The notes under the pieces were generated by a model. It was not told the origin of the DNA. It made no database searches and saw nothing but the letters and a program-made list of their open reading frames with translations. From Candidatus Poribacteria bacterium (GTDB taxonomy: Bacteria > Poribacteria > WGA-4E > WGA-3G): a stretch of 64,000 bases of DNA. The stretch is taken from assembly GCA_965200205.1 (NCBI GenBank), contig CBDAUI010000002.1, positions 520,520 to 584,519 on the forward strand, written 5' to 3'. This document shows, piece by piece, positions 1-64,000 of this stretch (its first letter is position 1; every line of letters begins with the position of its first letter). A program made the position numbers and the translations under genes.

Positions 1-813
1 ATTCAGACCTATATTGACGCGATAGACCGTGTCGCTGCGAGCAACCCGAAATATAAGCCCGGAGGCTACCTCGGTATGCAGAACATCGTCGAACGCGATC
101 CGGTGTTCGCGGGGCTTATTGACCATGAACGCCATGTCGGTTATGCTTATGACTTGTTCGGTGAGCTCCTGAAGCTCCACATAAGCCAGTTTTTCCTGCG
201 TCCACCCGGTGGTAAGCAGTATAATCAGTGGCACCCGGATGGGGCGCGTGCCCTCCCTTATGGTGTGTTTTCGCCGAAGTTACCGTTGCAAATCAAGGTC
301 GGCTATTGGCTGACAGATTTACCGAGAGAGAAGATGGGGAACCTCGTCGTCTTACCTGGGAGCCATCGTGAGCAATACATGGACGGCTATGATACACACG
401 AGAGCATACCGGGTGAAATGGTCGTCTGTCCGCGTAAAGGTACGATGACGGTGATGCATTCGAGCATCTGGCATCGCGTGGAACCGAACGAGAGCGATAT
501 GGTGCGTTATAATATCTTTGTTGCCTACTGCCCGTCGTGGGTCACACCTGCTGACCGTTTCCATTCGAGTCCTGAGTGGTTAGAGACGCTTAACCGCGAA
601 CAGCGTATTATCATGCGGAGTTACAGCAATGCGTATCACAACGCCAAACCGCCAGCGTCAGATTTTCCGCTCTTCCTCGAACGCGACACCGAGATTGAAG
701 CAGACGAAGGTGCGTATCAGGCGCACGTCCACTTACATCGTCGTAAACGTATGACAATGCCTGAGAGGCTCAATCTTTTCGCGGAAAGCAATCAAAGGCA
801 AAACGTTATTTAA
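1..813 (+). CDS. Phytanoyl-CoA dioxygenase (PhyH) family 2OG-Fe(II) oxygenase, 5'-truncated by the window edge
   Basis: Frame is open from base 1 (IQTYIDAIDR...). Contains the HxD motif WHPDG, PGSH, and a distal His in WHRV. Confidence 0.85.
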   Translation: MQTYIDAIDRVAASNPKYKPGGYLGMQNIVERDPVFAGLIDHERHVGYAYDLFGELLKLHISQFFLRPPGGKQYNQWHPDGARALPYGVFSPKLPLQIKVGYWLTDLPREKMGNLVVLPGSHREQYMDGYDTHESIPGEMVVCPRKGTMTVMHSSIWHRVEPNESDMVRYNIFVAYCPSWVTPADRFHSSPEWLETLNREQRIIMRSYSNAYHNAKPPASDFPLFLERDTEIEADEGAYQAHVHLHRRKRMTMPERLNLFAESNQRQNVI

Positions 814-821
814 GGGTTGAT

Positions 822-1115
822 GTGAACAAATTTAATAAACTGCTGAGGTTGATGGCACACGCTTCCAGCTTGATGCTAATCTTAGTAGAATTTATATGTG
901 GTGTCTGGATCTGCCTGATTCCGATAGGATTTTTCATCTATTTCAATCTCACGGCTTGGCGGACAACAGATGCGACCCTCCCCACTATAGAACGTTTGAA
1001 TCAGACGCTCCATGCAACGTTTTGGGAAAACATTGTCGTGTTGGTGTTAATGATCGCGGTGCGGAATTTCATGTATTCGGCAGTCAAACATTCACGCGAA
1101 ACCGAATCGGAATGA
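822..1115 (+). CDS. Small hypothetical membrane protein
   Basis: GTG start after GAGGG, two hydrophobic segments, fills the gap in a co-oriented run. Confidence 0.6.
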   Translation: MNKFNKLLRLMAHASSLMLILVEFICGVWICLIPIGFFIYFNLTAWRTTDATLPTIERLNQTLHATFWENIVVLVLMIAVRNFMYSAVKHSRETESE

Positions 1116-1163
1116 TATACAGAGCTTGACCAGATGGATACCTTGCGAAGGGTGAACTGAAAA

Positions 1164-2294
1164 ATGAAAACCTTATTCCTTAAAGACATGCGCTATCGCC
1201 AGGCACGAGTTGTGCTAACAGCACTCGGTATCACCGTGCTAATCTCGTTGATTCTGCTGTTAGGCGGCATCATGAACGGTATGCGCATCCAAGCACGGCA
1301 ATATATTGAATCGACCGGTGCGGATGTCTGGATCTCTGCGGAAGGTTCCGGGGGGGCATTCATCGGATTTTCGATGGTTGTTGAGGAATATATGGCGTTT
1401 CTGAATTCAGCACAAGGGTTGACACCTGATTCAGCGTCCCCGTTGGTTTTTGCTCAAGCGCGTCCAACTGTCCGTGGGAAGTCTACCAAGGCAATCGTCG
1501 TTGGATATAAATTGGGAAAACTCGGTGGACCTAAGCACACCATTGAAGGCAGGATGTTTACGCCGAGCAACTTTGAGGACTATAGACCCGAGGACCCGGT
1601 CCCTTACGAGGTCGTTATTGATGAAAAGATGGGATTGGAAATCGGGGAACAGATTACCTTGGGGAATGAGAAAGTCAAGGTCGTTGGCAAGGCAGAGAGT
1701 CGAATGTTTGTTTTGGATACACCACTCCTGTTTATGGATGTCCGCATCGCTCAGAAAATTCTGTTTGGCAATACGCCACACGTTAATATGATGATCGCAA
1801 AAGCTGGTGTGAACCAACAACCTGTACAGGTCGCTACCGGTTTAGATAGTTTGGAAACGATTGAAGCACGTACCTTAAAACAGACACTTGACGACATCAT
1901 TGCCTATTACGTTGACGAACCGATGAAGGCGGTGCAATTCTTACGGGTGATGCTCTGGGTGGCTGCAGGTATCCTCGTTGGGATGATTACTTATGTGACG
2001 ATGCTTGAAAAGACGCAGGAGATCGGGGTCTTAAAAGCCGTCGGTGCTTCGGATTACTATGTGATGGGATTGCTCTTGAAACAGGTTGTTTTAATCTCTG
2101 CTGTCGGTGTAGTGCTTGGTCTGATACTGTCTTATGTGTTTGCTGTAGCGGCACCGATCTTCGTTGCGATTAATTTCATTGAATCCATCATCGTTGCGTG
2201 TATCAGTTTTATTGTGTGTTGCGGTAGCGGGTATTTGGCAGCACGGAAGGCAATTGAAGTCGATCCAATGATCGCTTTCCGAGGAGAAATATAG
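1164..2294 (+). CDS. ABC transporter permease, MacB/FtsX-like
   Basis: N-terminal TM helix, periplasmic domain, EIGVLKAVGA motif, three C-terminal TMs and DPMIAFR end. Confidence 0.9.
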   Translation: MKTLFLKDMRYRQARVVLTALGITVLISLILLLGGIMNGMRIQARQYIESTGADVWISAEGSGGAFIGFSMVVEEYMAFLNSAQGLTPDSASPLVFAQARPTVRGKSTKAIVVGYKLGKLGGPKHTIEGRMFTPSNFEDYRPEDPVPYEVVIDEKMGLEIGEQITLGNEKVKVVGKAESRMFVLDTPLLFMDVRIAQKILFGNTPHVNMMIAKAGVNQQPVQVATGLDSLETIEARTLKQTLDDIIAYYVDEPMKAVQFLRVMLWVAAGILVGMITYVTMLEKTQEIGVLKAVGASDYYVMGLLLKQVVLISAVGVVLGLILSYVFAVAAPIFVAINFIESIIVACISFIVCCGSGYLAARKAIEVDPMIAFRGEI

Positions 2295-2969
2295 ATGGCA
2301 GCAGTCGTAGAGGGAACCGGTTTAACGAAACGATTTGGGGCAGGCGATGCAGCCGTCGTTGCTGTTGACGCTGTCGATATCCGAATCGAAGCGGGTGAAC
2401 TGGTCATGATTATGGGGGACAGTGGGTGTGGGAAAACAACACTGATTAGTCTTCTGGGTTGTATTTTAACGCCGGATGCCGGGGAACTCCGAATTGACGG
2501 TGAACCGATTGATTTGGTGAATGAAGATTTGAGCGTAATTCGTCATGAAAAGATTGGGTTTGTTTTTCAGTTGTTTCACCTTTTGCCTTACCTCACCGCG
2601 CTTGAAAACGTGATGGTTGCTATGGATATAGCAGGAACGAAGACGCTTGAAGCCGAAAACCGTGCGACAGAACTCCTTGCACAGGTAGGTTTAAGTGACC
2701 GTCTTCATCACCGTCCCGCCCAACTGTCCGGTGGCGAAAAACAGCGCGTCTCTTTTGCGCGTGCTCTCGCGAATCGTCCTAAGATCATCTTTGCCGATGA
2801 GCCGACGGCTAACCTTGATAGTCGTCAGAGCGACAACTTGATGAACTTGATCCAAGAACTCCGTCAGGAACACCAAACCACTATCGCCATTGTAACGCAC
2901 CACGAGGGGTTACAAGCGAATGCCGATCGCGTCATCCAGATGAAAGATGGGAGAATCGTTACGGCATGA
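2295..2969 (+). CDS. ABC transporter ATP-binding protein (LolD/MacB-like)
   Basis: Walker [10 protein letters not shown], signature [21 protein letters not shown]. Confidence 0.95.
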
Positions 2970-4453
2970 ATAGTCTCAACCTTTTTTTTCGTTATAGGCG
3001 TGGCAGCTTTGCTGCAACAATTAGCGTTCTCATTTTGTCCTTCATCTTGCCGCCACTTACGACTGCCGAAGACAGAGCCTTAAGCGCAATAGAACAGCCG
3101 GGGTTCCTGACAAGCGGGTTGTACGGTGGTGGTTTAACCTTCATTGGTACATCTCCTTACATTCAACTTCAGGCACAGCCGGATATTCCACTCGGAAAAT
3201 TCAATATTGGATTAGACCTTGTTCTCCTCTATAATCCTTACGCAACGGATGCCGACTCTCAATTTCTCGCCGAAGACGGCGAATCGTGGGATAGTCCGAG
3301 TACGTGGCTAAGGCTTATCCGCTATGTGAGTTACGGGGAGTTTTATGATCCTTTCTATTTTCGTTTTGGGGAGCTGGATTATTTGACGATCGGACACGGC
3401 TCGATTATGTCCGGTTATTCTAACTATGACCGGCGCGGATTAAGTCTCAACTTTAGGAGAGTCAACAATCGGACGGGTGTCGAAACGATGCTTAATGACT
3501 TCGGTAATCCTACAATTTTCGGTGGACGTGTGTTTCATCGACCTTTGCTGCGTTCGGAACCGGAAAATAACAATTTCTTCACACGACTTGAAATCGGAGC
3601 TACTTATCTTGCCGACATCAACCCGAATTTGCAGGAAGAAGGCGAAGACCCGTTAACTGCCTTGGGTGTGGATGTAGGATTCCCAATTATTGAGAGAAGC
3701 ACGTTTCGGCTTGACTTATATAATGATTTTGCCCTGCTTCATACTTTAGTGGATACTGACGAAGTTATGCCTGAAGAACCGTTAGCACTTGAGCCGGTTA
3801 CGCCTACATCTGTGACACGGTTAGAGAGCGAACCCATTGGCGGAGATACCGCAACGGAAGATGCGATGGGGTTTGTATCGGGCAACGCTATTGGGATCGG
3901 TTTTGCTTTACCAAAAGCTATCTTCAAAATCGAATACCGTATCTTGGGAGACGGATATATTCCCTCTATCTTTGATTATACATACCACAGTAGGGGCTGG
4001 GTTACCCAACCCCTACAGCCGGACCCGGATGCGCCTGAATTTTTAGGACTCGAAACAGACGTAGAAGAGAGACGCGGTTTTTATACGCAACTCTTTTTAC
4101 GTCCCTCACGAAACATACAATTCTTAGGCACGTTTGAGGATTATAATATTAGCAATCCGAAACTCTATATGGCGGTCGCGGCATCTGAGTTAATCCCACG
4201 TTTCGGGTTTCGGGCACTCTATACGAAACGTGATATTGGGGAGGCAGAGGATAGAAACTTCTTTGTAGATCTGTTCAACTTAAATGAAAAGTCGGCGTTT
4301 GTTGTAGAAGTTAGTTATGAAGTCTTTCCGCCAGTTGTAACAATTGTCACCCGTGAGTATAGATTCCGCCGTGTAGAGACAGCGGAAGGGATCAGCCAGT
4401 TTGAACCGATTCATAAAACCTCGTTTATGGTAGGTGTGCGTGCAGATTTTTAG
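2966..4453 (+). CDS. Exported, probable outer-membrane beta-barrel protein
   Basis: Signal peptide, aromatic-rich amphipathic strands, C-terminal Phe (VRADF). ATGA overlap with the ABC ATPase. Confidence 0.6.
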   Translation: MNSLNLFFRYRRGSFAATISVLILSFILPPLTTAEDRALSAIEQPGFLTSGLYGGGLTFIGTSPYIQLQAQPDIPLGKFNIGLDLVLLYNPYATDADSQFLAEDGESWDSPSTWLRLIRYVSYGEFYDPFYFRFGELDYLTIGHGSIMSGYSNYDRRGLSLNFRRVNNRTGVETMLNDFGNPTIFGGRVFHRPLLRSEPENNNFFTRLEIGATYLADINPNLQEEGEDPLTALGVDVGFPIIERSTFRLDLYNDFALLHTLVDTDEVMPEEPLALEPVTPTSVTRLESEPIGGDTATEDAMGFVSGNAIGIGFALPKAIFKIEYRILGDGYIPSIFDYTYHSRGWVTQPLQPDPDAPEFLGLETDVEERRGFYTQLFLRPSRNIQFLGTFEDYNISNPKLYMAVAASELIPRFGFRALYTKRDIGEAEDRNFFVDLFNLNEKSAFVVEVSYEVFPPVVTIVTREYRFRRVETAEGISQFEPIHKTSFMVGVRADF

Positions 4454-4479
4454 TGCTACCTCCAGCAAAGCGGAAGGCA

Positions 4480-5946
4480 TCAATCCATCTCACGTGCTAT
4501 CTCCTCGGCAACAAATTTGTTAAGGATCCTATCTCTTACATTAACTGAAATAACCTTACCTTCTCGATCCAGCAGAAACATTCTCCAAGTACTATGAACA
4601 CCATACTGTTGTGCCAAGGGACCCTCATATCGCTTGCCATCAAAAATCTGTCGCCACGGCAACGGATTTTCCGCAATAAATTCGCGCAACACCGTCTCAT
4701 CTACGTCAAGATTTATCCCAATAATGTCAAAGCCTTTGTGGTGATACTGCGCGTATACAGTTTCGAGTGTCTGTATCTTATCGGTATACTCCGTCGTCCA
4801 GAAGTCAAGCAAAACAACTTTACCACGGTAGTCGGCGAGTGAAATCGGTTTGCCATCCAAATCAACAGCAGACGAGAAATCCGGCAGGATTTTACCGACC
4901 CATGCCAGAGTGGGATCGGCGTTCACCCGATATGCGTGTGCAAGTTCGGAGTTGCCTAACTTTTCGTGGACATCAGCTAAGCCTCTCCACGCATTTCGGT
5001 CATCTGGATCCTGCTTTAACCGATCTTTCAACACTAACTGTAACCTCTGAAAAACGGCTTGAACTTCCGCGGTATTCCCTAAGACCTCATGAATTTCAAC
5101 GAGCATCTTTGTGTTATTCCAATCGTCGGGTGTCAGTTTTAACTGTTCTTCAAAAACGTGTTGAATCTTTCCGAGTACGGCAGTCCATCGTTCCCTGAGC
5201 GGGTGGTCGTCCTCAAGCCGCTGATAAAAATCGTTAGGTGTTGATGTTACATACTCGTAATCATAACAAAACCGGTATACCCATTGTGATAGAGCAGGCT
5301 TCCCATTTTCCTGCACGTTCCGTTGGTAGGGAGATGTCGCAGTAGGGATTTGGTGTGCTTGATGCCGCTCAAAGAGTCTTTCGAGTGCAGTAACGGCTTC
5401 TTCGTGGAGATAATCGAAGCCAGCCTTTTCAAAAGCCAAGTAGCAGACTTCAACGTCGTTTGGCAGCAGGACCATCGCCTTTTCGACAACATCCCAGAAA
5501 CCATCACGTGCTGGTGCCCACGGGATTTCGGCGAGTACTATAGCCGCAAATTTTGCGGCTGCTCCATTGTCGGGGTTGCTTTCCAAGACCCCTCGGGCAT
5601 GCTTATACAGGTCTTCACGCAACGCCTCAGAAAAACTCCAGATGAACTCGTACCAAACAAGGTTAGGTGGGAGTGACGTTTCTCCATTAACAACGCCTGC
5701 ATCAATTCTTGCCTTAAAATAGACAGCCAAAGCTGCTTGAAACTCAGGCATGCTCGCCCAGTAAGTTTGCAATTTGCTCCTGTCATTGTGGTGCAAATCC
5801 GAGAACACATCCCAGACCTCTCCGGTATCGCTTTTCATCATTTTATTTTCGGATTTTTGCGGTTCGCAAAACGATTTGTTCAAAAGAACCGGACATAAGC
5901 AGAACACAATACCTAAAAGGATTATGTGTGCACAATTGGATTTCAC
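4480..5946 (-). CDS. Exported TPR-like protein with a C-terminal TlpA/redoxin domain lacking CxxC
   Basis: Signal peptide, TPR-like helices (AWRGLADVHEKLG), and DLDGKPISLADYRGKVVLLDFW followed by TTEYTDK in place of ATWCxxC. Confidence 0.8.
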   Translation of the reverse strand: MKSNCAHIILLGIVFCLCPVLLNKSFCEPQKSENKMMKSDTGEVWDVFSDLHHNDRSKLQTYWASMPEFQAALAVYFKARIDAGVVNGETSLPPNLVWYEFIWSFSEALREDLYKHARGVLESNPDNGAAAKFAAIVLAEIPWAPARDGFWDVVEKAMVLLPNDVEVCYLAFEKAGFDYLHEEAVTALERLFERHQAHQIPTATSPYQRNVQENGKPALSQWVYRFCYDYEYVTSTPNDFYQRLEDDHPLRERWTAVLGKIQHVFEEQLKLTPDDWNNTKMLVEIHEVLGNTAEVQAVFQRLQLVLKDRLKQDPDDRNAWRGLADVHEKLGNSELAHAYRVNADPTLAWVGKILPDFSSAVDLDGKPISLADYRGKVVLLDFWTTEYTDKIQTLETVYAQYHHKGFDIIGINLDVDETVLREFIAENPLPWRQIFDGKRYEGPLAQQYGVHSTWRMFLLDREGKVISVNVRDRILNKFVAEEIAREMD

Positions 5947-6254
5947 GGTTCTACCTCAACTTTGATCTCCTCGTCCTCAACAATCAACGGATAGGTCCTG
6001 ATGCGTAGCCGTGGATCGGTTTGGCAGTCCCCCGTTTTCGTATCGTAGGCGTAGCCGTGGACTGGACACACTGCGATACCGTTCCGTATCCTGCCTCTGC
6101 CGAGTGAACCCATGGCGTGTGGACAGGTATTGTCCACAGCACAGAATGTGCCGTTCTCATTGAAGATAGCGATCCGCCTTCCGTTGACAGTGAATGCTTT
6201 TCCGCGACCTTCTCGTATCGCTGACGTTTTCGTGACCGTTGTATAATTAGACAT
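5943..6254 (-). CDS. Rieske [2Fe-2S] ferredoxin (NirD-like small subunit)
   Basis: CPH...CPVHG ligand motifs. Confidence 0.9.
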   Translation of the reverse strand: MSNYTTVTKTSAIREGRGKAFTVNGRRIAIFNENGTFCAVDNTCPHAMGSLGRGRIRNGIAVCPVHGYAYDTKTGDCQTDPRLRIRTYPLIVEDEEIKVEVEP

Positions 6255-6257
6255 TTT

Positions 6258-7988
6258 TCACTCCTTGACGCCTCCTAAAGTAATCCCTTGTACAAACTCA
6301 CGTTGCATCGCGAGAAACAGAATCACAATCGGCATCAGCGATAGCAGTGTGCCTGCCATCAGCATGCCGTAGTCTTGACGGTAGATGCCGACGAGATTCG
6401 CTAATCCGATCGGCAGCGTATATTTCGCCTCATCCCGTAAAATGATGAGGGGCCAGAGATAGCCGTTCCACGAACCCAAAAAAGAATAGATTGTCAACGC
6501 CCCCAGCGCCGGTTTAATAATAGGCAGCACAATCCGGTAATAGATACCGAACTCGGAACAACCGTCAATACGAGCGGCATCAAGCAGCTCCGACGGAATC
6601 GTCACAATGAATTGACGCATCAGAAATACGCCAAATGCGCCGACCGAAAATGGGATGACAATCGCTTTGTAACTATTGAGCCACCCGATATCGTACATCA
6701 GCCCAAATAGTGGGACCAACAGCACCTGAAAAGGCACCATCATCGAAGCGAGGAGTATGCCGAAGAGTACCTTCTGTCCACGGAACCGATATTTCGCAAA
6801 TGCATAACCGCCGAGCGAGCAGAAAAACAGCGTGAGCAACGTTGACGCAGTGGCGATAAAGACACTGTTGATAAAGTAACGATTGTATGGGACTGTCTTC
6901 CACAGGTTCCGGTAATTAGCGGTCAATTTATCCCATACAATTGACAGATAAGGCGGTTGATGTATCGATAATTGCAGTAACAGTTGATTTCCATTTTGTG
7001 TGTCTGATGTAGATTCGACTGCAGTATCTGTTTCCACTTGGTGCATCGTAATGTGTGAAGATTCCAATTCACCGGGAATTCCGTGCAATCGCCAGACAGC
7101 ATCTTTCCATAATGCGTTCTCTAAGACAAAAGGTCGTGTCGGTTGGTACGTAATGCCACTATGGGTGTCGTTGCCAATCTCTGCCATTTGAAGGATGGAT
7201 ACGTTTAAAGAGAGTCGGTGATAGGAAGCATCGCCGCGGATAGGTAGCGTAATCCGTCGAATCCGATCAATCGGAATAGGTGTCGGAATTGTGGCGGTTA
7301 TGTAGCGGGTATTGCTGCCGCGGAAATCGTAGGACAGACTCGCAACGGTCTGTATATCCGTAGATGGACGAATGCGCGCTCCTGTATCCGATGTGACCTT
7401 CCACGGTACGTCTTCAATTGGTGTACGGTTGAAATCGAGGTCTTCAATCTGCAGCGTTCCAATTGCAACTTCTCGATACACCGAACTCCAGATGGTATCG
7501 ACCATCTCTGGAATGACAGCGTTTTGTACTTGATTAACGATAGATGCCGTTGTTTCACGCCATATTTCCTCTGGTAAACTTGCTGCTAATTGTTGCCACA
7601 ATCCCTCTATTATTTCCGCCTGTAATTCTTCGGAGGAGACATAATTGGAAAGTTGTGCGTTTGCTGCGATGTGTGCTTCCGCTTTCGTCCAGATTGCCTG
7701 CGTGAGTTCAGGTTGTAGTGCTGTCCACACCGTTTCATCTACCGTTGCAGGCTTTTCAATTTTCGGGTATGCATCTTTGACAACATAAGGTGACGCTGTG
7801 ACGCGCGGTGGAAGACTCGGAAGCCAGCGAATCGGGACAGCGAAAATCTCGTTCGCGGTTTTAAAAGAGGAAGTCAACAACCACAACAGAGGTATCATTG
7901 TACAGAAGGCTGCGGCGACTAAGAGAAGGTACCCGGTACTTCTAAAGATTTTTGTTTTAACAGGTTGGCCTTTACGACTCTGATTCAT
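6258..7988 (-). CDS. Carbohydrate ABC transporter permease (MalG-like) with a large extracytoplasmic insertion
   Basis: EAA loop ELLDAARIDG and FVQGITLGGVK C-terminus. About 300 aa soluble insert after TM1. Confidence 0.85.
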   Translation of the reverse strand: MNQSRKGQPVKTKIFRSTGYLLLVAAAFCTMIPLLWLLTSSFKTANEIFAVPIRWLPSLPPRVTASPYVVKDAYPKIEKPATVDETVWTALQPELTQAIWTKAEAHIAANAQLSNYVSSEELQAEIIEGLWQQLAASLPEEIWRETTASIVNQVQNAVIPEMVDTIWSSVYREVAIGTLQIEDLDFNRTPIEDVPWKVTSDTGARIRPSTDIQTVASLSYDFRGSNTRYITATIPTPIPIDRIRRITLPIRGDASYHRLSLNVSILQMAEIGNDTHSGITYQPTRPFVLENALWKDAVWRLHGIPGELESSHITMHQVETDTAVESTSDTQNGNQLLLQLSIHQPPYLSIVWDKLTANYRNLWKTVPYNRYFINSVFIATASTLLTLFFCSLGGYAFAKYRFRGQKVLFGILLASMMVPFQVLLVPLFGLMYDIGWLNSYKAIVIPFSVGAFGVFLMRQFIVTIPSELLDAARIDGCSEFGIYYRIVLPIIKPALGALTIYSFLGSWNGYLWPLIILRDEAKYTLPIGLANLVGIYRQDYGMLMAGTLLSLMPIVILFLAMQREFVQGITLGGVKE

Positions 7989-7990
7989 TG

Positions 7991-8863
7991 CTATAATCCT
8001 AATTCAGACAATTCCACTGCGCGTGCGCGTTGGATGTCATCCTGATATTTGAAGACACATCCGAGGGTTTCAGCGACGACATCCGCATCGAGTTGCCCCT
8101 TACCGAGCGCGATGAGTGCCAGTGCCCAATCCAACGTTTCTGCGACTCCCGGTTTCTTATAGTAGTCGCCTTGCCGCCAGAGCTGCATAATCTGACATAA
8201 CTGCTGTGCGAGGTGTTCATCAATCTGCGGCAATTTCGTTTGAACGATTGCCAACTCCTTTTCGATCGTCGGGTAATCGATCCACTGATAGAGACAACGC
8301 CGTTTAAGTGCTTCATGTACTTCTCGTGTTCGGTTGGAGGTCAGCACGACATACGGGATATGTTTCGCTCGGATTGTGCCGATTTCAGGGATGGTAATCT
8401 GGAAATCGGATAAAATTTCGAGCAGAAACGCCTCGAATTCGCTATCGCTACGGTCAACCTCGTCAATGAGTAAAACGGGCGGCACATCACCGTCGCTCTG
8501 GATAGCTTCTAATAACGGACGTTTCAGTAGGAATGTCTCACTAAAGAGGTCCGTGCCGATGTCTTCTTTATCGCGTCCACGCGCCTCATCAATACGGAGT
8601 TGCAAGATTTGACGTGTGTAGTTCCACTCATAGAGTGCGCTGTTTGCATCCAACCCTTCATAGCACTGTAACCGGATGAGTTTCGCGCCTGTGGCATCCG
8701 CGAGCACTTTAGCAACTTCAGTTTTTCCGACACCGGGTTCACCTTCAAGGAAGATCGGTTTTTTGAGGTGATGTGCAAGATAGAGGGTTGTCGCTAACCC
8801 TTTATCTGCGATATACGTGTGCTTTTCACATACAGATTGAACATTTTCAATAGATTTGAACAT
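7991..8863 (-). CDS. MoxR-family AAA+ ATPase (CoxD-like)
   Basis: LEGEPGVGKT, IRLQCYEGLD, LLIDEVD, ALKRRC. Confidence 0.9.
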   Translation of the reverse strand: MFKSIENVQSVCEKHTYIADKGLATTLYLAHHLKKPIFLEGEPGVGKTEVAKVLADATGAKLIRLQCYEGLDANSALYEWNYTRQILQLRIDEARGRDKEDIGTDLFSETFLLKRPLLEAIQSDGDVPPVLLIDEVDRSDSEFEAFLLEILSDFQITIPEIGTIRAKHIPYVVLTSNRTREVHEALKRRCLYQWIDYPTIEKELAIVQTKLPQIDEHLAQQLCQIMQLWRQGDYYKKPGVAETLDWALALIALGKGQLDADVVAETLGCVFKYQDDIQRARAVELSELGL

Positions 8864-9017
8864 TTTAAATAATTGGCCTTTGCTTCAAAGAAACACCCAA
8901 TCAAAAACCCCTCCACTTCGTTTCGGGCAGGTTTCCGATCCGTTCCAACGCATTAGAAGTTTGTATGTAAGGTTAAAAAACTGCCATACGCTGCGCTCAC
9001 ATTTTGAGTCGTTGATA

Positions 9018-9689
9018 TTATTCAAACAAGTTTTCCACGTGACAGGTAAACCCTGGCACAACATCTTCACCTGTTAATGTGGCTTCGCGTGTAAGGGTCT
9101 CAATGTTGTTTTCGGAACGATACACTGTCACCGCTTTGGCGACAGGATCAAGTACCCAGACGAGGCGGGTCCCTGCCTCCAGATAATCCAACGCCTTCCG
9201 GGTAACACGCAAATGGGCATCTGTCGGAGAGACCACTTCAATCGCCAGATCGGGCGGTATCGGGAACGTCTTATCTTCGTCAACATCCAAGTGATCGGTT
9301 AAAACGAAAGCTACATCCGGCTTCATCATGCGGTCGCCAACCTGAAATATCGTTTCTGCGGTGTACAATTCCCCCAACCCGTTTTCGTAGACATGTGAGG
9401 ACAGATGCCATATAACCTTTGCACTGATCTTACCGTGTCTTCTCGTCGCTGGTGACATCGGTATTAATTCTCCTTTCGCGTATTCATATCCGGGGACATC
9501 GTTCTCAAGAAATTCTTCCGGTGTCATCGTCGTCGGAATCGGCAGTTGCCTTTCTGGTGGTGACTTCAGGACTAATTTGCCCTCAATAAATTCATATCCG
9601 GGGACATCGTTCTCAAGAAATTCTTCCAACGTCAGGGGGGGCGGTATTGATTCGGGAATTTCTGGTGCGTCTTTGCGAGGCTCTTTCAT
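9018..9689 (-). CDS. Uma2-family (DUF820) endonuclease with a duplicated N-terminal segment
   Basis: KPDVAF...PDLAIEVVSP and Y..AG...VWVLDP motifs. EEFLENDVPGYE occurs twice. Confidence 0.9.
   Translation of the reverse strand: MKEPRKDAPEIPESIPPPLTLEEFLENDVPGYEFIEGKLVLKSPPERQLPIPTTMTPEEFLENDVPGYEYAKGELIPMSPATRRHGKISAKVIWHLSSHVYENGLGELYTAETIFQVGDRMMKPDVAFVLTDHLDVDEDKTFPIPPDLAIEVVSPTDAHLRVTRKALDYLEAGTRLVWVLDPVAKAVTVYRSENNIETLTREATLTGEDVVPGFTCHVENLFE
9482..9627. repeat. Perfect 38-bp direct repeat (9482-9519 and 9590-9627) within the Uma2 gene
   Basis: attcatatccggggacatcgttctcaagaaattcttcc occurs twice with a 108-bp in-frame period. Confidence 0.95.
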
Positions 9690-9690
9690 T

Positions 9691-10311
9691 TTATGTCTCC
9701 TTTAGCGCGCGTTCATAGTCTTCACGGTAATCAATATCCCTAAGCACTCGGTCTGTATCGACTGTAACGTAATGAATATCGTCACTATATTTTTTTAAGA
9801 GGGTCCGAACACCGTCGCTCTCAGTATCCAGAGCAAGTATATCCGATGCATATTTTTGATCGAAGATAACCGGATGACCGCGCTTGTAATTATAACTCGG
9901 TACGGCAATCCGTTTTTCTGTCTGCTGGTATGCCTCTATAACCTGATTGATTAGGTTGGGTGTAATGAACGGCTGATCCACGAGCATCAGTGCAAACGCG
10001 TCGCTCTCTTTGCATGCACGGATACCTGTCTGTGCGGAGGTCAACATACCTTCATGGTAATCCGGGTTAAAGACGGTTTTGAGTGGACGCGTGCCCAATT
10101 GCTTTTCAATTTCCGCTGCGCGGTGCCCGACGACAACGATGACCTCATCGAATTTGGCATCGAGCATATTGTCCACTGCGGTTTCAACAATAGTGTTATC
10201 CCCAAAAGGAAGAAGCTGCTTCGGTTCCCCCATCCGAGTGGAGAGTCCGGCTGCGAGGAGTATCCCCGATATGCTTTTTGGATATGCACTGGCAAGTGGC
10301 GTGCTACACAT
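9691..10311 (-). CDS. mocA: Molybdenum cofactor cytidylyltransferase MocA-like nucleotidyltransferase
   Basis: ILLAAGLSTRMG.PKQLL, LVDQP, GHPVIF, DID motifs. Confidence 0.75.
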   Translation of the reverse strand: MCSTPLASAYPKSISGILLAAGLSTRMGEPKQLLPFGDNTIVETAVDNMLDAKFDEVIVVVGHRAAEIEKQLGTRPLKTVFNPDYHEGMLTSAQTGIRACKESDAFALMLVDQPFITPNLINQVIEAYQQTEKRIAVPSYNYKRGHPVIFDQKYASDILALDTESDGVRTLLKKYSDDIHYVTVDTDRVLRDIDYREDYERALKET

Positions 10312-10314
10312 GGT

Positions 10315-11283
10315 TTAATACCGAATGCCGAAAGTCTTATATTCCCCGGTGAAAGGGCGCTCTTCAACGTTAAGAAAATCTACTCTCGCAAAGCGCGGTC
10401 CCTTCTTCAAAAAAGCCACTAACGCATCCAACTGCGATTTGTCACCCTCAGCGACGACTTCGACCTGCCCATTTGGTAGATTCTTAGCATATCCATTAAT
10501 GCCAAGCTGCTTAGCATTCATCTGTGTGAAATTGCGGAATCCTACACCTTGTACTTTTCCACTAATTAGCACAAACAGTTGCATTTTTCGGTTAACCTCA
10601 ATTGTAAGTGTGACAGGTGTCCCAAGTTTTGGCATCAAGGCATCGTTCTTTTTATAGATGTTTTCCTGCTCTGATTCAGGAAGCGGGTTTTGAAAAAGAG
10701 CACTTGCATCAAATCGCCGCAAAGCGACAAGGTCATTACTCATAAATGCCTGTGGCATCATGGCATCTTCATCATCGCTGTCCAAATCTGCTACGATCCT
10801 TGAGCCGGAATAGATCCAAGCGACGTGCGACATGTTTTTTTTGGTTTTTACATTGAAAACGAGTTCTTCGGCACGAACTTTTTTTGTTTCGTCGCCGTCT
10901 TTCCATTCAGCATAAATAAGGAACTCTGTCCCTGTGGGTGGGGTCGGTTCATCTTTCTCTTCGTCGTAACCCGGAGGTGTTCCAGTCTTAACACCGAGTT
11001 TATCAAGCGCGTCGTAAATTTCTTTTGCGGTCGCCTCGACGACGATAATACTCTCGTATTCTTTCCCATTGCGTCCACAAACAAGGTACTCAACGGCACC
11101 CTTTAGGTGTTCATCGTATTCACCGAGCGCTTCAGATATTTTACCCTTTAGGACGAGTTTTTGCGCCTTCTCTTCGACTTGAAGGTGTCCGTCTGCCCAT
11201 CCAATATTTGACAATGCTATGAGAAACACACCGATACAGATTATCATTCCTATTTGCCAAACGTTGATTTTTACTTTTTTCAT
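10315..11283 (-). CDS. Signal-peptide YdjY-like domain fused to a C-terminal acylphosphatase
   Basis: C-terminal ISGKVQGVGFR...GYAKNLPNGQVEV is acylphosphatase. N-terminal EYLVC...GKEYES...YSGS resembles the YdjY-type domain. Confidence 0.75.
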   Translation of the reverse strand: MKKVKINVWQIGMIICIGVFLIALSNIGWADGHLQVEEKAQKLVLKGKISEALGEYDEHLKGAVEYLVCGRNGKEYESIIVVEATAKEIYDALDKLGVKTGTPPGYDEEKDEPTPPTGTEFLIYAEWKDGDETKKVRAEELVFNVKTKKNMSHVAWIYSGSRIVADLDSDDEDAMMPQAFMSNDLVALRRFDASALFQNPLPESEQENIYKKNDALMPKLGTPVTLTIEVNRKMQLFVLISGKVQGVGFRNFTQMNAKQLGINGYAKNLPNGQVEVVAEGDKSQLDALVAFLKKGPRFARVDFLNVEERPFTGEYKTFGIRY

Positions 11284-11374
11284 CAGATAACTCCTTTTTT
11301 GTATTTATGATATTTGTGGAATGGGCAGAATTCGCAACTGCCACAAGCGTCTCTTAACTGATAGCCTATAACTC

Positions 11375-12235
11375 TTAAAAAGTATACCGCAATCCGTTAA
11401 ATATTTCCACATCATGTTTGCGTATGCCAGTTGGCGGTTCGTTATCGTATCGGAAATTCACCCGTAGCGGAAACGCTAACTTCGTTGTCAACTGGAATGT
11501 GAGGCTGCCTTCAAAAAGGATACGGTAATCTTGGAAACGTCGTAGATGAACCTGATAGTAGCCGGTCGCGCTGGTTGTGATGTGTTCCGCCAACCGACCT
11601 GTCCAGTTGATGTAGTTCGTCGAGCGAATGATATGGCTGGTCATCACGCCTTCCGTTTTGTCATTGATACGTTCATGTTCCCACATCGCACCGATACCGA
11701 GATAGATATTAAATTTTGGACTTGACGGATATAAATCGAAGCGAATCCCACCGCCTGCTAAATTCCGGTCGCTTAGACGGATAGATTCATTGAACTGTTT
11801 TTGCGTGAAGGATTCGAGCAGAAGGTGTGAGGTTAAACGTCTGATGATACGCGCATGCGCCATGCCTTTGTTGATAAAGAATGCACCACTCCTTCGACCG
11901 TATTGGAGGCTTCCGAAAACGAAACCGTGATACCTTGTTGAGAGATAGTCAGATCGGAAGCGTCCGCGTGTTGTCAGCAGGTCTGTGTTGCCCGTGCGGT
12001 ACGTTAAATCTAAGGCGATACTGTTATACCAGCCGGGATCTAATTGCATCTGTTTCAGCGTCTCACCGGTGAAGATATTCACCTGTGCCGCGAGCGGAAG
12101 ACAAAAGCCAAAAAGTAGGGCCAGGCAAATCACCGCAATTTGTCCGTATCTGTACCGATCTGGATGGCTTGCTGGAAAAGGTATTGAACAAAATTGTTTT
12201 GTGATGGTAAAATCCCCAAAAGAGAGATAAAACAT
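11375..12235 (-). CDS. DUF481-like outer-membrane beta-barrel protein
   Basis: Start moved to ATG 12235 to avoid overlap with the divergent gene. Signal peptide, GNT motif, YDNEPP, C-terminal GLRYTF. Confidence 0.7.
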   Translation of the reverse strand: MFYLSFGDFTITKQFCSIPFPASHPDRYRYGQIAVICLALLFGFCLPLAAQVNIFTGETLKQMQLDPGWYNSIALDLTYRTGNTDLLTTRGRFRSDYLSTRYHGFVFGSLQYGRRSGAFFINKGMAHARIIRRLTSHLLLESFTQKQFNESIRLSDRNLAGGGIRFDLYPSSPKFNIYLGIGAMWEHERINDKTEGVMTSHIIRSTNYINWTGRLAEHITTSATGYYQVHLRRFQDYRILFEGSLTFQLTTKLAFPLRVNFRYDNEPPTGIRKHDVEIFNGLRYTF

Positions 12236-12263
12236 AACAACCCATCCGATAGAAAGGCTAACA

Positions 12264-13226
12264 ATGCAAAGAATCCTGATAGACACTGATCCGGGTGTAG
12301 ATGACGCTTTTGCTATATTCCTCGCAATGCGGTCGCCTGAATTACAGATAGAGGCGATAACGACCGTCTGTGGGAATGTCCGGGTCGCGCAGGCAACACA
12401 AAACCTACTCACAATTCTTGGCGTGCTGGATTTGGCCGAATGTCCCACGCTCGCGCAAGGCGAGGCGGAACCGCTTGTCAAACCGCTCGTAACGGCAGTG
12501 CACGTCCACGGTGAAGATGGATTGGGGAATACCAGCCAACTACGTTCTGCTGACGGTCAGCTGCTATACACACCCGCGAATATAGAGATGTCGTCCCTCT
12601 CAGGCGTTGATCTCATTCTTGAGATGGCAGCGCGTTATCCAGATGAACTCATAATTGTAACCCTCGGTCCATTGACGAATATCGCAAAGGCGATCCGCAA
12701 GGATGCCTCAAAAATGCGACGACTTCAGAAGATCGTCGTGATGGGTGGCGTGTTTGAAGAATACGGTAACGTCACAACAACTGCAGAATTCAACATCTTC
12801 GTCGATCCACATGCAGCACAAGAAGTTTTCGATTTCGGTGTGCCGATCCATATTGCACCGCTCGATGCAACCCATCAAGTTATCCTAACAGGCGAGCGGT
12901 TACATGCCGAAATTGGTAAACGAGAGGATAATATCTCCAGTTTTCTCATGGACGCAACAAAATTATGCATGGAATTCTATCGTCAATACGTCGGTTTTTG
13001 GGGGTTCCATATCCACGACGCACTCCCGATCGGTGTGCTGACACATCCTGAACACTTTCAGAGTGTTGACGCTTACGTACAGGTCGAAACCGTCGGCACT
13101 TTGACAAATGGCATGACTGTTGCCGATCTACGTCCTGAACGTCGTCCTCCGAACCTGAACGCACAGGTATGTATAAAAGTAGCCGCTGAAGCGTTTTTGG
13201 ATCATTTTTTTCACCGACTCCACTGA
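12264..13226 (+). CDS. Inosine/uridine-preferring nucleoside hydrolase
   Basis: DTDPGVDDA, HGEDGLG, GPLTN, AEFNIFVDP, HD motifs. Confidence 0.95.
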   Translation: MQRILIDTDPGVDDAFAIFLAMRSPELQIEAITTVCGNVRVAQATQNLLTILGVLDLAECPTLAQGEAEPLVKPLVTAVHVHGEDGLGNTSQLRSADGQLLYTPANIEMSSLSGVDLILEMAARYPDELIIVTLGPLTNIAKAIRKDASKMRRLQKIVVMGGVFEEYGNVTTTAEFNIFVDPHAAQEVFDFGVPIHIAPLDATHQVILTGERLHAEIGKREDNISSFLMDATKLCMEFYRQYVGFWGFHIHDALPIGVLTHPEHFQSVDAYVQVETVGTLTNGMTVADLRPERRPPNLNAQVCIKVAAEAFLDHFFHRLH

Positions 13227-13228
13227 AC

Positions 13229-14506
13229 TCACGCCTCAATGGGTGCTCTCGGAAATTTGTAGTTCGACGCGAAGGTGTTGTTTTCAAATACGACGTTTCG
13301 ATTCGCCTGACCGCGGATGGACACTGCTTTCCCGTCGGTATAGAAACGATTGTTACAGAAGCGGATGTTACGAACTCCATCACTTGAACAGTCAACAGCA
13401 GCAGGATTTCCATCTGCGGATTGTGTCATATAGACCGTATTTCCATAAAACGTTGTCCCTGTGATACCGTCGCTCGCGCCGGTAGACCAGAGATGGATGC
13501 CGCCATACCTATTTCGTCTACCGTCATTCACGCTCAGATTATTACGGATGACATTGCCGTAAAACGGGCGCGCACCCTCGAATTGTGCCAATAGGTATCC
13601 AGCACCATCATTATTGTGGGAATAGTTGTACTGAACAACTGAATTCGTTACACCGCCGTCCAGATCGAACCCGCCGCCGTCTTTACTGCTCCCTGTGCAA
13701 TTGTGGTGTGACTCGTTGAACTGGATCACAACACGGTTAGAGTCCCACGTCCATATCCCGACGGGACCGCCGCCTTCGTAATCGTTCAATTTGCCGTTTT
13801 CATAAGCACGACAATGCGCAATTAGTGCGCCATCTACTTGTGCAAGGACAATACCGTTCCCTGAATGACTGCCCTTACCAGCGATACCGGCGTTCCTATA
13901 AGCACTACAGTTGCCGATGTAGAAATCGGCGTGTGCGTAACCGTTTCGTTCTGGATTCCAAGCTCCTATACAACGGATACCGGCATCACCGTTGCCGTGG
14001 CTTGTCGTGTTCGTAATCCTGACATGACGAAACCCGCTCCAACTGTTATCAATCGGTTGTGCTGTGAAATTGACGCCGGCATCCTTGAATCCGCTGACAT
14101 CCACCCGATGAATCCGAATATCTGATAACTTGGTATCTCCGGGTAAGGTATTAATGAACGAGATACCGGAACCGGTATTCTTTGATGCGCCAGCACCGAC
14201 AAAATTGAGATTAACGAGATGAACGCCACCCCTGTTTTTTCCTATGAAACCGGTGCCAGAACCCGCGTCAATCGTCGCTTTACCCGATCCATAAGACCCA
14301 ATTTTTACAACACGTGCTTCGTCTGTCTGATTCTGTTTAACCTTCGCCAAGCAGAGATTTCCGACGAAGGTATGATCGGCTTTAAACCAGACCGAATCAC
14401 CCGGTAGCAGCTGCGTCTTGTTCACCTGTTCGATGCTTCGCCAAGGCTGTTTTTCAGATAAACCGCTGTTTGAATCGTCACCGAGTAGACTGACATAATA
14501 ATTCAT
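13229..14506 (-). CDS. Right-handed parallel beta-helix protein (pectate-lyase-like fold)
   Basis: YYVS..GDDSNSG....PW start, Gly/Asn-rich repeats, DGGGFDLDGG, YNYSHNNDGAG. Confidence 0.8.
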   Translation of the reverse strand: MNYYVSLLGDDSNSGLSEKQPWRSIEQVNKTQLLPGDSVWFKADHTFVGNLCLAKVKQNQTDEARVVKIGSYGSGKATIDAGSGTGFIGKNRGGVHLVNLNFVGAGASKNTGSGISFINTLPGDTKLSDIRIHRVDVSGFKDAGVNFTAQPIDNSWSGFRHVRITNTTSHGNGDAGIRCIGAWNPERNGYAHADFYIGNCSAYRNAGIAGKGSHSGNGIVLAQVDGALIAHCRAYENGKLNDYEGGGPVGIWTWDSNRVVIQFNESHHNCTGSSKDGGGFDLDGGVTNSVVQYNYSHNNDGAGYLLAQFEGARPFYGNVIRNNLSVNDGRRNRYGGIHLWSTGASDGITGTTFYGNTVYMTQSADGNPAAVDCSSDGVRNIRFCNNRFYTDGKAVSIRGQANRNVVFENNTFASNYKFPRAPIEA

Positions 14507-14516
14507 GTAACCTCTG

Positions 14517-14545
14517 TGCAGGCGAGGTTTGAAACCTCGCCTGCA
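14517..14545. repeat. REP-like palindrome, TGCAGGCG family
   Basis: tgcaggcgaggttt-g-aaacctcgcctgca. Relatives at 16905-16933, 30105-30129 and 59959-59988 (opposite strand). Confidence 0.85.
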
Positions 14546-14561
14546 GTGCTGATCAGATCGA

Positions 14562-15083
14562 TTAAAATATATCTATCCCACCGAGCGGGTGATTCGGGAT
14601 ATAGCGGAGGTCATTGTAAGGATCGCGCTGAAGCATCATCGGTACCTCTAACTTCGGTAGCTTCAGTTCTACCAATTTAACGCGTTGATCGGGGGTCAGT
14701 TCTGCTGCGACCTCCTCAATGATGTCCTTAATTTCGTTGAGGAAGATCTCGCGTTGTCTGAGAAATTTTCGTGCCTCCTCACGAAATACATAGAGTTCGC
14801 GCCGCGATCGCGTGTCCCTAAACCTGTCTTCGTATCGACTGTAAGCACGTTGTGTGATGCCTGCCCGGTACACTTGATAGTCTGCCTCTAACTGTTTTTT
14901 CTCGAAATCGTAATCCTCTACAATATCGCGGATAAGTTTCAACTTCGGGTGAATCGTCTGCTGCTGTGCAGGCGTGAGCTGCAATGCCTCGGAACTTTTG
15001 GAAACATCAATCAGCTTGAGTCCACCGCAAGCCTGTAGGAAGCCACAGAGGGTTAGAATGAGTAGCGTCCGCATGTTTCCCAT
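14562..15083 (-). CDS. Hypothetical lipoprotein (helical, Spy/CpxP-like LTPxQ motifs)
   Basis: Lipobox-like LQAC, LTPAQ and LTPDQ motifs, RBS AGGAG. Confidence 0.65.
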   Translation of the reverse strand: MGNMRTLLILTLCGFLQACGGLKLIDVSKSSEALQLTPAQQQTIHPKLKLIRDIVEDYDFEKKQLEADYQVYRAGITQRAYSRYEDRFRDTRSRRELYVFREEARKFLRQREIFLNEIKDIIEEVAAELTPDQRVKLVELKLPKLEVPMMLQRDPYNDLRYIPNHPLGGIDIF

Positions 15084-15113
15084 GATAAGTCTCCTTGTCG
15101 GTTTACTAATTGG

Positions 15114-16625
15114 TTAACCTGTTAGGTCGTATAATTCACCGTACTTTGTGCGTAGGTATGTCATGTATGGCTGAATAGACAACGGGGTACCGGTTGCGCG
15201 TTCAACAATTTCGGGTGCCGTATATTTCGACCCGTGCTGATAAAGGTTTTCCCTTAACCAATTGTGGAGTGTTTGGAATTCACCGTTTTCGATTTCGGAG
15301 GGAACTTCGGGGTGCGCATCGGTGGCAGCTGCGAAGAATTGCGCGCCTAAGATGTTGCCTAAGGTGTATCCTTGAAACGAGCCGCCAATCAACCCAAAAT
15401 ACCAGTGTACATCTTGTAGGACACCGTCTTTGTCGTCAGGTGGCACGATCCCGAAATCGGCTTCAAACCTCTCACGCCACGCATTCGGAAGGTCTTTAAT
15501 CTCTAATTCGCCTTCTAAGAGTGCGAGTTCAAAGTCGAAACGCAACATAACGTGTAGGTTGTATGTCACCTCATCAGCGTTTGTACGGATGAGGGAACGT
15601 TCAACTTTATTTATCGCTCGGTAAAATGTGTCTATCGGGACATCGCCGAGTTGTTCGGGGAATACACTTTGGAGCTGTGGATAATAGTGATTCCAAAACC
15701 TTCGACTTCTACCGACAATATTTTCCCAGAGTCTTGATTGACTTTCGTGGACACCGGAGGACGTGCCGCGAGCGAGAGGTGTGCCTTCAAACTCCATGCG
15801 GATGCCTTGTTCATAGAGTGCGTGTCCGGTCTCGTGTAGTGTGCTGAACAATGCATCGCCGAGGAAATTTTCTTTTGTCCGAGTTGTGATCCGGACATCA
15901 CCGAGTGAGAATTTCGTCATAAACGGGTGGTGTGTCTTATCCTGTCGTCCCCGGTTCAGATCGTATCCGAATTGCTGAGAGACTTCTAAACCGAACGCGA
16001 GTTGTTTCTCCTCTGGAAAGTATTGGTGCAAACATGAGTCGTCGGCTGGTTCCTGTGATGTGATAGCGGAAACGAGCGGCACAAGTTCTGCGCGAAGTTC
16101 AGCGAAGACGCGTTTAACGTCGGCTGCTTTCATCCCGTAATCCCTCGGTTCAATAAGCGGATCCGCGATATGGTCATATCCCGGAAAGAAGTTCGCGGAC
16201 TGTCGGCTATATTCCAATGTTTTTTCTAAATACGGACGGACCCGTTCAAAGTCGTTGGCGGGACGTGCCTCAGTCCACACCTGATACGATTCGGAAGTGT
16301 GGTTGGTGACTTCTGCGGTGAATTCTGCGGGTACTTTAATAGCACGTTCATATCTCCGCCGTGTGAGACGAAGCAGGCTGGCTTCATCGGAGTCGTAGGG
16401 GAGGCTCTTTTGGTAGGGTTCGAGCGCATCGAGCAATTTGCCGATGGCGGGATCTGTAAATTTCTCGTGTGACAATCGTCCGAGCGTCGCCATTTGGCGC
16501 GCCCGGGCAGCGGCACCGCCGGGGGGCATGTAAGTGGACTGATCCCAGTGAAGCAGTCCAGCGGCGGACCATATATCATTCACTTCAAGCAGACGGGTTT
16601 TGAGTTCTTGAAACTTGGTTTCCAC
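15114..16625 (-). CDS. Carboxypeptidase, family M32 (Taq-like)
   Basis: HPF, DVRITTR, HETGH, HESQS, IRTNADE, LQDVHW motifs. GTG start chosen after the GAGGAG RBS. Confidence 0.95.
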   Translation of the reverse strand: METKFQELKTRLLEVNDIWSAAGLLHWDQSTYMPPGGAAARARQMATLGRLSHEKFTDPAIGKLLDALEPYQKSLPYDSDEASLLRLTRRRYERAIKVPAEFTAEVTNHTSESYQVWTEARPANDFERVRPYLEKTLEYSRQSANFFPGYDHIADPLIEPRDYGMKAADVKRVFAELRAELVPLVSAITSQEPADDSCLHQYFPEEKQLAFGLEVSQQFGYDLNRGRQDKTHHPFMTKFSLGDVRITTRTKENFLGDALFSTLHETGHALYEQGIRMEFEGTPLARGTSSGVHESQSRLWENIVGRSRRFWNHYYPQLQSVFPEQLGDVPIDTFYRAINKVERSLIRTNADEVTYNLHVMLRFDFELALLEGELEIKDLPNAWRERFEADFGIVPPDDKDGVLQDVHWYFGLIGGSFQGYTLGNILGAQFFAAATDAHPEVPSEIENGEFQTLHNWLRENLYQHGSKYTAPEIVERATGTPLSIQPYMTYLRTKYGELYDLTG

Positions 16626-16674
16626 AATCTTACTCCTCATGGTTAACGGAATGTTCACTCGTGTTGCAGTTGTT

Positions 16675-16796
16675 TAGGACTTACGCAAACTGAGCAAATA
16701 TCGGACAATTGGACGCAAACAAACGGTATTTTCCATATTTAAAACCCCCTAAATCCCCCTTATCAGGGGACTTTAAGAAGTCGTGCGTAAAATCTA
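16675..16796. mobile_element. MITE-like element with TAGGACTTACGCA-type inverted ends (copy A)
   Basis: taggacttacgca ... tgcgtaaaatcta, with internal hairpin tccccct-tatc-agggga. Confidence 0.55.
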
Positions 16797-16885
16797 TTTT
16801 TGTATGCTTACCATACGATATTGGTCCTTTCTAATTTATTACATTTGGGCTTAAAAATCAAATCAATTTTGGCATTGCACCAGCT

Positions 16886-16974
16886 TAGGGCTTACGCAAC
16901 CCCTTGCAGGCGGGGTTTCAAACCCCGCCTGCAGTGCATATTGTTAGAATTTGATAAAAAATGCGTAAGTTCTA
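16886..16974. mobile_element. MITE-like element (copy B) carrying a TGCAGGCG hairpin
   Basis: tagggcttacgca ... tgcgtaagttcta flank the palindrome at 16905-16933. Confidence 0.6.
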
Positions 16975-17041
16975 CTTATATGAAGATGGTACTTTCTAAC
17001 ATCATATACTGCCTAAGCGTAAGTTAGAAAAAAAATCGAAT

Positions 17042-17075
17042 TTGTCTTATTTTCGTAACAATTGCGTGTTATAAT
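17042..17075 (+). promoter_or_regulatory. Putative Pho box plus -10 element of the pst operon
   Basis: TTGTCTT-ATTT-TCGTAAC (7-4-7 arrangement like the PhoB box), then 10 nt, then a perfect TATAAT at 17070-17075, upstream of pstS. Confidence 0.5.
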
Positions 17076-17107
17076 TTAGGGCATAATCCGGCAAACAGGG
17101 TAGATTA

Positions 17108-18022
17108 ATGAAAAAAATCGCTATTCTATGTTTTTTAGAAGTTTTGGTATGCGTCTGTGTTATTATAGGTTGCTCGCCGACAGACAGTAATAACAGCACT
17201 AACGTTCCGAACAAAGACAGGGTACACGTCACCATAAAAAATAAAGGGTCTGATACGATAGTGAATTTGGCACAGGCGTGGGCAGAAAAGTACACCGATG
17301 TTAGCAGTACTGTATCGGTCGAAGTATCAGGGGGTGGTTCGGGGACAGGCGTTGCTGCGCTTATCAACGGCACCGTAGATATTGCGAACTGTAGCCGTCA
17401 AATCAAACCGAAAGAGTTAGAACAAGCGACACAGAACACCGGTAAAGCACCGCAAGAGTTTATTGTCGGATATGATGCGCTTGCGGTTTACGTTCATCCC
17501 GCTACACCGATAGATAAAATCACGATCCCGCAACTCGCGGAGATTTATGGCGAGGACGGCACAATAACGCAGTGGAGCCACCTCGGCATCGAAAATAGTG
17601 CGTGTCCGAGCGATAGAATTATCCGTATCAGTCGGCAATCTAATTCCGGTACTTACTTCTATTTTCGCGAAGCGCTGCTCGGCAAAACGCGCGACTTTGA
17701 ACTCGGTTCTTTGGATTTACACGGTTCTAAAGACGTGGTAGAAGTTATTGAGCGAACCCCGTGTGCTATCGGTTATAGTGGTATGGGATATGCGACTTCA
17801 CATGTGAAAATGTTAGAAGTGGCAACCGCACCCGGCGAACCGTATTACGCGCCGAATCTCGAGAATGTTCTCGCCAAAACCTATCCCATCGCGCGTCCGT
17901 TGTATATGTATTCCCTCGGTGAACCGACTGGCAAAATCAAAGCGTACCTCGACTGGATTCTGTCCGCAGAAGGTCAAAAAATTGTTGAGCAACTCGGTTT
18001 CGTCCCGTTAGAAAGCAACTAA
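17108..18022 (+). CDS. pstS: Phosphate ABC transporter substrate-binding lipoprotein
   Basis: IIGC lipobox, KGSDT, GGGSGTG, SR..NSGT, YPIARPLY. Confidence 0.95.
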   Translation: MKKIAILCFLEVLVCVCVIIGCSPTDSNNSTNVPNKDRVHVTIKNKGSDTIVNLAQAWAEKYTDVSSTVSVEVSGGGSGTGVAALINGTVDIANCSRQIKPKELEQATQNTGKAPQEFIVGYDALAVYVHPATPIDKITIPQLAEIYGEDGTITQWSHLGIENSACPSDRIIRISRQSNSGTYFYFREALLGKTRDFELGSLDLHGSKDVVEVIERTPCAIGYSGMGYATSHVKMLEVATAPGEPYYAPNLENVLAKTYPIARPLYMYSLGEPTGKIKAYLDWILSAEGQKIVEQLGFVPLESN

Positions 18023-18026
18023 AAGT

Positions 18027-18932
18027 ATGAATATCCTACGAAAAAAAAGTACTGCGAATCTGCCGTTTTCCGAAACCGTAATAGAACTATTCATCCGCCT
18101 CTGCGGTTTTAGTTGTATCATCTTTGTCTTCGGTATCTTCTTTTTTGTGTTTCGGGAGGGGGCAGGTTTCCTTTTTAACGGCTTAGATATAGGACAGTTC
18201 CTGACAAGTCCTGAGTGGTATCCGACCTCGCTGAAAAATAAAAGATATGGCACCTTCGCCTTGATTTTGGGGACCTTTAGCGTAACTGCCTTAGCGATGT
18301 GTATTGCTGTTCCGTTTGGACTCGGCGCAGCGATCTTCGTTTCGGAGTTTTGCAGTCCGAAACTCAGAGAAACATTTAAAATCGTCATCGAACTGCTCGC
18401 CGCCATCCCCTCCGTTGTCTGGGGATTCATCGGCTTGACTCTGATGAATCAGTTGATCATTCAGGTGTTCAACGCCCCCATCGGTTTAACGATGCTTAAC
18501 GGCGGAATTATGTTAGCGTTGATGAGTGTGCCTATCATTGTATCTATTGCTGAGGATGCGCTGAAGGCTGTGCCTGATTCCTACCGTGAAGCGGCGGAGG
18601 CGCTCGGCGCAACTCGGTGGCAGGTGATCTACCGTGTCCTTCTACCCGCTGCAAAAAACGGACTCTTAGCGGCTGTGCTACTCGGTGCCGCACGTTCCAT
18701 CGGTGAAACGATGGCTGTCCTTATGGCGACAGGACACTCGGTTAACATTCCATCAGGACCGCTGTCTTGGATCCGCACATTGACAGCGACAATTGCTGCG
18801 GAATTGGGTGAAGTCGCAAGAGGCGACGAACACTATCAAGTACTCTTTGTCATCGGTATCTTACTCTTTACCATCACATTTGTAGTGAACCTCATCGCTG
18901 ATTTGGTCATCAAAGGGATCCGCCAAGAATAA
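18027..18932 (+). CDS. pstC: Phosphate ABC transporter permease
   Basis: ELLAAIPSVVWG, EAAEALGAT, GETMAVLM. Confidence 0.95.
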   Translation: MNILRKKSTANLPFSETVIELFIRLCGFSCIIFVFGIFFFVFREGAGFLFNGLDIGQFLTSPEWYPTSLKNKRYGTFALILGTFSVTALAMCIAVPFGLGAAIFVSEFCSPKLRETFKIVIELLAAIPSVVWGFIGLTLMNQLIIQVFNAPIGLTMLNGGIMLALMSVPIIVSIAEDALKAVPDSYREAAEALGATRWQVIYRVLLPAAKNGLLAAVLLGAARSIGETMAVLMATGHSVNIPSGPLSWIRTLTATIAAELGEVARGDEHYQVLFVIGILLFTITFVVNLIADLVIKGIRQE

Positions 18933-18952
18933 CAACAAGGAAAAATTAAAAA

Positions 18953-19837
18953 ATGTTTACGGAAACACCGATTGATCGACGAAAACGGTTAACAGAAAAC
19001 GTGATGCGGATTTTTCTCCTTGTTGTAACGAGTGTGATGATTATCCCGCTGCTCTTCATTATCGGCTATCTACTTTACAAAGCGATCCCTGTACTCTCAT
19101 TTGAGTTCTTGTTTTCAAATCCGAGAGACAACATGCGCGCGGGTGGCATTTGGGCACCATTTTTAGGTACAATTTATTTGGTAGTCGTCTCACTGTTAGT
19201 ATCTGCGCCGATAGGTGTTTTCGCGGCGGTATATCTCAACGAATATGCGCGTGAGAATTGGTTTACACGGATTACAAACTTGGCGGTGGTCAATCTTGCT
19301 GGTGTCCCGAGTATCGTCCACGCGTTGTTCGGTGTCGGCGCGTTTGTGCTTTTCGCTGGCTTAGGCGAATCGATTTTAGCGGCATCGCTTACATTGGCGA
19401 TCATGACGCTTCCGGTTATCATTGCCAGTACGACAGAGGCATTGAAGGCGGTACCGATGTCGTTCCGTGAGGCGTGTTGGAATCTCGGTGCCACGCGATG
19501 GCAGACGATCCGCCGGATCGTTATCCCGAACTCAATCAGCGGTATTTTGACGGGTGTGATTTTACAAGTGTCGCGCGCAGCAGGCGAAACAGCACCAATT
19601 ATGTTTACCGGCGCAGTTTTTTACAAAACTATTGCAGAAGGTAACCTTTTTGCCTATAATATAACAGAACAGTGTATGGCACTCTCTCTACACTTGTTTA
19701 CGATTTCGACACAGGTTCCAGATGTTACAGAGGGTACACCCCACGGGACCGCGGTAGTGCTTGTAGGCAGTGTGTTACTCGTCAACGCAGCAGCGATTGT
19801 ACTTCGGGTCTACCTCCGAACCCGGAAGAAGTGGTAG
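18953..19837 (+). CDS. pstA: Phosphate ABC transporter permease
   Basis: YLNEYA, NLAGVPSIV, RAAGETAP. Confidence 0.95.
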   Translation: MFTETPIDRRKRLTENVMRIFLLVVTSVMIIPLLFIIGYLLYKAIPVLSFEFLFSNPRDNMRAGGIWAPFLGTIYLVVVSLLVSAPIGVFAAVYLNEYARENWFTRITNLAVVNLAGVPSIVHALFGVGAFVLFAGLGESILAASLTLAIMTLPVIIASTTEALKAVPMSFREACWNLGATRWQTIRRIVIPNSISGILTGVILQVSRAAGETAPIMFTGAVFYKTIAEGNLFAYNITEQCMALSLHLFTISTQVPDVTEGTPHGTAVVLVGSVLLVNAAAIVLRVYLRTRKKW

Positions 19838-19915
19838 GAACAAAATTTTTGATCGCGACTCCCTATAGCGTTGACCTGATCCACCAATCGCTGCACGCTA
19901 TAGGAAGGAGCGTTC

Positions 19916-20644
19916 ATGGATAGGAAAGAAAAATTACGTACAATTGTTGAAGGCAGTGTATTTACGGGGATCATCCAGTTTCTGATTCTTGTTTCTGCGA
20001 TCGTTTTTCTCATTGAATCGGATAGAGAACAATTGGAAGCCGACCCTTACAAAACGCACTTTGTTGTATTAGATATAGTCTTTCTGGTACTATTTTCGAT
20101 TGAATACATCTTGCGGGTTTATATCGAACCGAGGAAACGTGATTTCATTTTTAGTTTCTACGGCATCGTTGATTTCGTCGCTATTGTACCGTCTCTGTTT
20201 ATCGTACCGGGGTTTCGCGTGCTTCGGGTGCTCCGGTTCTTGCGGGTCTTCAGGCTCTTCAAGGCGACGCGGTTTATCTTGGCGGTGGATCGGATGACAG
20301 CGGCACTCCGTCAAATCTATCAAGAGATCGTAGCACTCGTGATTTTATCGTTGATGCTGGTCTATCTCTCTGCATGTGGGATTCACTTTTTTGAAAGAAA
20401 TGTCCAGCCTGAAAAATTCGGCTCTATCCTTGACTCCATGTGGTGGGCGGTTGTCACATTAACCACAGTCGGTTATGGGGATGCCTTTCCGGTAACAGCA
20501 GGTGGAAAAGTTTTTACAGCATTTGTTACGCTTATTGGCGTAGGATTAATAGCCATTCCATCTGGGTTATTAGCATCGGCTTTGACAGAAGCGCGTGTTG
20601 AAAGCGAGCAAATAGAAGCAGATGAGGCAGAAAATGAAAAATAA
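19916..20644 (+). CDS. Voltage-gated-type (6TM) potassium channel
   Basis: S4 repeat RVLRVLRFLRVFRLFK, filter TTVGYGD, pore helix SMWWAVV. Confidence 0.92.
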   Translation: MDRKEKLRTIVEGSVFTGIIQFLILVSAIVFLIESDREQLEADPYKTHFVVLDIVFLVLFSIEYILRVYIEPRKRDFIFSFYGIVDFVAIVPSLFIVPGFRVLRVLRFLRVFRLFKATRFILAVDRMTAALRQIYQEIVALVILSLMLVYLSACGIHFFERNVQPEKFGSILDSMWWAVVTLTTVGYGDAFPVTAGGKVFTAFVTLIGVGLIAIPSGLLASALTEARVESEQIEADEAENEK

Positions 20645-21389
20645 AATTGAAATTTCTGGATTAGAGGTGCGCTACGGAGATAAACCTGCGCTGAACAGGG
20701 TCTCTTTCGATATTCATGAGAATGAAATTCTCGGTATCATCGGTCCGGCACAGTCCGGTAAAACAACGCTCCTGAAGGTTATTAACAGAACCCTGGAGTT
20801 CGTACCGGAGGCATCAATGGCTGGCACCGTCAAATTGGACGGAGTAGACATTAGTACGATCGGTGATGTTTACGGTTTACGACGGCGTATCGGCATGGTT
20901 TTACCCTTACCGGTAGGTCTACCGCTTTCTATATATGACAACGTCGCTTTTGCACCCCGGGCAGCCGGTCTACGTTCAAAATCTCAATTGGATGAACTCG
21001 TTGAACGCTGCCTACAGCAAGCCGCACTGTGGGATGAAGTGGAAGACCGTTTGGACACCCTCGGTACGAAGTTATCGGGTGGTCAACAACAGCGTTTAAC
21101 GATTGCGCGTGCCCTTTCACATGAACCAGAAATTCTCTGTCTTGACGAATTTTCGATTGCGATTGATCCGGTTACGACGATGCGGATTGAGGAAGTGCTC
21201 AAAACTTTACAGAAAGAGATGACAATCCTACTCGTCACAAATTTGGTGCAGCAGGCGAAACGATTGGCGACCCGCACCGCGTTTTTTCTCAACGGTGATC
21301 TTATTGAGATTGATTCAACAGATGTAATTTTTTCGGATACACCAACACAACAAGCCACTTATGATTACGTCAATGGCACTTTTGGATAG
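20634..21389 (+). CDS. pstB: Phosphate ABC transporter ATPase, copy 1 (H-loop degenerate)
   Basis: GPAQSGKTT, LSGGQQQR, CLDEFS, VTNL. Start ATG 20634 follows GAGG and overlaps the channel stop. Confidence 0.85.
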   Translation: MKNKIEISGLEVRYGDKPALNRVSFDIHENEILGIIGPAQSGKTTLLKVINRTLEFVPEASMAGTVKLDGVDISTIGDVYGLRRRIGMVLPLPVGLPLSIYDNVAFAPRAAGLRSKSQLDELVERCLQQAALWDEVEDRLDTLGTKLSGGQQQRLTIARALSHEPEILCLDEFSIAIDPVTTMRIEEVLKTLQKEMTILLVTNLVQQAKRLATRTAFFLNGDLIEIDSTDVIFSDTPTQQATYDYVNGTFG

Positions 21390-21392
21390 AAA

Positions 21393-22157
21393 ATGAATTA
21401 TAGTATTGAAGCTGAGAATCTTAACCTCTGGTATGGTGATTTTCAGGCACTTATTGATGTGAACGTTAAAATACCGCACGGTCAGGTCACCTCGCTTATT
21501 GGTCCTTCTGGCTGCGGGAAATCGACGCTGCTTCGCTGTTTTAATCGTGTTAATGAACGCTACGGCAACGTTACGACAGAAGGGAAGATAGAGGTCTTAG
21601 GAAAAAATATCTATGATTCGGATGTCTCCTTGCCGGAACTGAGAAAAGCGGTCGGTATGGTGTTCCAGAGACCGAATCCGTTGCCGATTTCGGTTTACGA
21701 AAATGTCTTGTTCGGATTACGGATCCATTCGCCGATGCGGAGTATCACGAGAACAGATGCAGACGAGATTGTTGAAGAGGCACTCACATCTGTCTTTCTC
21801 TGGCAAGATCTGAAGGATAGATTGAAGACACGGGCGACATCGCTGCAGCTCGAACAACAACAAAAGTTGTGTATCGCACGACTGTTACCGCTTAAGCCGA
21901 AGATCATCCTGATGGACGAACCTTGCTCCGCTTTGGATGCGAAAGGCACGCGGGCAGTCGAAGAACTGATGGAAGTGCTTACGGGGACATATACATTCAT
22001 CATTGTGACACATAACATGGCACAAGCCCGACGTGTTAGTAAAGAGTGTATCTTCATGTTCCTCGGCGAACTTATCGAACATAGAGAGACACAGGCACTC
22101 TTTACAGACCCGCAACACGAAAAAACTTCTGATTATGTCCACATGCGATATGGATAG
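21393..22157 (+). CDS. pstB: Phosphate ABC transporter ATPase, copy 2 (signature degenerate)
   Basis: GPSGCGKST, VGMVFQRPNP, signature LQLEQ, LMDEPCSALD, VTHNM. Confidence 0.88.
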   Translation: MNYSIEAENLNLWYGDFQALIDVNVKIPHGQVTSLIGPSGCGKSTLLRCFNRVNERYGNVTTEGKIEVLGKNIYDSDVSLPELRKAVGMVFQRPNPLPISVYENVLFGLRIHSPMRSITRTDADEIVEEALTSVFLWQDLKDRLKTRATSLQLEQQQKLCIARLLPLKPKIILMDEPCSALDAKGTRAVEELMEVLTGTYTFIIVTHNMAQARRVSKECIFMFLGELIEHRETQALFTDPQHEKTSDYVHMRYG

Positions 22158-22262
22158 GTGGAATTTTTAAGGGCGTTTTGGCGTAAGACCGACGCGTAGC
22201 ATTAGAAACGTCGTTAGTCCCGTTAAATGATAGAATGAACTCTTGCAAAAATTCTTCACGCT

Positions 22263-23114
22263 ATGAATGCCATAATGACTTGCGCGCTGCGAAAACAGAA
22301 ACTCGTTTCGCAGTGTATCACTTTTATTATCCTTGGAATCGTGGGCATTCCTATTTGGAATGTGCTTCAGAAAACGCATGCTGCCGACACCGAGGCAGCG
22401 TCAGCAACGCCTCTAAACACGTTCTCCCCGCTGCTTGACGATCTCTATACTGTGCTCTCGATAAGTTTTGTGGCAATTCTGTTCGGAATTGCGTGTGCAT
22501 TCTACCTACAAGAATGGCTTCCACAGACCAATTGGATCCGGCGTTTTATTGAAAGTGTCGTCGCTATTTTGGGTGGTGTCCCTTCCATTTTCTATGGGAT
22601 CTTGGCAACTGGCGTTTTCTTTAGTTATGCTGGCACACTGAAAACTGTTGGCGTTGTCCGCGTACCTCAGGATACAGCGGACGTGTCGGCGTTGGAACCG
22701 TTGTCTTTTCAGCAGGATGCGCCGGTATTTTATATTCTGGTGTTAACGTTTCTATTGATGGTAACGCCGCTAACAATCAAAACGACGCAAGCCGCACTTC
22801 GCTCAGTGGCAACACCGATCCGTGAGGCTGCTTACGCACTCGGGGCAAGCCACTGGCAAGTACTCAAGAAGCAGGTCATACCGATCGTATTCACGCGGAT
22901 ACTGGCAACCGGATGCCGGGCAATGTCGAGCGCACTCGCAACTGTGGCATTAATTTTCGGTATTTACGTATGGCAATACACAAACGGTCCCGGAGAGATG
23001 GTCAATAGATTCATACTATTTCTAAGTAGCGCACTGTTTCTTAGCATCTTTTCCAGTGTCCTTATAAAGTTGTACGCTTCCACATCCGCTGATCCAACGA
23101 GCCCGACCAGATAA
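22263..23114 (+). CDS. Divergent PstA-like permease
   Basis: YLQEW, GGVPSIFYG, REAAYALGAS. Lacks the GETAP motif. Confidence 0.75.
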   Translation: MNAIMTCALRKQKLVSQCITFIILGIVGIPIWNVLQKTHAADTEAASATPLNTFSPLLDDLYTVLSISFVAILFGIACAFYLQEWLPQTNWIRRFIESVVAILGGVPSIFYGILATGVFFSYAGTLKTVGVVRVPQDTADVSALEPLSFQQDAPVFYILVLTFLLMVTPLTIKTTQAALRSVATPIREAAYALGASHWQVLKKQVIPIVFTRILATGCRAMSSALATVALIFGIYVWQYTNGPGEMVNRFILFLSSALFLSIFSSVLIKLYASTSADPTSPTR

Positions 23115-23133
23115 GTGGAGACGCGAGTTCCAA

Positions 23134-23919
23134 TTGCCTCGCGACACAGAGATGCAAACTGAAAACGTGCAGTCTATATTGAGTGTTCAAAATCTAAGTA
23201 TTTGGTATGGCGACAAACATGTCCTAAGGGACCTCTCTTTCGAGGTTAAACAGAGGCAGGTAACTGCATTCATTGGGCCTACAAATAGTGGTAAAAGTAC
23301 CCTTGTGCGGTGTATCAACCGATTAAACGACTTTACGCCAAGTTTCAGGTCCACCGGTGATATTTTATTTAGGGGTGTCGCCATGGGTGCAGCATCGGAC
23401 GTAACCGCGCTTCGCAAACAGATTGGAATGGTCTTCCGAAAACCGATACCCTTTCGCGGTTCAATCTATGAAAATGTCGCTTATGGTGCTCAGGTTTCAG
23501 GAGTCAACGAATCTACACACCTTGATACAATCGTTGAAGAAAATCTCAGAAAGACTGGACTCTGGAGTGAAGTCGAGAACATTTTAGATGAAACACCGGA
23601 ACAACTCTCTATCGGACAGCAGCAGCTTCTCTGTATCGCACGTGCTTTAGCCGTTGACCCTGAAATCTTGATATTTGATGAACCGTGTGGCGAACTTGAC
23701 CCTATAGAGACTGTTAAGATTGAGACCCTTGTGCGTGAACTGACAAACGATTACACACTTATTTTCGCGACGAACAAGAGACGACAAGCCGCTCGTGTCT
23801 CTGATGTCGCTGGATTCCTTTATTGTGGTGAGTTAGTGGAGTTTGGGGCAACAGAAAAAATTTTTACAAATCCGCAGGACAACAGAACGGAACAGTACGT
23901 AACAGGCAGATTAGGCTAA
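23134..23919 (+). CDS. Third, degenerate PstB-like ATPase (start may be ATG 23152)
   Basis: GPTNSGKST, LSIGQQQ, IFDEPC, ATNK in place of VTH, TEQYVTGRLG end. Confidence 0.8.
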   Translation: MPRDTEMQTENVQSILSVQNLSIWYGDKHVLRDLSFEVKQRQVTAFIGPTNSGKSTLVRCINRLNDFTPSFRSTGDILFRGVAMGAASDVTALRKQIGMVFRKPIPFRGSIYENVAYGAQVSGVNESTHLDTIVEENLRKTGLWSEVENILDETPEQLSIGQQQLLCIARALAVDPEILIFDEPCGELDPIETVKIETLVRELTNDYTLIFATNKRRQAARVSDVAGFLYCGELVEFGATEKIFTNPQDNRTEQYVTGRLG

Positions 23920-23920
23920 T

Positions 23921-24574
23921 ATGTTACAAGCCGAAATTAAAACCCTTCAGTATAAACTCTTGGAAATGGGCGGTCTCGCTGAACAGATGCTACGCCAAGC
24001 GGTTGAATCTGTGCTAACACGAGATGAGACGTTAGCGCGTATCGTCATTGATACGGATGACAAGATTGACGAATTTGAAAACGAGATTGAAACCTTGTGT
24101 ATCCAACTCATCGCGCTCCATCAACCTGTCGCGTTTGAACTCCGATTTTTGACGATGGCACTGAAAATCTCTCGAAATATTGAGAGACTCGCTGATAAAA
24201 GCGTTGCGATCGCGAAACGGAGTCTTGAGCTGCTGCAATATCCGCCTGTCAAACCTTTCGTTGACCTACCGTACGCTGCGCAAGTGATTCAGACCATGGT
24301 GAAGGATGTTTTAGATGCTTTCGTCAATCGGAACGCTGAACTCGCCTTAGAGATTCGGGAGCGTGATAATGAGATTGATCAGATTTATGATAGAATGCTC
24401 CAAGAACTTTTGACTATCTTAGATGAGCATCCGAAACTTATCCAACCCGGTATCAGTCTATTACTCCTTTTCCGACATTTCGAGCGTGTAGGGGACCTCG
24501 CTGCGAATATCAGTGAGGAGGTCTATTACCTCGTCAAAGGCGATGTTATCCGCCATTCGGGGACCGACCTCTAA
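23921..24574 (+). CDS. phoU: Phosphate signalling protein PhoU
   Basis: DDKIDEFE, QPVA.ELR, ERLAD, ERVGDLAANISE. Confidence 0.95.
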   Translation: MLQAEIKTLQYKLLEMGGLAEQMLRQAVESVLTRDETLARIVIDTDDKIDEFENEIETLCIQLIALHQPVAFELRFLTMALKISRNIERLADKSVAIAKRSLELLQYPPVKPFVDLPYAAQVIQTMVKDVLDAFVNRNAELALEIRERDNEIDQIYDRMLQELLTILDEHPKLIQPGISLLLLFRHFERVGDLAANISEEVYYLVKGDVIRHSGTDL

Positions 24575-24613
24575 GCATCTGTCCTATCGCCTGATTGGTT
24601 CGGCGCACCCCCT

Positions 24614-24642
24614 GGTAGGTTCGGTTTGTAACCGAACCTACC
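24614..24642. repeat. GTAG-type REP-like palindrome between convergent genes (possible bidirectional terminator)
   Basis: ggtaggttcggtt-tgt-aaccgaacctacc. Degenerate relative at 51911-51936. Confidence 0.75.
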
Positions 24643-24674
24643 GAGGTGTAAAAGTAATTACGGGTTCCACTATA

Positions 24675-25883
24675 TTAGTTTTCCTCTGGATAAAAATGGT
24701 GAACATCGCGTTGCGGGAACGGGATTTTTATGCCGTAGTCTGCGAATTTATCCCAGATCGCAAAGTGAAGATCGCTGGCGACATCAAAACGCTTAAAGGA
24801 GTCAGGGATCCATGCAAGCAATTCAAAGTCCAGAGAGGAATCGCCGAAACTGACAAAGCGTACAAACGGTGCGGTGATATTTTCCATTGTAGGGGCTGGG
24901 TCTTTAATCACTTCTGGATGCTCATGTGCTGCTTCAATAAGTGCTCTTTTCACGAGTTGTACATCTGAACTATAGGACACCCCTACAGCAACATGAAGGC
25001 GGAACATATGGTTATCGTGCGTGAGGTTGTGAACCGCTTCGGTAACCAATTGAGAGTTAGGAACGATAATTTCCTTTTCATCAAGCGAGGCAATCACAGT
25101 TGAACGTAGGTTGATGCTGCTGACTCTGCCGAATATATTAACGTCCATAATCTCCACTAAATCCCCAATTTTGATAGGACGCTCAAATATTAGAATAAAG
25201 CCTGAAATCAGGTTTGAAGCGATATTCTGCAAACCGAAACCGATACCGATACTCAACCCACCAAAAATTATTGCCAGACTCGTGAAACTCACCCCGACGG
25301 CACTGAGGGCGATAAGGACCCCAATAATGATAAGTGTAAAATGAATAAAGCGGAGTAAGATAAATTGCGTGTGTCTCTCAATTTGAAACGCTTGTAGTAC
25401 CTGCCGTCTTATCACCCATTGGAGATACTTAGAAAAGATAAATATTCCGAAGACGATCACGAAGGCATAAAAGATCCTTGCCACGGTTAAATGATCATCA
25501 TTCTCAAGGGCTTCAATCAATCCCTCTTCTTCAGTGCTGGGTGTCTCAACAGATTTTTTAGTGGGTTGAAACAGCTCCGAGAGCGGATAATGGAAGAGTT
25601 TTCCGAGGAAACCTGTATCAATGTTTGCAATCCTGAAGGCTAGACCAACACCAACGATCATAATAATCAGGAGCAGCAGCGCGAGTAACCTATTCTCAAG
25701 ATTATGTGGCAGCCTGAGTCTATTGAAGAGGCGACGGAACCAACGGTGCAAGGACCCAGCACCTATTAGCACGGCTGCCAGTATTAGGATGAAGATAATA
25801 ATTTGTTTGACTGTTATATCTTCACCAAAGATGGTTAGAGAATTGTCAAGTAAATTATTAATCTGTTGAATCAATTCATCCAT
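24675..25883 (-). CDS. Mechanosensitive channel, MscS/MscK-like
   Basis: GIGFGLQNIASNLISG, ERPIKIGD, IIVPNS, VGVSYSSD, IPFPQRD. Confidence 0.93.
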   Translation of the reverse strand: MDELIQQINNLLDNSLTIFGEDITVKQIIIFILILAAVLIGAGSLHRWFRRLFNRLRLPHNLENRLLALLLLIIMIVGVGLAFRIANIDTGFLGKLFHYPLSELFQPTKKSVETPSTEEEGLIEALENDDHLTVARIFYAFVIVFGIFIFSKYLQWVIRRQVLQAFQIERHTQFILLRFIHFTLIIIGVLIALSAVGVSFTSLAIIFGGLSIGIGFGLQNIASNLISGFILIFERPIKIGDLVEIMDVNIFGRVSSINLRSTVIASLDEKEIIVPNSQLVTEAVHNLTHDNHMFRLHVAVGVSYSSDVQLVKRALIEAAHEHPEVIKDPAPTMENITAPFVRFVSFGDSSLDFELLAWIPDSFKRFDVASDLHFAIWDKFADYGIKIPFPQRDVHHFYPEEN

Positions 25884-25911
25884 TAGGTATTATCTCACTC
25901 ACTTTTAGATA

Positions 25912-26799
25912 TTACTGTGCATTGTTCATCTGCAAATATTGCGGCGGTGGTATTTGTCCATCTTTGGGTATCAATTGCGATTCACCTTTTATATACGCGA
26001 ATTCAATGGTGCCTTCACGGTTAAATCGGTCAAAAATCCGTTCCACGATCAAGGTAGAAGTTTCTTGTCGCTTAACAGCAAGGACCCGGTATCTTAATTT
26101 GGCAACCACTCCGGATGGGATAAACTCAAATCGCACGTAAGGCGATTCACCTGTTTCGGCGCATATATCCGCTGTGATTTCGGCTGCTTGTTCGCACATA
26201 ATCTGCTCAGCACGCGTTATATCGGAACGATATGTCAATCGAATGATGATTTCATCAAGAATATATTTCTCGTCGCGTGTATAATTAATCACGTTCCACC
26301 GAAAGAGATGCTGGTTCGGAATCAAGACGCTGCGTCCAGATTTTTCTTCGCCACCGATAGTGCCACCGACCTGATCCAACTGTGTGTACATAACCGATAT
26401 GTTCCGCACATCACCAATCATTTCACCTAAGATCACACGGTCCCCAATCTTGTAAGGTTTTTTAAGAATAACCAAGAGCCATGCCGCTAAGTTTGTGATC
26501 GGATTTCGGAGCCCCCATCCAAGTAGCGTCACAATGAACGCGAGCGATATCCCGAGCAATCCAAAGGTGTCGGAAAAAAGAAAAATGATAACGGGACCTA
26601 TCGAAAACATGAACACATAACGCCAAATAAAAAAGAATCGGTCGGCATTCTCTGGCTTATAGGCGCGTGCGTCAGTAAACTTCCGCATCTGCGATGTCAA
26701 GCGGAAATAGACGATAACTGTCCCGATTACAACCAGAACCATTGAGACCACAGAGATGTATTTGAAGTTCTGAATTGCGTTCCAAACTTCTAAAAACAT
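25912..26799 (-). CDS. Mechanosensitive channel, MscS family
   Basis: GWGLRNPITN, PYKIGDRV, VLIPN. Start ATG 26799. Confidence 0.88.
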   Translation of the reverse strand: MFLEVWNAIQNFKYISVVSMVLVVIGTVIVYFRLTSQMRKFTDARAYKPENADRFFFIWRYVFMFSIGPVIIFLFSDTFGLLGISLAFIVTLLGWGLRNPITNLAAWLLVILKKPYKIGDRVILGEMIGDVRNISVMYTQLDQVGGTIGGEEKSGRSVLIPNQHLFRWNVINYTRDEKYILDEIIIRLTYRSDITRAEQIMCEQAAEITADICAETGESPYVRFEFIPSGVVAKLRYRVLAVKRQETSTLIVERIFDRFNREGTIEFAYIKGESQLIPKDGQIPPPQYLQMNNAQ

Positions 26800-26801
26800 A
26801 A

Positions 26802-27728
26802 TTAGTCTCCACTGCGTATTGCGGTGTTTACGGGCAATACCGAAGCGTTTTGTGGTAACATTGACGGGTCTTTCCAAGAATAGATAACCTCTGAATGTGC
26901 GTAGCAGAATTCGACATTATCGCTCTCGGAAAACTTGTGGAAGACGATTTTAACAATATCGCTGAGACTTTTCGCTCTATCTACAGGACGGGTTTTGTAG
27001 CGGAGCCGCATCATCACGCCTGCGTCAAACAATTCCGCGCGGATAAATGGTTCTTCGCCAAGTTCTTTAATAACATCTGCTGTAACTTCCTGCGCTGCAC
27101 TTACCAGTATCTGCTCTGCTTCTTCCCAATCGGATTCAAAGGTAATCCGAACAGGCACTTCAACAAGGATGTATTGCTCTTCAAGGGTGTAGTTCGTAAT
27201 CGTCTGTCCGAACAGAATGGCATTTGGAATGAGGATGCCGCGACCGGAACGTTCCTCACTGGACACTGTTCCGCCGACTTGGTTGAGGATAACATGGGTC
27301 AGGGTGATGTCCATGACATCGCCTGTGATGCCGGCGATGATGACGCGATCCCCGATTTTAAAGGGACGTTTCAAGATGAGCATCAGCCATGCTGCGATCC
27401 CGGTGACAGGTGCTTGTAAGGACCAGCCAAGGACCATGCCGAGGAATCCTGCAGAGATACCGAGCGTTTTCAGAGAGCCGCCGAGACTAATAATGCCAAA
27501 AATAGCGATGATAGCCGTCCATACATAGCCCCACACCGCCATGAAATTTTGGGCATTCGTTTCCAAGAGGGCGCGCTGGTAGACATATCGCTTGACGAAA
27601 TATCCTAAAATCGCTTTGAGAATGAGTAAAGTTGCTATTGTGATAATGGCTAAGAGAATTCCCTTAAAAGGTGAATTCACAATAGCGTTGAGTGTAGATC
27701 CCAACCACTCGATGAAATCAAGGAACAT
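26802..27728 (-). CDS. Mechanosensitive channel, MscS family
   Basis: GWSLQAPVTG, PFKIGDRV, ILIPN. Paralogue of 25912-26799 (both have QVGGT..EE.SGR). Confidence 0.88.
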   Translation of the reverse strand: MFLDFIEWLGSTLNAIVNSPFKGILLAIITIATLLILKAILGYFVKRYVYQRALLETNAQNFMAVWGYVWTAIIAIFGIISLGGSLKTLGISAGFLGMVLGWSLQAPVTGIAAWLMLILKRPFKIGDRVIIAGITGDVMDITLTHVILNQVGGTVSSEERSGRGILIPNAILFGQTITNYTLEEQYILVEVPVRITFESDWEEAEQILVSAAQEVTADVIKELGEEPFIRAELFDAGVMMRLRYKTRPVDRAKSLSDIVKIVFHKFSESDNVEFCYAHSEVIYSWKDPSMLPQNASVLPVNTAIRSGD

Positions 27729-27767
27729 TTTGTACCCTTTCTTGCTATCTGTAGCATCAAATAGTTG

Positions 27768-30038
27768 CTAATCGATTAGTATTTGTTCGATTGAATGGAC
27801 GAACAGGACATCGTTTGATCCCTCAAAGGAACGTAATGTTTGCTCCAAGCCGTTGGCATCGAGGTTTTCAGAAGTTAATCCGACGATCGTCAAATCGGCT
27901 TGGTTGGAGCGCAGGGACACCTCATCTTCCAAGGACGCTTTACCTTTGTATGAGACGGAGGTGACATTTTGCATTGAGATGGGCAATCTGCCTTCTTGCA
28001 TGAGGGCTGAGAGTTTATTCGCCTCTTGCTCTGCATCCGTTGAATCAGAGCACACAAAGAGCCGAATTTCAGCGCGTTTCCAATCTGGGTGCCCGACGAT
28101 GATGTACGCCAGCAAAAGCATCATCGGCGCATTGCTCAAGTTGTCCTCTGTTACCCAGACATGTATGGAAGACCTATAACCGAAACGGTAGCCGGTGGAT
28201 CGTAAGATTAAAACATTGAACAGCGAATTCGCGGCAAGCCTTGCGCCTTCCACAACTTCTTCAATCTCATCGGTATTTTCGCGATCAAACTCAAGTAAGA
28301 TACAGTTATTCGGCAATCCAGAGATACCGGGCATTTGTAGTATCTGTGATAAGGCGAGTTGGAATGTTGGAGAGATCATTGAATCGACAAAGATACCTGC
28401 TCGACTGACCTCGGTACGTTTAATCAATCCGTCAACTTTGATACGTGCTTGAATTTCACTGGAAAAGGAGTAATCTCCGCTAAAGAGTCGGATGAAGTGA
28501 CCGAACCCGTGCCGGTGACAGATCCAACGGAGCAGATCGAAATGGCCGAGGCGGCGTTCTCCGAACCGAGTCACTGCAACGATTGATGGGCGCCAACCGC
28601 CTTCGGATGCCATGACCCGACTTTTTTGTAAGGTTGTCTGTAGCCATCGCGTGAGTTGGAACATCGTCCCTTGGAAGATTGCTGCGAGGTCGCGTTGTCC
28701 ACTGTGTCCACGACGGAGACCGAGGTAGGTTATTGTCATAAGTACAATCGAGAGTAAAGCATAGAACGGACTGATCTGCATCATAAATACGCCACACATC
28801 ACCGTTCCTACCAACGAGACATACCAACGGGAATGGAATGTTGGGCGGTAAGACGGGTTACTCGCGAAATGTTCTAAGAAGGAGACCGCGCAGAGCGCGC
28901 CGTAGGTCACCATGAAGAACATTGTTAGAATCTGTGCGATAAAATCCAATTCGCCAATAGCAACGAACACAATCGCGATGATACCGGATAAGCATGTTGC
29001 GTATATCGGTTCATGTGAATCGCCTACACCTTTTTCCATGAGGCGGTTCAACTTAGGAATCGGGAGTACATTATCCCGTGCAAGCATCTGTAGCGTTCTC
29101 GGTGCTACCATAATTGAACCGAGCGTAGAGGAGAGCGCGGCTGCACCTAACCCGATGAAGATGATGGGTCCCCAGAGTGCAATCTTTTCCATGATTAAGT
29201 TATCCGCAGCGAGTGCCTCAGGCGTGGCACTCCCGGCTAATTTAATGGCAACAAGAACATAGACCACCATACCGGCAAGGGTCGCACCAATTGTCCCCAG
29301 TGGTATACTTTTTCGTGGGTCCTTTAGATCCCCTGACAGCCCTAAACCTGCGATCATACCGGTGAAAGCGGGGAAACACGTGGCAAAGACTGTCCAGAAA
29401 CCGTCCGGATCGCTAATGCTGGAGGTGAGGTTCAACCCGCTGGGGCGCATCTCTGCTGGACTTTCACCAAACAGGAACGCAACGATTGAGACAGCAAGAA
29501 TCATGCATACACCCCACAGGACTTGCACCCCCATACCGGCACCTTTTGTGAGCATAAGGATAATGATCAGGACGGTACAAGGGAGAGAGATCCAACGCGG
29601 ATCCAACTCTATAGCACGGTTGATCGCAAGCCATTCATAGACAGGTTGAAAGGCTTCTGCGAATGCGACAATATAAAAAGCGACTGAGATCGCTTGCGAT
29701 ATGTACAATGCGATTCCGATGGTGCCACCGATACTCGCACCGAAGGAGCGGCTGACGATATAATACGCGCCACCACCGGCGACACGACGGTTCGTCGCAA
29801 TCTCGGAGACTGCCAAGACTGTCGGGATCGTCACAAGGTGACCAAGCATGACAACCATCAAGGCACCCCAGAGCCCGACGTGAGCGACAGCATATCCGAA
29901 CCGTAGGAAAAGAATCGCACCGAGAATCGTACTGATTGAGGCGAGGAATACAGGCGCGGTTCCGAAGCCGTGCCCCTGTTGGATATCCTGATCACCGCCA
30001 CTTTCATACCCGAGTTGTTGCGGAGGGGTTGAAGACAT
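27768..30038 (-). CDS. Cation-chloride cotransporter (SLC12/CCC-like) APC-superfamily transporter
   Basis: ILGAILFLR, SEIATN..GGGAYYIVSRSFG, FPAFTG..SGDLKDP.KSIP.GT and a long cytoplasmic C-terminal domain. Confidence 0.85.
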   Translation of the reverse strand: MSSTPPQQLGYESGGDQDIQQGHGFGTAPVFLASISTILGAILFLRFGYAVAHVGLWGALMVVMLGHLVTIPTVLAVSEIATNRRVAGGGAYYIVSRSFGASIGGTIGIALYISQAISVAFYIVAFAEAFQPVYEWLAINRAIELDPRWISLPCTVLIIILMLTKGAGMGVQVLWGVCMILAVSIVAFLFGESPAEMRPSGLNLTSSISDPDGFWTVFATCFPAFTGMIAGLGLSGDLKDPRKSIPLGTIGATLAGMVVYVLVAIKLAGSATPEALAADNLIMEKIALWGPIIFIGLGAAALSSTLGSIMVAPRTLQMLARDNVLPIPKLNRLMEKGVGDSHEPIYATCLSGIIAIVFVAIGELDFIAQILTMFFMVTYGALCAVSFLEHFASNPSYRPTFHSRWYVSLVGTVMCGVFMMQISPFYALLSIVLMTITYLGLRRGHSGQRDLAAIFQGTMFQLTRWLQTTLQKSRVMASEGGWRPSIVAVTRFGERRLGHFDLLRWICHRHGFGHFIRLFSGDYSFSSEIQARIKVDGLIKRTEVSRAGIFVDSMISPTFQLALSQILQMPGISGLPNNCILLEFDRENTDEIEEVVEGARLAANSLFNVLILRSTGYRFGYRSSIHVWVTEDNLSNAPMMLLLAYIIVGHPDWKRAEIRLFVCSDSTDAEQEANKLSALMQEGRLPISMQNVTSVSYKGKASLEDEVSLRSNQADLTIVGLTSENLDANGLEQTLRSFEGSNDVLFVHSIEQILID

Positions 30039-30177
30039 GCCAGTTTCCTTTCATAAGGTAGAAGTCAGATAGATAGATAAGAACGTTGACACCGTATATC
30101 CGACTGCAGGCGGGGTTTGCAACCCCGCCGCTGTAAAAATAATTATGGGCTTTACTATAATAAGTTTTCTGAAGCTG

Positions 30178-30930
30178 CTACAACGTAAATCGTAATATTG
30201 ATAAATACTTGTAATGCCAGTTTTCTGTCAGTGGTTCACTATTATAAGTCACAGCACCGCTTAAACGCAAGCCTAATCGGGTGGATAGGTTGAACGTGAT
30301 CGCAGGTTCTGCTGAAAACTGGAAGTTGCTGAACCCAATTTGGGGCGTGAATTTTAACACAGTATTGAGTTTTTGCCAGCCTACAGATGAAAACGCCAGC
30401 CACCGAAACGTCGTCGGATCAAATTGTTTTAAATCAATATCTTGAAGCGGTTGGATATTTTCGATGAACGCCCCAATGCCGCCGGATATGCGGAGTTCAC
30501 CGCCCTCATAGATCGCTGGACGGATGTAACTGCCGATTTGGGATGTCAATGCGGAGCCTTGAGCGATGTTACGTTCTAAGTCTGTAAACACCTCAATCCC
30601 AAAAGTCCGAATCCGGAAACCGCCCTGAGCGTGTGCTTTAACAATTTCAGAAAGCAGGTCTTCTTCACCGGAAGCGCGCGAACCGAAGATGCCTACCCAA
30701 CCATTAACTTTTCGGACCGGGACGACAGCCGTTAGACTGACCGTCTGTGAAGCACCGTCACCGTTTATGCCAACATCTACAGTTTTGGCATCGCGCGGTA
30801 AATCGGCAAACTGGGAATACACTGGTATCGTCTGAAAAATTAAACAGATGACTCCCACAAGAAGCAGAAGTGATCGTCTTAATCGTGTGCTGCCGGTATA
30901 GATTGACAGCATCTCTAATAGAGATTCCAT
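30178..30930 (-). CDS. Hypothetical exported beta-strand-rich protein
   Basis: RBS AGGAGG, signal peptide, amphipathic strands. Confidence 0.65.
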   Translation of the reverse strand: MESLLEMLSIYTGSTRLRRSLLLLVGVICLIFQTIPVYSQFADLPRDAKTVDVGINGDGASQTVSLTAVVPVRKVNGWVGIFGSRASGEEDLLSEIVKAHAQGGFRIRTFGIEVFTDLERNIAQGSALTSQIGSYIRPAIYEGGELRISGGIGAFIENIQPLQDIDLKQFDPTTFRWLAFSSVGWQKLNTVLKFTPQIGFSNFQFSAEPAITFNLSTRLGLRLSGAVTYNSEPLTENWHYKYLSILRFTL

Positions 30931-30952
30931 TTTCCTCCTTAATTGGGAACGT

Positions 30953-31453
30953 TTAATCTCGTGTCGCTCTGTACAGAACCGTGATTAAATACGCCTCTAT
31001 GGGCGCACCGACGAGACAACCCACCAATGACCACGTAAACTGAATTTTCTTTGTTTTGACTTTATAGGCATCGTAATAAAAAGCGACATATTGCGGGGAC
31101 TTACCGAGGACTCGGGCAGTCGGCATAAAAGGTTGGTAGCGCTGGGAAAAAATGGGACCAACCAGTGGAAAAAAACAGCCGGTACTGAACCACAATGTTT
31201 TGTTGAGATGCGCTGCCGCATCTTTTTCAGCATCGGCTACTGCCTGCTCCGCAACAGATTTCAGATCAGCCGCTGTAACGGGTGAGTCCTCAACCTCAAT
31301 AATCTCATAGCGTTTTGTTTCAATAACGTCGTATTTTTTCGGACGACCCTCGACTTCTGCAGTGATCCGCTCACTTTCTTGACAAAACGCTGGCCCAGAG
31401 ATGAAGGTAATTATTAGAAGTCCGTATAAGATGAAATGTAGAGTTATTTTCAC
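30953..31453 (-). CDS. Hypothetical membrane-associated protein
   Basis: GTG start after GGGAG, signal peptide and C-terminal hydrophobic segments. Confidence 0.65.
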   Translation of the reverse strand: MKITLHFILYGLLIITFISGPAFCQESERITAEVEGRPKKYDVIETKRYEIIEVEDSPVTAADLKSVAEQAVADAEKDAAAHLNKTLWFSTGCFFPLVGPIFSQRYQPFMPTARVLGKSPQYVAFYYDAYKVKTKKIQFTWSLVGCLVGAPIEAYLITVLYRATRD

Positions 31454-31523
31454 TGTTGTTCTCCCTTAAATGTGCGTGCCATCAATAGACTTTATTTTCC
31501 TTTTAAGTGCAAAAAATACAGTT

Positions 31524-32237
31524 TTAATTTAATTTCTGATAGACGTGTCCGGTAGAAGTTGCCGTCCAAAAGAGGACTAATAATTCACCATCCCAAGTAT
31601 ACGTACTTACAATCGGTTCAGTGCTTCCGTCAGAGAACCAATAGATTGTTCCTTTTTGTGCGTCAAACGGTTCAATCAATTTATAGGCACCGAAGAAGAA
31701 TGCGCCGTTACTCTGATATTCTCTTGTAAATGTTGCTGTTGTCAGCCGCATAGATCCGAATGCCTCCGTCGTTTCACCGGCTAATTGGGTTCGGACAAGT
31801 TCATAAACCCCACTGAGTGCTTCAGCGACTCTATATGACTTTGAAAAGACGGTAATCACAGCGGACTTTGAGGCCATTTCCTCACCTTGGTCCCTGATGG
31901 ACACATGAACCGTAACCGTTTGGTCAGGCGCAATCTCAGAAGCGGGAAGTTCAGGAGCCGTCCACTGAATCTCCGCGCCTTGTTCAGTGTCTAATGTTCC
32001 GGCGGATATATCCCACGTGTAACTTAACTCGTCATTCTCTGGGTCGAAAGCCCCGACTTTCAGAGTGGCACTTTCGCCGTAACGTACCTCTTTTGGGACG
32101 GTGAAAGTATTGATCTCAGGTGGATCGTTCGTCAATCTTTCATATTCATCGCAACTACTGAATATTAGCAACTGGCAGGTTAACAATAGGACCACAGCCA
32201 GTTTCATAGCAAAGAACGTAGGATTTAAAATTTTCAC
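31524..32237 (-). CDS. Hypothetical lipoprotein with an Ig/PKD-like domain
   Basis: FSSC lipobox, N.PP.I...AFDPEND.LSY.W...G.L...WTAP pattern. Confidence 0.7.
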   Translation of the reverse strand: MKILNPTFFAMKLAVVLLLTCQLLIFSSCDEYERLTNDPPEINTFTVPKEVRYGESATLKVGAFDPENDELSYTWDISAGTLDTEQGAEIQWTAPELPASEIAPDQTVTVHVSIRDQGEEMASKSAVITVFSKSYRVAEALSGVYELVRTQLAGETTEAFGSMRLTTATFTREYQSNGAFFFGAYKLIEPFDAQKGTIYWFSDGSTEPIVSTYTWDGELLVLFWTATSTGHVYQKLN

Positions 32238-32310
32238 AGTGTAACTCCTTATCTAACGATTGATTTTAACAATTTAATGTGTGCCGGGCAGTCCCGTGCT
32301 ATCAAAAAAT

Positions 32311-33387
32311 TTAGAGCCATTTTTTTAATTTGAAAAAGGTAAACATACCGATGCTAATGCCTAACATCGCTAACAGAACAACGGGATACCCCCACTGCGA
32401 TTCAAGTTCAGGCATGAACTTAAAATTCATTCCATAAATACCAGCGATGAACGTTAGTGGAATAAAGAAGGTCGCTACGATCGTCAGTACCTTCATGACT
32501 TCGTTCATTCTATGACTCACTGCCGAGGTATAGATGTCGAACAGTCCTGAAACGGTTAAACGCAGCATCTCTAACATTTGGACGACCTCAATTAAATGGT
32601 CGTATACATCGTGAAAGTAAGGGTTTATGCTTTCATCAAGTAGCGGCGTGTCGCCGTGCAAAATATCAGCGAGAACATCACGTAGCGGTAAAATGGGTCT
32701 GCGTAGCAGCAGAAGTTCCGCTCTCAAAACATTGATTTTCGCGAGAACATCTGACGACGGATTCGTCATAATCTCTCCTTCCAATGTTTGAATGCGTTCA
32801 TCAATCTTGTCCAAAGCGATGAAATAATGGTCAACAATAACATCTATCAATGCATAAGCGAGGTACCCGGATGACATCTTCCGAATCCTGCCTTGGGCGT
32901 TTCGGAGTCTATTTCGGATAGATGTAAAAATTCCGCTTCGGTTTTCTTGGACAGATACAACAAAATTAAGACCGATGATAAGACTGATTTGTTCTCTGGA
33001 AACTTGTGCGGATGTGGCATTATAATCGAGGCTTTTAAGAATGATAAAGGCGTAATCTTCGTAAACTTCTACCTTTGGGAGTTGACTTGGATTCATCAAA
33101 TCCTCAAGTAGGAGATCGTCAATGCCAAAGTACTCTCCCAACGTTTCCACCACAGTTGTGTCATGAATCCCTTCAATCTGGATCCATGTTACACTCTCGG
33201 TATCTATGAAAGGTAAGCATTCTTCAACTGTTTGTACCTCTTGCTCATGCAGGTATGTTTCATCATAGTCAATGATGTTAATCCGAATCGGTTCTGCTCG
33301 TTCTTCACCGAGGTAAATAAGGGTTCCGGGAGGCTGCCCGACCTTTTGAGAATATCTTTTGAATGGATGTAACAATGAAAAATTCAA
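32311..33387 (-). CDS. corA: Magnesium/cobalt transporter CorA
   Basis: GQPPGTL, MNEVMKVLT, YGMNF..MPEL. TTG start at 33387 is inferred. Confidence 0.92.
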   Translation of the reverse strand: MNFSLLHPFKRYSQKVGQPPGTLIYLGEERAEPIRINIIDYDETYLHEQEVQTVEECLPFIDTESVTWIQIEGIHDTTVVETLGEYFGIDDLLLEDLMNPSQLPKVEVYEDYAFIILKSLDYNATSAQVSREQISLIIGLNFVVSVQENRSGIFTSIRNRLRNAQGRIRKMSSGYLAYALIDVIVDHYFIALDKIDERIQTLEGEIMTNPSSDVLAKINVLRAELLLLRRPILPLRDVLADILHGDTPLLDESINPYFHDVYDHLIEVVQMLEMLRLTVSGLFDIYTSAVSHRMNEVMKVLTIVATFFIPLTFIAGIYGMNFKFMPELESQWGYPVVLLAMLGISIGMFTFFKLKKWL

Positions 33388-33443
33388 CGCAGCACCGTCC
33401 AATAAGTTGTGTTTACATTCTGATGCCAGAAGCAAGCAGAGAA

Positions 33444-33550
33444 AAGGGTTCACGCATCACAGGATTTTTGTAGCGTAGACTGTTCGTCTGCGTCCTCTTA
33501 TGCACAACCTAACAGGTTATGCTACAAGGTGGCAACTTGCGTAGGTATAT
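33444..33550. mobile_element. Degenerate MITE-like element (copy E)
   Basis: aagggttcacgca ... tgcgtaggtatat around a ttgtagc...gctacaa hairpin. Confidence 0.4.
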
Positions 33551-33578
33551 AATATACAATAGGTGGGTGATTTGTCAA
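33549..33578 (-). promoter_or_regulatory. Putative sigma-70 promoter for corA
   Basis: Minus strand TTGACA (33573-33578), then 16-18 nt, then TATATT/TATTAT. Confidence 0.4.
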
Positions 33579-33688
33579 ATTAAATCAGAGATGCCGAACC
33601 GTGTTTTCCTGTGCTGTCGCGTCCTATGAAGAAACCTGGACCCAGGAATTTCTCCTATCGTAGCCGACTGAATTCCGTTTTGTGAATT

Positions 33689-34735
33689 TTACAAGACTGC
33701 CATTTCCACGTTGTCAAAGTTTCGCCGGTAGTATTGCATATATTGCACCTTTTTTTGAAGTGCCTCAATAACAGCGACGTTAAAATTCACTTTTTCAAAC
33801 CGTTGTGCACTTCCTAACCCGCCTGGGCTGAACACATTAATCTCCATAAGTTTGTCTCCGACAATGTCCAAGCCTACCAAGAACATGCCATCCTGAACTA
33901 ATTTAGGACGCACCATTTCAACGAGTTCTAAGGCGGTATCCGTAATTTCTGCCTGCCGAAGTTTTCCACCTGCGTGAATGTTACTTCTCATATCGCCGCC
34001 CATACGGACGCGTCGGAAAGCAGCGTATCTGCCACGGTAGCGCAATGGCTGTCCATTGAGGACAAACAGGCGCGTGTCCCCTTCTGCTGCAGCGGGTAGA
34101 TATTCCTGTGCGATGACGTAGCCATCTCTGGCAACCGCATCAATCATCTGATTGATATTTGGGAGGTCGTCGGGTCTAACGAGAAAGACGCTTTGTCCAC
34201 CGGATCCCTGAAGCGGTTTTAGGACGATAGTCCCGCCTTGTTCTTGAGCGAAGGCTTTAATTTCGTCCTGACTTCTGGTAATTAAGGTTCTGGGTCGGAC
34301 TTCTTCAGGAAAATGCTGGAAATACATTTTGTTGAGTGCTTTGGCGAGTCCATTTGGGTCATTGAGCACAATGACACCGTGTCGCATTGCGACTCTCCCG
34401 AAAACAAGTCCGGCGTTTTGTGCCCAAGGTCTGGCAATGGCGTCATCTGCTGGGTTGTTGCGTAGCAGCAAAATATCAAGTTCTTCAACAGTAATACGTT
34501 CTACTGTTGCCCGTTTGCTCTGCAAGTCATTAAAATAGGTCTCGTGGGATTTATAATTGGTTCGGGGTGCCATGCGTGCGGTGGCGCGGATGTATTCATC
34601 TGGGTCGTAAGCGAGGTCTCCGACGGCTATTATCCATGCTTCATAGCCCATGTTAATAGCTTGCATAGCTAACCGTGTCGTGGTGTACCCTGCTTGTTCG
34701 GTTTGCAGATCATTGACGAGGAATCCGATTTTCAT
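33689..34735 (-). CDS. Glutathione-synthetase (GshB)-like ATP-grasp ligase
   Basis: VLKPL.GSGG, QEYLP..EGD.R, RSNIH.GG, GLDIVG..L.EINVFSPGG. Confidence 0.9.
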   Translation of the reverse strand: MKIGFLVNDLQTEQAGYTTTRLAMQAINMGYEAWIIAVGDLAYDPDEYIRATARMAPRTNYKSHETYFNDLQSKRATVERITVEELDILLLRNNPADDAIARPWAQNAGLVFGRVAMRHGVIVLNDPNGLAKALNKMYFQHFPEEVRPRTLITRSQDEIKAFAQEQGGTIVLKPLQGSGGQSVFLVRPDDLPNINQMIDAVARDGYVIAQEYLPAAAEGDTRLFVLNGQPLRYRGRYAAFRRVRMGGDMRSNIHAGGKLRQAEITDTALELVEMVRPKLVQDGMFLVGLDIVGDKLMEINVFSPGGLGSAQRFEKVNFNVAVIEALQKKVQYMQYYRRNFDNVEMAVL

Positions 34736-36657
34736 TTTTTCTCCTGTTTTATGAAGTCAAGGACAGATAGCCCTTGACGGAGTGCGTTGAATTTCTCTTC
34801 TACGTTTGGATTTTCCATATATCTTGGGCGTAAGGGCGCAGGTTTTAGGACTTTGCGCCACTCTAATTCTTGAATAATAGGAATGTGCTCGGCTGCAATT
34901 TTCCCGACAAAAAGTGGCTCAAGTGCCCCGCCCGCTTTGAGGTAATCCAAGAGACCGACAAGCCCCCTGAGATAAACCGCATCTTTGGTTAAACCGCCAC
35001 TGCGATAGATTCTCATTGTGATCGTGAACGCTGTCCGTTGCGTGAAGAGATGTGTCTCGTTGAGTTCTCGAAATGTGTCAATAAACGAAGCACCCTCCGT
35101 TAAACATCGCGCGGCAATAACACGGGCAGCAAGGAGCCGCAATCGCGATAAACTCAGTCCTCCGACGAGATATTCCGAAAGGACAGCGATGCCTTCCTGC
35201 ATCTCTTCATAACCTGCGAGTCCGGTATAGAGCATTCGAAAGGGTTGCGTTTGCCCATTGAAATAGGTAAGTATATGGGTGCCGACTTCGTGCTGGATCA
35301 ATGCATCCGCACGCGAAGTCGGGATGTTTGTTTTTTCTCCGATGAGTAAGGTGCCTTTAGAGACCATGAGTCCTGCGTACATGTCATCGCGTATTTCGGC
35401 ATTTGCAGAAAATTCGGGGCACTGTTGCCGGTAGTATTCAAGTTCTTCTTCAGCCCGTTGCGAAAAAGCTGCAGCATCAAGCCTTGCGCTTGGTGTCTTC
35501 TCACGACTCCGACTTGATGTGTGCTCCACTATTTCTTCGGCGAGTTTCAATAGGTCATCGCTTACGTTGCCAAAAAGTTGTGAGCTGCCGTACAAAAATC
35601 TTGGTGTGTCAATATTACTGAGCATCGTCAATTGTATGTCAAGTTCAACTCGCTTTTCTCGGAAAAGGTGTGCGAGCGTCGGGTCTTCTATGCGTTCAAG
35701 CCGGATACCCCAGAGTTTACGTTTGAGCATGGCTGGATCAAAAGCACGCGGACGATAGTAAAAAACCGGTGTCCGTTCAAAGTGCCGACGTTTAAATGAT
35801 GTGTACGCGGATTCTGTATTGGTCGGTGTTACCTGTAGTAGGAAGTCAAATTCGTTGCTGATTTCGGCGAGTTGTCTGTCCACTTCCCAAACAGCTTTAA
35901 CGACAGCACGGCGTCCCAAAACGTGAAAATGTGCGGGACGATGTGTCGTTTGTGAACGCGAGAATTGAAAGAAAGTTTTCTGGAGGGCGCGCGTAAGTTC
36001 ACGGGTGAGTGCCCGTCGAATTAGTGGAAATAATTCATCCGTTTCAGGTGATCGATAAATAGGCCGAACCTCAAGACCTATGACAGCACATCCAATTTCG
36101 TTAAGCAATTGAGGCGGTAAAAGTGTAGGTAAATCTGGAGGTGTTATTTTTCGATGCCGTGCAATTTCGACTGTTGATGCCATTTTATGGATGCGGATGG
36201 CGCGAAGTGCTTCGGCGAGCGTCTCAACGGTTCTAAACGGACTCAGATTTGACTGTGTCACGATCCGAAATTCTGGTGCTGGCATGAGTGGGTCATCATC
36301 ATCGTCGTTTTTGCTTTCGTCCGTGCTCCAAATTTCCAAAATCAGGAACGCCCCGAACTCGCGTGAGAGTGTCTCGACTATATTCTCAATGAGTTCAGAT
36401 AGGCGCTCGCGCATTTGCTTGTTACCTGAAGCGATCAAATAAGAAGGCTGCCCCATCACGAGGCGTTCTGTAGCAGTATCTTCACGGTTTGGCGGGTAGC
36501 GATAAACACACAAAAATGGCAGTTGCCGATCAATATGTAACCGTCCACCATCGGGGAGGGTGCGGCGAACCTGCTTATTTTCTCCAAGTCGCTCACAAAT
36601 TGTCTTGATGAACCGTTGGTTGATAACTTTGCTAATGGCTTTTGGTTGATCGTTCAT
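34732..36657 (-). CDS. DUF1704 / QEGLA-motif zinc metallopeptidase (MATCAP-like)
   Basis: HEVGTH, QEGIA, R.YR.GG.TKDAVYLRG, GK motifs. Confidence 0.85.
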   Translation of the reverse strand: MNDQPKAISKVINQRFIKTICERLGENKQVRRTLPDGGRLHIDRQLPFLCVYRYPPNREDTATERLVMGQPSYLIASGNKQMRERLSELIENIVETLSREFGAFLILEIWSTDESKNDDDDDPLMPAPEFRIVTQSNLSPFRTVETLAEALRAIRIHKMASTVEIARHRKITPPDLPTLLPPQLLNEIGCAVIGLEVRPIYRSPETDELFPLIRRALTRELTRALQKTFFQFSRSQTTHRPAHFHVLGRRAVVKAVWEVDRQLAEISNEFDFLLQVTPTNTESAYTSFKRRHFERTPVFYYRPRAFDPAMLKRKLWGIRLERIEDPTLAHLFREKRVELDIQLTMLSNIDTPRFLYGSSQLFGNVSDDLLKLAEEIVEHTSSRSREKTPSARLDAAAFSQRAEEELEYYRQQCPEFSANAEIRDDMYAGLMVSKGTLLIGEKTNIPTSRADALIQHEVGTHILTYFNGQTQPFRMLYTGLAGYEEMQEGIAVLSEYLVGGLSLSRLRLLAARVIAARCLTEGASFIDTFRELNETHLFTQRTAFTITMRIYRSGGLTKDAVYLRGLVGLLDYLKAGGALEPLFVGKIAAEHIPIIQELEWRKVLKPAPLRPRYMENPNVEEKFNALRQGLSVLDFIKQEKK

Positions 36658-36691
36658 TTTGCAAATCTTTCCTCAAGTGATGCTCTCAATT

Positions 36692-37498
36692 TTAGGGCAG
36701 TTCATTCAACGTGCCAAGTTCTTTTAATATACTTGGCAGTGTGGACTGTAGCACATTTTGAATCGTGTTGATTTGCGCCATATCCGGCTCACCGGTCCAC
36801 TCATCCATAAAAAATTTTTTGAACTCAATAGCAATCGCACAACCGGAATTGGGAAAGGATTCATGAATCCAACGTGAGAACTGACCGCCTCGGAATTTGA
36901 CGTTCTGCCTGACATCAAGGTGTCTACCCAGAAAGTCGAAGTTCTGTAGATCCGTTATGAAACGTTCAACGAGGGTCCCCCACTTTTGAAGGTTCATGTT
37001 TCCGGTGCCGATATTCACCTCTGGATTACCCTCGGCGTCTGCTGGCAGCGCATTAGGCCCCTCGCGCCGATGATTATAGGAATGTATATCAAAAACGACG
37101 AAATGTAGGAAGTGCTGTGTCATATCTGTCAATAGGTCTCGGACCTCCGAGTAGAAGGCATCGTACGCTGCTAAGGACCTGCTAATCAGTTGTTCATCAG
37201 GTCGCTCTTTCCAAACATGCAGTCCCCAGGCATCCTCGGGTTCAATATAAACAGCTTTTTCACGAGGACGGTTCAAATCTACCTCAAAGCGGGAGTGTGA
37301 ACCTATAATTCGTGTTTCTACCACCTCCGTCCAGATGCCAGTAAATGGGTCCTCTTCTCGGAGTCTTTCTGCTTCGGTTAAAGCAAGAATTCTTGACACT
37401 TCGTCACGGACGCGATGTCCATCATGAATCGCTGCTGCTGCGACGGGACTGTGTCCTTTTGTTATTTTATAGATAGTATGTGTGCTAAGATTAGTCAT
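36692..37498 (-). CDS. N-formylglutamate amidohydrolase family protein
   Basis: AIHDGH, REEDPFT, SRFEVDLNR, DIHSYNH, AIEFKKFFMDEW. Start ATG 37498 after GAGG. Confidence 0.9.
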   Translation of the reverse strand: MTNLSTHTIYKITKGHSPVAAAAIHDGHRVRDEVSRILALTEAERLREEDPFTGIWTEVVETRIIGSHSRFEVDLNRPREKAVYIEPEDAWGLHVWKERPDEQLISRSLAAYDAFYSEVRDLLTDMTQHFLHFVVFDIHSYNHRREGPNALPADAEGNPEVNIGTGNMNLQKWGTLVERFITDLQNFDFLGRHLDVRQNVKFRGGQFSRWIHESFPNSGCAIAIEFKKFFMDEWTGEPDMAQINTIQNVLQSTLPSILKELGTLNELP

Positions 37499-37499
37499 G

Positions 37500-37751
37500 C
37501 TACTGTGCCTCATCTGTGTCGCCTTGGCGATTGCCAAGCGTCTGTACATTTTCCTTAACAGCACCAATCGTCTGTTGTGCAAATTCTACGGTCTGATTTT
37601 TCACATCAGTCGAGGTTTTGCGAATTTGCGCTCGCGTTTTGGCACCTGAATTAGGGGCAGAGAGCAGACCAATCGCCGCACCTGCTATAAAACCTGTAAA
37701 AAAGACAAGGATTGTGCCCAAGCCATTGTTTTTTTCTTCGTTATTGCTCAT
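37500..37751 (-). CDS. YtxH-domain small protein
   Basis: FFTGFIAGAAIGLLSAPNSGAKTR. RBS AGGAG. Confidence 0.85.
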   Translation of the reverse strand: MSNNEEKNNGLGTILVFFTGFIAGAAIGLLSAPNSGAKTRAQIRKTSTDVKNQTVEFAQQTIGAVKENVQTLGNRQGDTDEAQ

Positions 37752-37789
37752 TTTTTCTCCTATAGGATTGGTGTATACTCTAATACTTG

Positions 37790-37805
37790 AGCAAGAAGTG
37801 TGCCA
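37790..37805 (-). promoter_or_regulatory. Sigma-54 (-24/-12) promoter
   Basis: Minus strand TGGCAC-ACTTC-TTGCT is an exact match to TGGCAC-N5-TTGCW, about 40 nt upstream of the ytxH start. Confidence 0.8.
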
Positions 37806-38060
37806 ATCTCCTAAATTATTTGAATCATTATTGGGTGTTTTGCGTTTTACATACTGTATTCCCTTGTACCGTTAGGGTTTCTAATGGCAAACCGATGCTA
37901 AATCCGATGGATTTCCTATTTTTCATTTTTGGAAAAACCTCAAAATATTTTATGTCTCTTGCTAATTTTTTAAAATTTTTTTCAAAATGTCGGTATGTTT
38001 AGAAAAGATTGGATTGTTGAATTGCCTTAAAGGGAGGATAAGAGATAACGGAATCTTTGA

Positions 38061-39158
38061 TTATCTTTCTTCAGTGTTTTCCCCGGCTAAAGCGCAATGC
38101 TTGTGCAAGGTGGGCACAGAGATTCGGAGACCTTTTGCAATATCTTGTTTTGAACGGTGTGGGTTTTCTGCCCGGTATCTCATAAGGGTAATATGAGAGG
38201 TTATTTCGGATATTGTTCCGGTCTGGATTAATTCCCAGAGTCTGTTTCTATCGTCTTCAGATATTGTGTGCGAATTCCCATTAAATTGTTTTGAATTTTC
38301 TGTTTCGATAGGGATTGAACTCGACACCTTTGCTGAGTTTGTGTCTATATCTTCATCATACACATTTAAATTTACGAAAGCCATCTCCACGTCTTCTCTT
38401 TTCAACTTTTCACCTTCGGTCAAGATAATTGCGGTTTCTATTACGTTTCTGAGTTCGCGAGCGTTGCCGTACCAATCGACATTTTGGAGATAGTTAATTG
38501 CCTCAGGCGTTATGCCGAGAATTGATTTATTATGCTCTTGGTTTAACTGTGAGAGGAAATTAACAGCTAAAGGCCCTATGTCTGAACGTCGATTGCGAAG
38601 CGGTGGAATGTGAATGCGAAAGAGGTTCAACCGATAATAGAGGTCTTCTCTAAATTTTTTTTCATGGACTGCGGTTTTGAGGTTAACATTTGTCGCCGCG
38701 ATCACTCGGACATCCACCTTGATTGTTTCTTCCCCGCCGACGGGTGAGAATTCTCGCCCCTCCAATACCCGGAGAAAATTCGCCTGGGCTTCAAGCGGCA
38801 GTTCGCCCACTTCATCCAAGAACAACGTGCCTCGATTCGCTTGTTCAAATACACCGCGATGCTGCCTAATAGCAGTGGTAAAGGCTCCTTTTTCGTGCCC
38901 GAAGAGTTCGCTTTGCGTGAGTTCTGGCGGAATTGCACTACAGTTTATAATTTTGAAAGGTGCATTTTTGCGTGGACTACTTTCATGAATTGCTTGCGCG
39001 ACGATTTCTTTGCCGACCCCCGTTTCACCTGTGATGAGGACAGTCGCTTTTGTAGGCGCAACTCGCTTAACATAGCGTAAGACTGCTTGCATCTGAGCGG
39101 ATTGGGAGACGATGTCCTGAAAAACATTATGTCGCTGAGTTGTGGGTTTCTTAATCAT
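38061..39158 (-). CDS. Sigma-54 enhancer-binding protein without an N-terminal sensor domain
   Basis: GETGVGKE, SELFGHEKGAFTTA, FLDEV, FREDLYYRLN, W.GNAREL, C-terminal HTH. Start at 39158 or 39203. Confidence 0.88.
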   Translation of the reverse strand: MIKKPTTQRHNVFQDIVSQSAQMQAVLRYVKRVAPTKATVLITGETGVGKEIVAQAIHESSPRKNAPFKIINCSAIPPELTQSELFGHEKGAFTTAIRQHRGVFEQANRGTLFLDEVGELPLEAQANFLRVLEGREFSPVGGEETIKVDVRVIAATNVNLKTAVHEKKFREDLYYRLNLFRIHIPPLRNRRSDIGPLAVNFLSQLNQEHNKSILGITPEAINYLQNVDWYGNARELRNVIETAIILTEGEKLKREDVEMAFVNLNVYDEDIDTNSAKVSSSIPIETENSKQFNGNSHTISEDDRNRLWELIQTGTISEITSHITLMRYRAENPHRSKQDIAKGLRISVPTLHKHCALAGENTEER

Positions 39159-39227
39159 TTCTTTTTGGTTCCATTTTTGATGCGTAATCACTGCCGTAAG
39201 CATTACTGGTTGTAGAAATCACTTATT

Positions 39228-39312
39228 CAGGACTTACGCAATTTTGACTTCGGTTTCTCGTGCGACAAACTGGAAAGTTTGTGCTACGAAAGAGCAGTAT
39301 GCGTAAGTCCTA
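39228..39312. mobile_element. MITE-like element (copy C)
   Basis: Perfect 12-bp inverted ends aggacttacgca / tgcgtaagtcct, internal hairpin acaaact-ggaa-agtttgt. Confidence 0.65.
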
Positions 39313-39336
39313 TTGTTTGAGAAATAATAGATGGCG

Positions 39337-40482
39337 TTACAAAGTTTCGCGGTACGCGCGAAGAGCCTGTGGGAAATCGCCTCTTTTACCTAAGAGCAGT
39401 GCCTTCTCACGACAGCGTTTACGGTCTTCTGAACTGTCGTTGCCTTTCGGTTTTAGTTGTTGAATTTTCTTATCTAAATCCGCATACATCTCGCTCATTT
39501 TCAAACTCAGCTTCCCCTGTTCAATACAGTCTTGGAGTCTTTCTCGAAGCCATAACGTTGGCAAAACACTGCGGAGCGTGCCTGCATAAGATTCACGATC
39601 CCCCTGAATGGCTGCATGGAATTCTTGAAGCTGACCGGAGGAGCCCTGTACATTCGCCGAGATCTCCTCATCGCCTCCGCCCATCTTGAAAGTATTCTCA
39701 TTGGAGAAACGCTTCCAGGTCTGTAGATCGCTCCAGACATAATACGCTTCTCCAGTAATCTCGATTTTGTGATACGCATCATTGCCCCACTGTCGATTGG
39801 AAGTCTGACAAAACGTACAAATGGCCCCTTGCGGGAATCTTACGGCACAGGTCACATTTGGTGCCCCGTTTTTAGACGCTATTGCTGTTATTTCCTCAGG
39901 GAGTATCGCATATTCTGCAAAAAGCCGTCGGACAATCTCAAAAGCAATTTGAAAATGGGAGTCCCCAAATTTCAATAAGTCATTTAAATAAGGAATACGT
40001 CCGATGCCTAATAAGAATCGCATGTCTCGGATGCCACCGAACACTGGGGTACTGATAATACGTAAGATCTCCTGAACACATCTGCCAAATAGGAACCGCG
40101 TACCTGTCATAACGAGTCTTTTATATTTTTCAGAAACCGCAGCGAGATGGATTCCATCTTCCAAAGAATTCAGGGGTGATGGAGACAAGACATTGATACC
40201 AGCTGCAAGTGCTGATTCGATGAGTTGAACGCGCGGAACACTTGCTGTTTCCTCTGAGACGATGATCACACCGTCTAATTTCGGGTTCGCAGTGTTAAAC
40301 ATCTCTTCGGGATCCGCAAAGAAATCACACTCAAAAAACGACGCAAACGCCTCAACACGGGTACGGTTTTCAGGGACAACACTGGAATCCGCAACACAGC
40401 TCACACGCAATTGAACAGGGTACAAACCTCTAAAAAGCCATGGTTGTAACTGTTCTCCAGAGTAAACAACACCTATTCTCAT
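39337..40482 (-). CDS. Degenerate Gfo/Idh/MocA-like oxidoreductase fold protein
   Basis: LDGVII...ALAAGINVL..., FGGIR and QEFH.AI pattern, but no GxG or EKP motif. ATGA overlap with the upstream gene. Confidence 0.6.
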   Translation of the reverse strand: MRIGVVYSGEQLQPWLFRGLYPVQLRVSCVADSSVVPENRTRVEAFASFFECDFFADPEEMFNTANPKLDGVIIVSEETASVPRVQLIESALAAGINVLSPSPLNSLEDGIHLAAVSEKYKRLVMTGTRFLFGRCVQEILRIISTPVFGGIRDMRFLLGIGRIPYLNDLLKFGDSHFQIAFEIVRRLFAEYAILPEEITAIASKNGAPNVTCAVRFPQGAICTFCQTSNRQWGNDAYHKIEITGEAYYVWSDLQTWKRFSNENTFKMGGGDEEISANVQGSSGQLQEFHAAIQGDRESYAGTLRSVLPTLWLRERLQDCIEQGKLSLKMSEMYADLDKKIQQLKPKGNDSSEDRKRCREKALLLGKRGDFPQALRAYRETL

Positions 40483-41150
40483 AATACTCCTCTGTAATCG
40501 TAATGTTCTTTCAGATCCTTTACCTCCGCAAGACGTGCGTTTGCTACTGCGCTCTCCGTTTGAATCCATTGGTCAATGGCATCATTTATTTCCGTAATAG
40601 TTGTTTGGTACAGCGGTTCAATTTCGGACTCCGGCTTGGAGAGTCGTTTCGCTATCTCTTGGATAGGTGTTTTTAAAACAGTAAAACACCCTACTTGAAG
40701 TTCAAACAGATCTCTGAGACGCAAGGTAAGTGCCAGCATCCCCCACCATCTACAGTTTATTTCGTCAATCAACTGCATACCCCCAATCAAAGGACGCGAG
40801 AGTGGGTTGTCCACTTCAGGTAGGCACAAAATATCAAGTGCAACAGCTATCGTTAAATTTTGAAGTCCTTCCCAACGTGCGTTACCTTTCCAAACATCGG
40901 CTACAGAGAAATTATAAGTCTGTGTGATTGCGCGACAAAACACTTCATGCCGCACCAAATTGGCAGCGTTTCTGTCAACCAAAAGGTCAAGCGCAATGGA
41001 ATAAACGTTCTGACCATAAGGAACAGCGTCATTGATACGTGCAGTATTTATGACAGCCAAGTTGGGGCCCGACCTGGGAACCCGTAACTTTGCCGAATAG
41101 GTTGCTGAATCGTAGTATTTTATGAATTCTTCTTTTGTAATGTTTACCAC
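40479..41150 (-). CDS. Hypothetical protein with a possible sigma-70 region-4-like HTH
   Basis: PIQEIAKRLSKPESEIEPLYQTTI segment. GTG start after AAGGGA. Confidence 0.5.
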   Translation of the reverse strand: MVNITKEEFIKYYDSATYSAKLRVPRSGPNLAVINTARINDAVPYGQNVYSIALDLLVDRNAANLVRHEVFCRAITQTYNFSVADVWKGNARWEGLQNLTIAVALDILCLPEVDNPLSRPLIGGMQLIDEINCRWWGMLALTLRLRDLFELQVGCFTVLKTPIQEIAKRLSKPESEIEPLYQTTITEINDAIDQWIQTESAVANARLAEVKDLKEHYDYRGVL

Positions 41151-41327
41151 ATCCCTTCAAGATGGGTTCATAGCAAACCCGCTGCAATTGATTGTTAAAA
41201 TCATATCAGATTTTCCAATTATAAGCCATTAATTTCACACAAATGTCTATCTGCAACTTGCTAAAAAAACGAATCTGTGATATTGTAACACATCAGATTA
41301 ACACACTTACCGACAAAGGGGAAAAAT

Positions 41328-42515
41328 ATGGCGGTTCAGGTTGCAATTATCGGATGTGGCGGGATGGCAAATGGGCATCTCAACGCCTATCTTACAATAC
41401 ATAAAACAGAGCCTGGGAAAGTGGAACTCGTCGCGATGTGCGATGAAGTCAAAGAACGAGCGGATCAATTTGCGGAACGCGTTAAAGCGGTTACCGGTAA
41501 AAAACCGGCGGTGTTTGACAATACCGATACAATGCTCGCACAAGCGGACTTGGACGGGGCGGATATTTGTACATCGCATGCACATCACCATATCAACGCG
41601 ATCAAGTGTCTCAACAACGGTGTCAACGTCATGATAGAGAAACCGGTGGGGGTTACCGTCAAGGCGAGTCATGCAATTATTAGCGCTGCGCAAGCGAATC
41701 ATAAAATCGCGGCAACAGCTGAGAATATACGCAGGATGCCGAGCCGACGCACAGCGGAATGGTTGATGAACGAGAAACAGATGCTCGGCGATTTACGGAT
41801 GTTTTCGGCGCAGCACGCCAGTTATCGTGCCCCGAACCCGGAAAGCAATTGGCACTGGCGGCTGGATTTGACGCTCGGCGGCGGTGGGATGGTCATGGAT
41901 TCCGGGGCTCACTATTGCGATACGCTACGGTATCTTTTCGGTGATCCGAGTACGGTGTACGCACGCGTCTGTCAGTTTGAAGATTTGCGGGTTACCAAAA
42001 ATGGCGCGATCGTGAAGAACGAACAAGAGGACACCTGGGTGGCGACGATCAACTTCAAGAGCGGAGTCATCGGGCTTTGGACGTGTACGTGGGCAGCGGT
42101 CGGACACGATTTCCATCACGTTGTCTACTACGGTAGCGAAGGCTGCTTGCTCGACAACGGCGATATCTTCCACGGTCCCTTTGACGGTGCAGAGGTTATC
42201 CTCAAAAACGGCACTCGTCATAGTATGAAAGACCTCATGGATGCTTACATGGCAAGCCTTTCGGATGAAGAAAAGGCGAGGCTTTTCCCACACAATTTCA
42301 CAGATGGGGTTGTATTGGAGTGTTACGATTTCGTGGATGCAATAGAGAACGACCGTCCACCGGAACTTGATGCTGAGGTAGGACTCCGGGCAAAATCGAT
42401 CTGCGAAGCGATTTACGAATCCAACGCATGCGGACAGGCAGTAGACTATGAGGAGGTAGTGGCAGGAAACATTGAAGTCTACCAGAAACCGATCAATGAA
42501 CGCTGGAGCCTTTAA
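41328..42515 (+). CDS. Gfo/Idh/MocA family oxidoreductase
   Basis: IIGCGGMA, IEKP, GGG..MDSGAH..D. Confidence 0.92.
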   Translation: MAVQVAIIGCGGMANGHLNAYLTIHKTEPGKVELVAMCDEVKERADQFAERVKAVTGKKPAVFDNTDTMLAQADLDGADICTSHAHHHINAIKCLNNGVNVMIEKPVGVTVKASHAIISAAQANHKIAATAENIRRMPSRRTAEWLMNEKQMLGDLRMFSAQHASYRAPNPESNWHWRLDLTLGGGGMVMDSGAHYCDTLRYLFGDPSTVYARVCQFEDLRVTKNGAIVKNEQEDTWVATINFKSGVIGLWTCTWAAVGHDFHHVVYYGSEGCLLDNGDIFHGPFDGAEVILKNGTRHSMKDLMDAYMASLSDEEKARLFPHNFTDGVVLECYDFVDAIENDRPPELDAEVGLRAKSICEAIYESNACGQAVDYEEVVAGNIEVYQKPINERWSL

Positions 42516-43817
42516 TTGTCTAAACAGGAACACACGCCAATAAAGTCCACGATAGATCGCCAGCGTGAGAGCAACGATCCGCAAAAACCGATCGGGTATA
42601 TAGCCCTGATTCGTCAGAATTCTAACTTCCGTTGGTTGTGGTGCGGGCAGCTTGTCAGTCTGCTCGGAGACTGGTTTAACCTCATCGCTTCTATGATATT
42701 GATGACGGATTTAACGGACTCAGGACTCGCCATCGGTGTTCTATTTACGATTCGGATGTTCGCGCCGTTTTTTGTTGCACCGCTCGCCGGGATATGTGCG
42801 GACCGTTACAACCGAAAATACCTCTTAATCATTACCGACTTTGTGCGTGTTTTTATCGTCTTCGGATTTCTTTTTGTCCGGGACGAGAGCGATATCTGGT
42901 TGCTCTATACACTCACGACGCTCCTGTTCGCCGTCAGCGGTTTCTTCAGTCCTGCTCGGAGTGCTATTCTACCGGACGTTACCTCTCCCCGCGAACTCGG
43001 GACTGCGAATGCGCTCGGCGCTGCTACTTGGTCGGTAATGCTTGCGCTCGGTGCTGCGATCGGTGGGATAACAACCGGTCTCTTTGGTAGCCAGACGGCT
43101 TTCTTTATTGATGGCTTAACCTTCGCGCTTTCAGCCGTATTTCTGTTTGGGATCAAACTGCCCGGTTCCGCATCTGAAGCGCAGGGGACGACCGCACGCC
43201 CAAAACCGTCAGCATTGCGCTATATGCGTCAGCACCCGGACATCTTCTTCATCGCGATGCATAAAGCAGCGATAGCACTCCTACTCTCATCCGGTTTCCA
43301 AGTCGTGCAAGTAGAGATTGCCAAGAGCCATTTCGTGATTGGTGTTGGCGGTGCGATTAGTTTGGGGTTGATGTATTGTATAAACGGTGTCGGTAGTGGG
43401 ATTGGACCTATTCTGGCGCGACATTGGACTGGTGACCGCGATAAACCGCTCCGTATTAGTATTAGCATCGGCTATCTGATTGGTGCCTTCGGGCTTGTGG
43501 TTACTGCGCCACTATTGGGTTTGGTTGAAGTGCTTATCGGCGGGTTCTTCCGTAGCATCGGCGGCGGAATTGCATGGGTATTTTCGACGCAACTCCTCTT
43601 ACAACGCGCCCCAAACGAGATTCGAGGACGCATCTTCGGGACCGAGTTTGCCTTTTTCACGCTCATGGGCGGTATCGGTACAGCGATTGTCGGTGCACTG
43701 TTAGATCGGTTGCATGTGCGCACAATTCTTTGGGGGATGACAGTCCTACCACTTATTCCAGCGGTACTGTGGTGGTTATGGCAGCGGTATTTTAGCCGCA
43801 TAGAATCACAGAAATAG
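42516..43817 (+). CDS. MFS transporter (DHA3/MefA-like)
   Basis: NFRWLW.GQ.VS.LGDW, G..ADRYNRK, about 12 TM helices. Confidence 0.9.
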   Translation: MSKQEHTPIKSTIDRQRESNDPQKPIGYIALIRQNSNFRWLWCGQLVSLLGDWFNLIASMILMTDLTDSGLAIGVLFTIRMFAPFFVAPLAGICADRYNRKYLLIITDFVRVFIVFGFLFVRDESDIWLLYTLTTLLFAVSGFFSPARSAILPDVTSPRELGTANALGAATWSVMLALGAAIGGITTGLFGSQTAFFIDGLTFALSAVFLFGIKLPGSASEAQGTTARPKPSALRYMRQHPDIFFIAMHKAAIALLLSSGFQVVQVEIAKSHFVIGVGGAISLGLMYCINGVGSGIGPILARHWTGDRDKPLRISISIGYLIGAFGLVVTAPLLGLVEVLIGGFFRSIGGGIAWVFSTQLLLQRAPNEIRGRIFGTEFAFFTLMGGIGTAIVGALLDRLHVRTILWGMTVLPLIPAVLWWLWQRYFSRIESQK

Positions 43818-43856
43818 TCCAGAGATACAGTCGTGTCAAATTTCAAAAATGTGGAT

Positions 43857-44447
43857 TTACTCTTTCCATCGCTGGATGAGTTTTGTATCTATGCCGAACT
43901 GATCAAGGATTTTGGTCACAACGAAGTTTAGCAAATCATCCACATCTTTTGGGAAATGATAGAACCCCGGCATTGCAGGTAACACGCACACCCCGATCTG
44001 TGCTAATTTGAGCATATTTTCGAGATGGATAGGGCTCAGGGGTGTCTCGCGCGGCACGAGTACGAGTTTCCGCCTTTCTTTGATGCATACATCCGCAGCG
44101 CGTTGGATCAGGTTGCGCGACATCCCCGCCGCGATACAAGCGATGCTTCCCATACTACAGGGGACAACGATCATCCCCTCTGTCCGGAAAGAGCCGCTGG
44201 CAATCGGTGCAGCGATGTCCGATTCGTGATGGTAGATAACCCGCGACGAAGAGACACCAATCAGCGACTCCAATTCAAAGTTATTGAGGTCTATCTCAAT
44301 CTGAAGTTCCTCTGACAAGGCGCGCGCACCGGATGCCGAGATCGTCAAATGTACCTCTATATCCTCATGTTTCGTGAGGACCTCAAGCAGGCGGATACCG
44401 TAGACCCCCGCGCTCGCACCTGTTATTCCAACAATCAACCGTTTCAA
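43857..44447 (-). CDS. ubiX: Flavin prenyltransferase
   Basis: GITGAS, ASGS, PCSM, RAADV..KERR, PRETP, P.MPGFY. Confidence 0.93.
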   Translation of the reverse strand: MKRLIVGITGASAGVYGIRLLEVLTKHEDIEVHLTISASGARALSEELQIEIDLNNFELESLIGVSSSRVIYHHESDIAAPIASGSFRTEGMIVVPCSMGSIACIAAGMSRNLIQRAADVCIKERRKLVLVPRETPLSPIHLENMLKLAQIGVCVLPAMPGFYHFPKDVDDLLNFVVTKILDQFGIDTKLIQRWKE

Positions 44448-44671
44448 TGATTACATTCTCCTTTGTGTGAAGTATGCTCGACCCTCAAAAGTGTGCGCGT
44501 TCGTAAAGCATCGCTATTATATCCGGTTACGAGAAAATTTCAAGGAAAAACCGCTATAGTTCTGATCGTTTATCTTCTGTAGGAGCGAACTGTGCTAGTA
44601 ACTCCTATTACTGACGAAAACTAACTCGTCTGAATAGTGTAATAATGTGGCTTCGGTTTTTCATTGTCTGA

Positions 44672-44703
44672 ATGCAGGTCGCGTTTGGGCGAGTACGCCG
44701 CAA
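44672..44703. repeat. 32-bp dispersed micro-element, copy 1
   Basis: atgcaggtcgcgtttgggcgagtacgccgcaa, 28/32 identical to 51729-51760. Confidence 0.8.
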
Positions 44704-45044
44704 ATCGCGGATTATCGCGGATGACACGGATTTCGCGGATTTTTTTGACTTGCCATTCCCCAAACTTATATGCTAAATTAATACCTATGTATTGAAACCC
44801 AATACGGTACTTCTTTAGTCCTGTAGAATTTATTTGCTTGGGTATTTTCCAATATGTTTATAGAAAAGCGTATCTTCACGCTCTTTAGTCCTATAAGGGG
44901 TGTGTGTTTAAAGAAGCGTTATCTTTTCTATCAAAGCTCCGACATGACGATATGTTTGTGTTTTTTGAAATTCGGTTGGTATTTATTCGCTGGAAATGGT
45001 ATTATTACTCTAAAGAAAAACTACATCGTGTAGGAGGAAAAACA

Positions 45045-46238
45045 ATGAGAAGACCACTAAAGATATTCATTACCTATTCACATGCAGATACGAAAGCAAA
45101 GGACAGATTAATAGCGCATTTGGATGTCCTGAAGCAAAATGGCCTGATTGATATTTGGCATGACAACAACCTTAGGCCTGGGGACGCGTGGCGTGATACC
45201 ATTTTCAGTAATCTTGCGGATTCAGATATTCTGCTCTACCTTGTTTCTGCTTCTAGCCTTGGTTCTGAAATGTGCTATATGGAATTAGTCCGGTCATTGG
45301 ACAGAGACACAAGGGTCATCCCGATTATCCTTGAAGATTGCGATTGGCCCAATCACCCACTCAGTGATTTTGAAGTGCTTCCGGATAAAGGCAAGCCTAT
45401 TAGCAAGTGGCAATCTGAGAGTGAAGGGTGGCAAAACGTGATATATGGTATACGGAGAGTTGTTGACATAATGCAGGCTCAGGCTGATCTTTCGTCCGGT
45501 ATACTTCCAGAAAATATACGGGCGGAAAAAATGTTCCAACGCGGACATACTCTGATGATGCTAGGACAATTTAATGAAGCCCTAGAGACATACTCGAATG
45601 CATTTAAACTGAACCCACATCATAATAGTGCCTATGCTAACATCTTTTTGGTGCAGCTTCTCATAAAGAGAGAACGGCATCTTCGGGATATAACTAAACC
45701 TGTTGTCCTAACGGAAGGGTTGTTGGATGAGCAGTACATTCAAACAGCTCTAACTTTATTGGGTGAGGTAAAACTTTTAAACTCCTTGGAGATTAGATCT
45801 GTAGGCCTCAAGGTTAACAAAGGGACTCAGGATGGAGGAAAGGCGGGATTAGATAAAATCCGAAATGTTTACGTAGCAAATTCGTGGCTTTTTCATCAAC
45901 CGATATTGCTTCTTTACGATTGTGATACGAATAAGCAAGAAGAGGACTCTGAGAGGCTTTGGGTGCGTTTGATTCCAGAGAATCGGGGAAATACCAAAGT
46001 AAAAGGCGGAATTGAAAATCTCTTTCCAGAAGAACTTTTTCAGGATTGTTTTTACCATGAAAAGATTAAGGTAAGAAATGACGGTGGAAAAAGCATAGAT
46101 AATGAACTTGATAAGCCAAGATTTTGCCGATGGATTTGTGAAGATCGACGGAATCCCGCCGATTTTGAGGGATTTAAAGAAGTCGTGAAAATTCTTAAAG
46201 AGTTTGTTGAATTCCGTCACTCTCCGACATCCGAATAG
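45045..46238 (+). CDS. TIR domain + TPR + TOPRIM (OLD-like) fusion protein
   Basis: TIR: IFITYSHAD, WHD..L.PG, S.MC..EL, VIPIIL..C.W. TPR: RGHTL..LGQF.EA...Y..A..LNP. TOPRIM: VLTEG..D, YDCD, IENLF. Start ATG 45045 after AGGAGG. Confidence 0.8.
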   Translation: MRRPLKIFITYSHADTKAKDRLIAHLDVLKQNGLIDIWHDNNLRPGDAWRDTIFSNLADSDILLYLVSASSLGSEMCYMELVRSLDRDTRVIPIILEDCDWPNHPLSDFEVLPDKGKPISKWQSESEGWQNVIYGIRRVVDIMQAQADLSSGILPENIRAEKMFQRGHTLMMLGQFNEALETYSNAFKLNPHHNSAYANIFLVQLLIKRERHLRDITKPVVLTEGLLDEQYIQTALTLLGEVKLLNSLEIRSVGLKVNKGTQDGGKAGLDKIRNVYVANSWLFHQPILLLYDCDTNKQEEDSERLWVRLIPENRGNTKVKGGIENLFPEELFQDCFYHEKIKVRNDGGKSIDNELDKPRFCRWICEDRRNPADFEGFKEVVKILKEFVEFRHSPTSE

Positions 46239-46269
46239 GGGCCTGTCTATCTCGCCCAAAGGAAAACGC

Positions 46270-49149
46270 ATGAATCACCAACACACCAACAGCGAAGACA
46301 CTATCACCACCTTATTTGTTGAAATCTTGATGCCGATGAGTGCGACGTGGAATATCCTCGAGCAGACAACAAAACCACTCGTCGAAAATCAAAGAAGACC
46401 CGATGTCATCATCCGCACAGTTGAACGATACCCGATAGCAGTTGAAGTGAAAATCGACTACAAGCGCAGTCCTAATGAAACCGGCGAAGAGCAGGCACGC
46501 GAACGTTACTTGGGCAAAACCCTCCGCACAACGTTGGAAACAATTGCCAGCGCAATAGCGATTCGCCTTCCCCACAGGTTCCGCACGATGCCTCGCGACG
46601 AAATCCGCGAAAATTTAGAGGGATCGAATGATTTCGCATACACACTCCTCAACATTGACGAACCCCAGAGATTCCCGAAAAAAGGCTGGCTTTACGGCAG
46701 CATTTCCGACATCGCAACCGCTATCCGTATCGGAGCAACACCTATTACCACGATTGAGAGGGCTGCCGAGGTGCTTGAACAGGGCATCTCTGATGCTGCC
46801 AATATCGTCAATACTGCGATCCAAGACCGACCCTATATCGGTAAAAGGATCGGCGAACTCCTCGTACAGGAACCTGGTGAGCAGACAACACAGATGGCGA
46901 TGCTGATTATCAGTAACGCTTTGGTGTTTCAGAGTTCCCTCGCGCGTAAGCCAGATTTGGAAGCTGTCCCATCTCTTAGTGAACTCACTGCGGATTATGG
47001 GCAGCTCGATTCAGACGAAGTCCTCAGCGCATGGCGAGAAATCCAAAAGGTTAACTACGCCCCGATTTTCAAGGTTGCCTATAACCTTGTCGAAACGCTT
47101 TCTGCCGATGATAAACTGGTCGGTGAGATCTTAAGCGTGCTACGCGATACCGCACGCGAGTTGGAGAAGATGGGACTTGCACAAGAGCATGAACTCGCCG
47201 GTATTGTGTTTCAGAAACTCATTGACAATCGGAAAATTCTCAAGGCGAACTATACCCGTCCTGAATCCTCAGCGCTGCTCTGTGCCCTCGCGTTACCAGA
47301 ACTCAAAAAGGATCCGAAAAAATTGAAAATCGCAGATTTTGCCTGCGGGACCGGTTCGCTGCTTAACGGTGTTTATCAACGGGTTCTGATGCTTTATGAA
47401 CAAACCGGTGGTAAAGGCGAGACTATCCATCAATATATGATGGAAAAAAATCTCGTCGGATGTGATATTCTGCCGAACGCTGCACACTTGACTGCATCCA
47501 TCATTGCCAGTACCTATCCTGATGTCCGTATCGGCGGCACGCGCATCCACACAATGCCGTATGGTACACAGCGTGCGGATGGTCTTTATGCCATCGGTGC
47601 CCTCAATTTGCTTAGCGACCCGGCAGGGACGCTCCCGCTAATATTAGATACAACAGAAACTACCACAGGACACGGATCTGAAACCACAGACCTTCGGGAC
47701 GCATTCCAACATGGCGAATTTGACATTGTTATTCAAAATCCACCCTATACGCGCACAGGTGATAATAACGCAAATGTACCAAAGAGTATTTTTGGTGACA
47801 AGAAGGCAGCGGCAGCAATGCGAGATTCGCTCAGAGCACAGAAATGCCAACTCATAGGCAATAACACAGGATTGGGGGCACATTTCGTTGACCTTGCCGA
47901 CAGGATGTTGAAGCGAAACGGCAAAATAGCATTTGTGCTACCTGCAACGGCTATCACTGGCAGTAGTTGGTACAAGGTGCGAAAGTTGTGGGCAGAGGAA
48001 TATCGCGATGTGCTTGTGGTCACGATCGCGGATGCAAACATCGAGAAAAGCGCGTTTTCAGCGGATACGGGGATGGCAGAGTGTCTCGTTGTAGCAACAA
48101 AAGGCGTAGGTAATAACACAGGGCAGGGAACGTTCGTCTGTCTGACGCGCTCTCCTGAGGGTGAATTGGAGGCATTGGAAGTCGCAAAGCAGATTCGTGA
48201 GAAACCCAAGGCCATCCGCCATCTTGGAGACAGCCTGTCCGGGGGTGATCCACTCATGATAGGCGATGCGAGTATAGGGCATGTTATCTCTGCACCGCTT
48301 GTCCTGAGCCATGCGGGTTGGGCTGTTTCCCGTGTGAAAGACATGGTTGCCGTTCAAGCTGCATACCATCTCGCGAACGGATACATACGGCTTCCACGTC
48401 AGAGAGACGCTATTGAATTTTCATATTGTCCCGCGTCAGAAATTGGCACCCTCGGGACAGGTCCAAAAGACATATACGGTGGCGGCGGTAGAGGGGCGTT
48501 TGATGTAGAAAAGGGTTGTCTCGACACAGCACAGTATCCTGCCTTATGGCATGTGCATTCGGATTCGCAACGGATGATGCTTGTCGCCCCAGATTCTCAC
48601 GCACGCCCGCGCCCAAATTCGGACGAAAAGGTTCAGCGAATTTTGAAATTGAATAGTCGAACGCATTATAATATGGAATTGCAGTTTAATGCAAATTCGC
48701 TAGCAGTGATGTTCAGGGAAGAAAAGGCACTCGGCATCGCCTTAATCCCTAACGTTTGCTTCACGGACGAAAAATACGAGTATGCGTGGACACTGTGGTG
48801 CAACTCAACTTTTGGCTTGCTTATGCATTGGATGCATAGCGGTACGCAGCAGCAAGGCCGCGGGAAAATGAGTCGTGCTGCCTTTGATGCAATGCCGACT
48901 TTGGATGTCCGCAGGCTCTCCGCTGATGGATTAGTAAATGCGGAACAGATTTTTAACGCGTTGAAGGACAGAGAGCTGCGAGCTTTTCATCAGGTGGATA
49001 CAGATCCGACACGTCATAAGTTGGATCGGTTGTTGTTGTCAGCGGTACTTGGCATTACGGAGGCGGAGCGTCCGGATGTACATGAAGGTCTTGCGTTGCT
49101 TCGGAAGATGCTATCACAAGAGCCGAGTATTCACGGCGGGAAGAAGTAG
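46270..49149 (+). CDS. Type IIG-like restriction-modification enzyme (PD-ExK nuclease + N6-adenine methyltransferase)
   Basis: RPDV...VEVK nuclease motif, YT motif X, DFACGTG motif I, NPPY motif IV, AFVLP. Start ATG 46270 after AAAGGA. Confidence 0.85.
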   Translation: MNHQHTNSEDTITTLFVEILMPMSATWNILEQTTKPLVENQRRPDVIIRTVERYPIAVEVKIDYKRSPNETGEEQARERYLGKTLRTTLETIASAIAIRLPHRFRTMPRDEIRENLEGSNDFAYTLLNIDEPQRFPKKGWLYGSISDIATAIRIGATPITTIERAAEVLEQGISDAANIVNTAIQDRPYIGKRIGELLVQEPGEQTTQMAMLIISNALVFQSSLARKPDLEAVPSLSELTADYGQLDSDEVLSAWREIQKVNYAPIFKVAYNLVETLSADDKLVGEILSVLRDTARELEKMGLAQEHELAGIVFQKLIDNRKILKANYTRPESSALLCALALPELKKDPKKLKIADFACGTGSLLNGVYQRVLMLYEQTGGKGETIHQYMMEKNLVGCDILPNAAHLTASIIASTYPDVRIGGTRIHTMPYGTQRADGLYAIGALNLLSDPAGTLPLILDTTETTTGHGSETTDLRDAFQHGEFDIVIQNPPYTRTGDNNANVPKSIFGDKKAAAAMRDSLRAQKCQLIGNNTGLGAHFVDLADRMLKRNGKIAFVLPATAITGSSWYKVRKLWAEEYRDVLVVTIADANIEKSAFSADTGMAECLVVATKGVGNNTGQGTFVCLTRSPEGELEALEVAKQIREKPKAIRHLGDSLSGGDPLMIGDASIGHVISAPLVLSHAGWAVSRVKDMVAVQAAYHLANGYIRLPRQRDAIEFSYCPASEIGTLGTGPKDIYGGGGRGAFDVEKGCLDTAQYPALWHVHSDSQRMMLVAPDSHARPRPNSDEKVQRILKLNSRTHYNMELQFNANSLAVMFREEKALGIALIPNVCFTDEKYEYAWTLWCNSTFGLLMHWMHSGTQQQGRGKMSRAAFDAMPTLDVRRLSADGLVNAEQIFNALKDRELRAFHQVDTDPTRHKLDRLLLSAVLGITEAERPDVHEGLALLRKMLSQEPSIHGGKK

Positions 49150-49584
49150 AAAGTTAAGTTGGACGCGTAGCATTTGGTGTCTGTCAGAATCAGGGATTTT
49201 CAGATTTTCAGAATTGGACATCTTTCTTGACTGAAAACTGCTTTTGTGAAATTGCCGTAATATTTCTTAACTTTACCTTACTGCCCGAATCACTATCGGA
49301 AACCCGATTTTAACTTATTTCCGTTGACGAGGTTTCCGACCTCGTCTTATTTTCCTTATATTTTATCCTTGCGCAATACCAATCGTAAAGGGTCTTTTTC
49401 GCTTTTTAACTCAGTCGGGATGGCATGTGTAGAAAAGTATTCCTGCCTCTCCGCAAAACCTCAGTGGGGCGGCATGTTCATGAATTTCGCTGATGCGGTT
49501 GACATCTGTCCGCCAAATGCCCTACAATAATGTTAAACGAAATGGATATTATAATTGAAATCATTGATTTGTGAAAGGAAGTCT

Positions 49585-51489
49585 ATGTATCTCGCCGATC
49601 TCTATCTCGAAAACACCGGTCCCATCTCAAAATGCCACGTTGAGATGCCTTTTGCTGACAACAGGGATCCTTTACCTGTCGTGATTGTCGGTCCCAACGG
49701 ATCTGGCAAAAGTATTTTTCTCTCTTACATTATTGATGCCCTGATAGAGTTCGGGAAGCAAGCTTTCAGAGACATTGTGCTTCCAGACAGCTTAGAGGCA
49801 CCATATTTCCGAGTAGTTTACCCAAGCGGAATAAGAAGCGGCGAGCCGTTTAGCTTAAGCCTCCTTCATTTCAGAGTTAATGATGATAACCTATATTACT
49901 GCGAGAAATCTGGGTTACTTGATCCAATGACCTATACTTCTAATTTGAAATCTTTATTTGCTCCTGTATGGAACTGGCCAATAGAGGGGAGCCACAAACA
50001 GGTATTAACTGGTAAAGAGCACGACTTTATAAGGGAGCAGTTTGAAACGGGCGAAATTGACGTGAACGCATCACCTATTGGAAAGATCATACAAACTGAA
50101 TTACAAGAGGGCGCGTACGCCTTTTTTCCTGCGAGCCGACATGAGGATCCTGTCTGGCTTAACCCGAGAATTTTAAAAGTTAATACGGCTGCTTCTGTGA
50201 ATCGCCGGTCTAATACCGATCTTGGTAAACCTCTTCAAGTGGAAACCTGTGCTGATGAAAATATTGGTTGGATATTAGATGTGTTGTTTGATGCATCAGT
50301 TGATTATGATATAATACGGAAACTTCAAGAAGAGGAAGTTCTAAGTGATGAGGAGATAACAAACTGGAACAACTTGCCTCCCCTTCAACAATCTCGACAT
50401 AATATTGAACAGATCTTGCAAGGGGTACTGCAAGATAAACGGGTTAAATTGATACGAAGACTTCGGAATAGTCGAGAACTGAGACTTGCTATACAGTTGA
50501 GTAATGGGCGGGTAATACCTAACTTACAGTCATTATCACAAGGACAATCACAGTTGTTCCACCTATTTACTACAATTATTAGATATGGTGAAGACACTGA
50601 TATCAACAAAAGTATTCGTCTTCGCGATATTACAGGTCTTGTTGTCATAGATGAAATTGATGTTCATCTACATCCGACACTCCAGCATAGTGTCGTTCCA
50701 AAACTCATAAAATTATTTCCCAAGGTCCAATTCATCATATCCTCTCACTCGCCACTGTTTTTACTCGGGATGGAAAAGGAGTTCGGAACAGACGGGCTTG
50801 ACATTCGAAAGTTACCGGATGGAGATAAAATAAATAGTGAAGAGTATCCTGAATTCAGAAGTACTTTTGAATATTACCAAGCAACAGGACGTTTTGAAGA
50901 AGAGATAAAACAACGTTTTGCGAATATGACGAAACCTGTAGTCCTGACAGAAGGCAAGACTGATGCAAAGTACATTCAAACAGCACTGGAACTGCTTGAG
51001 GAGCAAGAACTCTTGAATTCTTTGGAGATTAGACCTGTTGGTGATGAAGAAGACGATGGGGACCGGGGTGGAGGAGAGCCAGGATTGGATAAATTCCGAG
51101 ATTTTTATTCAGTGAAATCCTCCCTTTTTCATCAACCAATATTACTTCTTTATGATTGGGATACAAGAAAGAAACCAGACCAAATTGAGAAGCTTTGGAT
51201 AAGATCAATTCCAAAGAACGCTGACGACACCAAGGACAAGGAGGGAATCGAAAATCTTTTTCCTCAATACCTTTTCAAGACTTGTTTCTATTATGAGAAA
51301 ACTCATAAAGGGATTCACGGCAAATCTAAGGTAATTCCAGAGTTTAAGAAACTAGAATTTTGCAAATGGATTTGTGAAGATCGGAAAGATGCTGACGATT
51401 TTACCAACTTTGGCGTAATTGTAGAAATTCTCAAGGAGTTTGTTAAAACCCGCCAACCGCCTTCAGATCAACAGCCTTCTTCTGAATAG
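49585..51489 (+). CDS. ABC-type ATPase + TOPRIM fusion (OLD/PARIS/Gabija-like)
   Basis: GPNGSGKS, LSQGQ, VIDEIDVHLHP, SSHSP, then VLTEGKTD, YDWD, IENLF. Start ATG 49585 after AAAGGA. Confidence 0.85.
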   Translation: MYLADLYLENTGPISKCHVEMPFADNRDPLPVVIVGPNGSGKSIFLSYIIDALIEFGKQAFRDIVLPDSLEAPYFRVVYPSGIRSGEPFSLSLLHFRVNDDNLYYCEKSGLLDPMTYTSNLKSLFAPVWNWPIEGSHKQVLTGKEHDFIREQFETGEIDVNASPIGKIIQTELQEGAYAFFPASRHEDPVWLNPRILKVNTAASVNRRSNTDLGKPLQVETCADENIGWILDVLFDASVDYDIIRKLQEEEVLSDEEITNWNNLPPLQQSRHNIEQILQGVLQDKRVKLIRRLRNSRELRLAIQLSNGRVIPNLQSLSQGQSQLFHLFTTIIRYGEDTDINKSIRLRDITGLVVIDEIDVHLHPTLQHSVVPKLIKLFPKVQFIISSHSPLFLLGMEKEFGTDGLDIRKLPDGDKINSEEYPEFRSTFEYYQATGRFEEEIKQRFANMTKPVVLTEGKTDAKYIQTALELLEEQELLNSLEIRPVGDEEDDGDRGGGEPGLDKFRDFYSVKSSLFHQPILLLYDWDTRKKPDQIEKLWIRSIPKNADDTKDKEGIENLFPQYLFKTCFYYEKTHKGIHGKSKVIPEFKKLEFCKWICEDRKDADDFTNFGVIVEILKEFVKTRQPPSDQQPSSE

Positions 51490-51586
51490 CAGAACACCTA
51501 TTTTCTCATCGCAACATAAACCAAGAACCAATGCTTCTGTTAAGCGAATACCGGTAATATGTGGTTTTTCTACTATGAGCGAATAA

Positions 51587-51657
51587 GTTTGTAGTAGTGC
51601 GATTCATCGCACGTTCTAAAGGTGGACTAACGGGCAATAAATTGCCCTACTACGAAC
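51587..51657. repeat. GTAG-type double-hairpin (REPIN-like) element
   Basis: gtttgtagtag ... ctactacgaac arms enclose gtgcgat-tc-atcgcac and gggcaat-aa-attgccc. Confidence 0.7.
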
Positions 51658-51716
51658 TAATGGACTTGCAGTGTGAAAACTATGGTAGATTTTAGAATTA
51701 CCTATACACTATTGAT

Positions 51717-51768
51717 GTGCGGTTAGGGATTCAGATCGCATTTGGGCGAGTACACCGCAAAACCGCAC
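51717..51768. repeat. GTGCGGTT/AACCGCAC hairpin with the 32-bp micro-element (copy 2, 51729-51760) in its loop
   Basis: gtgcggtt-aggg-[attcagatcgcatttgggcgagtacaccgcaa]-aaccgcac. Confidence 0.8.
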
Positions 51769-51948
51769 CATAAGTATCAATTTAAGATAAAGGTCTTGGA
51801 GGCGGGTTTTGTCCAACCGATTTAAAGCAGCAAATCGGGGTTGAAAACCCCTCCCACAAGAGACACACTTCCATTATTGATGTGCTTTTTCCATGTTTCC
51901 GTGTAAAATCCGGTGCGGTTGTAAATCGCCCTACCGAGCGTGGGCCTG

Positions 51949-52049
51949 CGGATGTGCATGAGGGACTTGCGTTGCTTCGGAAAATGCTATCCCAAGAATC
52001 GAGTATTCACGGTGGGAAGAAGTCTAAGGTTAAGTTGGATGCGGAATAA
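51949..52049 (+). pseudogene. Remnant of the RM gene 3' end (copy 2)
   Basis: Encodes DVHEGLALLRKMLSQESSIHGGKKSKVKLDAE*, matching 49073-49170. Confidence 0.9.
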
Positions 52050-52208
52050 TTCTGTCGATACGGGATGTTTGGGCACAGCAGATCTATCACAAACTAAAGC
52101 CTTTTGGTCTTTTATCGTGAAAATTTTACTATCCTTTTTATTTCTTACAGAGTCTATATGCATAAGTAACCGATTTGATGTTTACCTTATGCAAAGGAGA
52201 TAAAAAAA

Positions 52209-52829
52209 ATGAATCAGTCAGGCTTGTCTTTAGAAGACAGTATAACCTTAGACAGGTTAGGTCAATACTTAAAAGCATCAGAGGCACTCGCGAAGTCCGC
52301 CTTGTCGAAACAATATTGTAAGGCAGGCAGAGAATGTTTGAACCAAGCCCTAAAAAACGGGTTGAAGAAGGCCATAGATGGGTTAGAATCTGCTGTGGAA
52401 AATGCAGAGGCTTATATTAAGTTAACAGAGGATTACCTAGGTTCAGGTGTAGTAAAAGAATATCTAGACGCGGCCGTACCTCTTATAGACTCAGATGAGT
52501 GGGAGGACAGGAACAAACCCTTTCTTGAATATTGTCTAGACTTTTCAGAAGAAGCACTTGAGGCACGTCTCACCCTACATAGTACACTTAAAAATGGCTT
52601 GGAGATAGAAAAAATTAAGCGATCTATCCATGAAGTAAAAGCTTTTTTAGGGTCCGAGGATGTGAAAAATTTGAAGCAATTTATAGAAAATTATAGTCCC
52701 ACACAACCCAAACTAACGCGCGATGAAATGATCCAGTGGGGCGAACGTCTTTACGAATGGGGAGTTAGGATTGAGGAAATTTGGCAACGACTATCCGAAT
52801 TTATAGACTTATTCTCCGGGTTGCAGTAA
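52209..52829 (+). CDS. Hypothetical all-alpha protein
   Basis: RBS AAGGAG, 206-aa ORF, no recognisable motif. Confidence 0.7.
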   Translation: MNQSGLSLEDSITLDRLGQYLKASEALAKSALSKQYCKAGRECLNQALKNGLKKAIDGLESAVENAEAYIKLTEDYLGSGVVKEYLDAAVPLIDSDEWEDRNKPFLEYCLDFSEEALEARLTLHSTLKNGLEIEKIKRSIHEVKAFLGSEDVKNLKQFIENYSPTQPKLTRDEMIQWGERLYEWGVRIEEIWQRLSEFIDLFSGLQ

Positions 52830-52889
52830 CCTTTTGAGTATAAAAGTGTAGGGGAGTCGAGCTTAAAAAAATCCCCAGGGCTATTTAGT

Positions 52890-53012
52890 TAAGACTTAGG
52901 CAGGTTGCTCTTTTGTACCATAGGCTGTTAGCCTGTGGGCCGAGAACGTCTCTGTTTTTTGAGAGTTTACCCACTAACAGAGCGTCATATCGTCAAAATT
53001 GCGTAAGTCCTG
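52890..53012. mobile_element. MITE-like element (copy D)
   Basis: taagacttaggca ... tgcgtaagtcctg, internal hairpin ataggct-gtt-agcctgt. Confidence 0.5.
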
Positions 53013-53129
53013 ACTTCTGTAGGTGATGCGTAGAACACGAATGTTATCCTTATAGCTATTGATACAACATAACACTTAGAAATAATATTAGGAGCCGTTG
53101 GGTACAGGGTCTGGTGCTTCACTCAAAGG

Positions 53130-53489
53130 TTAAGAATTCGACAGAGACCTCATGCGGATACGGTTTTCGTCAACAACGGAAAAATGGTTCACCCAATCTC
53201 TTTGACTTTCCAGAGCCCGAACTATACTTTGTGCAATTCCTAACGGTGAGTCTGGCGGAAGTCGAAATAGAATTATCCCGAAAGGGGCGTCAAGCCCTAA
53301 CCGGAAAACTAATTCCCCAAAATCAGTGTCAAATGTGATGAGGGTCCGCTTCTGGATTGTAGCAAGAGAAAGTACCTCTCGGTCTCTGATGCCGGGTGCC
53401 ACTTCTCCTACCCAGATAGCGTCGTGTCCGCGAGAACAAATAAATTCCACAACTAAACGCGGGATATTTTCATCTGCTAATAGACGCAT
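53130..53489 (-). CDS. DUF5615-family PIN-like toxin
   Basis: MRLLADEN.P, G.D, D.EVL..A....R.LITFD.DFG. Confidence 0.88.
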   Translation of the reverse strand: MRLLADENIPRLVVEFICSRGHDAIWVGEVAPGIRDREVLSLATIQKRTLITFDTDFGELVFRLGLDAPFGIILFRLPPDSPLGIAQSIVRALESQRDWVNHFSVVDENRIRMRSLSNS

Positions 53490-53745
53490 CGGTTAATTTC
53501 AGTGGATGTTGATAGTCTTTTTGCGTCCGTAATACCGCGCTCGCGTACGCAAGACAGGCGTGAATATCCGCTTGCACGATGTGGGGATAATTCTCAAGAA
53601 TCTCTGCCTCAGTCCAACCGTGTCCGAGTAAACCGACGATGAATTCAACGGCTAATCGTGTGCCTTTTATCACAGGTTTTCCTGTGAGGATATTCTTGTC
53701 ACAGATGATCCGTTCTGCTAATGTTCGAGGGAGCTGACCTTGCAT
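53470..53745 (-). CDS. DUF433-family antitoxin
   Basis: GKPVIKGTRL.V, EIL..YP, DI.ACL.YA. Overlaps the toxin gene. Confidence 0.9.
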   Translation of the reverse strand: MQGQLPRTLAERIICDKNILTGKPVIKGTRLAVEFIVGLLGHGWTEAEILENYPHIVQADIHACLAYASAVLRTQKDYQHPLKLTDASISR

Positions 53746-53824
53746 AATGTTTTCCGCCTTCCGTGCTATCAGTAATAAGTGTTTGCTGCCTCCGCTCCAC
53801 TTCTCCTGCTCAATAGATATTTCT

Positions 53825-53854
53825 ATTCTACTACATTTCCCTTATGACTGTCAA
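53825..53854 (-). promoter_or_regulatory. Putative sigma-70 promoter for the toxin-antitoxin pair
   Basis: Minus strand TTGACA, 18 nt, TAGAAT. Confidence 0.4.
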
Positions 53855-53870
53855 ATAAAAGTGAAGGGTC

Positions 53871-54176
53871 ATGAGTAGGGCCACCTTTAACGCGATGCCT
53901 ACGCTGGATGTTCGTCAACTCTCTACTGAAGCATTAGCAAACGCAGATCAAATTTTCAACACACTGAAATGTGAGGATATGCTACCGTTTAATCAGATGG
54001 ACGCGGATCCGACGCGTCACGAACTGGATCGGCTACTGTTATCTGAGGTCTTGGGTATCACGGAATCGGGGTGTCCGGATGTGCATGAAGGACTTGCGTT
54101 GCTTCGGAAGATGCTATCCCAAGAGCCGAGTATTCACGGTGGGAAGAAGTCAAGGGTTAAGTTGGATGCTTCTTAG
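53871..54176 (+). pseudogene. Remnant of the RM gene 3' end (copy 3, 101 codons, frame intact)
   Basis: 70/93 aa identical by manual alignment to the C-terminus encoded at 48868-49146. Confidence 0.9.
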
Positions 54177-54330
54177 TTTTGTAAAAAATACTGGATTTCT
54201 GGTTATGTCTATGTTATACTAAAAGCGTGAGGTTACCCCGAATAGACAATCCCTTTGTGTTTTCTACTAACCCAGAAAATTTGCTCGGTTTGGAAGATCT
54301 GTAGCACGAATGAAATTGATGTAGGAATTC

Positions 54331-54960
54331 ATGCAATCAATCCATTATAACGACAATGTGTTTATCAATTGTCCATTTGATTCAGTTTACAAACCGTTGT
54401 TTGACGCAATGGTATTCACAATACACGATTGCGGTTTTATCCCGCGTTGTGCGCTTGAAGAAGAAGACGCGAGCCAAGTTCGGATAGATAAAATTTATAG
54501 CATTATTGCAGATTGCCGTTATGGAATTCACGACATATCCAGAACGGAATTAGATGAAGGTTCGGGACTTCCTCGGTTTAATATGCCGCTGGAATTGGGT
54601 GTTTTCCTCGGAGCCAAGAAATTTGGTATAAAGGAACAAGAAAGAAAAAAGTGCCTGATACTGGATACTGAGCCGTATAGGTATCAACAATTTATTTCTG
54701 ATATTGCTGGGCAAGATATTCAGGCACATAACGATAGTTCCAGAGAAGTTATAACACACGTCCGGAATTGGCTGCGTAATGCCTCAAGACGTGAGACAAT
54801 TCCGGGCGGAAGCATCATTTGGAGACGTTACCGGGATTTTAGAAGGGATTTGCCCCAAACAGCGCGAGAGTATCAGTTAACAGTTGAAGACTTGATTTTT
54901 AATGATTATACTTTGATGGTTACGCGATGGTTGGGAACTAAGGCAAACCACTTATCGTAA
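54331..54960 (+). CDS. Hypothetical protein, probable TIR-like / nucleoside 2-deoxyribosyltransferase-like fold
   Basis: VFINCPFD, KI...I..C.YGIHDISR, PRFNMPLELG (resembles the N...ELG motif), SDIAG.D. Confidence 0.6.
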   Translation: MQSIHYNDNVFINCPFDSVYKPLFDAMVFTIHDCGFIPRCALEEEDASQVRIDKIYSIIADCRYGIHDISRTELDEGSGLPRFNMPLELGVFLGAKKFGIKEQERKKCLILDTEPYRYQQFISDIAGQDIQAHNDSSREVITHVRNWLRNASRRETIPGGSIIWRRYRDFRRDLPQTAREYQLTVEDLIFNDYTLMVTRWLGTKANHLS

Positions 54961-54983
54961 CATGTTTGACGGAGGGACTTAAA

Positions 54984-56771
54984 ATGGCAAGGGAAAGAAT
55001 TATCAAAGATACGCCGAAACGAGGAAAACTCACCAAAAGCCAAGTTAAACGCGCAGTAGAAAAGGTTGTACTCGGTAAGCCTAGTGATGGAGAGACAAAT
55101 TCTTCTGCACAATACTACAAAACACTATTGCGGTTAGGGGTCCCTGGTGTGGAACTTCAAAATCCGGATATGTTAAAAGCATTTGTTGAAACTGGCTTAC
55201 TACCCCCTGATGTACCATTGGACAATTATTCCCTAGAGCTCCGACTTTGGGTGCCCTGGCCAGCAGACAGAAAGGATTTTTCGCTTTATAAGATTAACCC
55301 AGAAACTGGGCGGGCCTATGCTGGTGCCTCAGACCTCATGATGGAGGCACGCCACACTGACAGTCACTTCCATCCTCAACTCCCTGACAGCGTTTGGGAA
55401 AACGCCCCGCGCGTTCACTGGAAGACGTTCTCCGAAGATGTTGAGGATCTTATCAAAATTATTATCCGGACGCAACACCTGCGACAACGTGCCTTGCCAC
55501 TCCTGCCCATGGGAGATTCCCGTTGGATTAGTTACTTCAACGAATTTTCAGAATACTTTGAATTTCAAAAACAAAAATTCACGACGCTAGATCCCCAGCG
55601 TGTCCTTATAGTCTGTATTGGAGGTTTTTCTTCACCTACAGAGGAACTTATGCGATGTTTGCACAAGAATCTTGATCGGAATTCAAATATCACTGAGATA
55701 ACAATGGTTATTGAGGATTGTGTTGATTTTGAAGAGGCGGAACTTGGAGAATTGATTGCCAACTCTCTTACCCCTATCAAGCTAGATGTTAACATCGCTT
55801 CTTTGGATGTGATTGCGGAAATACTTGAGCATCACCGCGCTCGCGGCAAAAGTTTATCTCTAATATTGCCGAAAAAGAATAAAGTTGATATGTTGAAGAA
55901 TTTTCGCAGCACCTATATTGACTATCTCGCCCACTTAAAAAATGGTGATCGTGAATTGCGGGCAGATGTACTTGGTACCATTCAGCGGGACTGTGACGCT
56001 CGCATTGAAAGATGGGATCGGTTTCTTCACATTGGCGTTGCGTTCTCCTTTTCCGAATCTGATTTGGAGAGGTTCATTAACATTGATAGAAACCTGCTTG
56101 ATGCTATAGATGTTGATGAAAGTATAGAGGAAGCCGTATCTAATGCAATCAAGGTTTTGGAAGAAATGCTCGGTTGGGAAAGCCATCAAAAACGCTCCAG
56201 TCAAGAAGGAAACCCTTCTCAAAATCCCGCAGTGAAAACAATCCTTCGATCATTAGATTTGAAAGAAGTTGCCGATCAATTCATGAGGGAGTATGAGTCT
56301 TTTGATAATTCGGATGAGGCGAGGCAATTTCAAATGTCGGTGCAGTCCCTTGAGGATGCACTAAATGCGCAAAAAAGCAGTCAGCAGATTAGAATTTTAT
56401 CTAAGCGGTGTCGCGTTAGTTTTCAGGATTTCGTGGATGCCGAAAAATGGAAAAAACCTCTGAAAATTCTTGAAGCGTTTTTGCAATTAGATGGCGCAGA
56501 GGAATTCATTCAAAAATGTGGTGTCCCCAAAGTGGATGGAAGCATAAACTCCCTCCAACTCGAAATAGAGGAATTCAAAACCTTAGTTGAGCTCCTTGAG
56601 GAATATAGCGAACTTAAATCGGCCGGTTTAGAAGCGAACAGACAACAAATCAAACAATGGGAAACCAAATTCAAATCGTATGTATTGGAGTTACTTGCTG
56701 ATCCTCAATCTCAGAAAATCATTCAATTTCTTACAGAGGAATTTCTTGAGCATATTAAGAATGCATTTTGA
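54984..56771 (+). CDS. Large hypothetical protein with a helical C-terminal half
   Basis: 595-aa ORF, ATG 54984 after GGAGG, no recognisable family. Confidence 0.7.
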   Translation: MARERIIKDTPKRGKLTKSQVKRAVEKVVLGKPSDGETNSSAQYYKTLLRLGVPGVELQNPDMLKAFVETGLLPPDVPLDNYSLELRLWVPWPADRKDFSLYKINPETGRAYAGASDLMMEARHTDSHFHPQLPDSVWENAPRVHWKTFSEDVEDLIKIIIRTQHLRQRALPLLPMGDSRWISYFNEFSEYFEFQKQKFTTLDPQRVLIVCIGGFSSPTEELMRCLHKNLDRNSNITEITMVIEDCVDFEEAELGELIANSLTPIKLDVNIASLDVIAEILEHHRARGKSLSLILPKKNKVDMLKNFRSTYIDYLAHLKNGDRELRADVLGTIQRDCDARIERWDRFLHIGVAFSFSESDLERFINIDRNLLDAIDVDESIEEAVSNAIKVLEEMLGWESHQKRSSQEGNPSQNPAVKTILRSLDLKEVADQFMREYESFDNSDEARQFQMSVQSLEDALNAQKSSQQIRILSKRCRVSFQDFVDAEKWKKPLKILEAFLQLDGAEEFIQKCGVPKVDGSINSLQLEIEEFKTLVELLEEYSELKSAGLEANRQQIKQWETKFKSYVLELLADPQSQKIIQFLTEEFLEHIKNAF

Positions 56772-56796
56772 GGAACTTCTGATTACGAGGAAACTG

Positions 56797-57840
56797 ATGA
56801 ATATTGATGCCTTAGACACACCAACGCTCGTCGCGGATCTCGATGTACTTGAACGGAATATCGACGGCATGGCAACGCACTGCCATCAACTCGGTATCCC
56901 GCTGCGCGTCCATACCAAAACGCATAAAGTACCAGAAATCGCGAAACTGCAAATCGCTGCCGGTTCGCGAGGTATTACCTGCCAGAAGTTAGGCGAAGCA
57001 GAAGTGATGGTAGATGCCGGAATCGACGACATCCTGATTCCGTATAATATCGTCGGGAAACCGAAACTGAAACGGTTGACTGCCCTCGTCCAACGCGCCC
57101 GCATTACCGTCGCACTCGATTCAGAAGAGACCGCAACTGGCATCTCTCAACAAGCGATTGCTGATGGCTGTGTTGCGCCTGTTATCGTGGAACTCGATAC
57201 CGGAAGTGGACGCTGTGGCGTGCAATCACCGCGAGCAGCACAACGCCTTGCACAACAGATTATGAAAATGCAAGGCATCGACTTCCAAGGTATCATGACG
57301 TATCCGAGCAACGTGCGCGCGAAGCCGTTTATCGAAGAGACGCTTGACCGTCTTTCAAGCGACGGGATTCCTGTGAACATCATCAGTGGTGGCGGCACCG
57401 GTTCGGAAGCAGCATCAAAAGAGATCGGCTGCACAGAAACCCGAAGCGGTTCTTATGCCTATGAGGGCATAACTCGTATCGGCGGCTCGGAGATGCTAAC
57501 ACCTGAACGGTGTGTCTTGCGAGTTATCGTAACTGTTGTCAGCACGCCAACGCCTGACCGGATTATCATTGATGGCGGTCAAAAGACGTTTGCCAGCTAC
57601 CCGCCAACGCCTTATGGACATATCGTTGAACACCCGGACGCTAAGATTTATGGCATGTCCGTTGAACATGGACACGTCAATGTCAGTGAATGTTCACACC
57701 AATTTAAGGTGGGTGAGCAGCTCTCGGTTATCCCGCTACATCAAGGAATGACGAGCAATCTTCACGACATACTGGTAGGCGTTCGCGGCGATAAAGTCGA
57801 GGTGATTTGGGAAATCGCAGGTAGAGGGAAAGTCTTTTAA
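56797..57840 (+). CDS. D-threonine aldolase / DSD1-family PLP enzyme (alanine racemase fold)
   Basis: LDTP, RVHTKTHK, QKLGEAE, G..RCG, SGGGT, D.G.K, EHG. Confidence 0.9.
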   Translation: MNIDALDTPTLVADLDVLERNIDGMATHCHQLGIPLRVHTKTHKVPEIAKLQIAAGSRGITCQKLGEAEVMVDAGIDDILIPYNIVGKPKLKRLTALVQRARITVALDSEETATGISQQAIADGCVAPVIVELDTGSGRCGVQSPRAAQRLAQQIMKMQGIDFQGIMTYPSNVRAKPFIEETLDRLSSDGIPVNIISGGGTGSEAASKEIGCTETRSGSYAYEGITRIGGSEMLTPERCVLRVIVTVVSTPTPDRIIIDGGQKTFASYPPTPYGHIVEHPDAKIYGMSVEHGHVNVSECSHQFKVGEQLSVIPLHQGMTSNLHDILVGVRGDKVEVIWEIAGRGKVF

Positions 57841-57900
57841 TATCCATAGATTTTCCTTGTTGTTTATTCATATTGTTTTTATGTCTCAAGGAGGAAAACC

Positions 57901-58617
57901 ATGATTCAACCCACACCCGCACAGAAAGCGCAATGGGAAGAAAAAGGCTATCTCGTTTTTGAAAATGCTATTCAAGGGGCAGACCTTAAGCGGCTCCAAA
58001 ATGCTTTCGACTATTGGGCGGACGCTTGCAAAGCCGAATGGCTGGACAGAGTCGAAGCCGGAGACGCCGCCGCAACCTTCTATGACATCCCGAATCCGCT
58101 TGAGAAGGATCCGATCTTTATTGATATTATCGACTATCCGAGTTACTACGGTGCCCTAATGGCGTTCACAGATCACGAGCTCATCCTACTGGGACCGCAG
58201 GTTCGGACTGTGGCACCGTGGCCCGTGAGTTACACGGGATGGCACCCTGATGTCGGATATGACAATCCGCTCCATATCAAGGTACAAATCTACGTCAACG
58301 ATGTCGAGCCCGGGGGTGGGGAGTTCGGTTTTGTACCGGGCAGTCATAAACCGGATTCAGGGCCATACACGCGTCCGATGCGACAAGAGAGTATGACCGG
58401 ACATAAGACGTTCCCGGGTAAAGCAGGCACAGCGATTATGTTCAACTCCTGCGGATGGCACGTTTCGATGGACAATCATTCCGATACACCCCGTAAGTCG
58501 ATTATCCTAATCTATGAAAAGCGTACACCCGGACGCGTCAAACCGGAACAGTTTGCCGCGATTTCAGCGTATTGTCAAACCCCGGAACGTCGCGCCCTGT
58601 TTAGTTTAGACGGTTAG
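57901..58617 (+). CDS. Phytanoyl-CoA dioxygenase (PhyH) family protein
   Basis: Q...W.E.GYLV, WHPD, VPGSH, WH motifs. Confidence 0.88.
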   Translation: MIQPTPAQKAQWEEKGYLVFENAIQGADLKRLQNAFDYWADACKAEWLDRVEAGDAAATFYDIPNPLEKDPIFIDIIDYPSYYGALMAFTDHELILLGPQVRTVAPWPVSYTGWHPDVGYDNPLHIKVQIYVNDVEPGGGEFGFVPGSHKPDSGPYTRPMRQESMTGHKTFPGKAGTAIMFNSCGWHVSMDNHSDTPRKSIILIYEKRTPGRVKPEQFAAISAYCQTPERRALFSLDG

Positions 58618-58636
58618 TCAAGGGAGGTTCGTCATA

Positions 58637-59530
58637 ATGCCACGAATTGATTCGCATCTGCATGTATTCACAAAGGTATCACCGGAATTTCCGCGAGAAA
58701 CGACCGCCGTTTGTCCGGCCGAACGCGAAGAGTCTGCCGAAAAACTGTTAGGCGTGATGGCGGAACATCAGATTGATCAGGCGGTCCTCGTCCAGATGGG
58801 AGGCGCAAGCATAGCGCATCACCGTTATCTGCTGCATTGCCTGAAAGAATATCCGAACCGATTTTTAGGGATTGGATTGGTTCCAGAGGGACATCCGAAT
58901 CCTGCTGAACACATGGCGGAACTCACGGATAACACAGGGATTATCGGGTTCCGATTTTCTACATTTGGGGGACCGCGTGATATTTTTGCGAAGATGGATG
59001 TCCGCGAGTTTGCAGCGTATCCCATCTGGGAGAGTGCTGCCGAGCGCGATTATGTGCTGTGGCTCTATCCGAATGCGATCAACGCGCATCTCCTGCCGTA
59101 CCTGATTCAAGAATTCCCACAGGTCCGGGTCGTGCTAAATCATCTCGCCGCCTGCCCAGGAAAAGGCAAATTCACTTGGGACGAATTCGGTAGACCTCAG
59201 ATACAGGTGACAGGTTACAACTTGTTTATGCATACCACCTATCGGCTCGCGAGATTTGAAAATGTTAATGTCCATCTCTCCGGTCAGTACGCTTTTAGCA
59301 GAGAAGAATTCCCGTATAAAGATCTGGCAGGATGGCACCGCGGTCTTCTAAGCGGCTTTGGGACGAAACGATTGATGTGGGCAACCGATTTTCCATGGAT
59401 TTTGGAGGAACCCGGTTATGGTAAACTGACCACAGTTATAGAAGAATTATTACCGAATCTATCCGAAGCAGAATTAGCAGATATTATGGGTGGGAATGCG
59501 AAACGGATTTTAAGGTTTCCTGATCTCTAA
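58637..59530 (+). CDS. Amidohydrolase_2 family protein
   Basis: IDSHLH, VLNHL, RLMWATDFP, GGNA.R. Confidence 0.9.
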   Translation: MPRIDSHLHVFTKVSPEFPRETTAVCPAEREESAEKLLGVMAEHQIDQAVLVQMGGASIAHHRYLLHCLKEYPNRFLGIGLVPEGHPNPAEHMAELTDNTGIIGFRFSTFGGPRDIFAKMDVREFAAYPIWESAAERDYVLWLYPNAINAHLLPYLIQEFPQVRVVLNHLAACPGKGKFTWDEFGRPQIQVTGYNLFMHTTYRLARFENVNVHLSGQYAFSREEFPYKDLAGWHRGLLSGFGTKRLMWATDFPWILEEPGYGKLTTVIEELLPNLSEAELADIMGGNAKRILRFPDL

Positions 59531-59541
59531 AGGGGAGCCGT

Positions 59542-59928
59542 TCAGAATCCGCTTCCGGCTTGGAATTCAAACGCGTTCTGAATCTGTTCAAGTTTTAGTA
59601 ACTCAAGCTTCGGGGACAGATGGATCGCGATAACATCGAAACGGCAAGGTGCCTCGAATCGGTTGTGCGCGTGTAGGTATCCCATGGCGACTTTAGAAAT
59701 CTGTCGCTGTTTCTGCGTAGTTACCGCTGCTTGCGGGGTCCCGAATTTGAGGCTGCGTCGCGTTTTCACTTCTACAAAGACGATACAGTCGCCATCTTGT
59801 GCAACTATGTCGATTTCACCGCGTCCCGATCGGTAGTTCTGTGCAAGGATTTTATACCCATGTGCCTTGAGGTGCCCAGCCGCAAACGACTCACCCATTT
59901 CTGCGATATTCAACCGTGAACGATCCAT
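59542..59928 (-). CDS. yraN: YraN family endonuclease
   Basis: GE..A, GEIDIV, FVEVKTR, CRFDV. Confidence 0.92.
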   Translation of the reverse strand: MDRSRLNIAEMGESFAAGHLKAHGYKILAQNYRSGRGEIDIVAQDGDCIVFVEVKTRRSLKFGTPQAAVTTQKQRQISKVAMGYLHAHNRFEAPCRFDVIAIHLSPKLELLKLEQIQNAFEFQAGSGF

Positions 59929-59958
59929 CTGTGTTTCCTATTTTTTCTCGTACTGTAT

Positions 59959-59988
59959 TGCCAGACGGGGTTGCAAACCCCACCTGCA
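59959..59988. repeat. REP-like palindrome, TGCAGGCG family (minus-strand copy)
   Basis: Reverse complement reads tgcaggtggggtttgcaaccccgtctggca. Confidence 0.65.
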
Positions 59989-60007
59989 TGGAATTGTGTG
60001 CGTCATA

Positions 60008-60601
60008 TCAATCATCGGAAAGTAGTTTGAAGGTCTGACGGTGAACATCCGATGCACCGAACTGAGCGATCGCTTTTCGATGTTGGGATGTCGGGTAGCC
60101 TTTGTGTCTTTGGAATCCGTAGTGCGGATAGGTGCGATCCAATTCTATCATGATCCGATCGCGGGTAGTTTTGGCGATAATAGAGGCAGCTGCGATAGAG
60201 TAACTGCGGCTATCGCCTTTCGGGATTGCTTCGCCTGGGATGTCTGTTGCCGGAAAATTTATACCGTCAACGAGGAGATAATCGGGGTGTGGTGTGAGTT
60301 TTTCAATTGCATGCTGCATCGCCAATAAGGTCGCTTTGAGAACATTCAAACGGTCAACAGTTCGGTTATCCGCGGAACCGATACCTACGGACAAGGCGAC
60401 GTTATGGATTTCATCTGCTAACCGGTCGCGTTGTTTCGGTGTCAACTGCTTTGAATCTCTCAAACCGTCAATGTTGCAATTGAGAGGTAAGATGACTGCA
60501 GCAGCAATGACGGGACCCGCCAAGGCACCTCGGCCTGCCTCGTCAATGCCTGCAATCTGTTTGTAGCCGTTGCGTTGGCAAACGAGCTCAAAAGCGTCCA
60601 T
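60008..60601 (-). CDS. rnhB: Ribonuclease HII
   Basis: GIDEAGRG, DSK.L, VDG, SIAAASIIAK..RD, HKGY. Start ATG 60601. Confidence 0.95.
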   Translation of the reverse strand: MDAFELVCQRNGYKQIAGIDEAGRGALAGPVIAAAVILPLNCNIDGLRDSKQLTPKQRDRLADEIHNVALSVGIGSADNRTVDRLNVLKATLLAMQHAIEKLTPHPDYLLVDGINFPATDIPGEAIPKGDSRSYSIAAASIIAKTTRDRIMIELDRTYPHYGFQRHKGYPTSQHRKAIAQFGASDVHRQTFKLLSDD

Positions 60602-60611
60602 CAGTATCGGG

Positions 60612-60956
60612 TTAGGTTCTACGTTCTTTGACGCGTGCGGCTCTTCCCGTACGATCGCGCAAGTAATACAGCTTTGCACGCCGAACCGCCCCGTAACGGA
60701 CGACCTGAATGCTTTCAATGTTCGGTGAATGCAGTGGGAACGTCCGCTCACTTCCGGCACCGAATGCGACGCGTCGGACTGTAAAGGTTTCGCGTAATCC
60801 ACCGTGTGCACGACGAATAACAGTTCCCTCGTACGCTTGAATACGTTCCTTTTGTCCTTCACGGATACGCGTATTCACCTTGACAACATCCCCTGGACCG
60901 AAATCCGGGATATCGCTCTTCATATATTGACTTTCGACGGATTCAAGTAAATTCAT
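60612..60956 (-). CDS. rplS: 50S ribosomal protein L19
   Basis: [31 protein letters not shown]. Confidence 0.97.
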
Positions 60957-61032
60957 GTCTTTCTCCTCCCCTCGCGTAATGCTTGGTTCGCTGTATGATG
61001 TTAATATTCCTTATGAACTAAAAACTTTTTTG

Positions 61033-61761
61033 CTATACCTTTAATCCCGCTCCTTTGAGGATTGCAATGTCCTCTTCGCTGAGTTCCAATCTTTGGAGCA
61101 GATCGGGACGACGTTTTGCTGTGCGTTTGAGTGCCTCAGCATATCGCCACTTTTCGATATTCTCATGATGTCCACTCAATAGGACTTCAGGGATCTGCAT
61201 TTCGGCGAACTGCGCAGGACGTGTATAGTGCGGATGATCAAGCAATTCCTGACTAAACGAATCGATGTGCGCGGATTCGTAATCACCGAGTGCACCCGGA
61301 AGTACGCGCCCGATAGCATCAATCAAAACGAGGGCTGCGATTTCACCGCCACTCAAGATGTAGTCACCGATTGAAACCTCGGTTGTTACCAATTTCTGAC
61401 GTACACGTTCATCCACGCCTTTGTAGCGTCCGCACAAAAGTATAAGATGCGACTCCAATGAAAGCGATTCTGCGAATCCTTGGGTCAGTGGTATCCCTTG
61501 AGGTGTCAGATAGACGACGTTTGCGGTTTCCTCTGGGTTCAACGCTTTGACGGCTGCGAAAATAGGTTCCGGTTTAAGGATCATCCCGGCACCGCCGCCG
61601 TAGGGGTAATCGTCAACCGACTTGTGTTTATCGGTCGTCCAATCTCGCAGGTTATGGAGATGAACCGCGAGTATATTAGCGTCGTGCGCGCGTTTGAGTA
61701 TCCCCGTCTTTAACGCTGGTGCGATGATTTCTGGAAACAGGGCAATAACATCAATTTTCAT
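61033..61761 (-). CDS. trmD: tRNA (guanine37-N1)-methyltransferase
   Basis: VDDYPYGGGAGM, SIGDYILSGGE, PHYTRP, LLSGHH. Confidence 0.97.
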   Translation of the reverse strand: MKIDVIALFPEIIAPALKTGILKRAHDANILAVHLHNLRDWTTDKHKSVDDYPYGGGAGMILKPEPIFAAVKALNPEETANVVYLTPQGIPLTQGFAESLSLESHLILLCGRYKGVDERVRQKLVTTEVSIGDYILSGGEIAALVLIDAIGRVLPGALGDYESAHIDSFSQELLDHPHYTRPAQFAEMQIPEVLLSGHHENIEKWRYAEALKRTAKRRPDLLQRLELSEEDIAILKGAGLKV

Positions 61762-61775
61762 TGCTATTTTTCAAT

Positions 61776-62027
61776 CTACACATCCTGCCTCGGTTCATCA
61801 ATTAGCTCAAGAATTACCTTTTTATTCGCGCACAATCCAGCGGTATAGAGGACGCTTCTAATGGCTTTCAGCGTCCGTCCGTATCTACCGATGATTTTCC
61901 CCAAATCCTCCTCTGTGACAGTCAATTCAATAATAACGACTGTTTCGCCAGTTACTTCTCGAACCACTACCTCATCGGGATAATCAACGAGAGATTTTAC
62001 GATGTATTCAATCAAATCTTTGAACAT
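61776..62027 (-). CDS. khpA: KH-domain RNA-binding protein
   Basis: LVDYP, DLGKIIGRYGRT..AIR. Confidence 0.9.
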   Translation of the reverse strand: MFKDLIEYIVKSLVDYPDEVVVREVTGETVVIIELTVTEEDLGKIIGRYGRTLKAIRSVLYTAGLCANKKVILELIDEPRQDV

Positions 62028-62080
62028 GGTTCACTTTTGGATTTCAGTAGATGCGTCCGCCCTTTGTGTTTTCGTCGGTG

Positions 62081-62491
62081 TTATTCTTCTTCCTCAGTGG
62101 ATTCGTCTGGTGTTGCTTCAGTCAGCAATGCGCCAGTTTCGGATTCTGTTTCTTGTGCTTCTGTCTGTTCCGTATCCTCTGCGTCCTCGGCTGTTTCAGG
62201 GGTTTCCTCTTCTGGCATCGGTCTCCCTAATTTTTCGTATTCAAATTTCATCAGAATCCCGCTTTTTGAGAGTAAACGCTTTGCTGTATCCGAGGGCTGC
62301 GCGCCGCGTCGTAACCATTTTAAGGCTTTCTCCTCATCGATGACGACATCTGCTGGATCCGTGAGTGGGTTGTAATGACCGAGGCGTTCTAAGAATGCAC
62401 CGTCTCTCTGTGCGCGAGCATCAGCCGCGACGAGCCGATAGAACGGACGTTTTTTACGACCATGTCGTTGTAATCTAATTCTAACTGCCAA
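62081..62491 (-). CDS. rpsP: 30S ribosomal protein S16 with an acidic C-terminal tail
   Basis: TTG start after [25 protein letters not shown]. Confidence 0.95.
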
Positions 62492-62568
62492 AAAATACCT
62501 CCCGTGGCATCTGTGCCACTTCATCTAAATTTTAAGCGGGTGATCCCGTTGCTGGGTTCACCGAATTA

Positions 62569-63981
62569 CTATCTGCGGCGTTTTCGTTTTCGAGGTTTTC
62601 TTGCCTTCCGTTTTGGACGAGGCGTTGCACGCATTTTCTGCCCGATTTTCTTGTTGAAAGGTGCGCCCATCCCCGGCATTGCCATCGCCGCCTGCTGATT
62701 TAACATCCGATTCATCATCTGGAGCTGCGAAACCAGCATGTTAATCTGATTGACTGTCGTACCACTACCTTCAGAAATACGGAGTTTTCGACTTCTATCT
62801 AACAATCGAGGGTTCTTACGCTCCTCAAGCGTCATGGATTGAATGATCGCCTTTGCACTGCGCAAATGGCTCTCATCGGGTGTAAGGTCTTTCGTCGGCA
62901 ACTGGTTCTTAAACGGCATGAGATCCATCAATTGATCTAACGGCCCCATATTTTTCAGCTGCTCTAACTGTGTCAAAAAATCGTCAAAATCGAGACCTTT
63001 GTTCTCTATAAGTTTACGTTCAAGTTCCTTTGCCTGATCTTCGCTGAATACCTCTTCCGCTTTCTCAATGAGTGTTTGCACATCGCCTTGTCCGAGGATA
63101 CGCGAAGACATTCGTTCTGGATGGAATTCTTCAAGCGAGGCTGCCTCAATCTTTTCACCGACACCGATGAATTTGATCGGTTTCTGTGTGATATGACGAA
63201 TCGAGAGCGCTGCACCGCCGCGAGCGTCGCCATCCATCTTCGTGAGGATAACGCCGTCAATGTCTAAGGCGTTGTTGAAATTTTCAGCGACGTTTACAGC
63301 GTCTTGCCCTGTCATTGCATCAACGATGAGCAGAATTTCAGTCGGGTCAACGCTCGCTCGAATCTCTCGAAGTTCACCCATTAATTCCTCGTTAACATGC
63401 AAACGTCCTGCGGTATCAATGATAACGCAGTTATGTCCGTGTGCTAAAGCCTCTTTGACGGAAGCCTCTGCGATCTTGACAGGTGAAACGTCTGTCCCCA
63501 TTGAGAAGACCGGTGTTTCTGTCTGCTCACCGAGAATTTGTAGCTGCTTAATAGCAGCGGGGCGATAGACGTCAGCAGCAACGAGAAGCGGTTTCCGTCC
63601 GTCTTTGCGAAATCTCAGTGCCAATTTTGCCGCTACGGTGGTCTTACCAGCACCTTGTAAACCGGCAAGCATGACGATCGTGGGACCGCTGGGGGCGATA
63701 CGAATCTTTTCCGCCTCGTTGCCCATCAATTGCGTCAGTTCTTCGCCGATAATTCGGGCGATCTGTAGTTCAGGCGTAAGGCTGCCGAGCACCTCTTGAC
63801 CGAGGGCGCGTTCTTTGATCCGATCTGTAAATTCACGTGTGACTTTATAGTTAACGTCGGCTTCCAGGAAAGCGCGCCGGACCTCACGTAAGGTATCAGA
63901 GATGTTATTTTCTGTGAGTTTTCCTTGCCCTTTCAATTTCTTGAAAGTGCTTTGTAACCTATCGCTTAAACTTTCAAACAT
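62569..63981 (-). CDS. ffh: Signal recognition particle protein
   Basis: GLQGAGKTT, DTAGR, TKMDGDARGG, M domain IIQSMT..ER. Confidence 0.97.
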   Translation of the reverse strand: MFESLSDRLQSTFKKLKGQGKLTENNISDTLREVRRAFLEADVNYKVTREFTDRIKERALGQEVLGSLTPELQIARIIGEELTQLMGNEAEKIRIAPSGPTIVMLAGLQGAGKTTVAAKLALRFRKDGRKPLLVAADVYRPAAIKQLQILGEQTETPVFSMGTDVSPVKIAEASVKEALAHGHNCVIIDTAGRLHVNEELMGELREIRASVDPTEILLIVDAMTGQDAVNVAENFNNALDIDGVILTKMDGDARGGAALSIRHITQKPIKFIGVGEKIEAASLEEFHPERMSSRILGQGDVQTLIEKAEEVFSEDQAKELERKLIENKGLDFDDFLTQLEQLKNMGPLDQLMDLMPFKNQLPTKDLTPDESHLRSAKAIIQSMTLEERKNPRLLDRSRKLRISEGSGTTVNQINMLVSQLQMMNRMLNQQAAMAMPGMGAPFNKKIGQKMRATPRPKRKARKPRKRKRRR

Positions 63982-64000
63982 GGGCTCTGTATCCTTTTTT

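Follow-up and report, generated by a model that had tools for sequence, protein, structure and literature searches.

Two proteins with the same C-terminal domain flank a type IIG-like restriction enzyme in the window analysed here, a stretch of 64,000 nucleotides from a Candidatus Poribacteria bacterium, and this raises the question of whether the three genes constitute one antiviral system or became neighbours in another way. Our analysis suggests that the surrounding island probably consists of three tandem cassettes with one intact copy of the enzyme gene, two neighbouring cassettes mimicking a bracketed enzyme and the two Toprim proteins serving as abortive effectors.

Gene layout and assembly support

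The host genome is a Poribacteria-like one from a sponge symbiont, and the three genes lie inside a defence island of about 12 kb (about 44.7–56.8 kb of the window). As first described, they are adjacent and co-oriented on the plus strand (45045–51489) in the list of open reading frames. g1 (45045..46238, 397 aa) encodes a TIR-TPR-Toprim protein, recognised by its reading frame, homologues and conserved catalytic motifs; g2 (46270..49149, 959 aa) a type IIG-like nuclease-methyltransferase, based on Pfam, motifs and Foldseek; and g3 (49585..51489, 634 aa) an ABC-ATPase-Toprim protein, based on Pfam, PADLOC and PDB profile matches. Residue numbers of g1 follow the searches, which counted from 45042 and thus include one extra leading residue. 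Only 31 nt separate g1 from g2, an operon-like packing. The region 44400–51615 is covered without any difference by contigs of two public runs (X1 and X2), which belong to one study and possibly to the source sample; since these contigs are identical, the order g1-g2-g3 is no obvious assembly artefact. Contig breaks and raised depth were seen in the public-run contigs at 51590–51850.

A shared Toprim nuclease domain of the retron Eco2 type

Homology, fold and catalytic residues identify the domain shared by g1 (45672..46238, +) and g3 (50908–51489, +) as a Toprim nuclease of retron Eco2/Ec67 type. In BLASTP, residues 211–398 of g1 and 442–629 of g3 align with 100/188 identical positions (53%; 69% positives, 0 gaps, E 7e-55), so that the gap-free likeness reported in the initial annotation holds, whereas its estimate of 55–60% identity over about 170 aa was too high and the stretch too short. 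The motifs quoted there (TKPVVLTEG, LFHQPILLLYD.DT, GIENLFP, FC.WICEDR, ILKEFV) are all present. The DNA of the two stretches is only about two-thirds identical, so a recent duplication is excluded; within the window's own genome, the domain is confined to these two genes.

Both copies match the PADLOC model RT-Toprim_I-C (g1, E 1.1e-8; g3, E 4.8e-12), and for this part the models matched in PADLOC and NCBIfam were retron Ec67/RT-Toprim ones alone, with no match to OLD, AriB or other PADLOC or Pfam models. A PDB profile search with the g1 domain retrieved retron Ec67 (9lm3/9i2f, E 5e-5), and its AF2 model (pLDDT 92) had retron Eco2 chains as the top five Foldseek matches (E 5e-6 to 8e-5). Six of the seven Eco2 catalytic residues are retained in both proteins: E374, D378, D460, D462, E515 and K562 align with E224, D228, D292, D294, E324 and K357 of g1 and with E456, D460, D524, D526, E556 and K589 of g3, which bears out the earlier statement that the acidic residues are kept. 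The exception is the metal-B residue Ser513, which is Gly in both. With intact reading frames and conserved catalytic motifs, both Toprim proteins look functional as far as can be read from the genes.

Retron Eco2 (Ec67, type I-C) RT-Toprim was the sole relative of the domain found by both sequence and fold. Unlike it, g1 and g3 lack a reverse transcriptase domain and carry TIR-TPR or ABC ATPase heads instead, and no Rfam match was found at 43–58 kb.

Different head domains on the same Toprim domain

The TIR domain of g1 (45063..45488, +) matches Pfam TIR_2 (E 1.3e-14) and the PADLOC ThsB model (E 1.5e-31). The motif SEMCYMEL (S74–L81) places E80 at the position of the catalytic Glu, and the pattern S..C..EL occurs in 25/25 family members and in 91/91 TIR-TPR paralogues, in line with what had been noticed at first. 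A single TPR repeat follows between TIR and Toprim (45522..45641, +; Pfam TPR_1/TPR_2/TPR_11, E 4e-6 to 5e-4, slightly under the curated cut-offs). We found 24 full-length homologues of g1 with 59–79% identity, and its catalytic motifs are kept in 24–25 of the 25 family members. While the TIR domain resembles Thoeris ThsB and other bacterial TIR defence proteins, it is fused via the TPR to a nuclease, and the island contains no ThsA (SIR2 or Macro/SLOG) gene. As already suspected, the TIR-TPR-Toprim architecture matches no named system in the library models or in the literature found.

The translation of g3 contains Walker A (G36–S43), the signature LSQGQ, Walker B and the H-loop, and matches Pfam AAA_21 and AAA_15, confirming the proposed fusion of an ABC ATPase to Toprim. 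As a single chain of about 600 aa with the ABC ATPase at its N-terminus and Toprim at its C-terminus, g3 resembles the OLD-family, HEC-04 and IbfA proteins; however, its ATPase is nearest to PtuA (PADLOC models down to E 3e-27; PDB matches) and to the ATPases of retrons Ec83/Ec78. PARIS likewise combines an ABC ATPase (AriA) with a Toprim tRNase (AriB), but in two genes; the AriA model matches the g3 ATPase only, and more weakly than PtuA (E 4e-20), while the Toprim part shows no AriB/DUF4435 match and a weak fold match to 8ux9 (E 0.04).

The Toprim tree, a quick search with midpoint rooting and SH-aLRT support only, assigns the domains of g1 and g3 to separate subclades, and they are thus no locally co-evolving pair. 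Judging from these sequences, the domain has been joined several times to ABC-ATPase, TIR-TPR and FRG-TPR heads, and on this evolutionary scale the initial idea of one Toprim effector with different input modules is well founded. The opposite charge of one loop in the two copies was also reproduced (VGLKVNKGTQDGGKAG, +2, in g1; VGDEEDDGDRGGGEPG, −6, in g3). A further TIR-TPR-Toprim protein, P0022, has the acidic g3-type loop and a Toprim domain 74% identical to that of g3, which argues that loop charge tracks the Toprim lineage and not pairing.

Possible activity of the Toprim proteins

In our proposal, g1 and g3 would be second-line effectors of abortive infection, in which a triggered N-terminal module lets the Toprim domain cut tRNA or another RNA. 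In g3, the ABC ATPase would be the sensor; in g1, this role may fall to the TPR, with the TIR serving in assembly and possibly also as an NADase. Either protein could act alone or with the neighbouring g2. We infer this tRNase-type activity from comparison with known effectors: Eco2 Toprim is described as a caged RNase/tRNase released upon infection (PMC12405507; PMC12916289), P2 OLD as a tRNase (bioRxiv 10.64898/2026.07.10.737580), and PARIS AriB as an RNase or tRNase. It is by this analogy only that tRNA may be named as the target.

With the same architecture, the chemistry could differ: the Toprim domains might cut or nick DNA, and the g1 TIR might be the main effector via depletion of NAD+. 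Some OLD-family Toprims (GajA, Vibrio class 1 OLD) act on DNA, and nicking by members of this family has been described (PMC12392090, PMC8136825); moreover, the TIR keeps its Glu position and its strong ThsB match, and both copies have Gly in place of the Eco2 metal-B residue Ser513. We nevertheless consider this version rather unlikely, as searches by sequence and by fold found no relatives other than the retron Eco2 Toprims, no Pfam OLD-like Toprim or DUF4435 match appeared at E values up to 10, and the comparable effectors named above are reported to act on RNA.

The type IIG-like enzyme

g2 shows the make-up of a type IIG enzyme, with a nuclease and a gamma-type N6-adenine methyltransferase in one chain, in agreement with the initial annotation. 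It matches Pfam Eco57I (E 1e-9) and N6_Mtase, and its PD..ExK nuclease motif is accompanied by FACGTG and NPPY motifs; P44-D45...E59-x-K61, D356-x-ACGTG and N490-P-P are invariant across 25 paralogues. Residues 630–930 are the most variable part, and this variable C-terminal third is shared with type IIG/IIL enzymes (BpuSI and the DrdV/MmeI family) and BREX PglX. Foldseek retrieved BpuSI (E 1.5e-11), DrdV and PglX/BrxX as best matches to a model of moderate quality (pLDDT 67.6, methyltransferase core under 50). Similarity to curated models is weak, with every NCBIfam match far below the cut-off, and the family is unnamed and nearly restricted to the phylum Poribacteria, where g2-like genes occur in 128/176 genomes, often in several copies. 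Its predicted activities would be to methylate its own DNA and to cut unmodified incoming DNA.

Remnants of two further g2 copies

The end of g2 is present three times in the window (48977–49166, 51853–52042 and 53980–54169; repeat family D1), while the island contains g2 as its only intact copy. Behind g3, a stub at 51933..52046 (+) comprises the last 37 codons of a second g2 (in tblastn, 84% identical to about residues 931–968 of g2; blastn, 86–90% to the g2 ends of loci L032 and L034). A second stub at 53868..54173 (+) preserves roughly the final 101 codons of a third copy (in tblastn, as much as 85% identical to about residues 867–969 of g2; D1 copy, 81%).

Both stubs are followed by genes that trail g2 elsewhere. 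The small-gene slot after the first is occupied by g4 (52209..52829, +, 206 aa), for which Pfam, PADLOC and NCBIfam gave no match and the Atlas no usable one; in genome G141, a 63% identical gene lies directly behind a g2 with 92% identity to the window's intact copy. The second stub is followed by genes of 209 and 601 aa (54331..56771, +), also without a family match, and 78–85% identical versions of both lie directly 3' of g2 in L032, L034 and L053, with the 601-aa gene found in L039 too. Between these two groups, a toxin-antitoxin-like DUF5615/DUF433 pair lies on the minus strand (53130..53745; Pfam E 7e-25 and 2e-22).

Two elements between g2 and g3, both consensus matches only, suggest that g3 is a transcription unit separate from g2. 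A terminator-like hairpin (49326..49346, +) has a 9-bp stem with 5 GC pairs followed by TTATTTTCC, although the number of terminator-like sites in the region equals the shuffle expectation (9 found, mean 8.8). The promoter-like site TTGACA-18-TACAAT (49499..49528, +) fits the consensus at 11/12 positions and lies 57 nt ahead of the g3 ATG. Upstream of g1, an element at 44771..44867 (+) is 87–88% identical in blastn to sequences upstream of g2 in G141 (L052, 10350–10254) and of the g3-like gene in G114 (L034, 8138–8232).

The recurrence of an X-Toprim gene before g2, the two extra g2 stubs and the sites between g2 and g3 therefore point to an island of three cassettes, each of the type [optional X-Toprim gene]–g2–[small variable gene]. 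Cassette 1 would consist of g1 and the intact g2; cassette 2 of g3 (behind a promoter-like site of its own), the shorter stub as the remainder of a deleted g2, and g4; and cassette 3 of the longer g2 stub with the 209-aa and 601-aa genes. The twin Toprim proteins would seem to bracket the enzyme as a result of two cassettes adjoining, the second of which lost its g2.

The original proposal was a single three-gene system: the Toprim proteins, which differ in their sensors, would either assemble into a hetero-complex or together serve as a back-up for the type IIG enzyme. Adjacency, common orientation and the likeness of the Toprim domains with their opposite loop charges speak for it, and P0022 suggests that both gene types met and recombined earlier. 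Moreover, copies of the dispersed repeat D6 (33 nt, 88% identical) flank exactly these three genes, one at the left island edge (44672..44704, +) and the other where the body of the second g2 would lie (51729..51761, +). However, the 24-nt core of D6 has 23 copies genome-wide at ≤2 mismatches (reversed control, 0), the stub behind g3 implies that g3 came as a cassette of its own or was part of one, and the sites preceding g3, the separate subclades and the lineage-bound loop charge add to this. Distribution is equally unfavourable. The Toprim domain was detected in 33/176 phylum genomes, mostly as single-copy reading frames of about 600–645 aa; 31 of these 33 carry g3-like genes, two (G000 and G131) have the TIR type, and the window's own genome alone holds both types together. 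G131 combines a g1-like gene with g2, and a search of its genome found no ATPase-Toprim gene. We therefore regard the three-gene system, including a hetero-complex, as highly improbable.

Association of Toprim genes with restriction enzymes

The cassette arrangement that we favour leaves room for a link between each Toprim gene and its g2. At 6/31 Toprim loci of the phylum, g2 sequence lies directly downstream (window g1; window g3, stub only; G131; G114; G133; G151), always co-oriented and with overlaps or gaps of about 30 nt. This adjacency is far above random placement, with the reservation that kin genomes share hotspots and that neither enrichment nor absences are independent counts; thus, the two genes may have a functional tie beyond being neighbours, in which case g3 could still co-operate with the remaining g2. 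PrrC, which is coupled to EcoprrI, and RloC are anticodon nucleases tied to restriction systems, and PARIS answers the anti-restriction protein Ocr, the logic invoked in the initial annotation. The six loci, and also L077, L089 and L090 (see below), share with PrrC–EcoprrI and RloC the pattern of an ABC-type ATPase with a presumed RNA-cutting effector beside or inside a restriction-modification locus, whereas the PrrC nuclease domain is not Toprim and g2, as the partner, is a type IIG enzyme of a single chain. A PrrC-like coupling to the restriction enzyme may exist.

Such coupling could go as far as a two-gene unit, in which an X-Toprim protein with any head is physically or functionally bound to the downstream type IIG enzyme, is kept silent by it and becomes active once the enzyme is disabled by a phage anti-restriction protein; in that case, g3 would guard the sole remaining g2, having been orphaned or re-used. 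Consistent with this, the g1-g2 pair is 74% identical to that of G131 across 4.1 kb despite different flanks, and in G151 both partners are broken (g3-like gene split into 162+433 aa, g2 cut at 618 aa). An unrelated type IIG gene (Eco57I + TaqI_C, 1243 aa) lies directly upstream of the g3-like gene in G056, and in L077, L089 and L090 a type I system houses an ATPase-Toprim gene between its hsdM and DUF4145-hsdS. HEC-04, an ABC-ATPase-Toprim fusion that requires its ATPase and nuclease sites, is likewise described as embedded in another defence system, Hma (bioRxiv 10.1101/2024.01.29.577857).

On the other hand, 25/31 phylum Toprim loci lack g2 within 1.5 kb downstream (three of them at a contig edge), and restriction genes were found by BLAST at only 3/51 loci outside the phylum, the near-identical L077, L089 and L090. 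No Toprim gene occurs within the 20-kb loci of the closest 20 fetched g2 relatives (75–92% identical), the partnered g2 copies (74–87%) are no closer to each other than the unpartnered ones (75–92%), and defence genes cluster in islands anyway. We thus treat this two-gene unit as a tentative possibility, and the idea of a back-up for the type IIG enzyme as possible for the X-Toprim–g2 pair only. Gene order in G114 and G133 (g3-like gene, g2, small gene) follows the cassette scheme. A tblastn search against plasmids gave three full-length matches, 0 of them from Salmonella or E. coli, and g3-type proteins are widespread, often standalone, plasmids included, and annotated just as 'AAA family ATPase'.

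Gene content of the island

The window contains an island without housekeeping genes, bounded on one side by a flavoprotein gene (43857-44447, minus strand) and on the other by an alanine-racemase-like gene (56680-57840). Its first three genes lie on the plus strand and encode a TIR-TPR-Toprim protein (g1; 45045-46238, 397 aa), a type IIG-like nuclease-methyltransferase (g2; 46270-49149, 959 aa) and an ABC-ATPase-Toprim protein (g3; 49585-51489, 634 aa). Residue numbers of g1 in the Pfam and BLASTP results are one too high, as the start was taken three bases earlier. The stretch 44400-51615 was matched without difference by contigs of two public runs from one study, which is possibly the source. 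No tRNA genes were found in 36-64 kb of the window. Between g2 and g3, we noted a terminator-like hairpin (49326-49346), which is a consensus match only in a region whose terminator count equals the shuffle expectation, and a promoter-like site (49499-49528), an 11/12 consensus match only. A gene for a small UPF0102/NERD-like nuclease fold (59542-59928, minus strand) lies immediately outside the island.

A Toprim domain shared by g1 and g3

The last 188 residues of g1 align without gaps to residues 442-629 of g3, with 100 identities (53%; BLASTP, E 7e-55), which confirms the twin domain reported in the initial annotation. Within the window's own genome, this domain is restricted to g1 and g3. 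No Pfam model matched it, even at E 10, and in PADLOC and NCBIfam only retron Ec67/type I-C proteins matched, by their Toprim end (E 1e-8 for g1, 5e-12 for g3). A PDB profile search with 21 domain sequences likewise retrieved only retron Ec67 chains (E 5e-5). The AlphaFold2 model (pLDDT 92.4) shows the Toprim fold, a central parallel sheet with helices on either side, and its five best Foldseek matches were retron Eco2 chains (E 5e-6 to 8e-5, probability 1.00, TM(query) 0.57-0.60), followed by PARIS 8ux9 as a weak sixth-tier match. Foldseek, PADLOC and PDB profiles thus agree on the Toprim domain of retron Eco2/Ec67, and the initial assignment of the C-terminal domain to the TOPRIM family stands.

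Two-metal Toprim nucleases are defined by a Glu and a DxD motif (metal A), Asp/Ser/Glu (metal B) and a catalytic Lys. In Eco2, these are E374/D460/D462, D378/S513/E515 and K562, and RNase activity has been demonstrated (PMC12405507); a second study reports tRNA cutting by Eco2 once the msDNA cage is gone (PMC12916289). An HMM alignment places the Eco2 catalytic residues on the motifs TEG..D, YDxD, GIEN and K..C. Here, E374, D378, D460/D462, E515 and K562 align with E224, D228, D292/D294, E324 and K357 of g1 and with E456, D460, D524/D526, E556 and K589 of g3, and the catalytic residues are retained in 24-25 of the 25 g1 relatives. Judged by residues and modelled fold, g1 and g3 are therefore predicted two-metal Toprim nucleases of the retron Eco2/OLD-like kind, with Ser513, the sole catalytic residue changed, replaced by Gly in both.

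TIR-TPR and ABC ATPase heads

The N-terminus of g1 is a TIR domain (Pfam TIR_2, E 1.3e-14; PADLOC ThsB, E 1.5e-31) followed by a single TPR. As initially noticed, the position of the TIR glutamate is kept: the motif S..C..EL with Glu80 was present in all g1 relatives (25/25) and all TIR-multi-TPR paralogues (91/91). We take this glutamate to be the catalytic position of characterised TIR enzymes. TIR-TPR proteins are abundant in the phylum, with 481 matches that mostly cover only the first half of g1.

For g3, the fusion of an ABC ATPase to the Toprim domain was corroborated by Pfam (AAA_21, AAA_15) and by PtuA-like models. Its translation shows Walker A, signature, Walker B and H-loop, and the closest models and solved structures are the ATPases of PtuA and of retrons Ec83/Ec78.

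Comparison with named systems

Retron type I-C (Eco2) has an RT domain fused to Toprim and an upstream ncRNA, whereas g1 and g3 lack an RT domain and no Rfam family was matched in 43-58 kb of the window. The architecture of class 1 OLD proteins (N-terminal ABC ATPase and C-terminal Toprim in one chain, no helicase partner) is also found in g3; however, the Pfam OLD-like Toprim model gave no match with E values of up to 10, and among solved structures the g3 ATPase is closer to PtuA and retron Ec83 than to OLD. Neither Toprim domain matched AriB/DUF4435 of PARIS, and the AriA model matched only the g3 ATPase, more weakly than the PtuA models. Gabija would call for an adjacent UvrD-like helicase, GajB, but 36.7-59.9 kb contains no helicase gene, and GajA was not among the best 25 of 114 PADLOC families matching g3. 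Regarding Thoeris, the ThsB match of the g1 TIR domain is accompanied by no SIR2, Macro or SLOG gene in the island.

PADLOC matches on the Toprim part of g3 were RT-Toprim models only, in a library that may lack a HEC-04 model, and no enterobacterial plasmid match to g3 spanned the whole protein. HEC-04 and IbfA are the nearest named single-gene relatives of g3. The TIR-TPR-Toprim architecture is nowhere described in the defence catalogues and literature searched for TIR-Toprim and broader wording. It appears to be a new combination, and the initial annotation likewise knew of no named system of this kind; its Toprim, TIR and TPR parts are of known kinds.

Distribution of the domain and exchange of heads

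At E up to 1e-3, the Toprim family comprises 590 clusters (50% identity), most of them proteins that are roughly 600 aa long and end in this domain. Among 44 sampled members, most of those with a Pfam match carry an ABC ATPase head and two carry FRG-TPR (P0126, P0129), while several have no recognised head. One of the two FRG-TPR-Toprim proteins, both from metagenomes and representing a third head type on the Toprim domain, starts with an Mrr_N-like region. Full-length TIR-TPR-Toprim relatives of g1 number 24 (59-79% identity). Outside the phylum, ATPase-Toprim genes are mostly solitary, some plasmid-borne, and annotated only as 'AAA family ATPase'.

The relationship between the domains was analyzed with a quick maximum-likelihood tree (132 rows, seven duplicate loci omitted, SH-aLRT support only, midpoint root). 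Poribacterial Toprim domains group together (support 85). Of the TIR-fused domains, 24/25 form one clade (98) amid ATPase-fused lineages, and the 25th, belonging to P0022, pairs with that of the window's g3 as its sister (95); the two FRG-TPR proteins occupy two separate positions. P0022, a TIR-TPR-Toprim protein of 391 aa from the metagenome/NCBI/JGI protein collections, has a domain 74% identical to that of g3 and 56% identical to that of g1, which suggests at the sequence level that g1-type and g3-type genes have recombined. Based on these placements and P0022, the heads appear to have been swapped several times. A recent local duplication of the domain was rejected because its two copies are only about two-thirds identical at the DNA level and belong to different subclades.

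The opposite charge of one loop in the two copies had also been highlighted. The difference does exist, but it follows Toprim lineage: the charge is +1 to +3 within the TIR clade and -6 to +2 elsewhere, and P0022, although of the TIR type, carries the acidic loop of g3. The charge difference between g1 and g3 is therefore a lineage trait.

g2 belongs to a large type IIG-like family

g2 matches Pfam Eco57I and N6_Mtase. Across 25 aligned paralogues of 47-92% identity, P44-D45, E59-x-K61, D356-x-A-C-G-T-G (FACGTG) and N490-P-P(Y) are invariant, so that a single polypeptide combines a nuclease motif with motifs I and IV of an N6-adenine methyltransferase, as in type IIG enzymes. Residues 630-930 are the most variable, and the last 30 are conserved. 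The best Foldseek matches were type IIG BpuSI (E 1.5e-11) and type IIL DrdV (E 2e-8), with PglX/BrxX, CamA and LlaBIII also found, in a comparison based on a moderate model (pLDDT 67.6). The invariant motifs and the BpuSI/DrdV-like fold therefore support the initial reading of g2 as a type IIG-like enzyme, with sequence-specific cleavage and methylation as its predicted activities. A complex prediction of g2 residues 1-640 with the Toprim domain scored 0.00 and, run without controls, allows no inference either way. Genes of this unnamed family occur in 128/176 phylum genomes, often several per genome, documenting a large type IIG family as an anchor of defence hotspots in sponge symbionts.

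Genomic neighbourhoods of the Toprim and g2 genes

The Toprim domain was detected in 33/176 phylum genomes, almost invariably as a single copy, in ORFs 600-645 aa long. TIR-type genes were found in two of these, the window's own and G131, and only the window's genome holds both TIR and ATPase types. The proposal that g1, g2 and g3 constitute one three-gene system, an RM enzyme bracketed by twin TOPRIM proteins, is not supported.

A g2 sequence lies directly downstream, co-oriented and about 30 nt apart or overlapping, at 6/31 Toprim loci: those of g1 and G131 (TIR type), those of three further phylum genomes, G114, G133 and G151 (ATPase type), and that of g3, followed by a stub only. The other 25 loci had no g2 sequence within the 1.5 kb examined, and the 20 closest g2 genes (75-92% identity) had no Toprim gene inside their 20-kb loci. 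In G033, the Toprim gene and g2 are divergent. In G151 (locus L033, 9103-12736), both partners are damaged: the g3-like gene is broken into parts of 162 and 433 aa, and the g2 next to it stops at 618 aa.

Further neighbours were diverse. Four Poribacteria ATPase-Toprim genes directly precede genes for Trypsin-TPR-TIR-TPR proteins of 888-981 aa (L038 6920-9865, L040 6592-9501, L042 10948-13614, L049 10881-13826); the TIR-TPR part of these proteins is 51-64% identical to the g1 head. The ATPase-Toprim gene of G056 comes after an unrelated Eco57I/TaqI_C type IIG gene, and glyQS adjoins several others. Outside the phylum, 3/51 loci, near-identical to one another, place an ATPase-Toprim gene (524-535 aa) within a type I operon, where hsdM and DUF4145-hsdS flank it and hsdR lies beyond them (L077 5351-15464, L089, L090). 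Some g2 paralogues (50-57% identity) are followed directly 3' by a PD-Lambda-4_A-like (about 1275 aa) or a Dsr1-like gene (1126 aa) (L123 8481-12311, L124 8318-12133, L134 1799-5179). The position 3' of g2 behaves as a variable defence-gene slot.

Possible function

In the proposed mechanism, g2 would restrict unmodified DNA, and g1 and g3 would be abortive effectors, released when their heads sense infection. By analogy with Eco2, P2 OLD and PARIS, we infer that their Toprim domain cuts tRNA or RNA. A PrrC-like link of the Toprim gene to g2 within the pair is plausible, if less likely than not. A broader reading, which we consider unlikely, is that the slot upstream of the fast-diversifying type IIG gene in Poribacteria hosts interchangeable Toprim guards, which would stay silent under the control of the restriction enzyme and kill the cell once a phage has put that enzyme out of action. 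All guards would end in an Eco2-type Toprim tRNase, with an ABC ATPase, TIR-TPR or perhaps FRG-TPR as sensor, and in the TIR-TPR version a single polypeptide would both cleave tRNA and destroy NAD+. Single-chain type IIG enzymes would then have a restriction alarm of the PrrC kind, with heads that can be exchanged. Since the slot before the type IIG gene recurrently holds either head type, this restriction-guard hypothesis is directly testable. If our main reading of the locus holds, the Eco2-type Toprim RNase is no retron speciality but a portable effector, coupled to at least three kinds of sensor head.

Probable tandem cassettes and remnants of g2

Two 3' stubs of g2 were identified further along the island. 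The first (51933-52046), a remnant of 37 codons with 84% identity to g2 ends, is located after g3 and before g4, a 206-aa gene (52209-52829, plus strand), and the second (53868-54173; about 101 codons, up to 85% identical) immediately precedes a 209-aa gene; together with the end of the intact g2, they form a three-copy DNA repeat. Other genomes show comparable arrangements: in G141, a 92% identical g2 is directly followed by a g4-like gene (63%), and G114 and G133 have the order g3-like gene, g2, small gene. An element of about 95 nt upstream of g1 (44771-44867) also precedes the cassettes of G141 and G114, and the sequence 5' of g3 is found again immediately before g2 in G141. The simplest reading is three tandem cassettes, with g2 kept only in the first: g1 with intact g2, g3 with a stub and g4, and a stub with the 209-aa and 601-aa genes (54331-56771, plus strand). 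If it holds, tandem cassettes and deletion can mimic multi-gene 'systems', which calls for caution in guilt-by-association discovery.

With up to 2 mismatches allowed, the genome contains 23 copies of a short dispersed repeat with the core GCRTTTGGGCGAGTACRCCGCAAA (reversed control, 0). Two of them lie at 44672-44704 and 51729-51761, the latter in the gap that the body of a second g2 would fill. Although they flank the three genes, we rejected them as ends of a mobile g1-g2-g3 unit because of the 23 genomic copies. Contigs of the public runs break at this repeat, and depth rises about 3.5-fold at 51.6, 52.9-53.0 and 44.7 kb.

Ahead of the cassette, G141 (L052 10341-11969) and G114 (L034 6489-8147) carry a gene for an AAA_35-type ATPase of 542-552 aa; the window lacks this gene, yet keeps the 95-nt element that follows it there. 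A toxin-antitoxin-like DUF5615/DUF433 gene pair (53130-53745, minus strand) separates the second and third cassettes, and 87-92% identical copies of its DUF433 gene occur near g2 in G172 and G114. An Atlas search with g4 returned no usable match, and similarity between g4 and the 209-aa protein was undetectable (E 0.53). The latter (54331-54960) is encoded directly after g2 in a number of genomes. Atlas places it, with scores of 0.98-0.99, in a widespread family of proteins of about 205 aa that has no name, and offers only a weak lead to a TIR-like family (CAP12-PCTIR_TIR in 16% of one cluster, score 0.85).

Follow-up and report, generated by a model that had tools for sequence, protein, structure and literature searches.

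Three diverged copies of the 3′ end of a nuclease-methylase gene, referred to here as tails 1, 2 and 3, lie in direct orientation within a 64-kb window of a Poribacteria (sponge-symbiont) chromosome, and probably mark the joins at which recombination stacked differing versions of a defence locus. Positions are those of the window. The explanation we lean towards, with modest confidence, is integrase-independent stacking of divergent locus variants that left 5′-truncated tails behind. These tail relics are a record of defence-gene turnover, and represent neither a new mobility mechanism nor a new kind of mobile element. If the stacking reading holds, a restriction-type gene would have marked a defence hotspot for a long time throughout a whole candidate phylum of sponge symbionts, and its stumps would record a succession of locus versions, offering a way to date and order defence-gene turnover in uncultured bacteria. 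The island also points to candidate defence genes: p209, p601, two TOPRIM fusions and an orphan gene.

The nuclease-methylase gene and its tail copies

The full-length gene (46270–49149, + strand) is predicted to encode a Type IIG-like protein of 959 residues, with nuclease and methylase in one chain. Its open reading frame (ORF) opens at a TTG at 46204 and ends at 49149, eight codons short owing to an in-frame TAG (49150–49152) that takes the place of a Ser codon of tails 2 and 3. Homology continues past this codon to 49170, so the end given by an earlier reading of the window, made from the letters alone (the sequence-only reading), is that of the homology and not of the ORF. Homologues number 363 and are mostly 964–970 residues long, the best 120 of the 363 being 67–92% identical. 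N6-adenine methylase motifs I and IV are present, as seen from matches to Pfam Eco57I (1.3e-9) and N6_Mtase (4.4e-5) and from the invariance of DFACGTG and N490-P-P-Y493 (NPPY, motif IV) in 38 homologues. Invariant in the same 38 sequences is an N-terminal P44-D45...E59-x-K61 that fits a PD-(D/E)xK site, in a region with no nuclease-family match in Pfam, PADLOC or NCBIfam and a model of pLDDT <50. The protein consists of a conserved body, a hypervariable recognition domain and a conserved helical tail of ~100 residues, which models as an independent helical bundle (pLDDT 79.5 alone, and 71–91 within a full-length model that is otherwise poor). Among solved sequences, PglX/BrxX come nearest (E 4e-8, residues 331–409).

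Tail 1 (48868–49170, +) is the end of the intact gene plus 21 nt beyond the premature TAG; tail 2 (51949–52049, +) comprises the last ~33 codons and the stop, with an open frame; and tail 3 (53871–54176, +) is an open frame of 101 codons with an ATG start. Besides the self-match, a tblastn search of the window with the gene product returned tail 3 (53871–54170, + strand, residues 889–988, 75% amino acid identity, E 8e-41) and tail 2 (51933–52043, + strand, residues 952–988, 84%, E 9e-12). With blastn, 48868–49166 and 53871–54169 are 76.0% identical over 300 nt, 51949–52042 and 54076–54169 are 93.6% identical over 94 nt, and 51949–52043 and 49073–49167 are 87.4% identical over 95 nt; family D1 of a repeat search of the window agrees with these copies. 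The threefold occurrence claimed by the sequence-only reading is thus confirmed, and its count of 70 identical residues of 93 between tails 1 and 3, with the last 25 all identical, is exact. Homology of tail 2 begins sharply at ~51946–51949, immediately downstream of a small hairpin repeat and not of gene sequence.

The copies are old alleles rather than a fresh duplication, as had also been proposed. Tails 1 and 3 differ over 101 codons by 34 synonymous and 26 non-synonymous changes (dS 1.46, with synonymous sites saturated; dN 0.19), and in a tree of 57 tails they fall in different clades, tail 1 grouping with the second tail of locus L002 (support 0.87) and tail 3 elsewhere. The longest exact matches among the window copies are 26, 17 and 25 nt.

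Layout of the island

The region may be described as a mosaic defence locus around the methylase gene, in which divergent versions of the whole locus would have been stacked head to tail by integrase-independent recombination. Each version would have comprised an upstream region, an optional TOPRIM-type gene, the methylase, p209 and p601 or other cargo, and a toxin–antitoxin pair; the older versions would have lost their methylase bodies, only 3′ stumps remaining.

Unit 1 (44771–49355) would consist of a leader, a TIR-TPR-TOPRIM gene and the intact methylase. At the left edge of the island is the first copy of a small dispersed intergenic repeat (44672–44704, +), 88% identical to 51729–51761; its 24-nt core is present just twice in the window, against 0 expected, and related copies are found in intergenic DNA of L001, L022, L028, L030, L034, L036 and L050. 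The operon-upstream (leader or promoter) region (44771–44956, +) resembles DNA directly 5′ of the first locus gene in L013, L016, L005, L025, L022, L001, L017, L027 and L018. Downstream is the TIR-TPR-TOPRIM gene (45042–46238, +), whose ORF opens at GTG 44904, with ATG 45042 the likely start. Its product matches Pfam TIR_2 (1.6e-14) and TPR and, in PADLOC, a ThsB-like TIR (1.9e-31) and a retron-type Toprim (1.2e-7), and a gene of this type lies directly 5′ of the methylase in L023, the one other locus that has it. A terminator-like hairpin with a T run (49326–49355, +; 9-bp stem, a pattern match from a consensus scan only) follows the unit.

Unit 2 would comprise a leader, an ATPase-TOPRIM gene, small repeats at the methylase position, tail 2, an orphan gene and a toxin–antitoxin pair. 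Its upstream region (49375–49554, +) carries a promoter-like site (49499–49528, TTGACA-18-TACAAT, 11/12) and matches DNA 5′ of the ATPase-TOPRIM gene in L013, L014 and L048 and 5′ of the methylase in L016, L017, L018 and L025. The ABC-type ATPase-TOPRIM gene (49555–51489, +; Pfam AAA_21 2.2e-18 and AAA_15; PADLOC PtuA-like 3.5e-27) has a C-terminal TOPRIM part (50924–51455) with 68% nucleotide identity to 45688–46219 in a blastn search within the window, and genes with 64–74% amino acid identity lie directly 5′ of the methylase in all three other loci that have one (L013, L014 and L048). Judged from these matches, 49375–49554 and the ATPase-TOPRIM gene are the head of a second operon unit, and not cargo behind tail 1 as the sequence-only reading had it.

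Occupying the expected position of the methylase body is a cluster of small repeats (51490–51948, +) that match intergenic elements of other loci: a hairpin (51560–51680, fold z-score −4.26), a repeat (51717–51769) and a REP-like hairpin (51889–51948). A hairpin element of this cluster is common to L002 and L013. No trace of a methylase body was found by tblastn between the ATPase-TOPRIM gene and tail 2, and relative to L002, tail 2 and the orphan gene look like a separate 1.2-kb insertion; the loss of a methylase from unit 2 is therefore one that we infer rather than see. The orphan gene (52209–52829, +) encodes a 206-residue helical protein without a match in Pfam, PADLOC, NCBIfam or PHROGs, without a usable Atlas match and without a relative among the 56 loci compared below. 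On the − strand (53130–53745) is a toxin–antitoxin-like pair of DUF5615 (PIN-like, 53130–53489) and DUF433 (53470–53745) genes (Pfam 6.8e-25 and 1.7e-22), 94% and 93% identical in amino acids to the L002 pair. Its upstream region (53746–53870, −), with a promoter-like site (53854–53825, TTGACA-18-TAGAAT, 11/12), is conserved beside DUF433 in ten loci.

Unit 3 would be the remainder of a further version, with tail 3 and a spacer followed by p209 and p601, as normally found 3′ of the gene. The spacer (54177–54330, +; 92% identical to L013 12911–13056 and 88% to L015) has counterparts in 14 loci, immediately 3′ of the methylase stop. The conserved partner gene p209 (54331–54960, +), encoding a predicted protein, lies directly 3′ of the methylase in 12 loci, of which 11 have a full-length methylase gene and one, L052, an internally deleted one, and has a mean column identity of 83% over 13 sequences; its TIR likeness is a weak lead (Atlas score 0.85). 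The large predicted protein p601 (54966–56771, +) is 77–87% identical in amino acids in L002, L015, L036 and L048, its N-terminal part alone matches in 13 further loci, and small c20 ORFs elsewhere have its first ~50 residues in common with it; no significant family match was found. A 3170-nt block running from the toxin–antitoxin pair through tail 3 and the spacer to p209 and p601 keeps the same order in L002 (86% identity), so this junction is also present in an independent assembly of another species. In other loci the order from tail 3 through the spacer and p209 to p601 is that seen at the end of full-length genes and in the DNA after them, which makes tail 3 the remnant of a gene that was once complete. 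The sequence-only reading had cast tail 3 as an anchor for capture and had itself named remnants of full-length genes as the finding that would speak against this.

No integrase is visible, as noted from the outset: Pfam searches found no integrase, recombinase or transposase domain in the 48 window ORFs of at least 100 residues outside the island (E ≤ 1e-5) or in the 12 ORFs in and beside it (E ≤ 0.01). The window contains no tRNA or tmRNA, and 43500–57500 no Rfam family at gathering score. Within the tail there is no conserved nucleotide core, synonymous-codon identity per ten-codon window being 0.42–0.67 (gene-wide 0.56 ± 0.08). The only mobility genes seen in the other loci are IS transposases and one TnpB-like gene. 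Two candidate classes were rejected on these results: an integron-type cassette array, the repeats being coding gene ends and not attC-like hairpins, and an integrase-mediated island with att repeats, the tail copies having no short identical core at a fixed position.

Related loci and the origin of the extra tails

Among 56 Poribacteria loci (57 sequences with the window), the methylase gene as a rule occupies the same place in the chromosome, flanked on both sides by cargo that varies. A Gfo-type gene lies downstream in 31 loci and an SDR gene upstream in 23, with both in 17. The gap from the methylase to the Gfo-type gene is 106–5653 bp in those 31, the upstream gap at shared-flank loci is −6 to 3852 bp, and in 584 of 799 pairs the end of inter-locus homology lies between −10 and +12 nt from the stop codon, bearing out the proposal of a cargo hotspot 3′ of the gene in related genomes. 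Shared flanks with differing cargo across genomes place the methylase family among core defence hotspots. The window copy does not belong there, because it lies between ubiX and a D-serine-dehydratase-like gene, flanks that none of the 56 loci has; how the island came to be there is left unexplained by stacking. Damage to the methylase gene is frequent elsewhere, as split ORFs (L007 and L008), a 3′ deletion (L014), an IS insertion (L042), an internal deletion (L052) and a 5′ truncation (L055).

The data for residues 660–988 reject the tree of residues 23–640 (delta lnL 1470, AU p 1e-6), those for the tail reject the trees of the N-terminal body (AU p 8.6e-4) and of the recognition domain (AU p 4.3e-4), and those for the recognition domain likewise reject the other two trees. 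As the body, recognition-domain and tail trees differ significantly, the methylase gene is a recombination mosaic. These comparisons support recombination breakpoints on both sides of the tail, in keeping with the earlier suggestion that recombination bounds it. For housekeeping genes in the flanks, pairwise identity follows that of the body (r 0.13–0.74) but neither the recognition domain (r −0.04 to 0.18) nor the tail (0 to 0.2).

Fifty-one of the 57 sequences have one tail, and more than one is found only in L002, L036 and the window. Within the conserved tail module, the four extra tails start at codon 1 (window tail 3), 9 (L036), 14 (L002) and ~69 (tail 2); three thus begin no more than 14 codons from the module start, and two begin at an ATG. 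Random deletion endpoints would not cluster in this way, which speaks against stacking. In L036 the repeat has its exact limits at the ATG and the stop (282 nt at 93% identity), with p209–p601 between its two copies, and this too sits awkwardly with stacking, looking like a homology-bounded insertion. All four extra tails have open frames, with dN/dS of 0.05–0.13 against full-length tails (0.085 among full-length tails themselves), a full-length-like constraint that is a further point against stacking.

Stacking draws support from the fixed site with cargo varying on both sides, the mosaic gene, the contiguity of tail 3 with its usual 3′ neighbours, the two operon-upstream regions and the TOPRIM-type genes 5′ of the methylase in other loci, the frequent damage to the gene elsewhere, the lack of a conserved nucleotide core in the tail, the recurrence of the tail 3 junction in L002 and the lack of a separate lineage of 93-residue tail ORFs. 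In the order of events that we infer, the tails would be scars of allele turnover and not attachment sites, joining having probably involved a homologous crossover on one side and, on the other, non-homologous joining or a subsequent deletion. The strongest alternative, which we regard as possible but unlikely, is tail-anchored capture comparable to rhs C-terminal displacement, in which circular DNA carrying a tail and cargo would recombine homologously with the resident tail, bring in new cargo and push the old tail and cargo downstream, with tail–tail recombination looping cassettes out. Consistent with it are the breakpoints flanking the tail, the coincidence of the extra copies with the limits of the conserved module, the arrangement of tail, p209–p601 and tail in L036, the discreteness of tail 2 and the orphan gene as an insert relative to L002, and the lack of an integrase in the window ORFs searched. 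A model of homologous recombination via circular intermediates has been published for rhs, as set out in Jackson et al. 2009 (PMC2935791), but the rhs core repeats described there are near-identical to the upstream gene, whereas dS exceeds 1 here. Cargo also varies in the 51 single-tail sequences, so tail duplication is not the usual route of cargo turnover; the DNA after tail 1 is no cassette but the start of a further operon unit; and p209 identity does not track that of the adjacent tail (r −0.31; 9 loci, 36 pairs). The window copies are 76–94% identical and have no uninterrupted match of more than 26 nt, a length close to or short of what RecA-type exchange usually requires; with longest exact matches of only 17–26 nt, loop-out between tails is unlikely. 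Of the serial-capture interpretation in the sequence-only reading, the old alleles, the cargo hotspot, the breakpoints and the missing integrase are supported; the ATPase-TOPRIM cargo, the anchoring role of tail 3, tail duplication as the usual turnover route and loop-out are not. An extended form, slightly more doubtful again, would make the tail a portable homology arm: tail-plus-cargo segments would circulate among Poribacteria, insert integrase-free at a resident tail, displace older cargo and pile up defence genes in rhs-like fashion, and displaced ATG-start tail ORFs might be small proteins serving p209 and p601.

Compatible with either recombination model, though improbable, is the reading that stand-alone tail ORFs (tail 3 and the L036 copy) are selected small genes, for example an adaptor or regulator of p209/p601, rather than relics. 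Both run from ATG to the native stop with open frames, dN/dS between the two L036 copies is 0.087, the tail is predicted to fold on its own as a helical bundle, and the fragment lies directly before p209–p601 in the window and L002. Against this, the fragment is conserved between window and L002 far less (35–87% per 60 nt, with a differing 5′ end) than the flanking genes (88–98%), the L002 fragment does not begin with an ATG, and the L036 fragment sits after p601 and not before p209. In public data the 93-residue tail ORFs are mixed in among full-length tails, the nearest of which are as close or closer (up to 100%), and on sequence grounds they form no separate lineage. Tail-bearing fragments of all lengths are found, and short ORFs include 30 clusters of N-terminal pieces and 98 of tail pieces. 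Some of the 93-residue ORFs are on the same contig as an N-terminal fragment of the gene, which suggests pieces of one broken gene.

It is very improbable that metagenome assembly joined strain variants of one locus through the conserved tail. The sequence does look metagenome-derived and the units resemble allelic variants of one locus, but the exact matches between copies are too short to mislead long-k-mer assemblers, the junction of toxin–antitoxin pair, tail 3 and p209 recurs in L002, L036 likewise has two tails, and the join between units 1 and 2 lies in unique DNA (49171–49374) and not in a repeat. Least probable of all is site-specific integration, in which islands carrying a replacement 3′ end would have entered the methylase end via a tyrosine or serine recombinase since lost or acting in trans: synonymously differing direct repeats of a gene 3′ end are its expected leftovers, as known from classic islands in tRNA genes and icd, but no recombinase was found in the window and only IS transposases and a TnpB-like gene in other loci, the 5′ ends of the copies differ, no segment of raised synonymous conservation offers a candidate core site, and the inter-tail segments are parts of the same operon type and not self-contained elements.

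Comparison with known systems

The closest parallel is with rhs C-terminal displacement arrays, as described in Jackson et al. 2009 (PMC2935791). In both, direct 5′-truncated copies of the 3′ part of a gene lie downstream of the intact gene, each followed by different genes, an arrangement found in the window and also in L002 and L036; both also have low-G+C downstream DNA and no integrase, with recombination involving laterally acquired DNA as the proposed cause. The repeated rhs core parts, 91.6% identical in amino acids or identical to the upstream gene, are near-identical to it and continue into a variable toxic tip in the same ORF. In the window, by contrast, the repeat comes from the extreme end of the ORF, its copies are anciently diverged, the variable recognition domain is 5′ of the repeat and absent from the fragments, and one supposed cargo is the head of another operon unit. 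Near-identical repeats with differing variable ends are not found here, L036 being closest.

Core defence hotspots, as characterized in Johnson et al. 2023 (PMC10250203), resemble the locus in having a fixed site between conserved genes, varying defence-type sets and mostly no visible mobility genes. The Poribacteria locus differs in that the methylase, itself a defence gene, is the conserved resident with cargo varying on both sides, in that the variation is seen among species of a phylum, where that study dealt with isolates of a single species, and in that the window copy lies outside the conserved site. Exchange of recognition domains in Type I S and Type IIG genes through recombination at conserved sequences on either side, in the account given by Furuta et al. 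2011 (PMC3077401), likewise involves a variable domain bracketed by conserved sequence and with a decoupled history; in the case presented there the domain moves between two repeat-flanked positions inside one gene, whereas the window has a single variable domain, and its conserved 3′ bracket is also left as separate stumps.

With BREX PglX and the Type IIG–IIL nuclease-methylases the protein shares a single polypeptide, an N6-adenine methylase core (NPPY) and an N-terminal PD...ExK motif. Identity as PglX was rejected: every NCBIfam or PADLOC match is far below the family cut-off (33.2 bits for BREX_1_MTaseX, against 500), no other BREX gene or protein is present among the island ORFs, and the partners are TOPRIM proteins, p209 and p601.

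Islands in gene 3′ ends are known from tRNA and tmRNA genes, and from icd for phage 21 and e14. They share with the window direct repeats of a gene 3′ end and a replacement copy differing at synonymous sites, but the window has no integrase, common crossover point or conserved core, and its intervening DNA is of the same locus type. If the stacking reading holds, what the window adds to these systems is an extension of the displaced-3′-end pattern of rhs and toxin loci to a restriction–modification gene.

The methylase gene and its neighbours

The largest gene of the region is that of the methylase, an ORF at 46204–49149 on the plus strand with a probable ATG start at 46270 (959 aa). Its product has at its core an N6-adenine methylase of Eco57I type (Pfam, 1.3e-9), and 38 homologues carry DFACGTG, NPPY and the N-terminal motif P-D...E-x-K without variation. 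The protein scores far under the cut-offs of the models for PglX, MAD2 and Type IIG; it is probably Type IIG-like, with its nuclease part predicted from the motif alone. Among 363 relatives, the best 120 are 67–92% identical, and a full-length structure model has a mean pLDDT of 51, which is too low to support a search by fold. For comparison, 56 related loci were taken from a scan of species-representative genomes (53 titled Poribacteria and three ‘uncultured bacterium’), referred to here by handles such as L002.

The intact gene ends at an in-frame TAG (49150–49152). At this position the two downstream copies of the 3′ end, tail 2 (51949–52049) and tail 3 (53871–54176), have Ser followed by K/R-V-K-L-D-A-x, and homologues likewise carry Ser and seven further codons where the window’s only full-length methylase has TAG. 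Since homologues are also longer, mostly 964–970 aa, the resident gene is eight codons short. The sequence-only reading had extended this first tail (tail 1, from 48868) to 49170, which holds for the homology past the TAG but not for the ORF itself, which ends at 49149. The resident enzyme is without the basic C-terminal end SKVKLDAx.

Directly upstream of the methylase is a TIR-TPR-TOPRIM gene, and downstream is an ABC-ATPase-TOPRIM gene (49555–51489). Located 3′ of the latter are an orphan gene encoding 206 aa (52209–52829), a minus-strand DUF5615/DUF433 toxin–antitoxin-like pair and, beyond tail 3, the plus-strand genes p209 (54331–54960) and p601 (54966–56771). The TOPRIM-like C-terminal domains of the TIR-TPR gene (45688–46219) and the ATPase gene (50924–51455) share 68% nucleotide identity and the N-terminal parts are unrelated; the pattern of a variable head joined to a conserved end thus holds for the gene 5′ of the methylase too. 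Residues 1 to ~50 of p601 (54966–55120) also begin small ORFs (87–114 aa) in 13 other loci, where these ORFs lie 3′ of p209 and often ahead of an AbiJ-like gene; this is a further case in which the start is conserved and the rest varies. Searches of Pfam, PADLOC, NCBIfam and PHROGs assign no family to the orphan gene, p209 or p601. An Atlas search gave no usable match for the orphan gene and, for p209, an unnamed widespread family and a weak TIR lead (0.85), from which alone the earlier description of p209 as a TIR-like protein can be drawn.

Between the ATPase-TOPRIM gene and tail 2 are 459 bp of small intergenic repeats, in which no trace of a methylase was found. The repeats are of three kinds, common to other Poribacteria loci (51560–51680; 51717–51769 with 44672–44704; 51889–51948); one kind folds far better than shuffles (z −4.26), and another, a hairpin of the GGTTCGGTT...AACCGAACC type, has two copies in L002 and one in L013. 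The spacer beside the toxin–antitoxin pair (52992–53013) and an intergenic sequence 14 kb upstream (39227–39248) match perfectly over 22 nt in inverted orientation. Far from the island, among housekeeping genes, is the gene of a putative Uma2-family restriction endonuclease (9018–9689; Pfam 5e-35). The island (44448–56785) has a G+C content of 0.40–0.45 (methylase, 0.47–0.51), compared with 0.47–0.52 in the flanking housekeeping DNA. The locus has neither an integrase or transposase nor any tRNA, tmRNA or Rfam family, in agreement with the absence of an integrase noted from the sequence.

Identity and age of the tails

The last ~100 codons of the methylase are present twice more downstream on the same strand. 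Searched against the window by tblastn, the methylase product matches 53871–54170 (75% aa, E 8e-41) and 51933–52043 (84% aa, E 9e-12); by blastn, identity is 76.0% between tails 1 and 3 (300 nt), 93.6% between tails 2 and 3 (94 nt) and 87.4% between tails 1 and 2 (95 nt); a repeat search of the window agrees, grouping the copies as one family. Over 101 codons, tails 1 and 3 have 34 synonymous and 26 non-synonymous differences (dS 1.46), and the 70 of 93 identical residues counted previously, with the last 25 identical, are exact. A tree of 57 tails joins tail 1 to the second tail of L002 (0.87), within a clade that includes L001 (0.94), and places tail 3 elsewhere with weak support; the distances among the window tails are about those to tails of other species. 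Placement and distances together indicate that the window tails come from different lineages, and the separate positions of tails 1 and 3 bear out the suggestion that the copies are alleles from elsewhere and not a fresh duplication. The feature is real, old and made by recombination. Extra tails are rare: 51 of the 57 sequences (56 loci and the window) have one tail, L002 and L036 carry a pair each and the window three, the three sequences without a tail being two contig ends and one deletion.

The methylase gene is itself a mosaic that recombines internally. Identity to the window is 84–92% over the first 410 residues in most loci (51–60% in a paralogous clade), 30–65% in the middle and 71–84% in the tail. 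The data for residues 660–988 reject the tree of residues 23–640 (ΔlnL 1470, AU p 1e-6), neither the body tree (p 8.6e-4) nor the recognition-domain tree (p 4.3e-4) survives testing with the tail data, and the body and tail trees are likewise rejected by the recognition-domain data; these tests on FastTree trees favour a data set’s own best tree, and the differences are large (127–1470 lnL). The pairwise identity of flanking housekeeping genes tracks that of the body (r up to 0.74) and not that of the recognition domain or tail (r at most 0.2), and the identity of p209 does not track that of the adjacent tail (r −0.31; 9 loci, 36 pairs). Owing to this decoupling of tail, body, recognition domain and p209, recombination breakpoints are placed on both sides of the tail.

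Versions of one operon within the window

The units of the window are versions of one operon. The DNA 5′ of the ATPase-TOPRIM gene (49375–49554) and of the TIR-TOPRIM gene (44771–44956) matches DNA that in other genomes precedes the locus’s first gene, and directly 5′ of the methylase is an ATPase-TOPRIM gene in L013, L014 and L048 and a TIR-TOPRIM gene in L023. Separating unit 1 (leader, TIR-TPR-TOPRIM and intact methylase) from unit 2, which begins with a leader and ATPase-TOPRIM, are a terminator-like hairpin (49326–49346) and a promoter-like site (49499–49528). The matching upstream DNA, the position of ATPase-TOPRIM genes elsewhere and these signals identify the DNA after tail 1 as the head of a second operon unit, so that the ATPase-TOPRIM gene is not the cargo for which it had been taken.

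Following tail 3 is a spacer (54177–54330) with up to 92% identity to the spacer directly 3′ of full-length genes (14 loci match), and p209 lies directly 3′ of the methylase in 12 loci, 11 of them with a full-length gene and one (L052) with an internally deleted one. As spacer and p209 normally follow a full-length methylase, tail 3 is the stump of a former gene. The segment 53128–56281 is collinear with L002 (3170 nt, 86%) across the toxin–antitoxin pair, tail, spacer, p209 and p601, and the toxin–antitoxin/tail/p209 junction therefore also exists in an independent assembly from another species. Within this block the toxin–antitoxin genes are 90–98% and p209 and p601 about 90% identical, and the tail fragment, which differs at its 5′ end, just 35–87% per 60 nt; dS is 0.97 for the tail and 0.21–0.48 for its neighbours. 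Compared with L002, tail 2 and the orphan gene (about 1.2 kb) resemble inserted DNA, with a REP-like hairpin on one side and the toxin–antitoxin pair on the other. The two tails of L036 are sisters (0.99; 93% nt), and their repeat, whose limits are exactly a conserved ATG and the stop codon (282 nt), brackets p209–p601; L011, a near relative (flanks 93–95% identical), has no such insert.

Assembly of the locus

Downstream in 31 of the 56 loci is the same Gfo/Idh/MocA gene, then a cation-efflux gene and others, and upstream in 23 is a shared SDR gene, with CoaE and a molybdate-type ABC transporter ahead of it; both flanks are present in 17. The window’s flanks (ubiX and a D-serine-dehydratase-like gene) are found in none of the 56. 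The gap between methylase and flank ranges downstream from 106 bp (no ORF) to 5653 bp (eight ORFs) and upstream from −6 to 3852 bp. Downstream cargo comprises p209, AbiJ-like proteins, PIN/DUF433 pairs, HTH antidote pairs and IS elements, and upstream cargo AAA_35, HEAT, TPR and both TOPRIM fusions. For 584 of the 799 pairs, homology between loci ends −10 to +12 nt from the stop codon. In other genomes the methylase gene is often broken, by splitting of the ORF (L007, L008), 3′ deletion (L014), IS insertion (L042), internal deletion (L052) or 5′ truncation (L055). Directly 3′ of the methylase in L041, of a divergent clade, are thirteen tandem paralogues (13047–21368; ~200–230 aa, no Pfam match), with four such paralogues before the contig end in L044 (12871–15626). 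In L045 (13095–16865) a gene pair (85 aa minus, about 340 aa plus) is repeated three times in tandem 3′ of the methylase; its ~340-aa protein has no Pfam match to Rpn/YhgA-type nucleases at E ≤ 0.01.

The window locus has probably, though far from certainly, grown by the stacking, without an integrase, of divergent variants of the locus, the older methylase bodies having been lost. Each join would have formed by one homologous crossover in conserved sequence together with non-homologous joining, or through subsequent deletion. The main alternative is the sequence-only reading, in which defence cassettes are captured at the tail as an anchor, as in the rhs model of C-terminal displacement via homologous recombination with circular intermediates (PMC2935791). 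Such capture would suit the extra copies, three of the four beginning within 14 codons of the conserved-module start and two of those at ATG, as well as the tail–cargo–tail layout of L036. It sits poorly with the first ‘cargo’ being an operon head, and alignment across relatives, proposed as its check, does reveal varying cargo, but in 51 sequences without tail duplication. In rhs loci, moreover, what is repeated differs hardly at all from the gene upstream (PMC2935791). The longest exact runs common to the window tails are just 26, 17 and 25 nt; with such short runs, the loop-out envisaged between tails should be rare.

That stand-alone tail ORFs are genes is very doubtful. The tail alone is modelled as a helical bundle (pLDDT 79.5), a fold search with which gave none of the 114 PDB matches listed at E ≤ 0.001. 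In public data, 98 clusters of 55–177-aa ORFs match the tail (in 17, the ORF starts at the conserved Met and has exactly 93 aa), against 30 clusters for an N-terminal control, an uneven comparison as the tail query also draws the paralogous clade. Tail and N-terminal fragments lie on one contig in several cases, pointing to broken genes. Rather than forming a clade, the 93-aa ORFs are scattered among full-length tails, the nearest of which are as close or closer, and a profile search with the tail recovers fragments of every length (150 of 663 matches examined). An att core or embedded promoter in the tail was rejected, with synonymous-codon identity (0.42–0.67 per 10 codons) not above the gene-wide 0.56 ± 0.08, no DNA-level core site seen, and no site within tails 2 and 3 or immediately 3′ of them in a plus-strand consensus promoter scan.

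A literature search of limited coverage found no description of the Poribacteria locus. The known patterns closest to the locus are the displaced 3′ ends of rhs type (PMC2935791), core defence hotspots (PMC10250203) and, for genes of Type I and Type IIG, the exchange of recognition domains at conserved flanks (PMC3077401).
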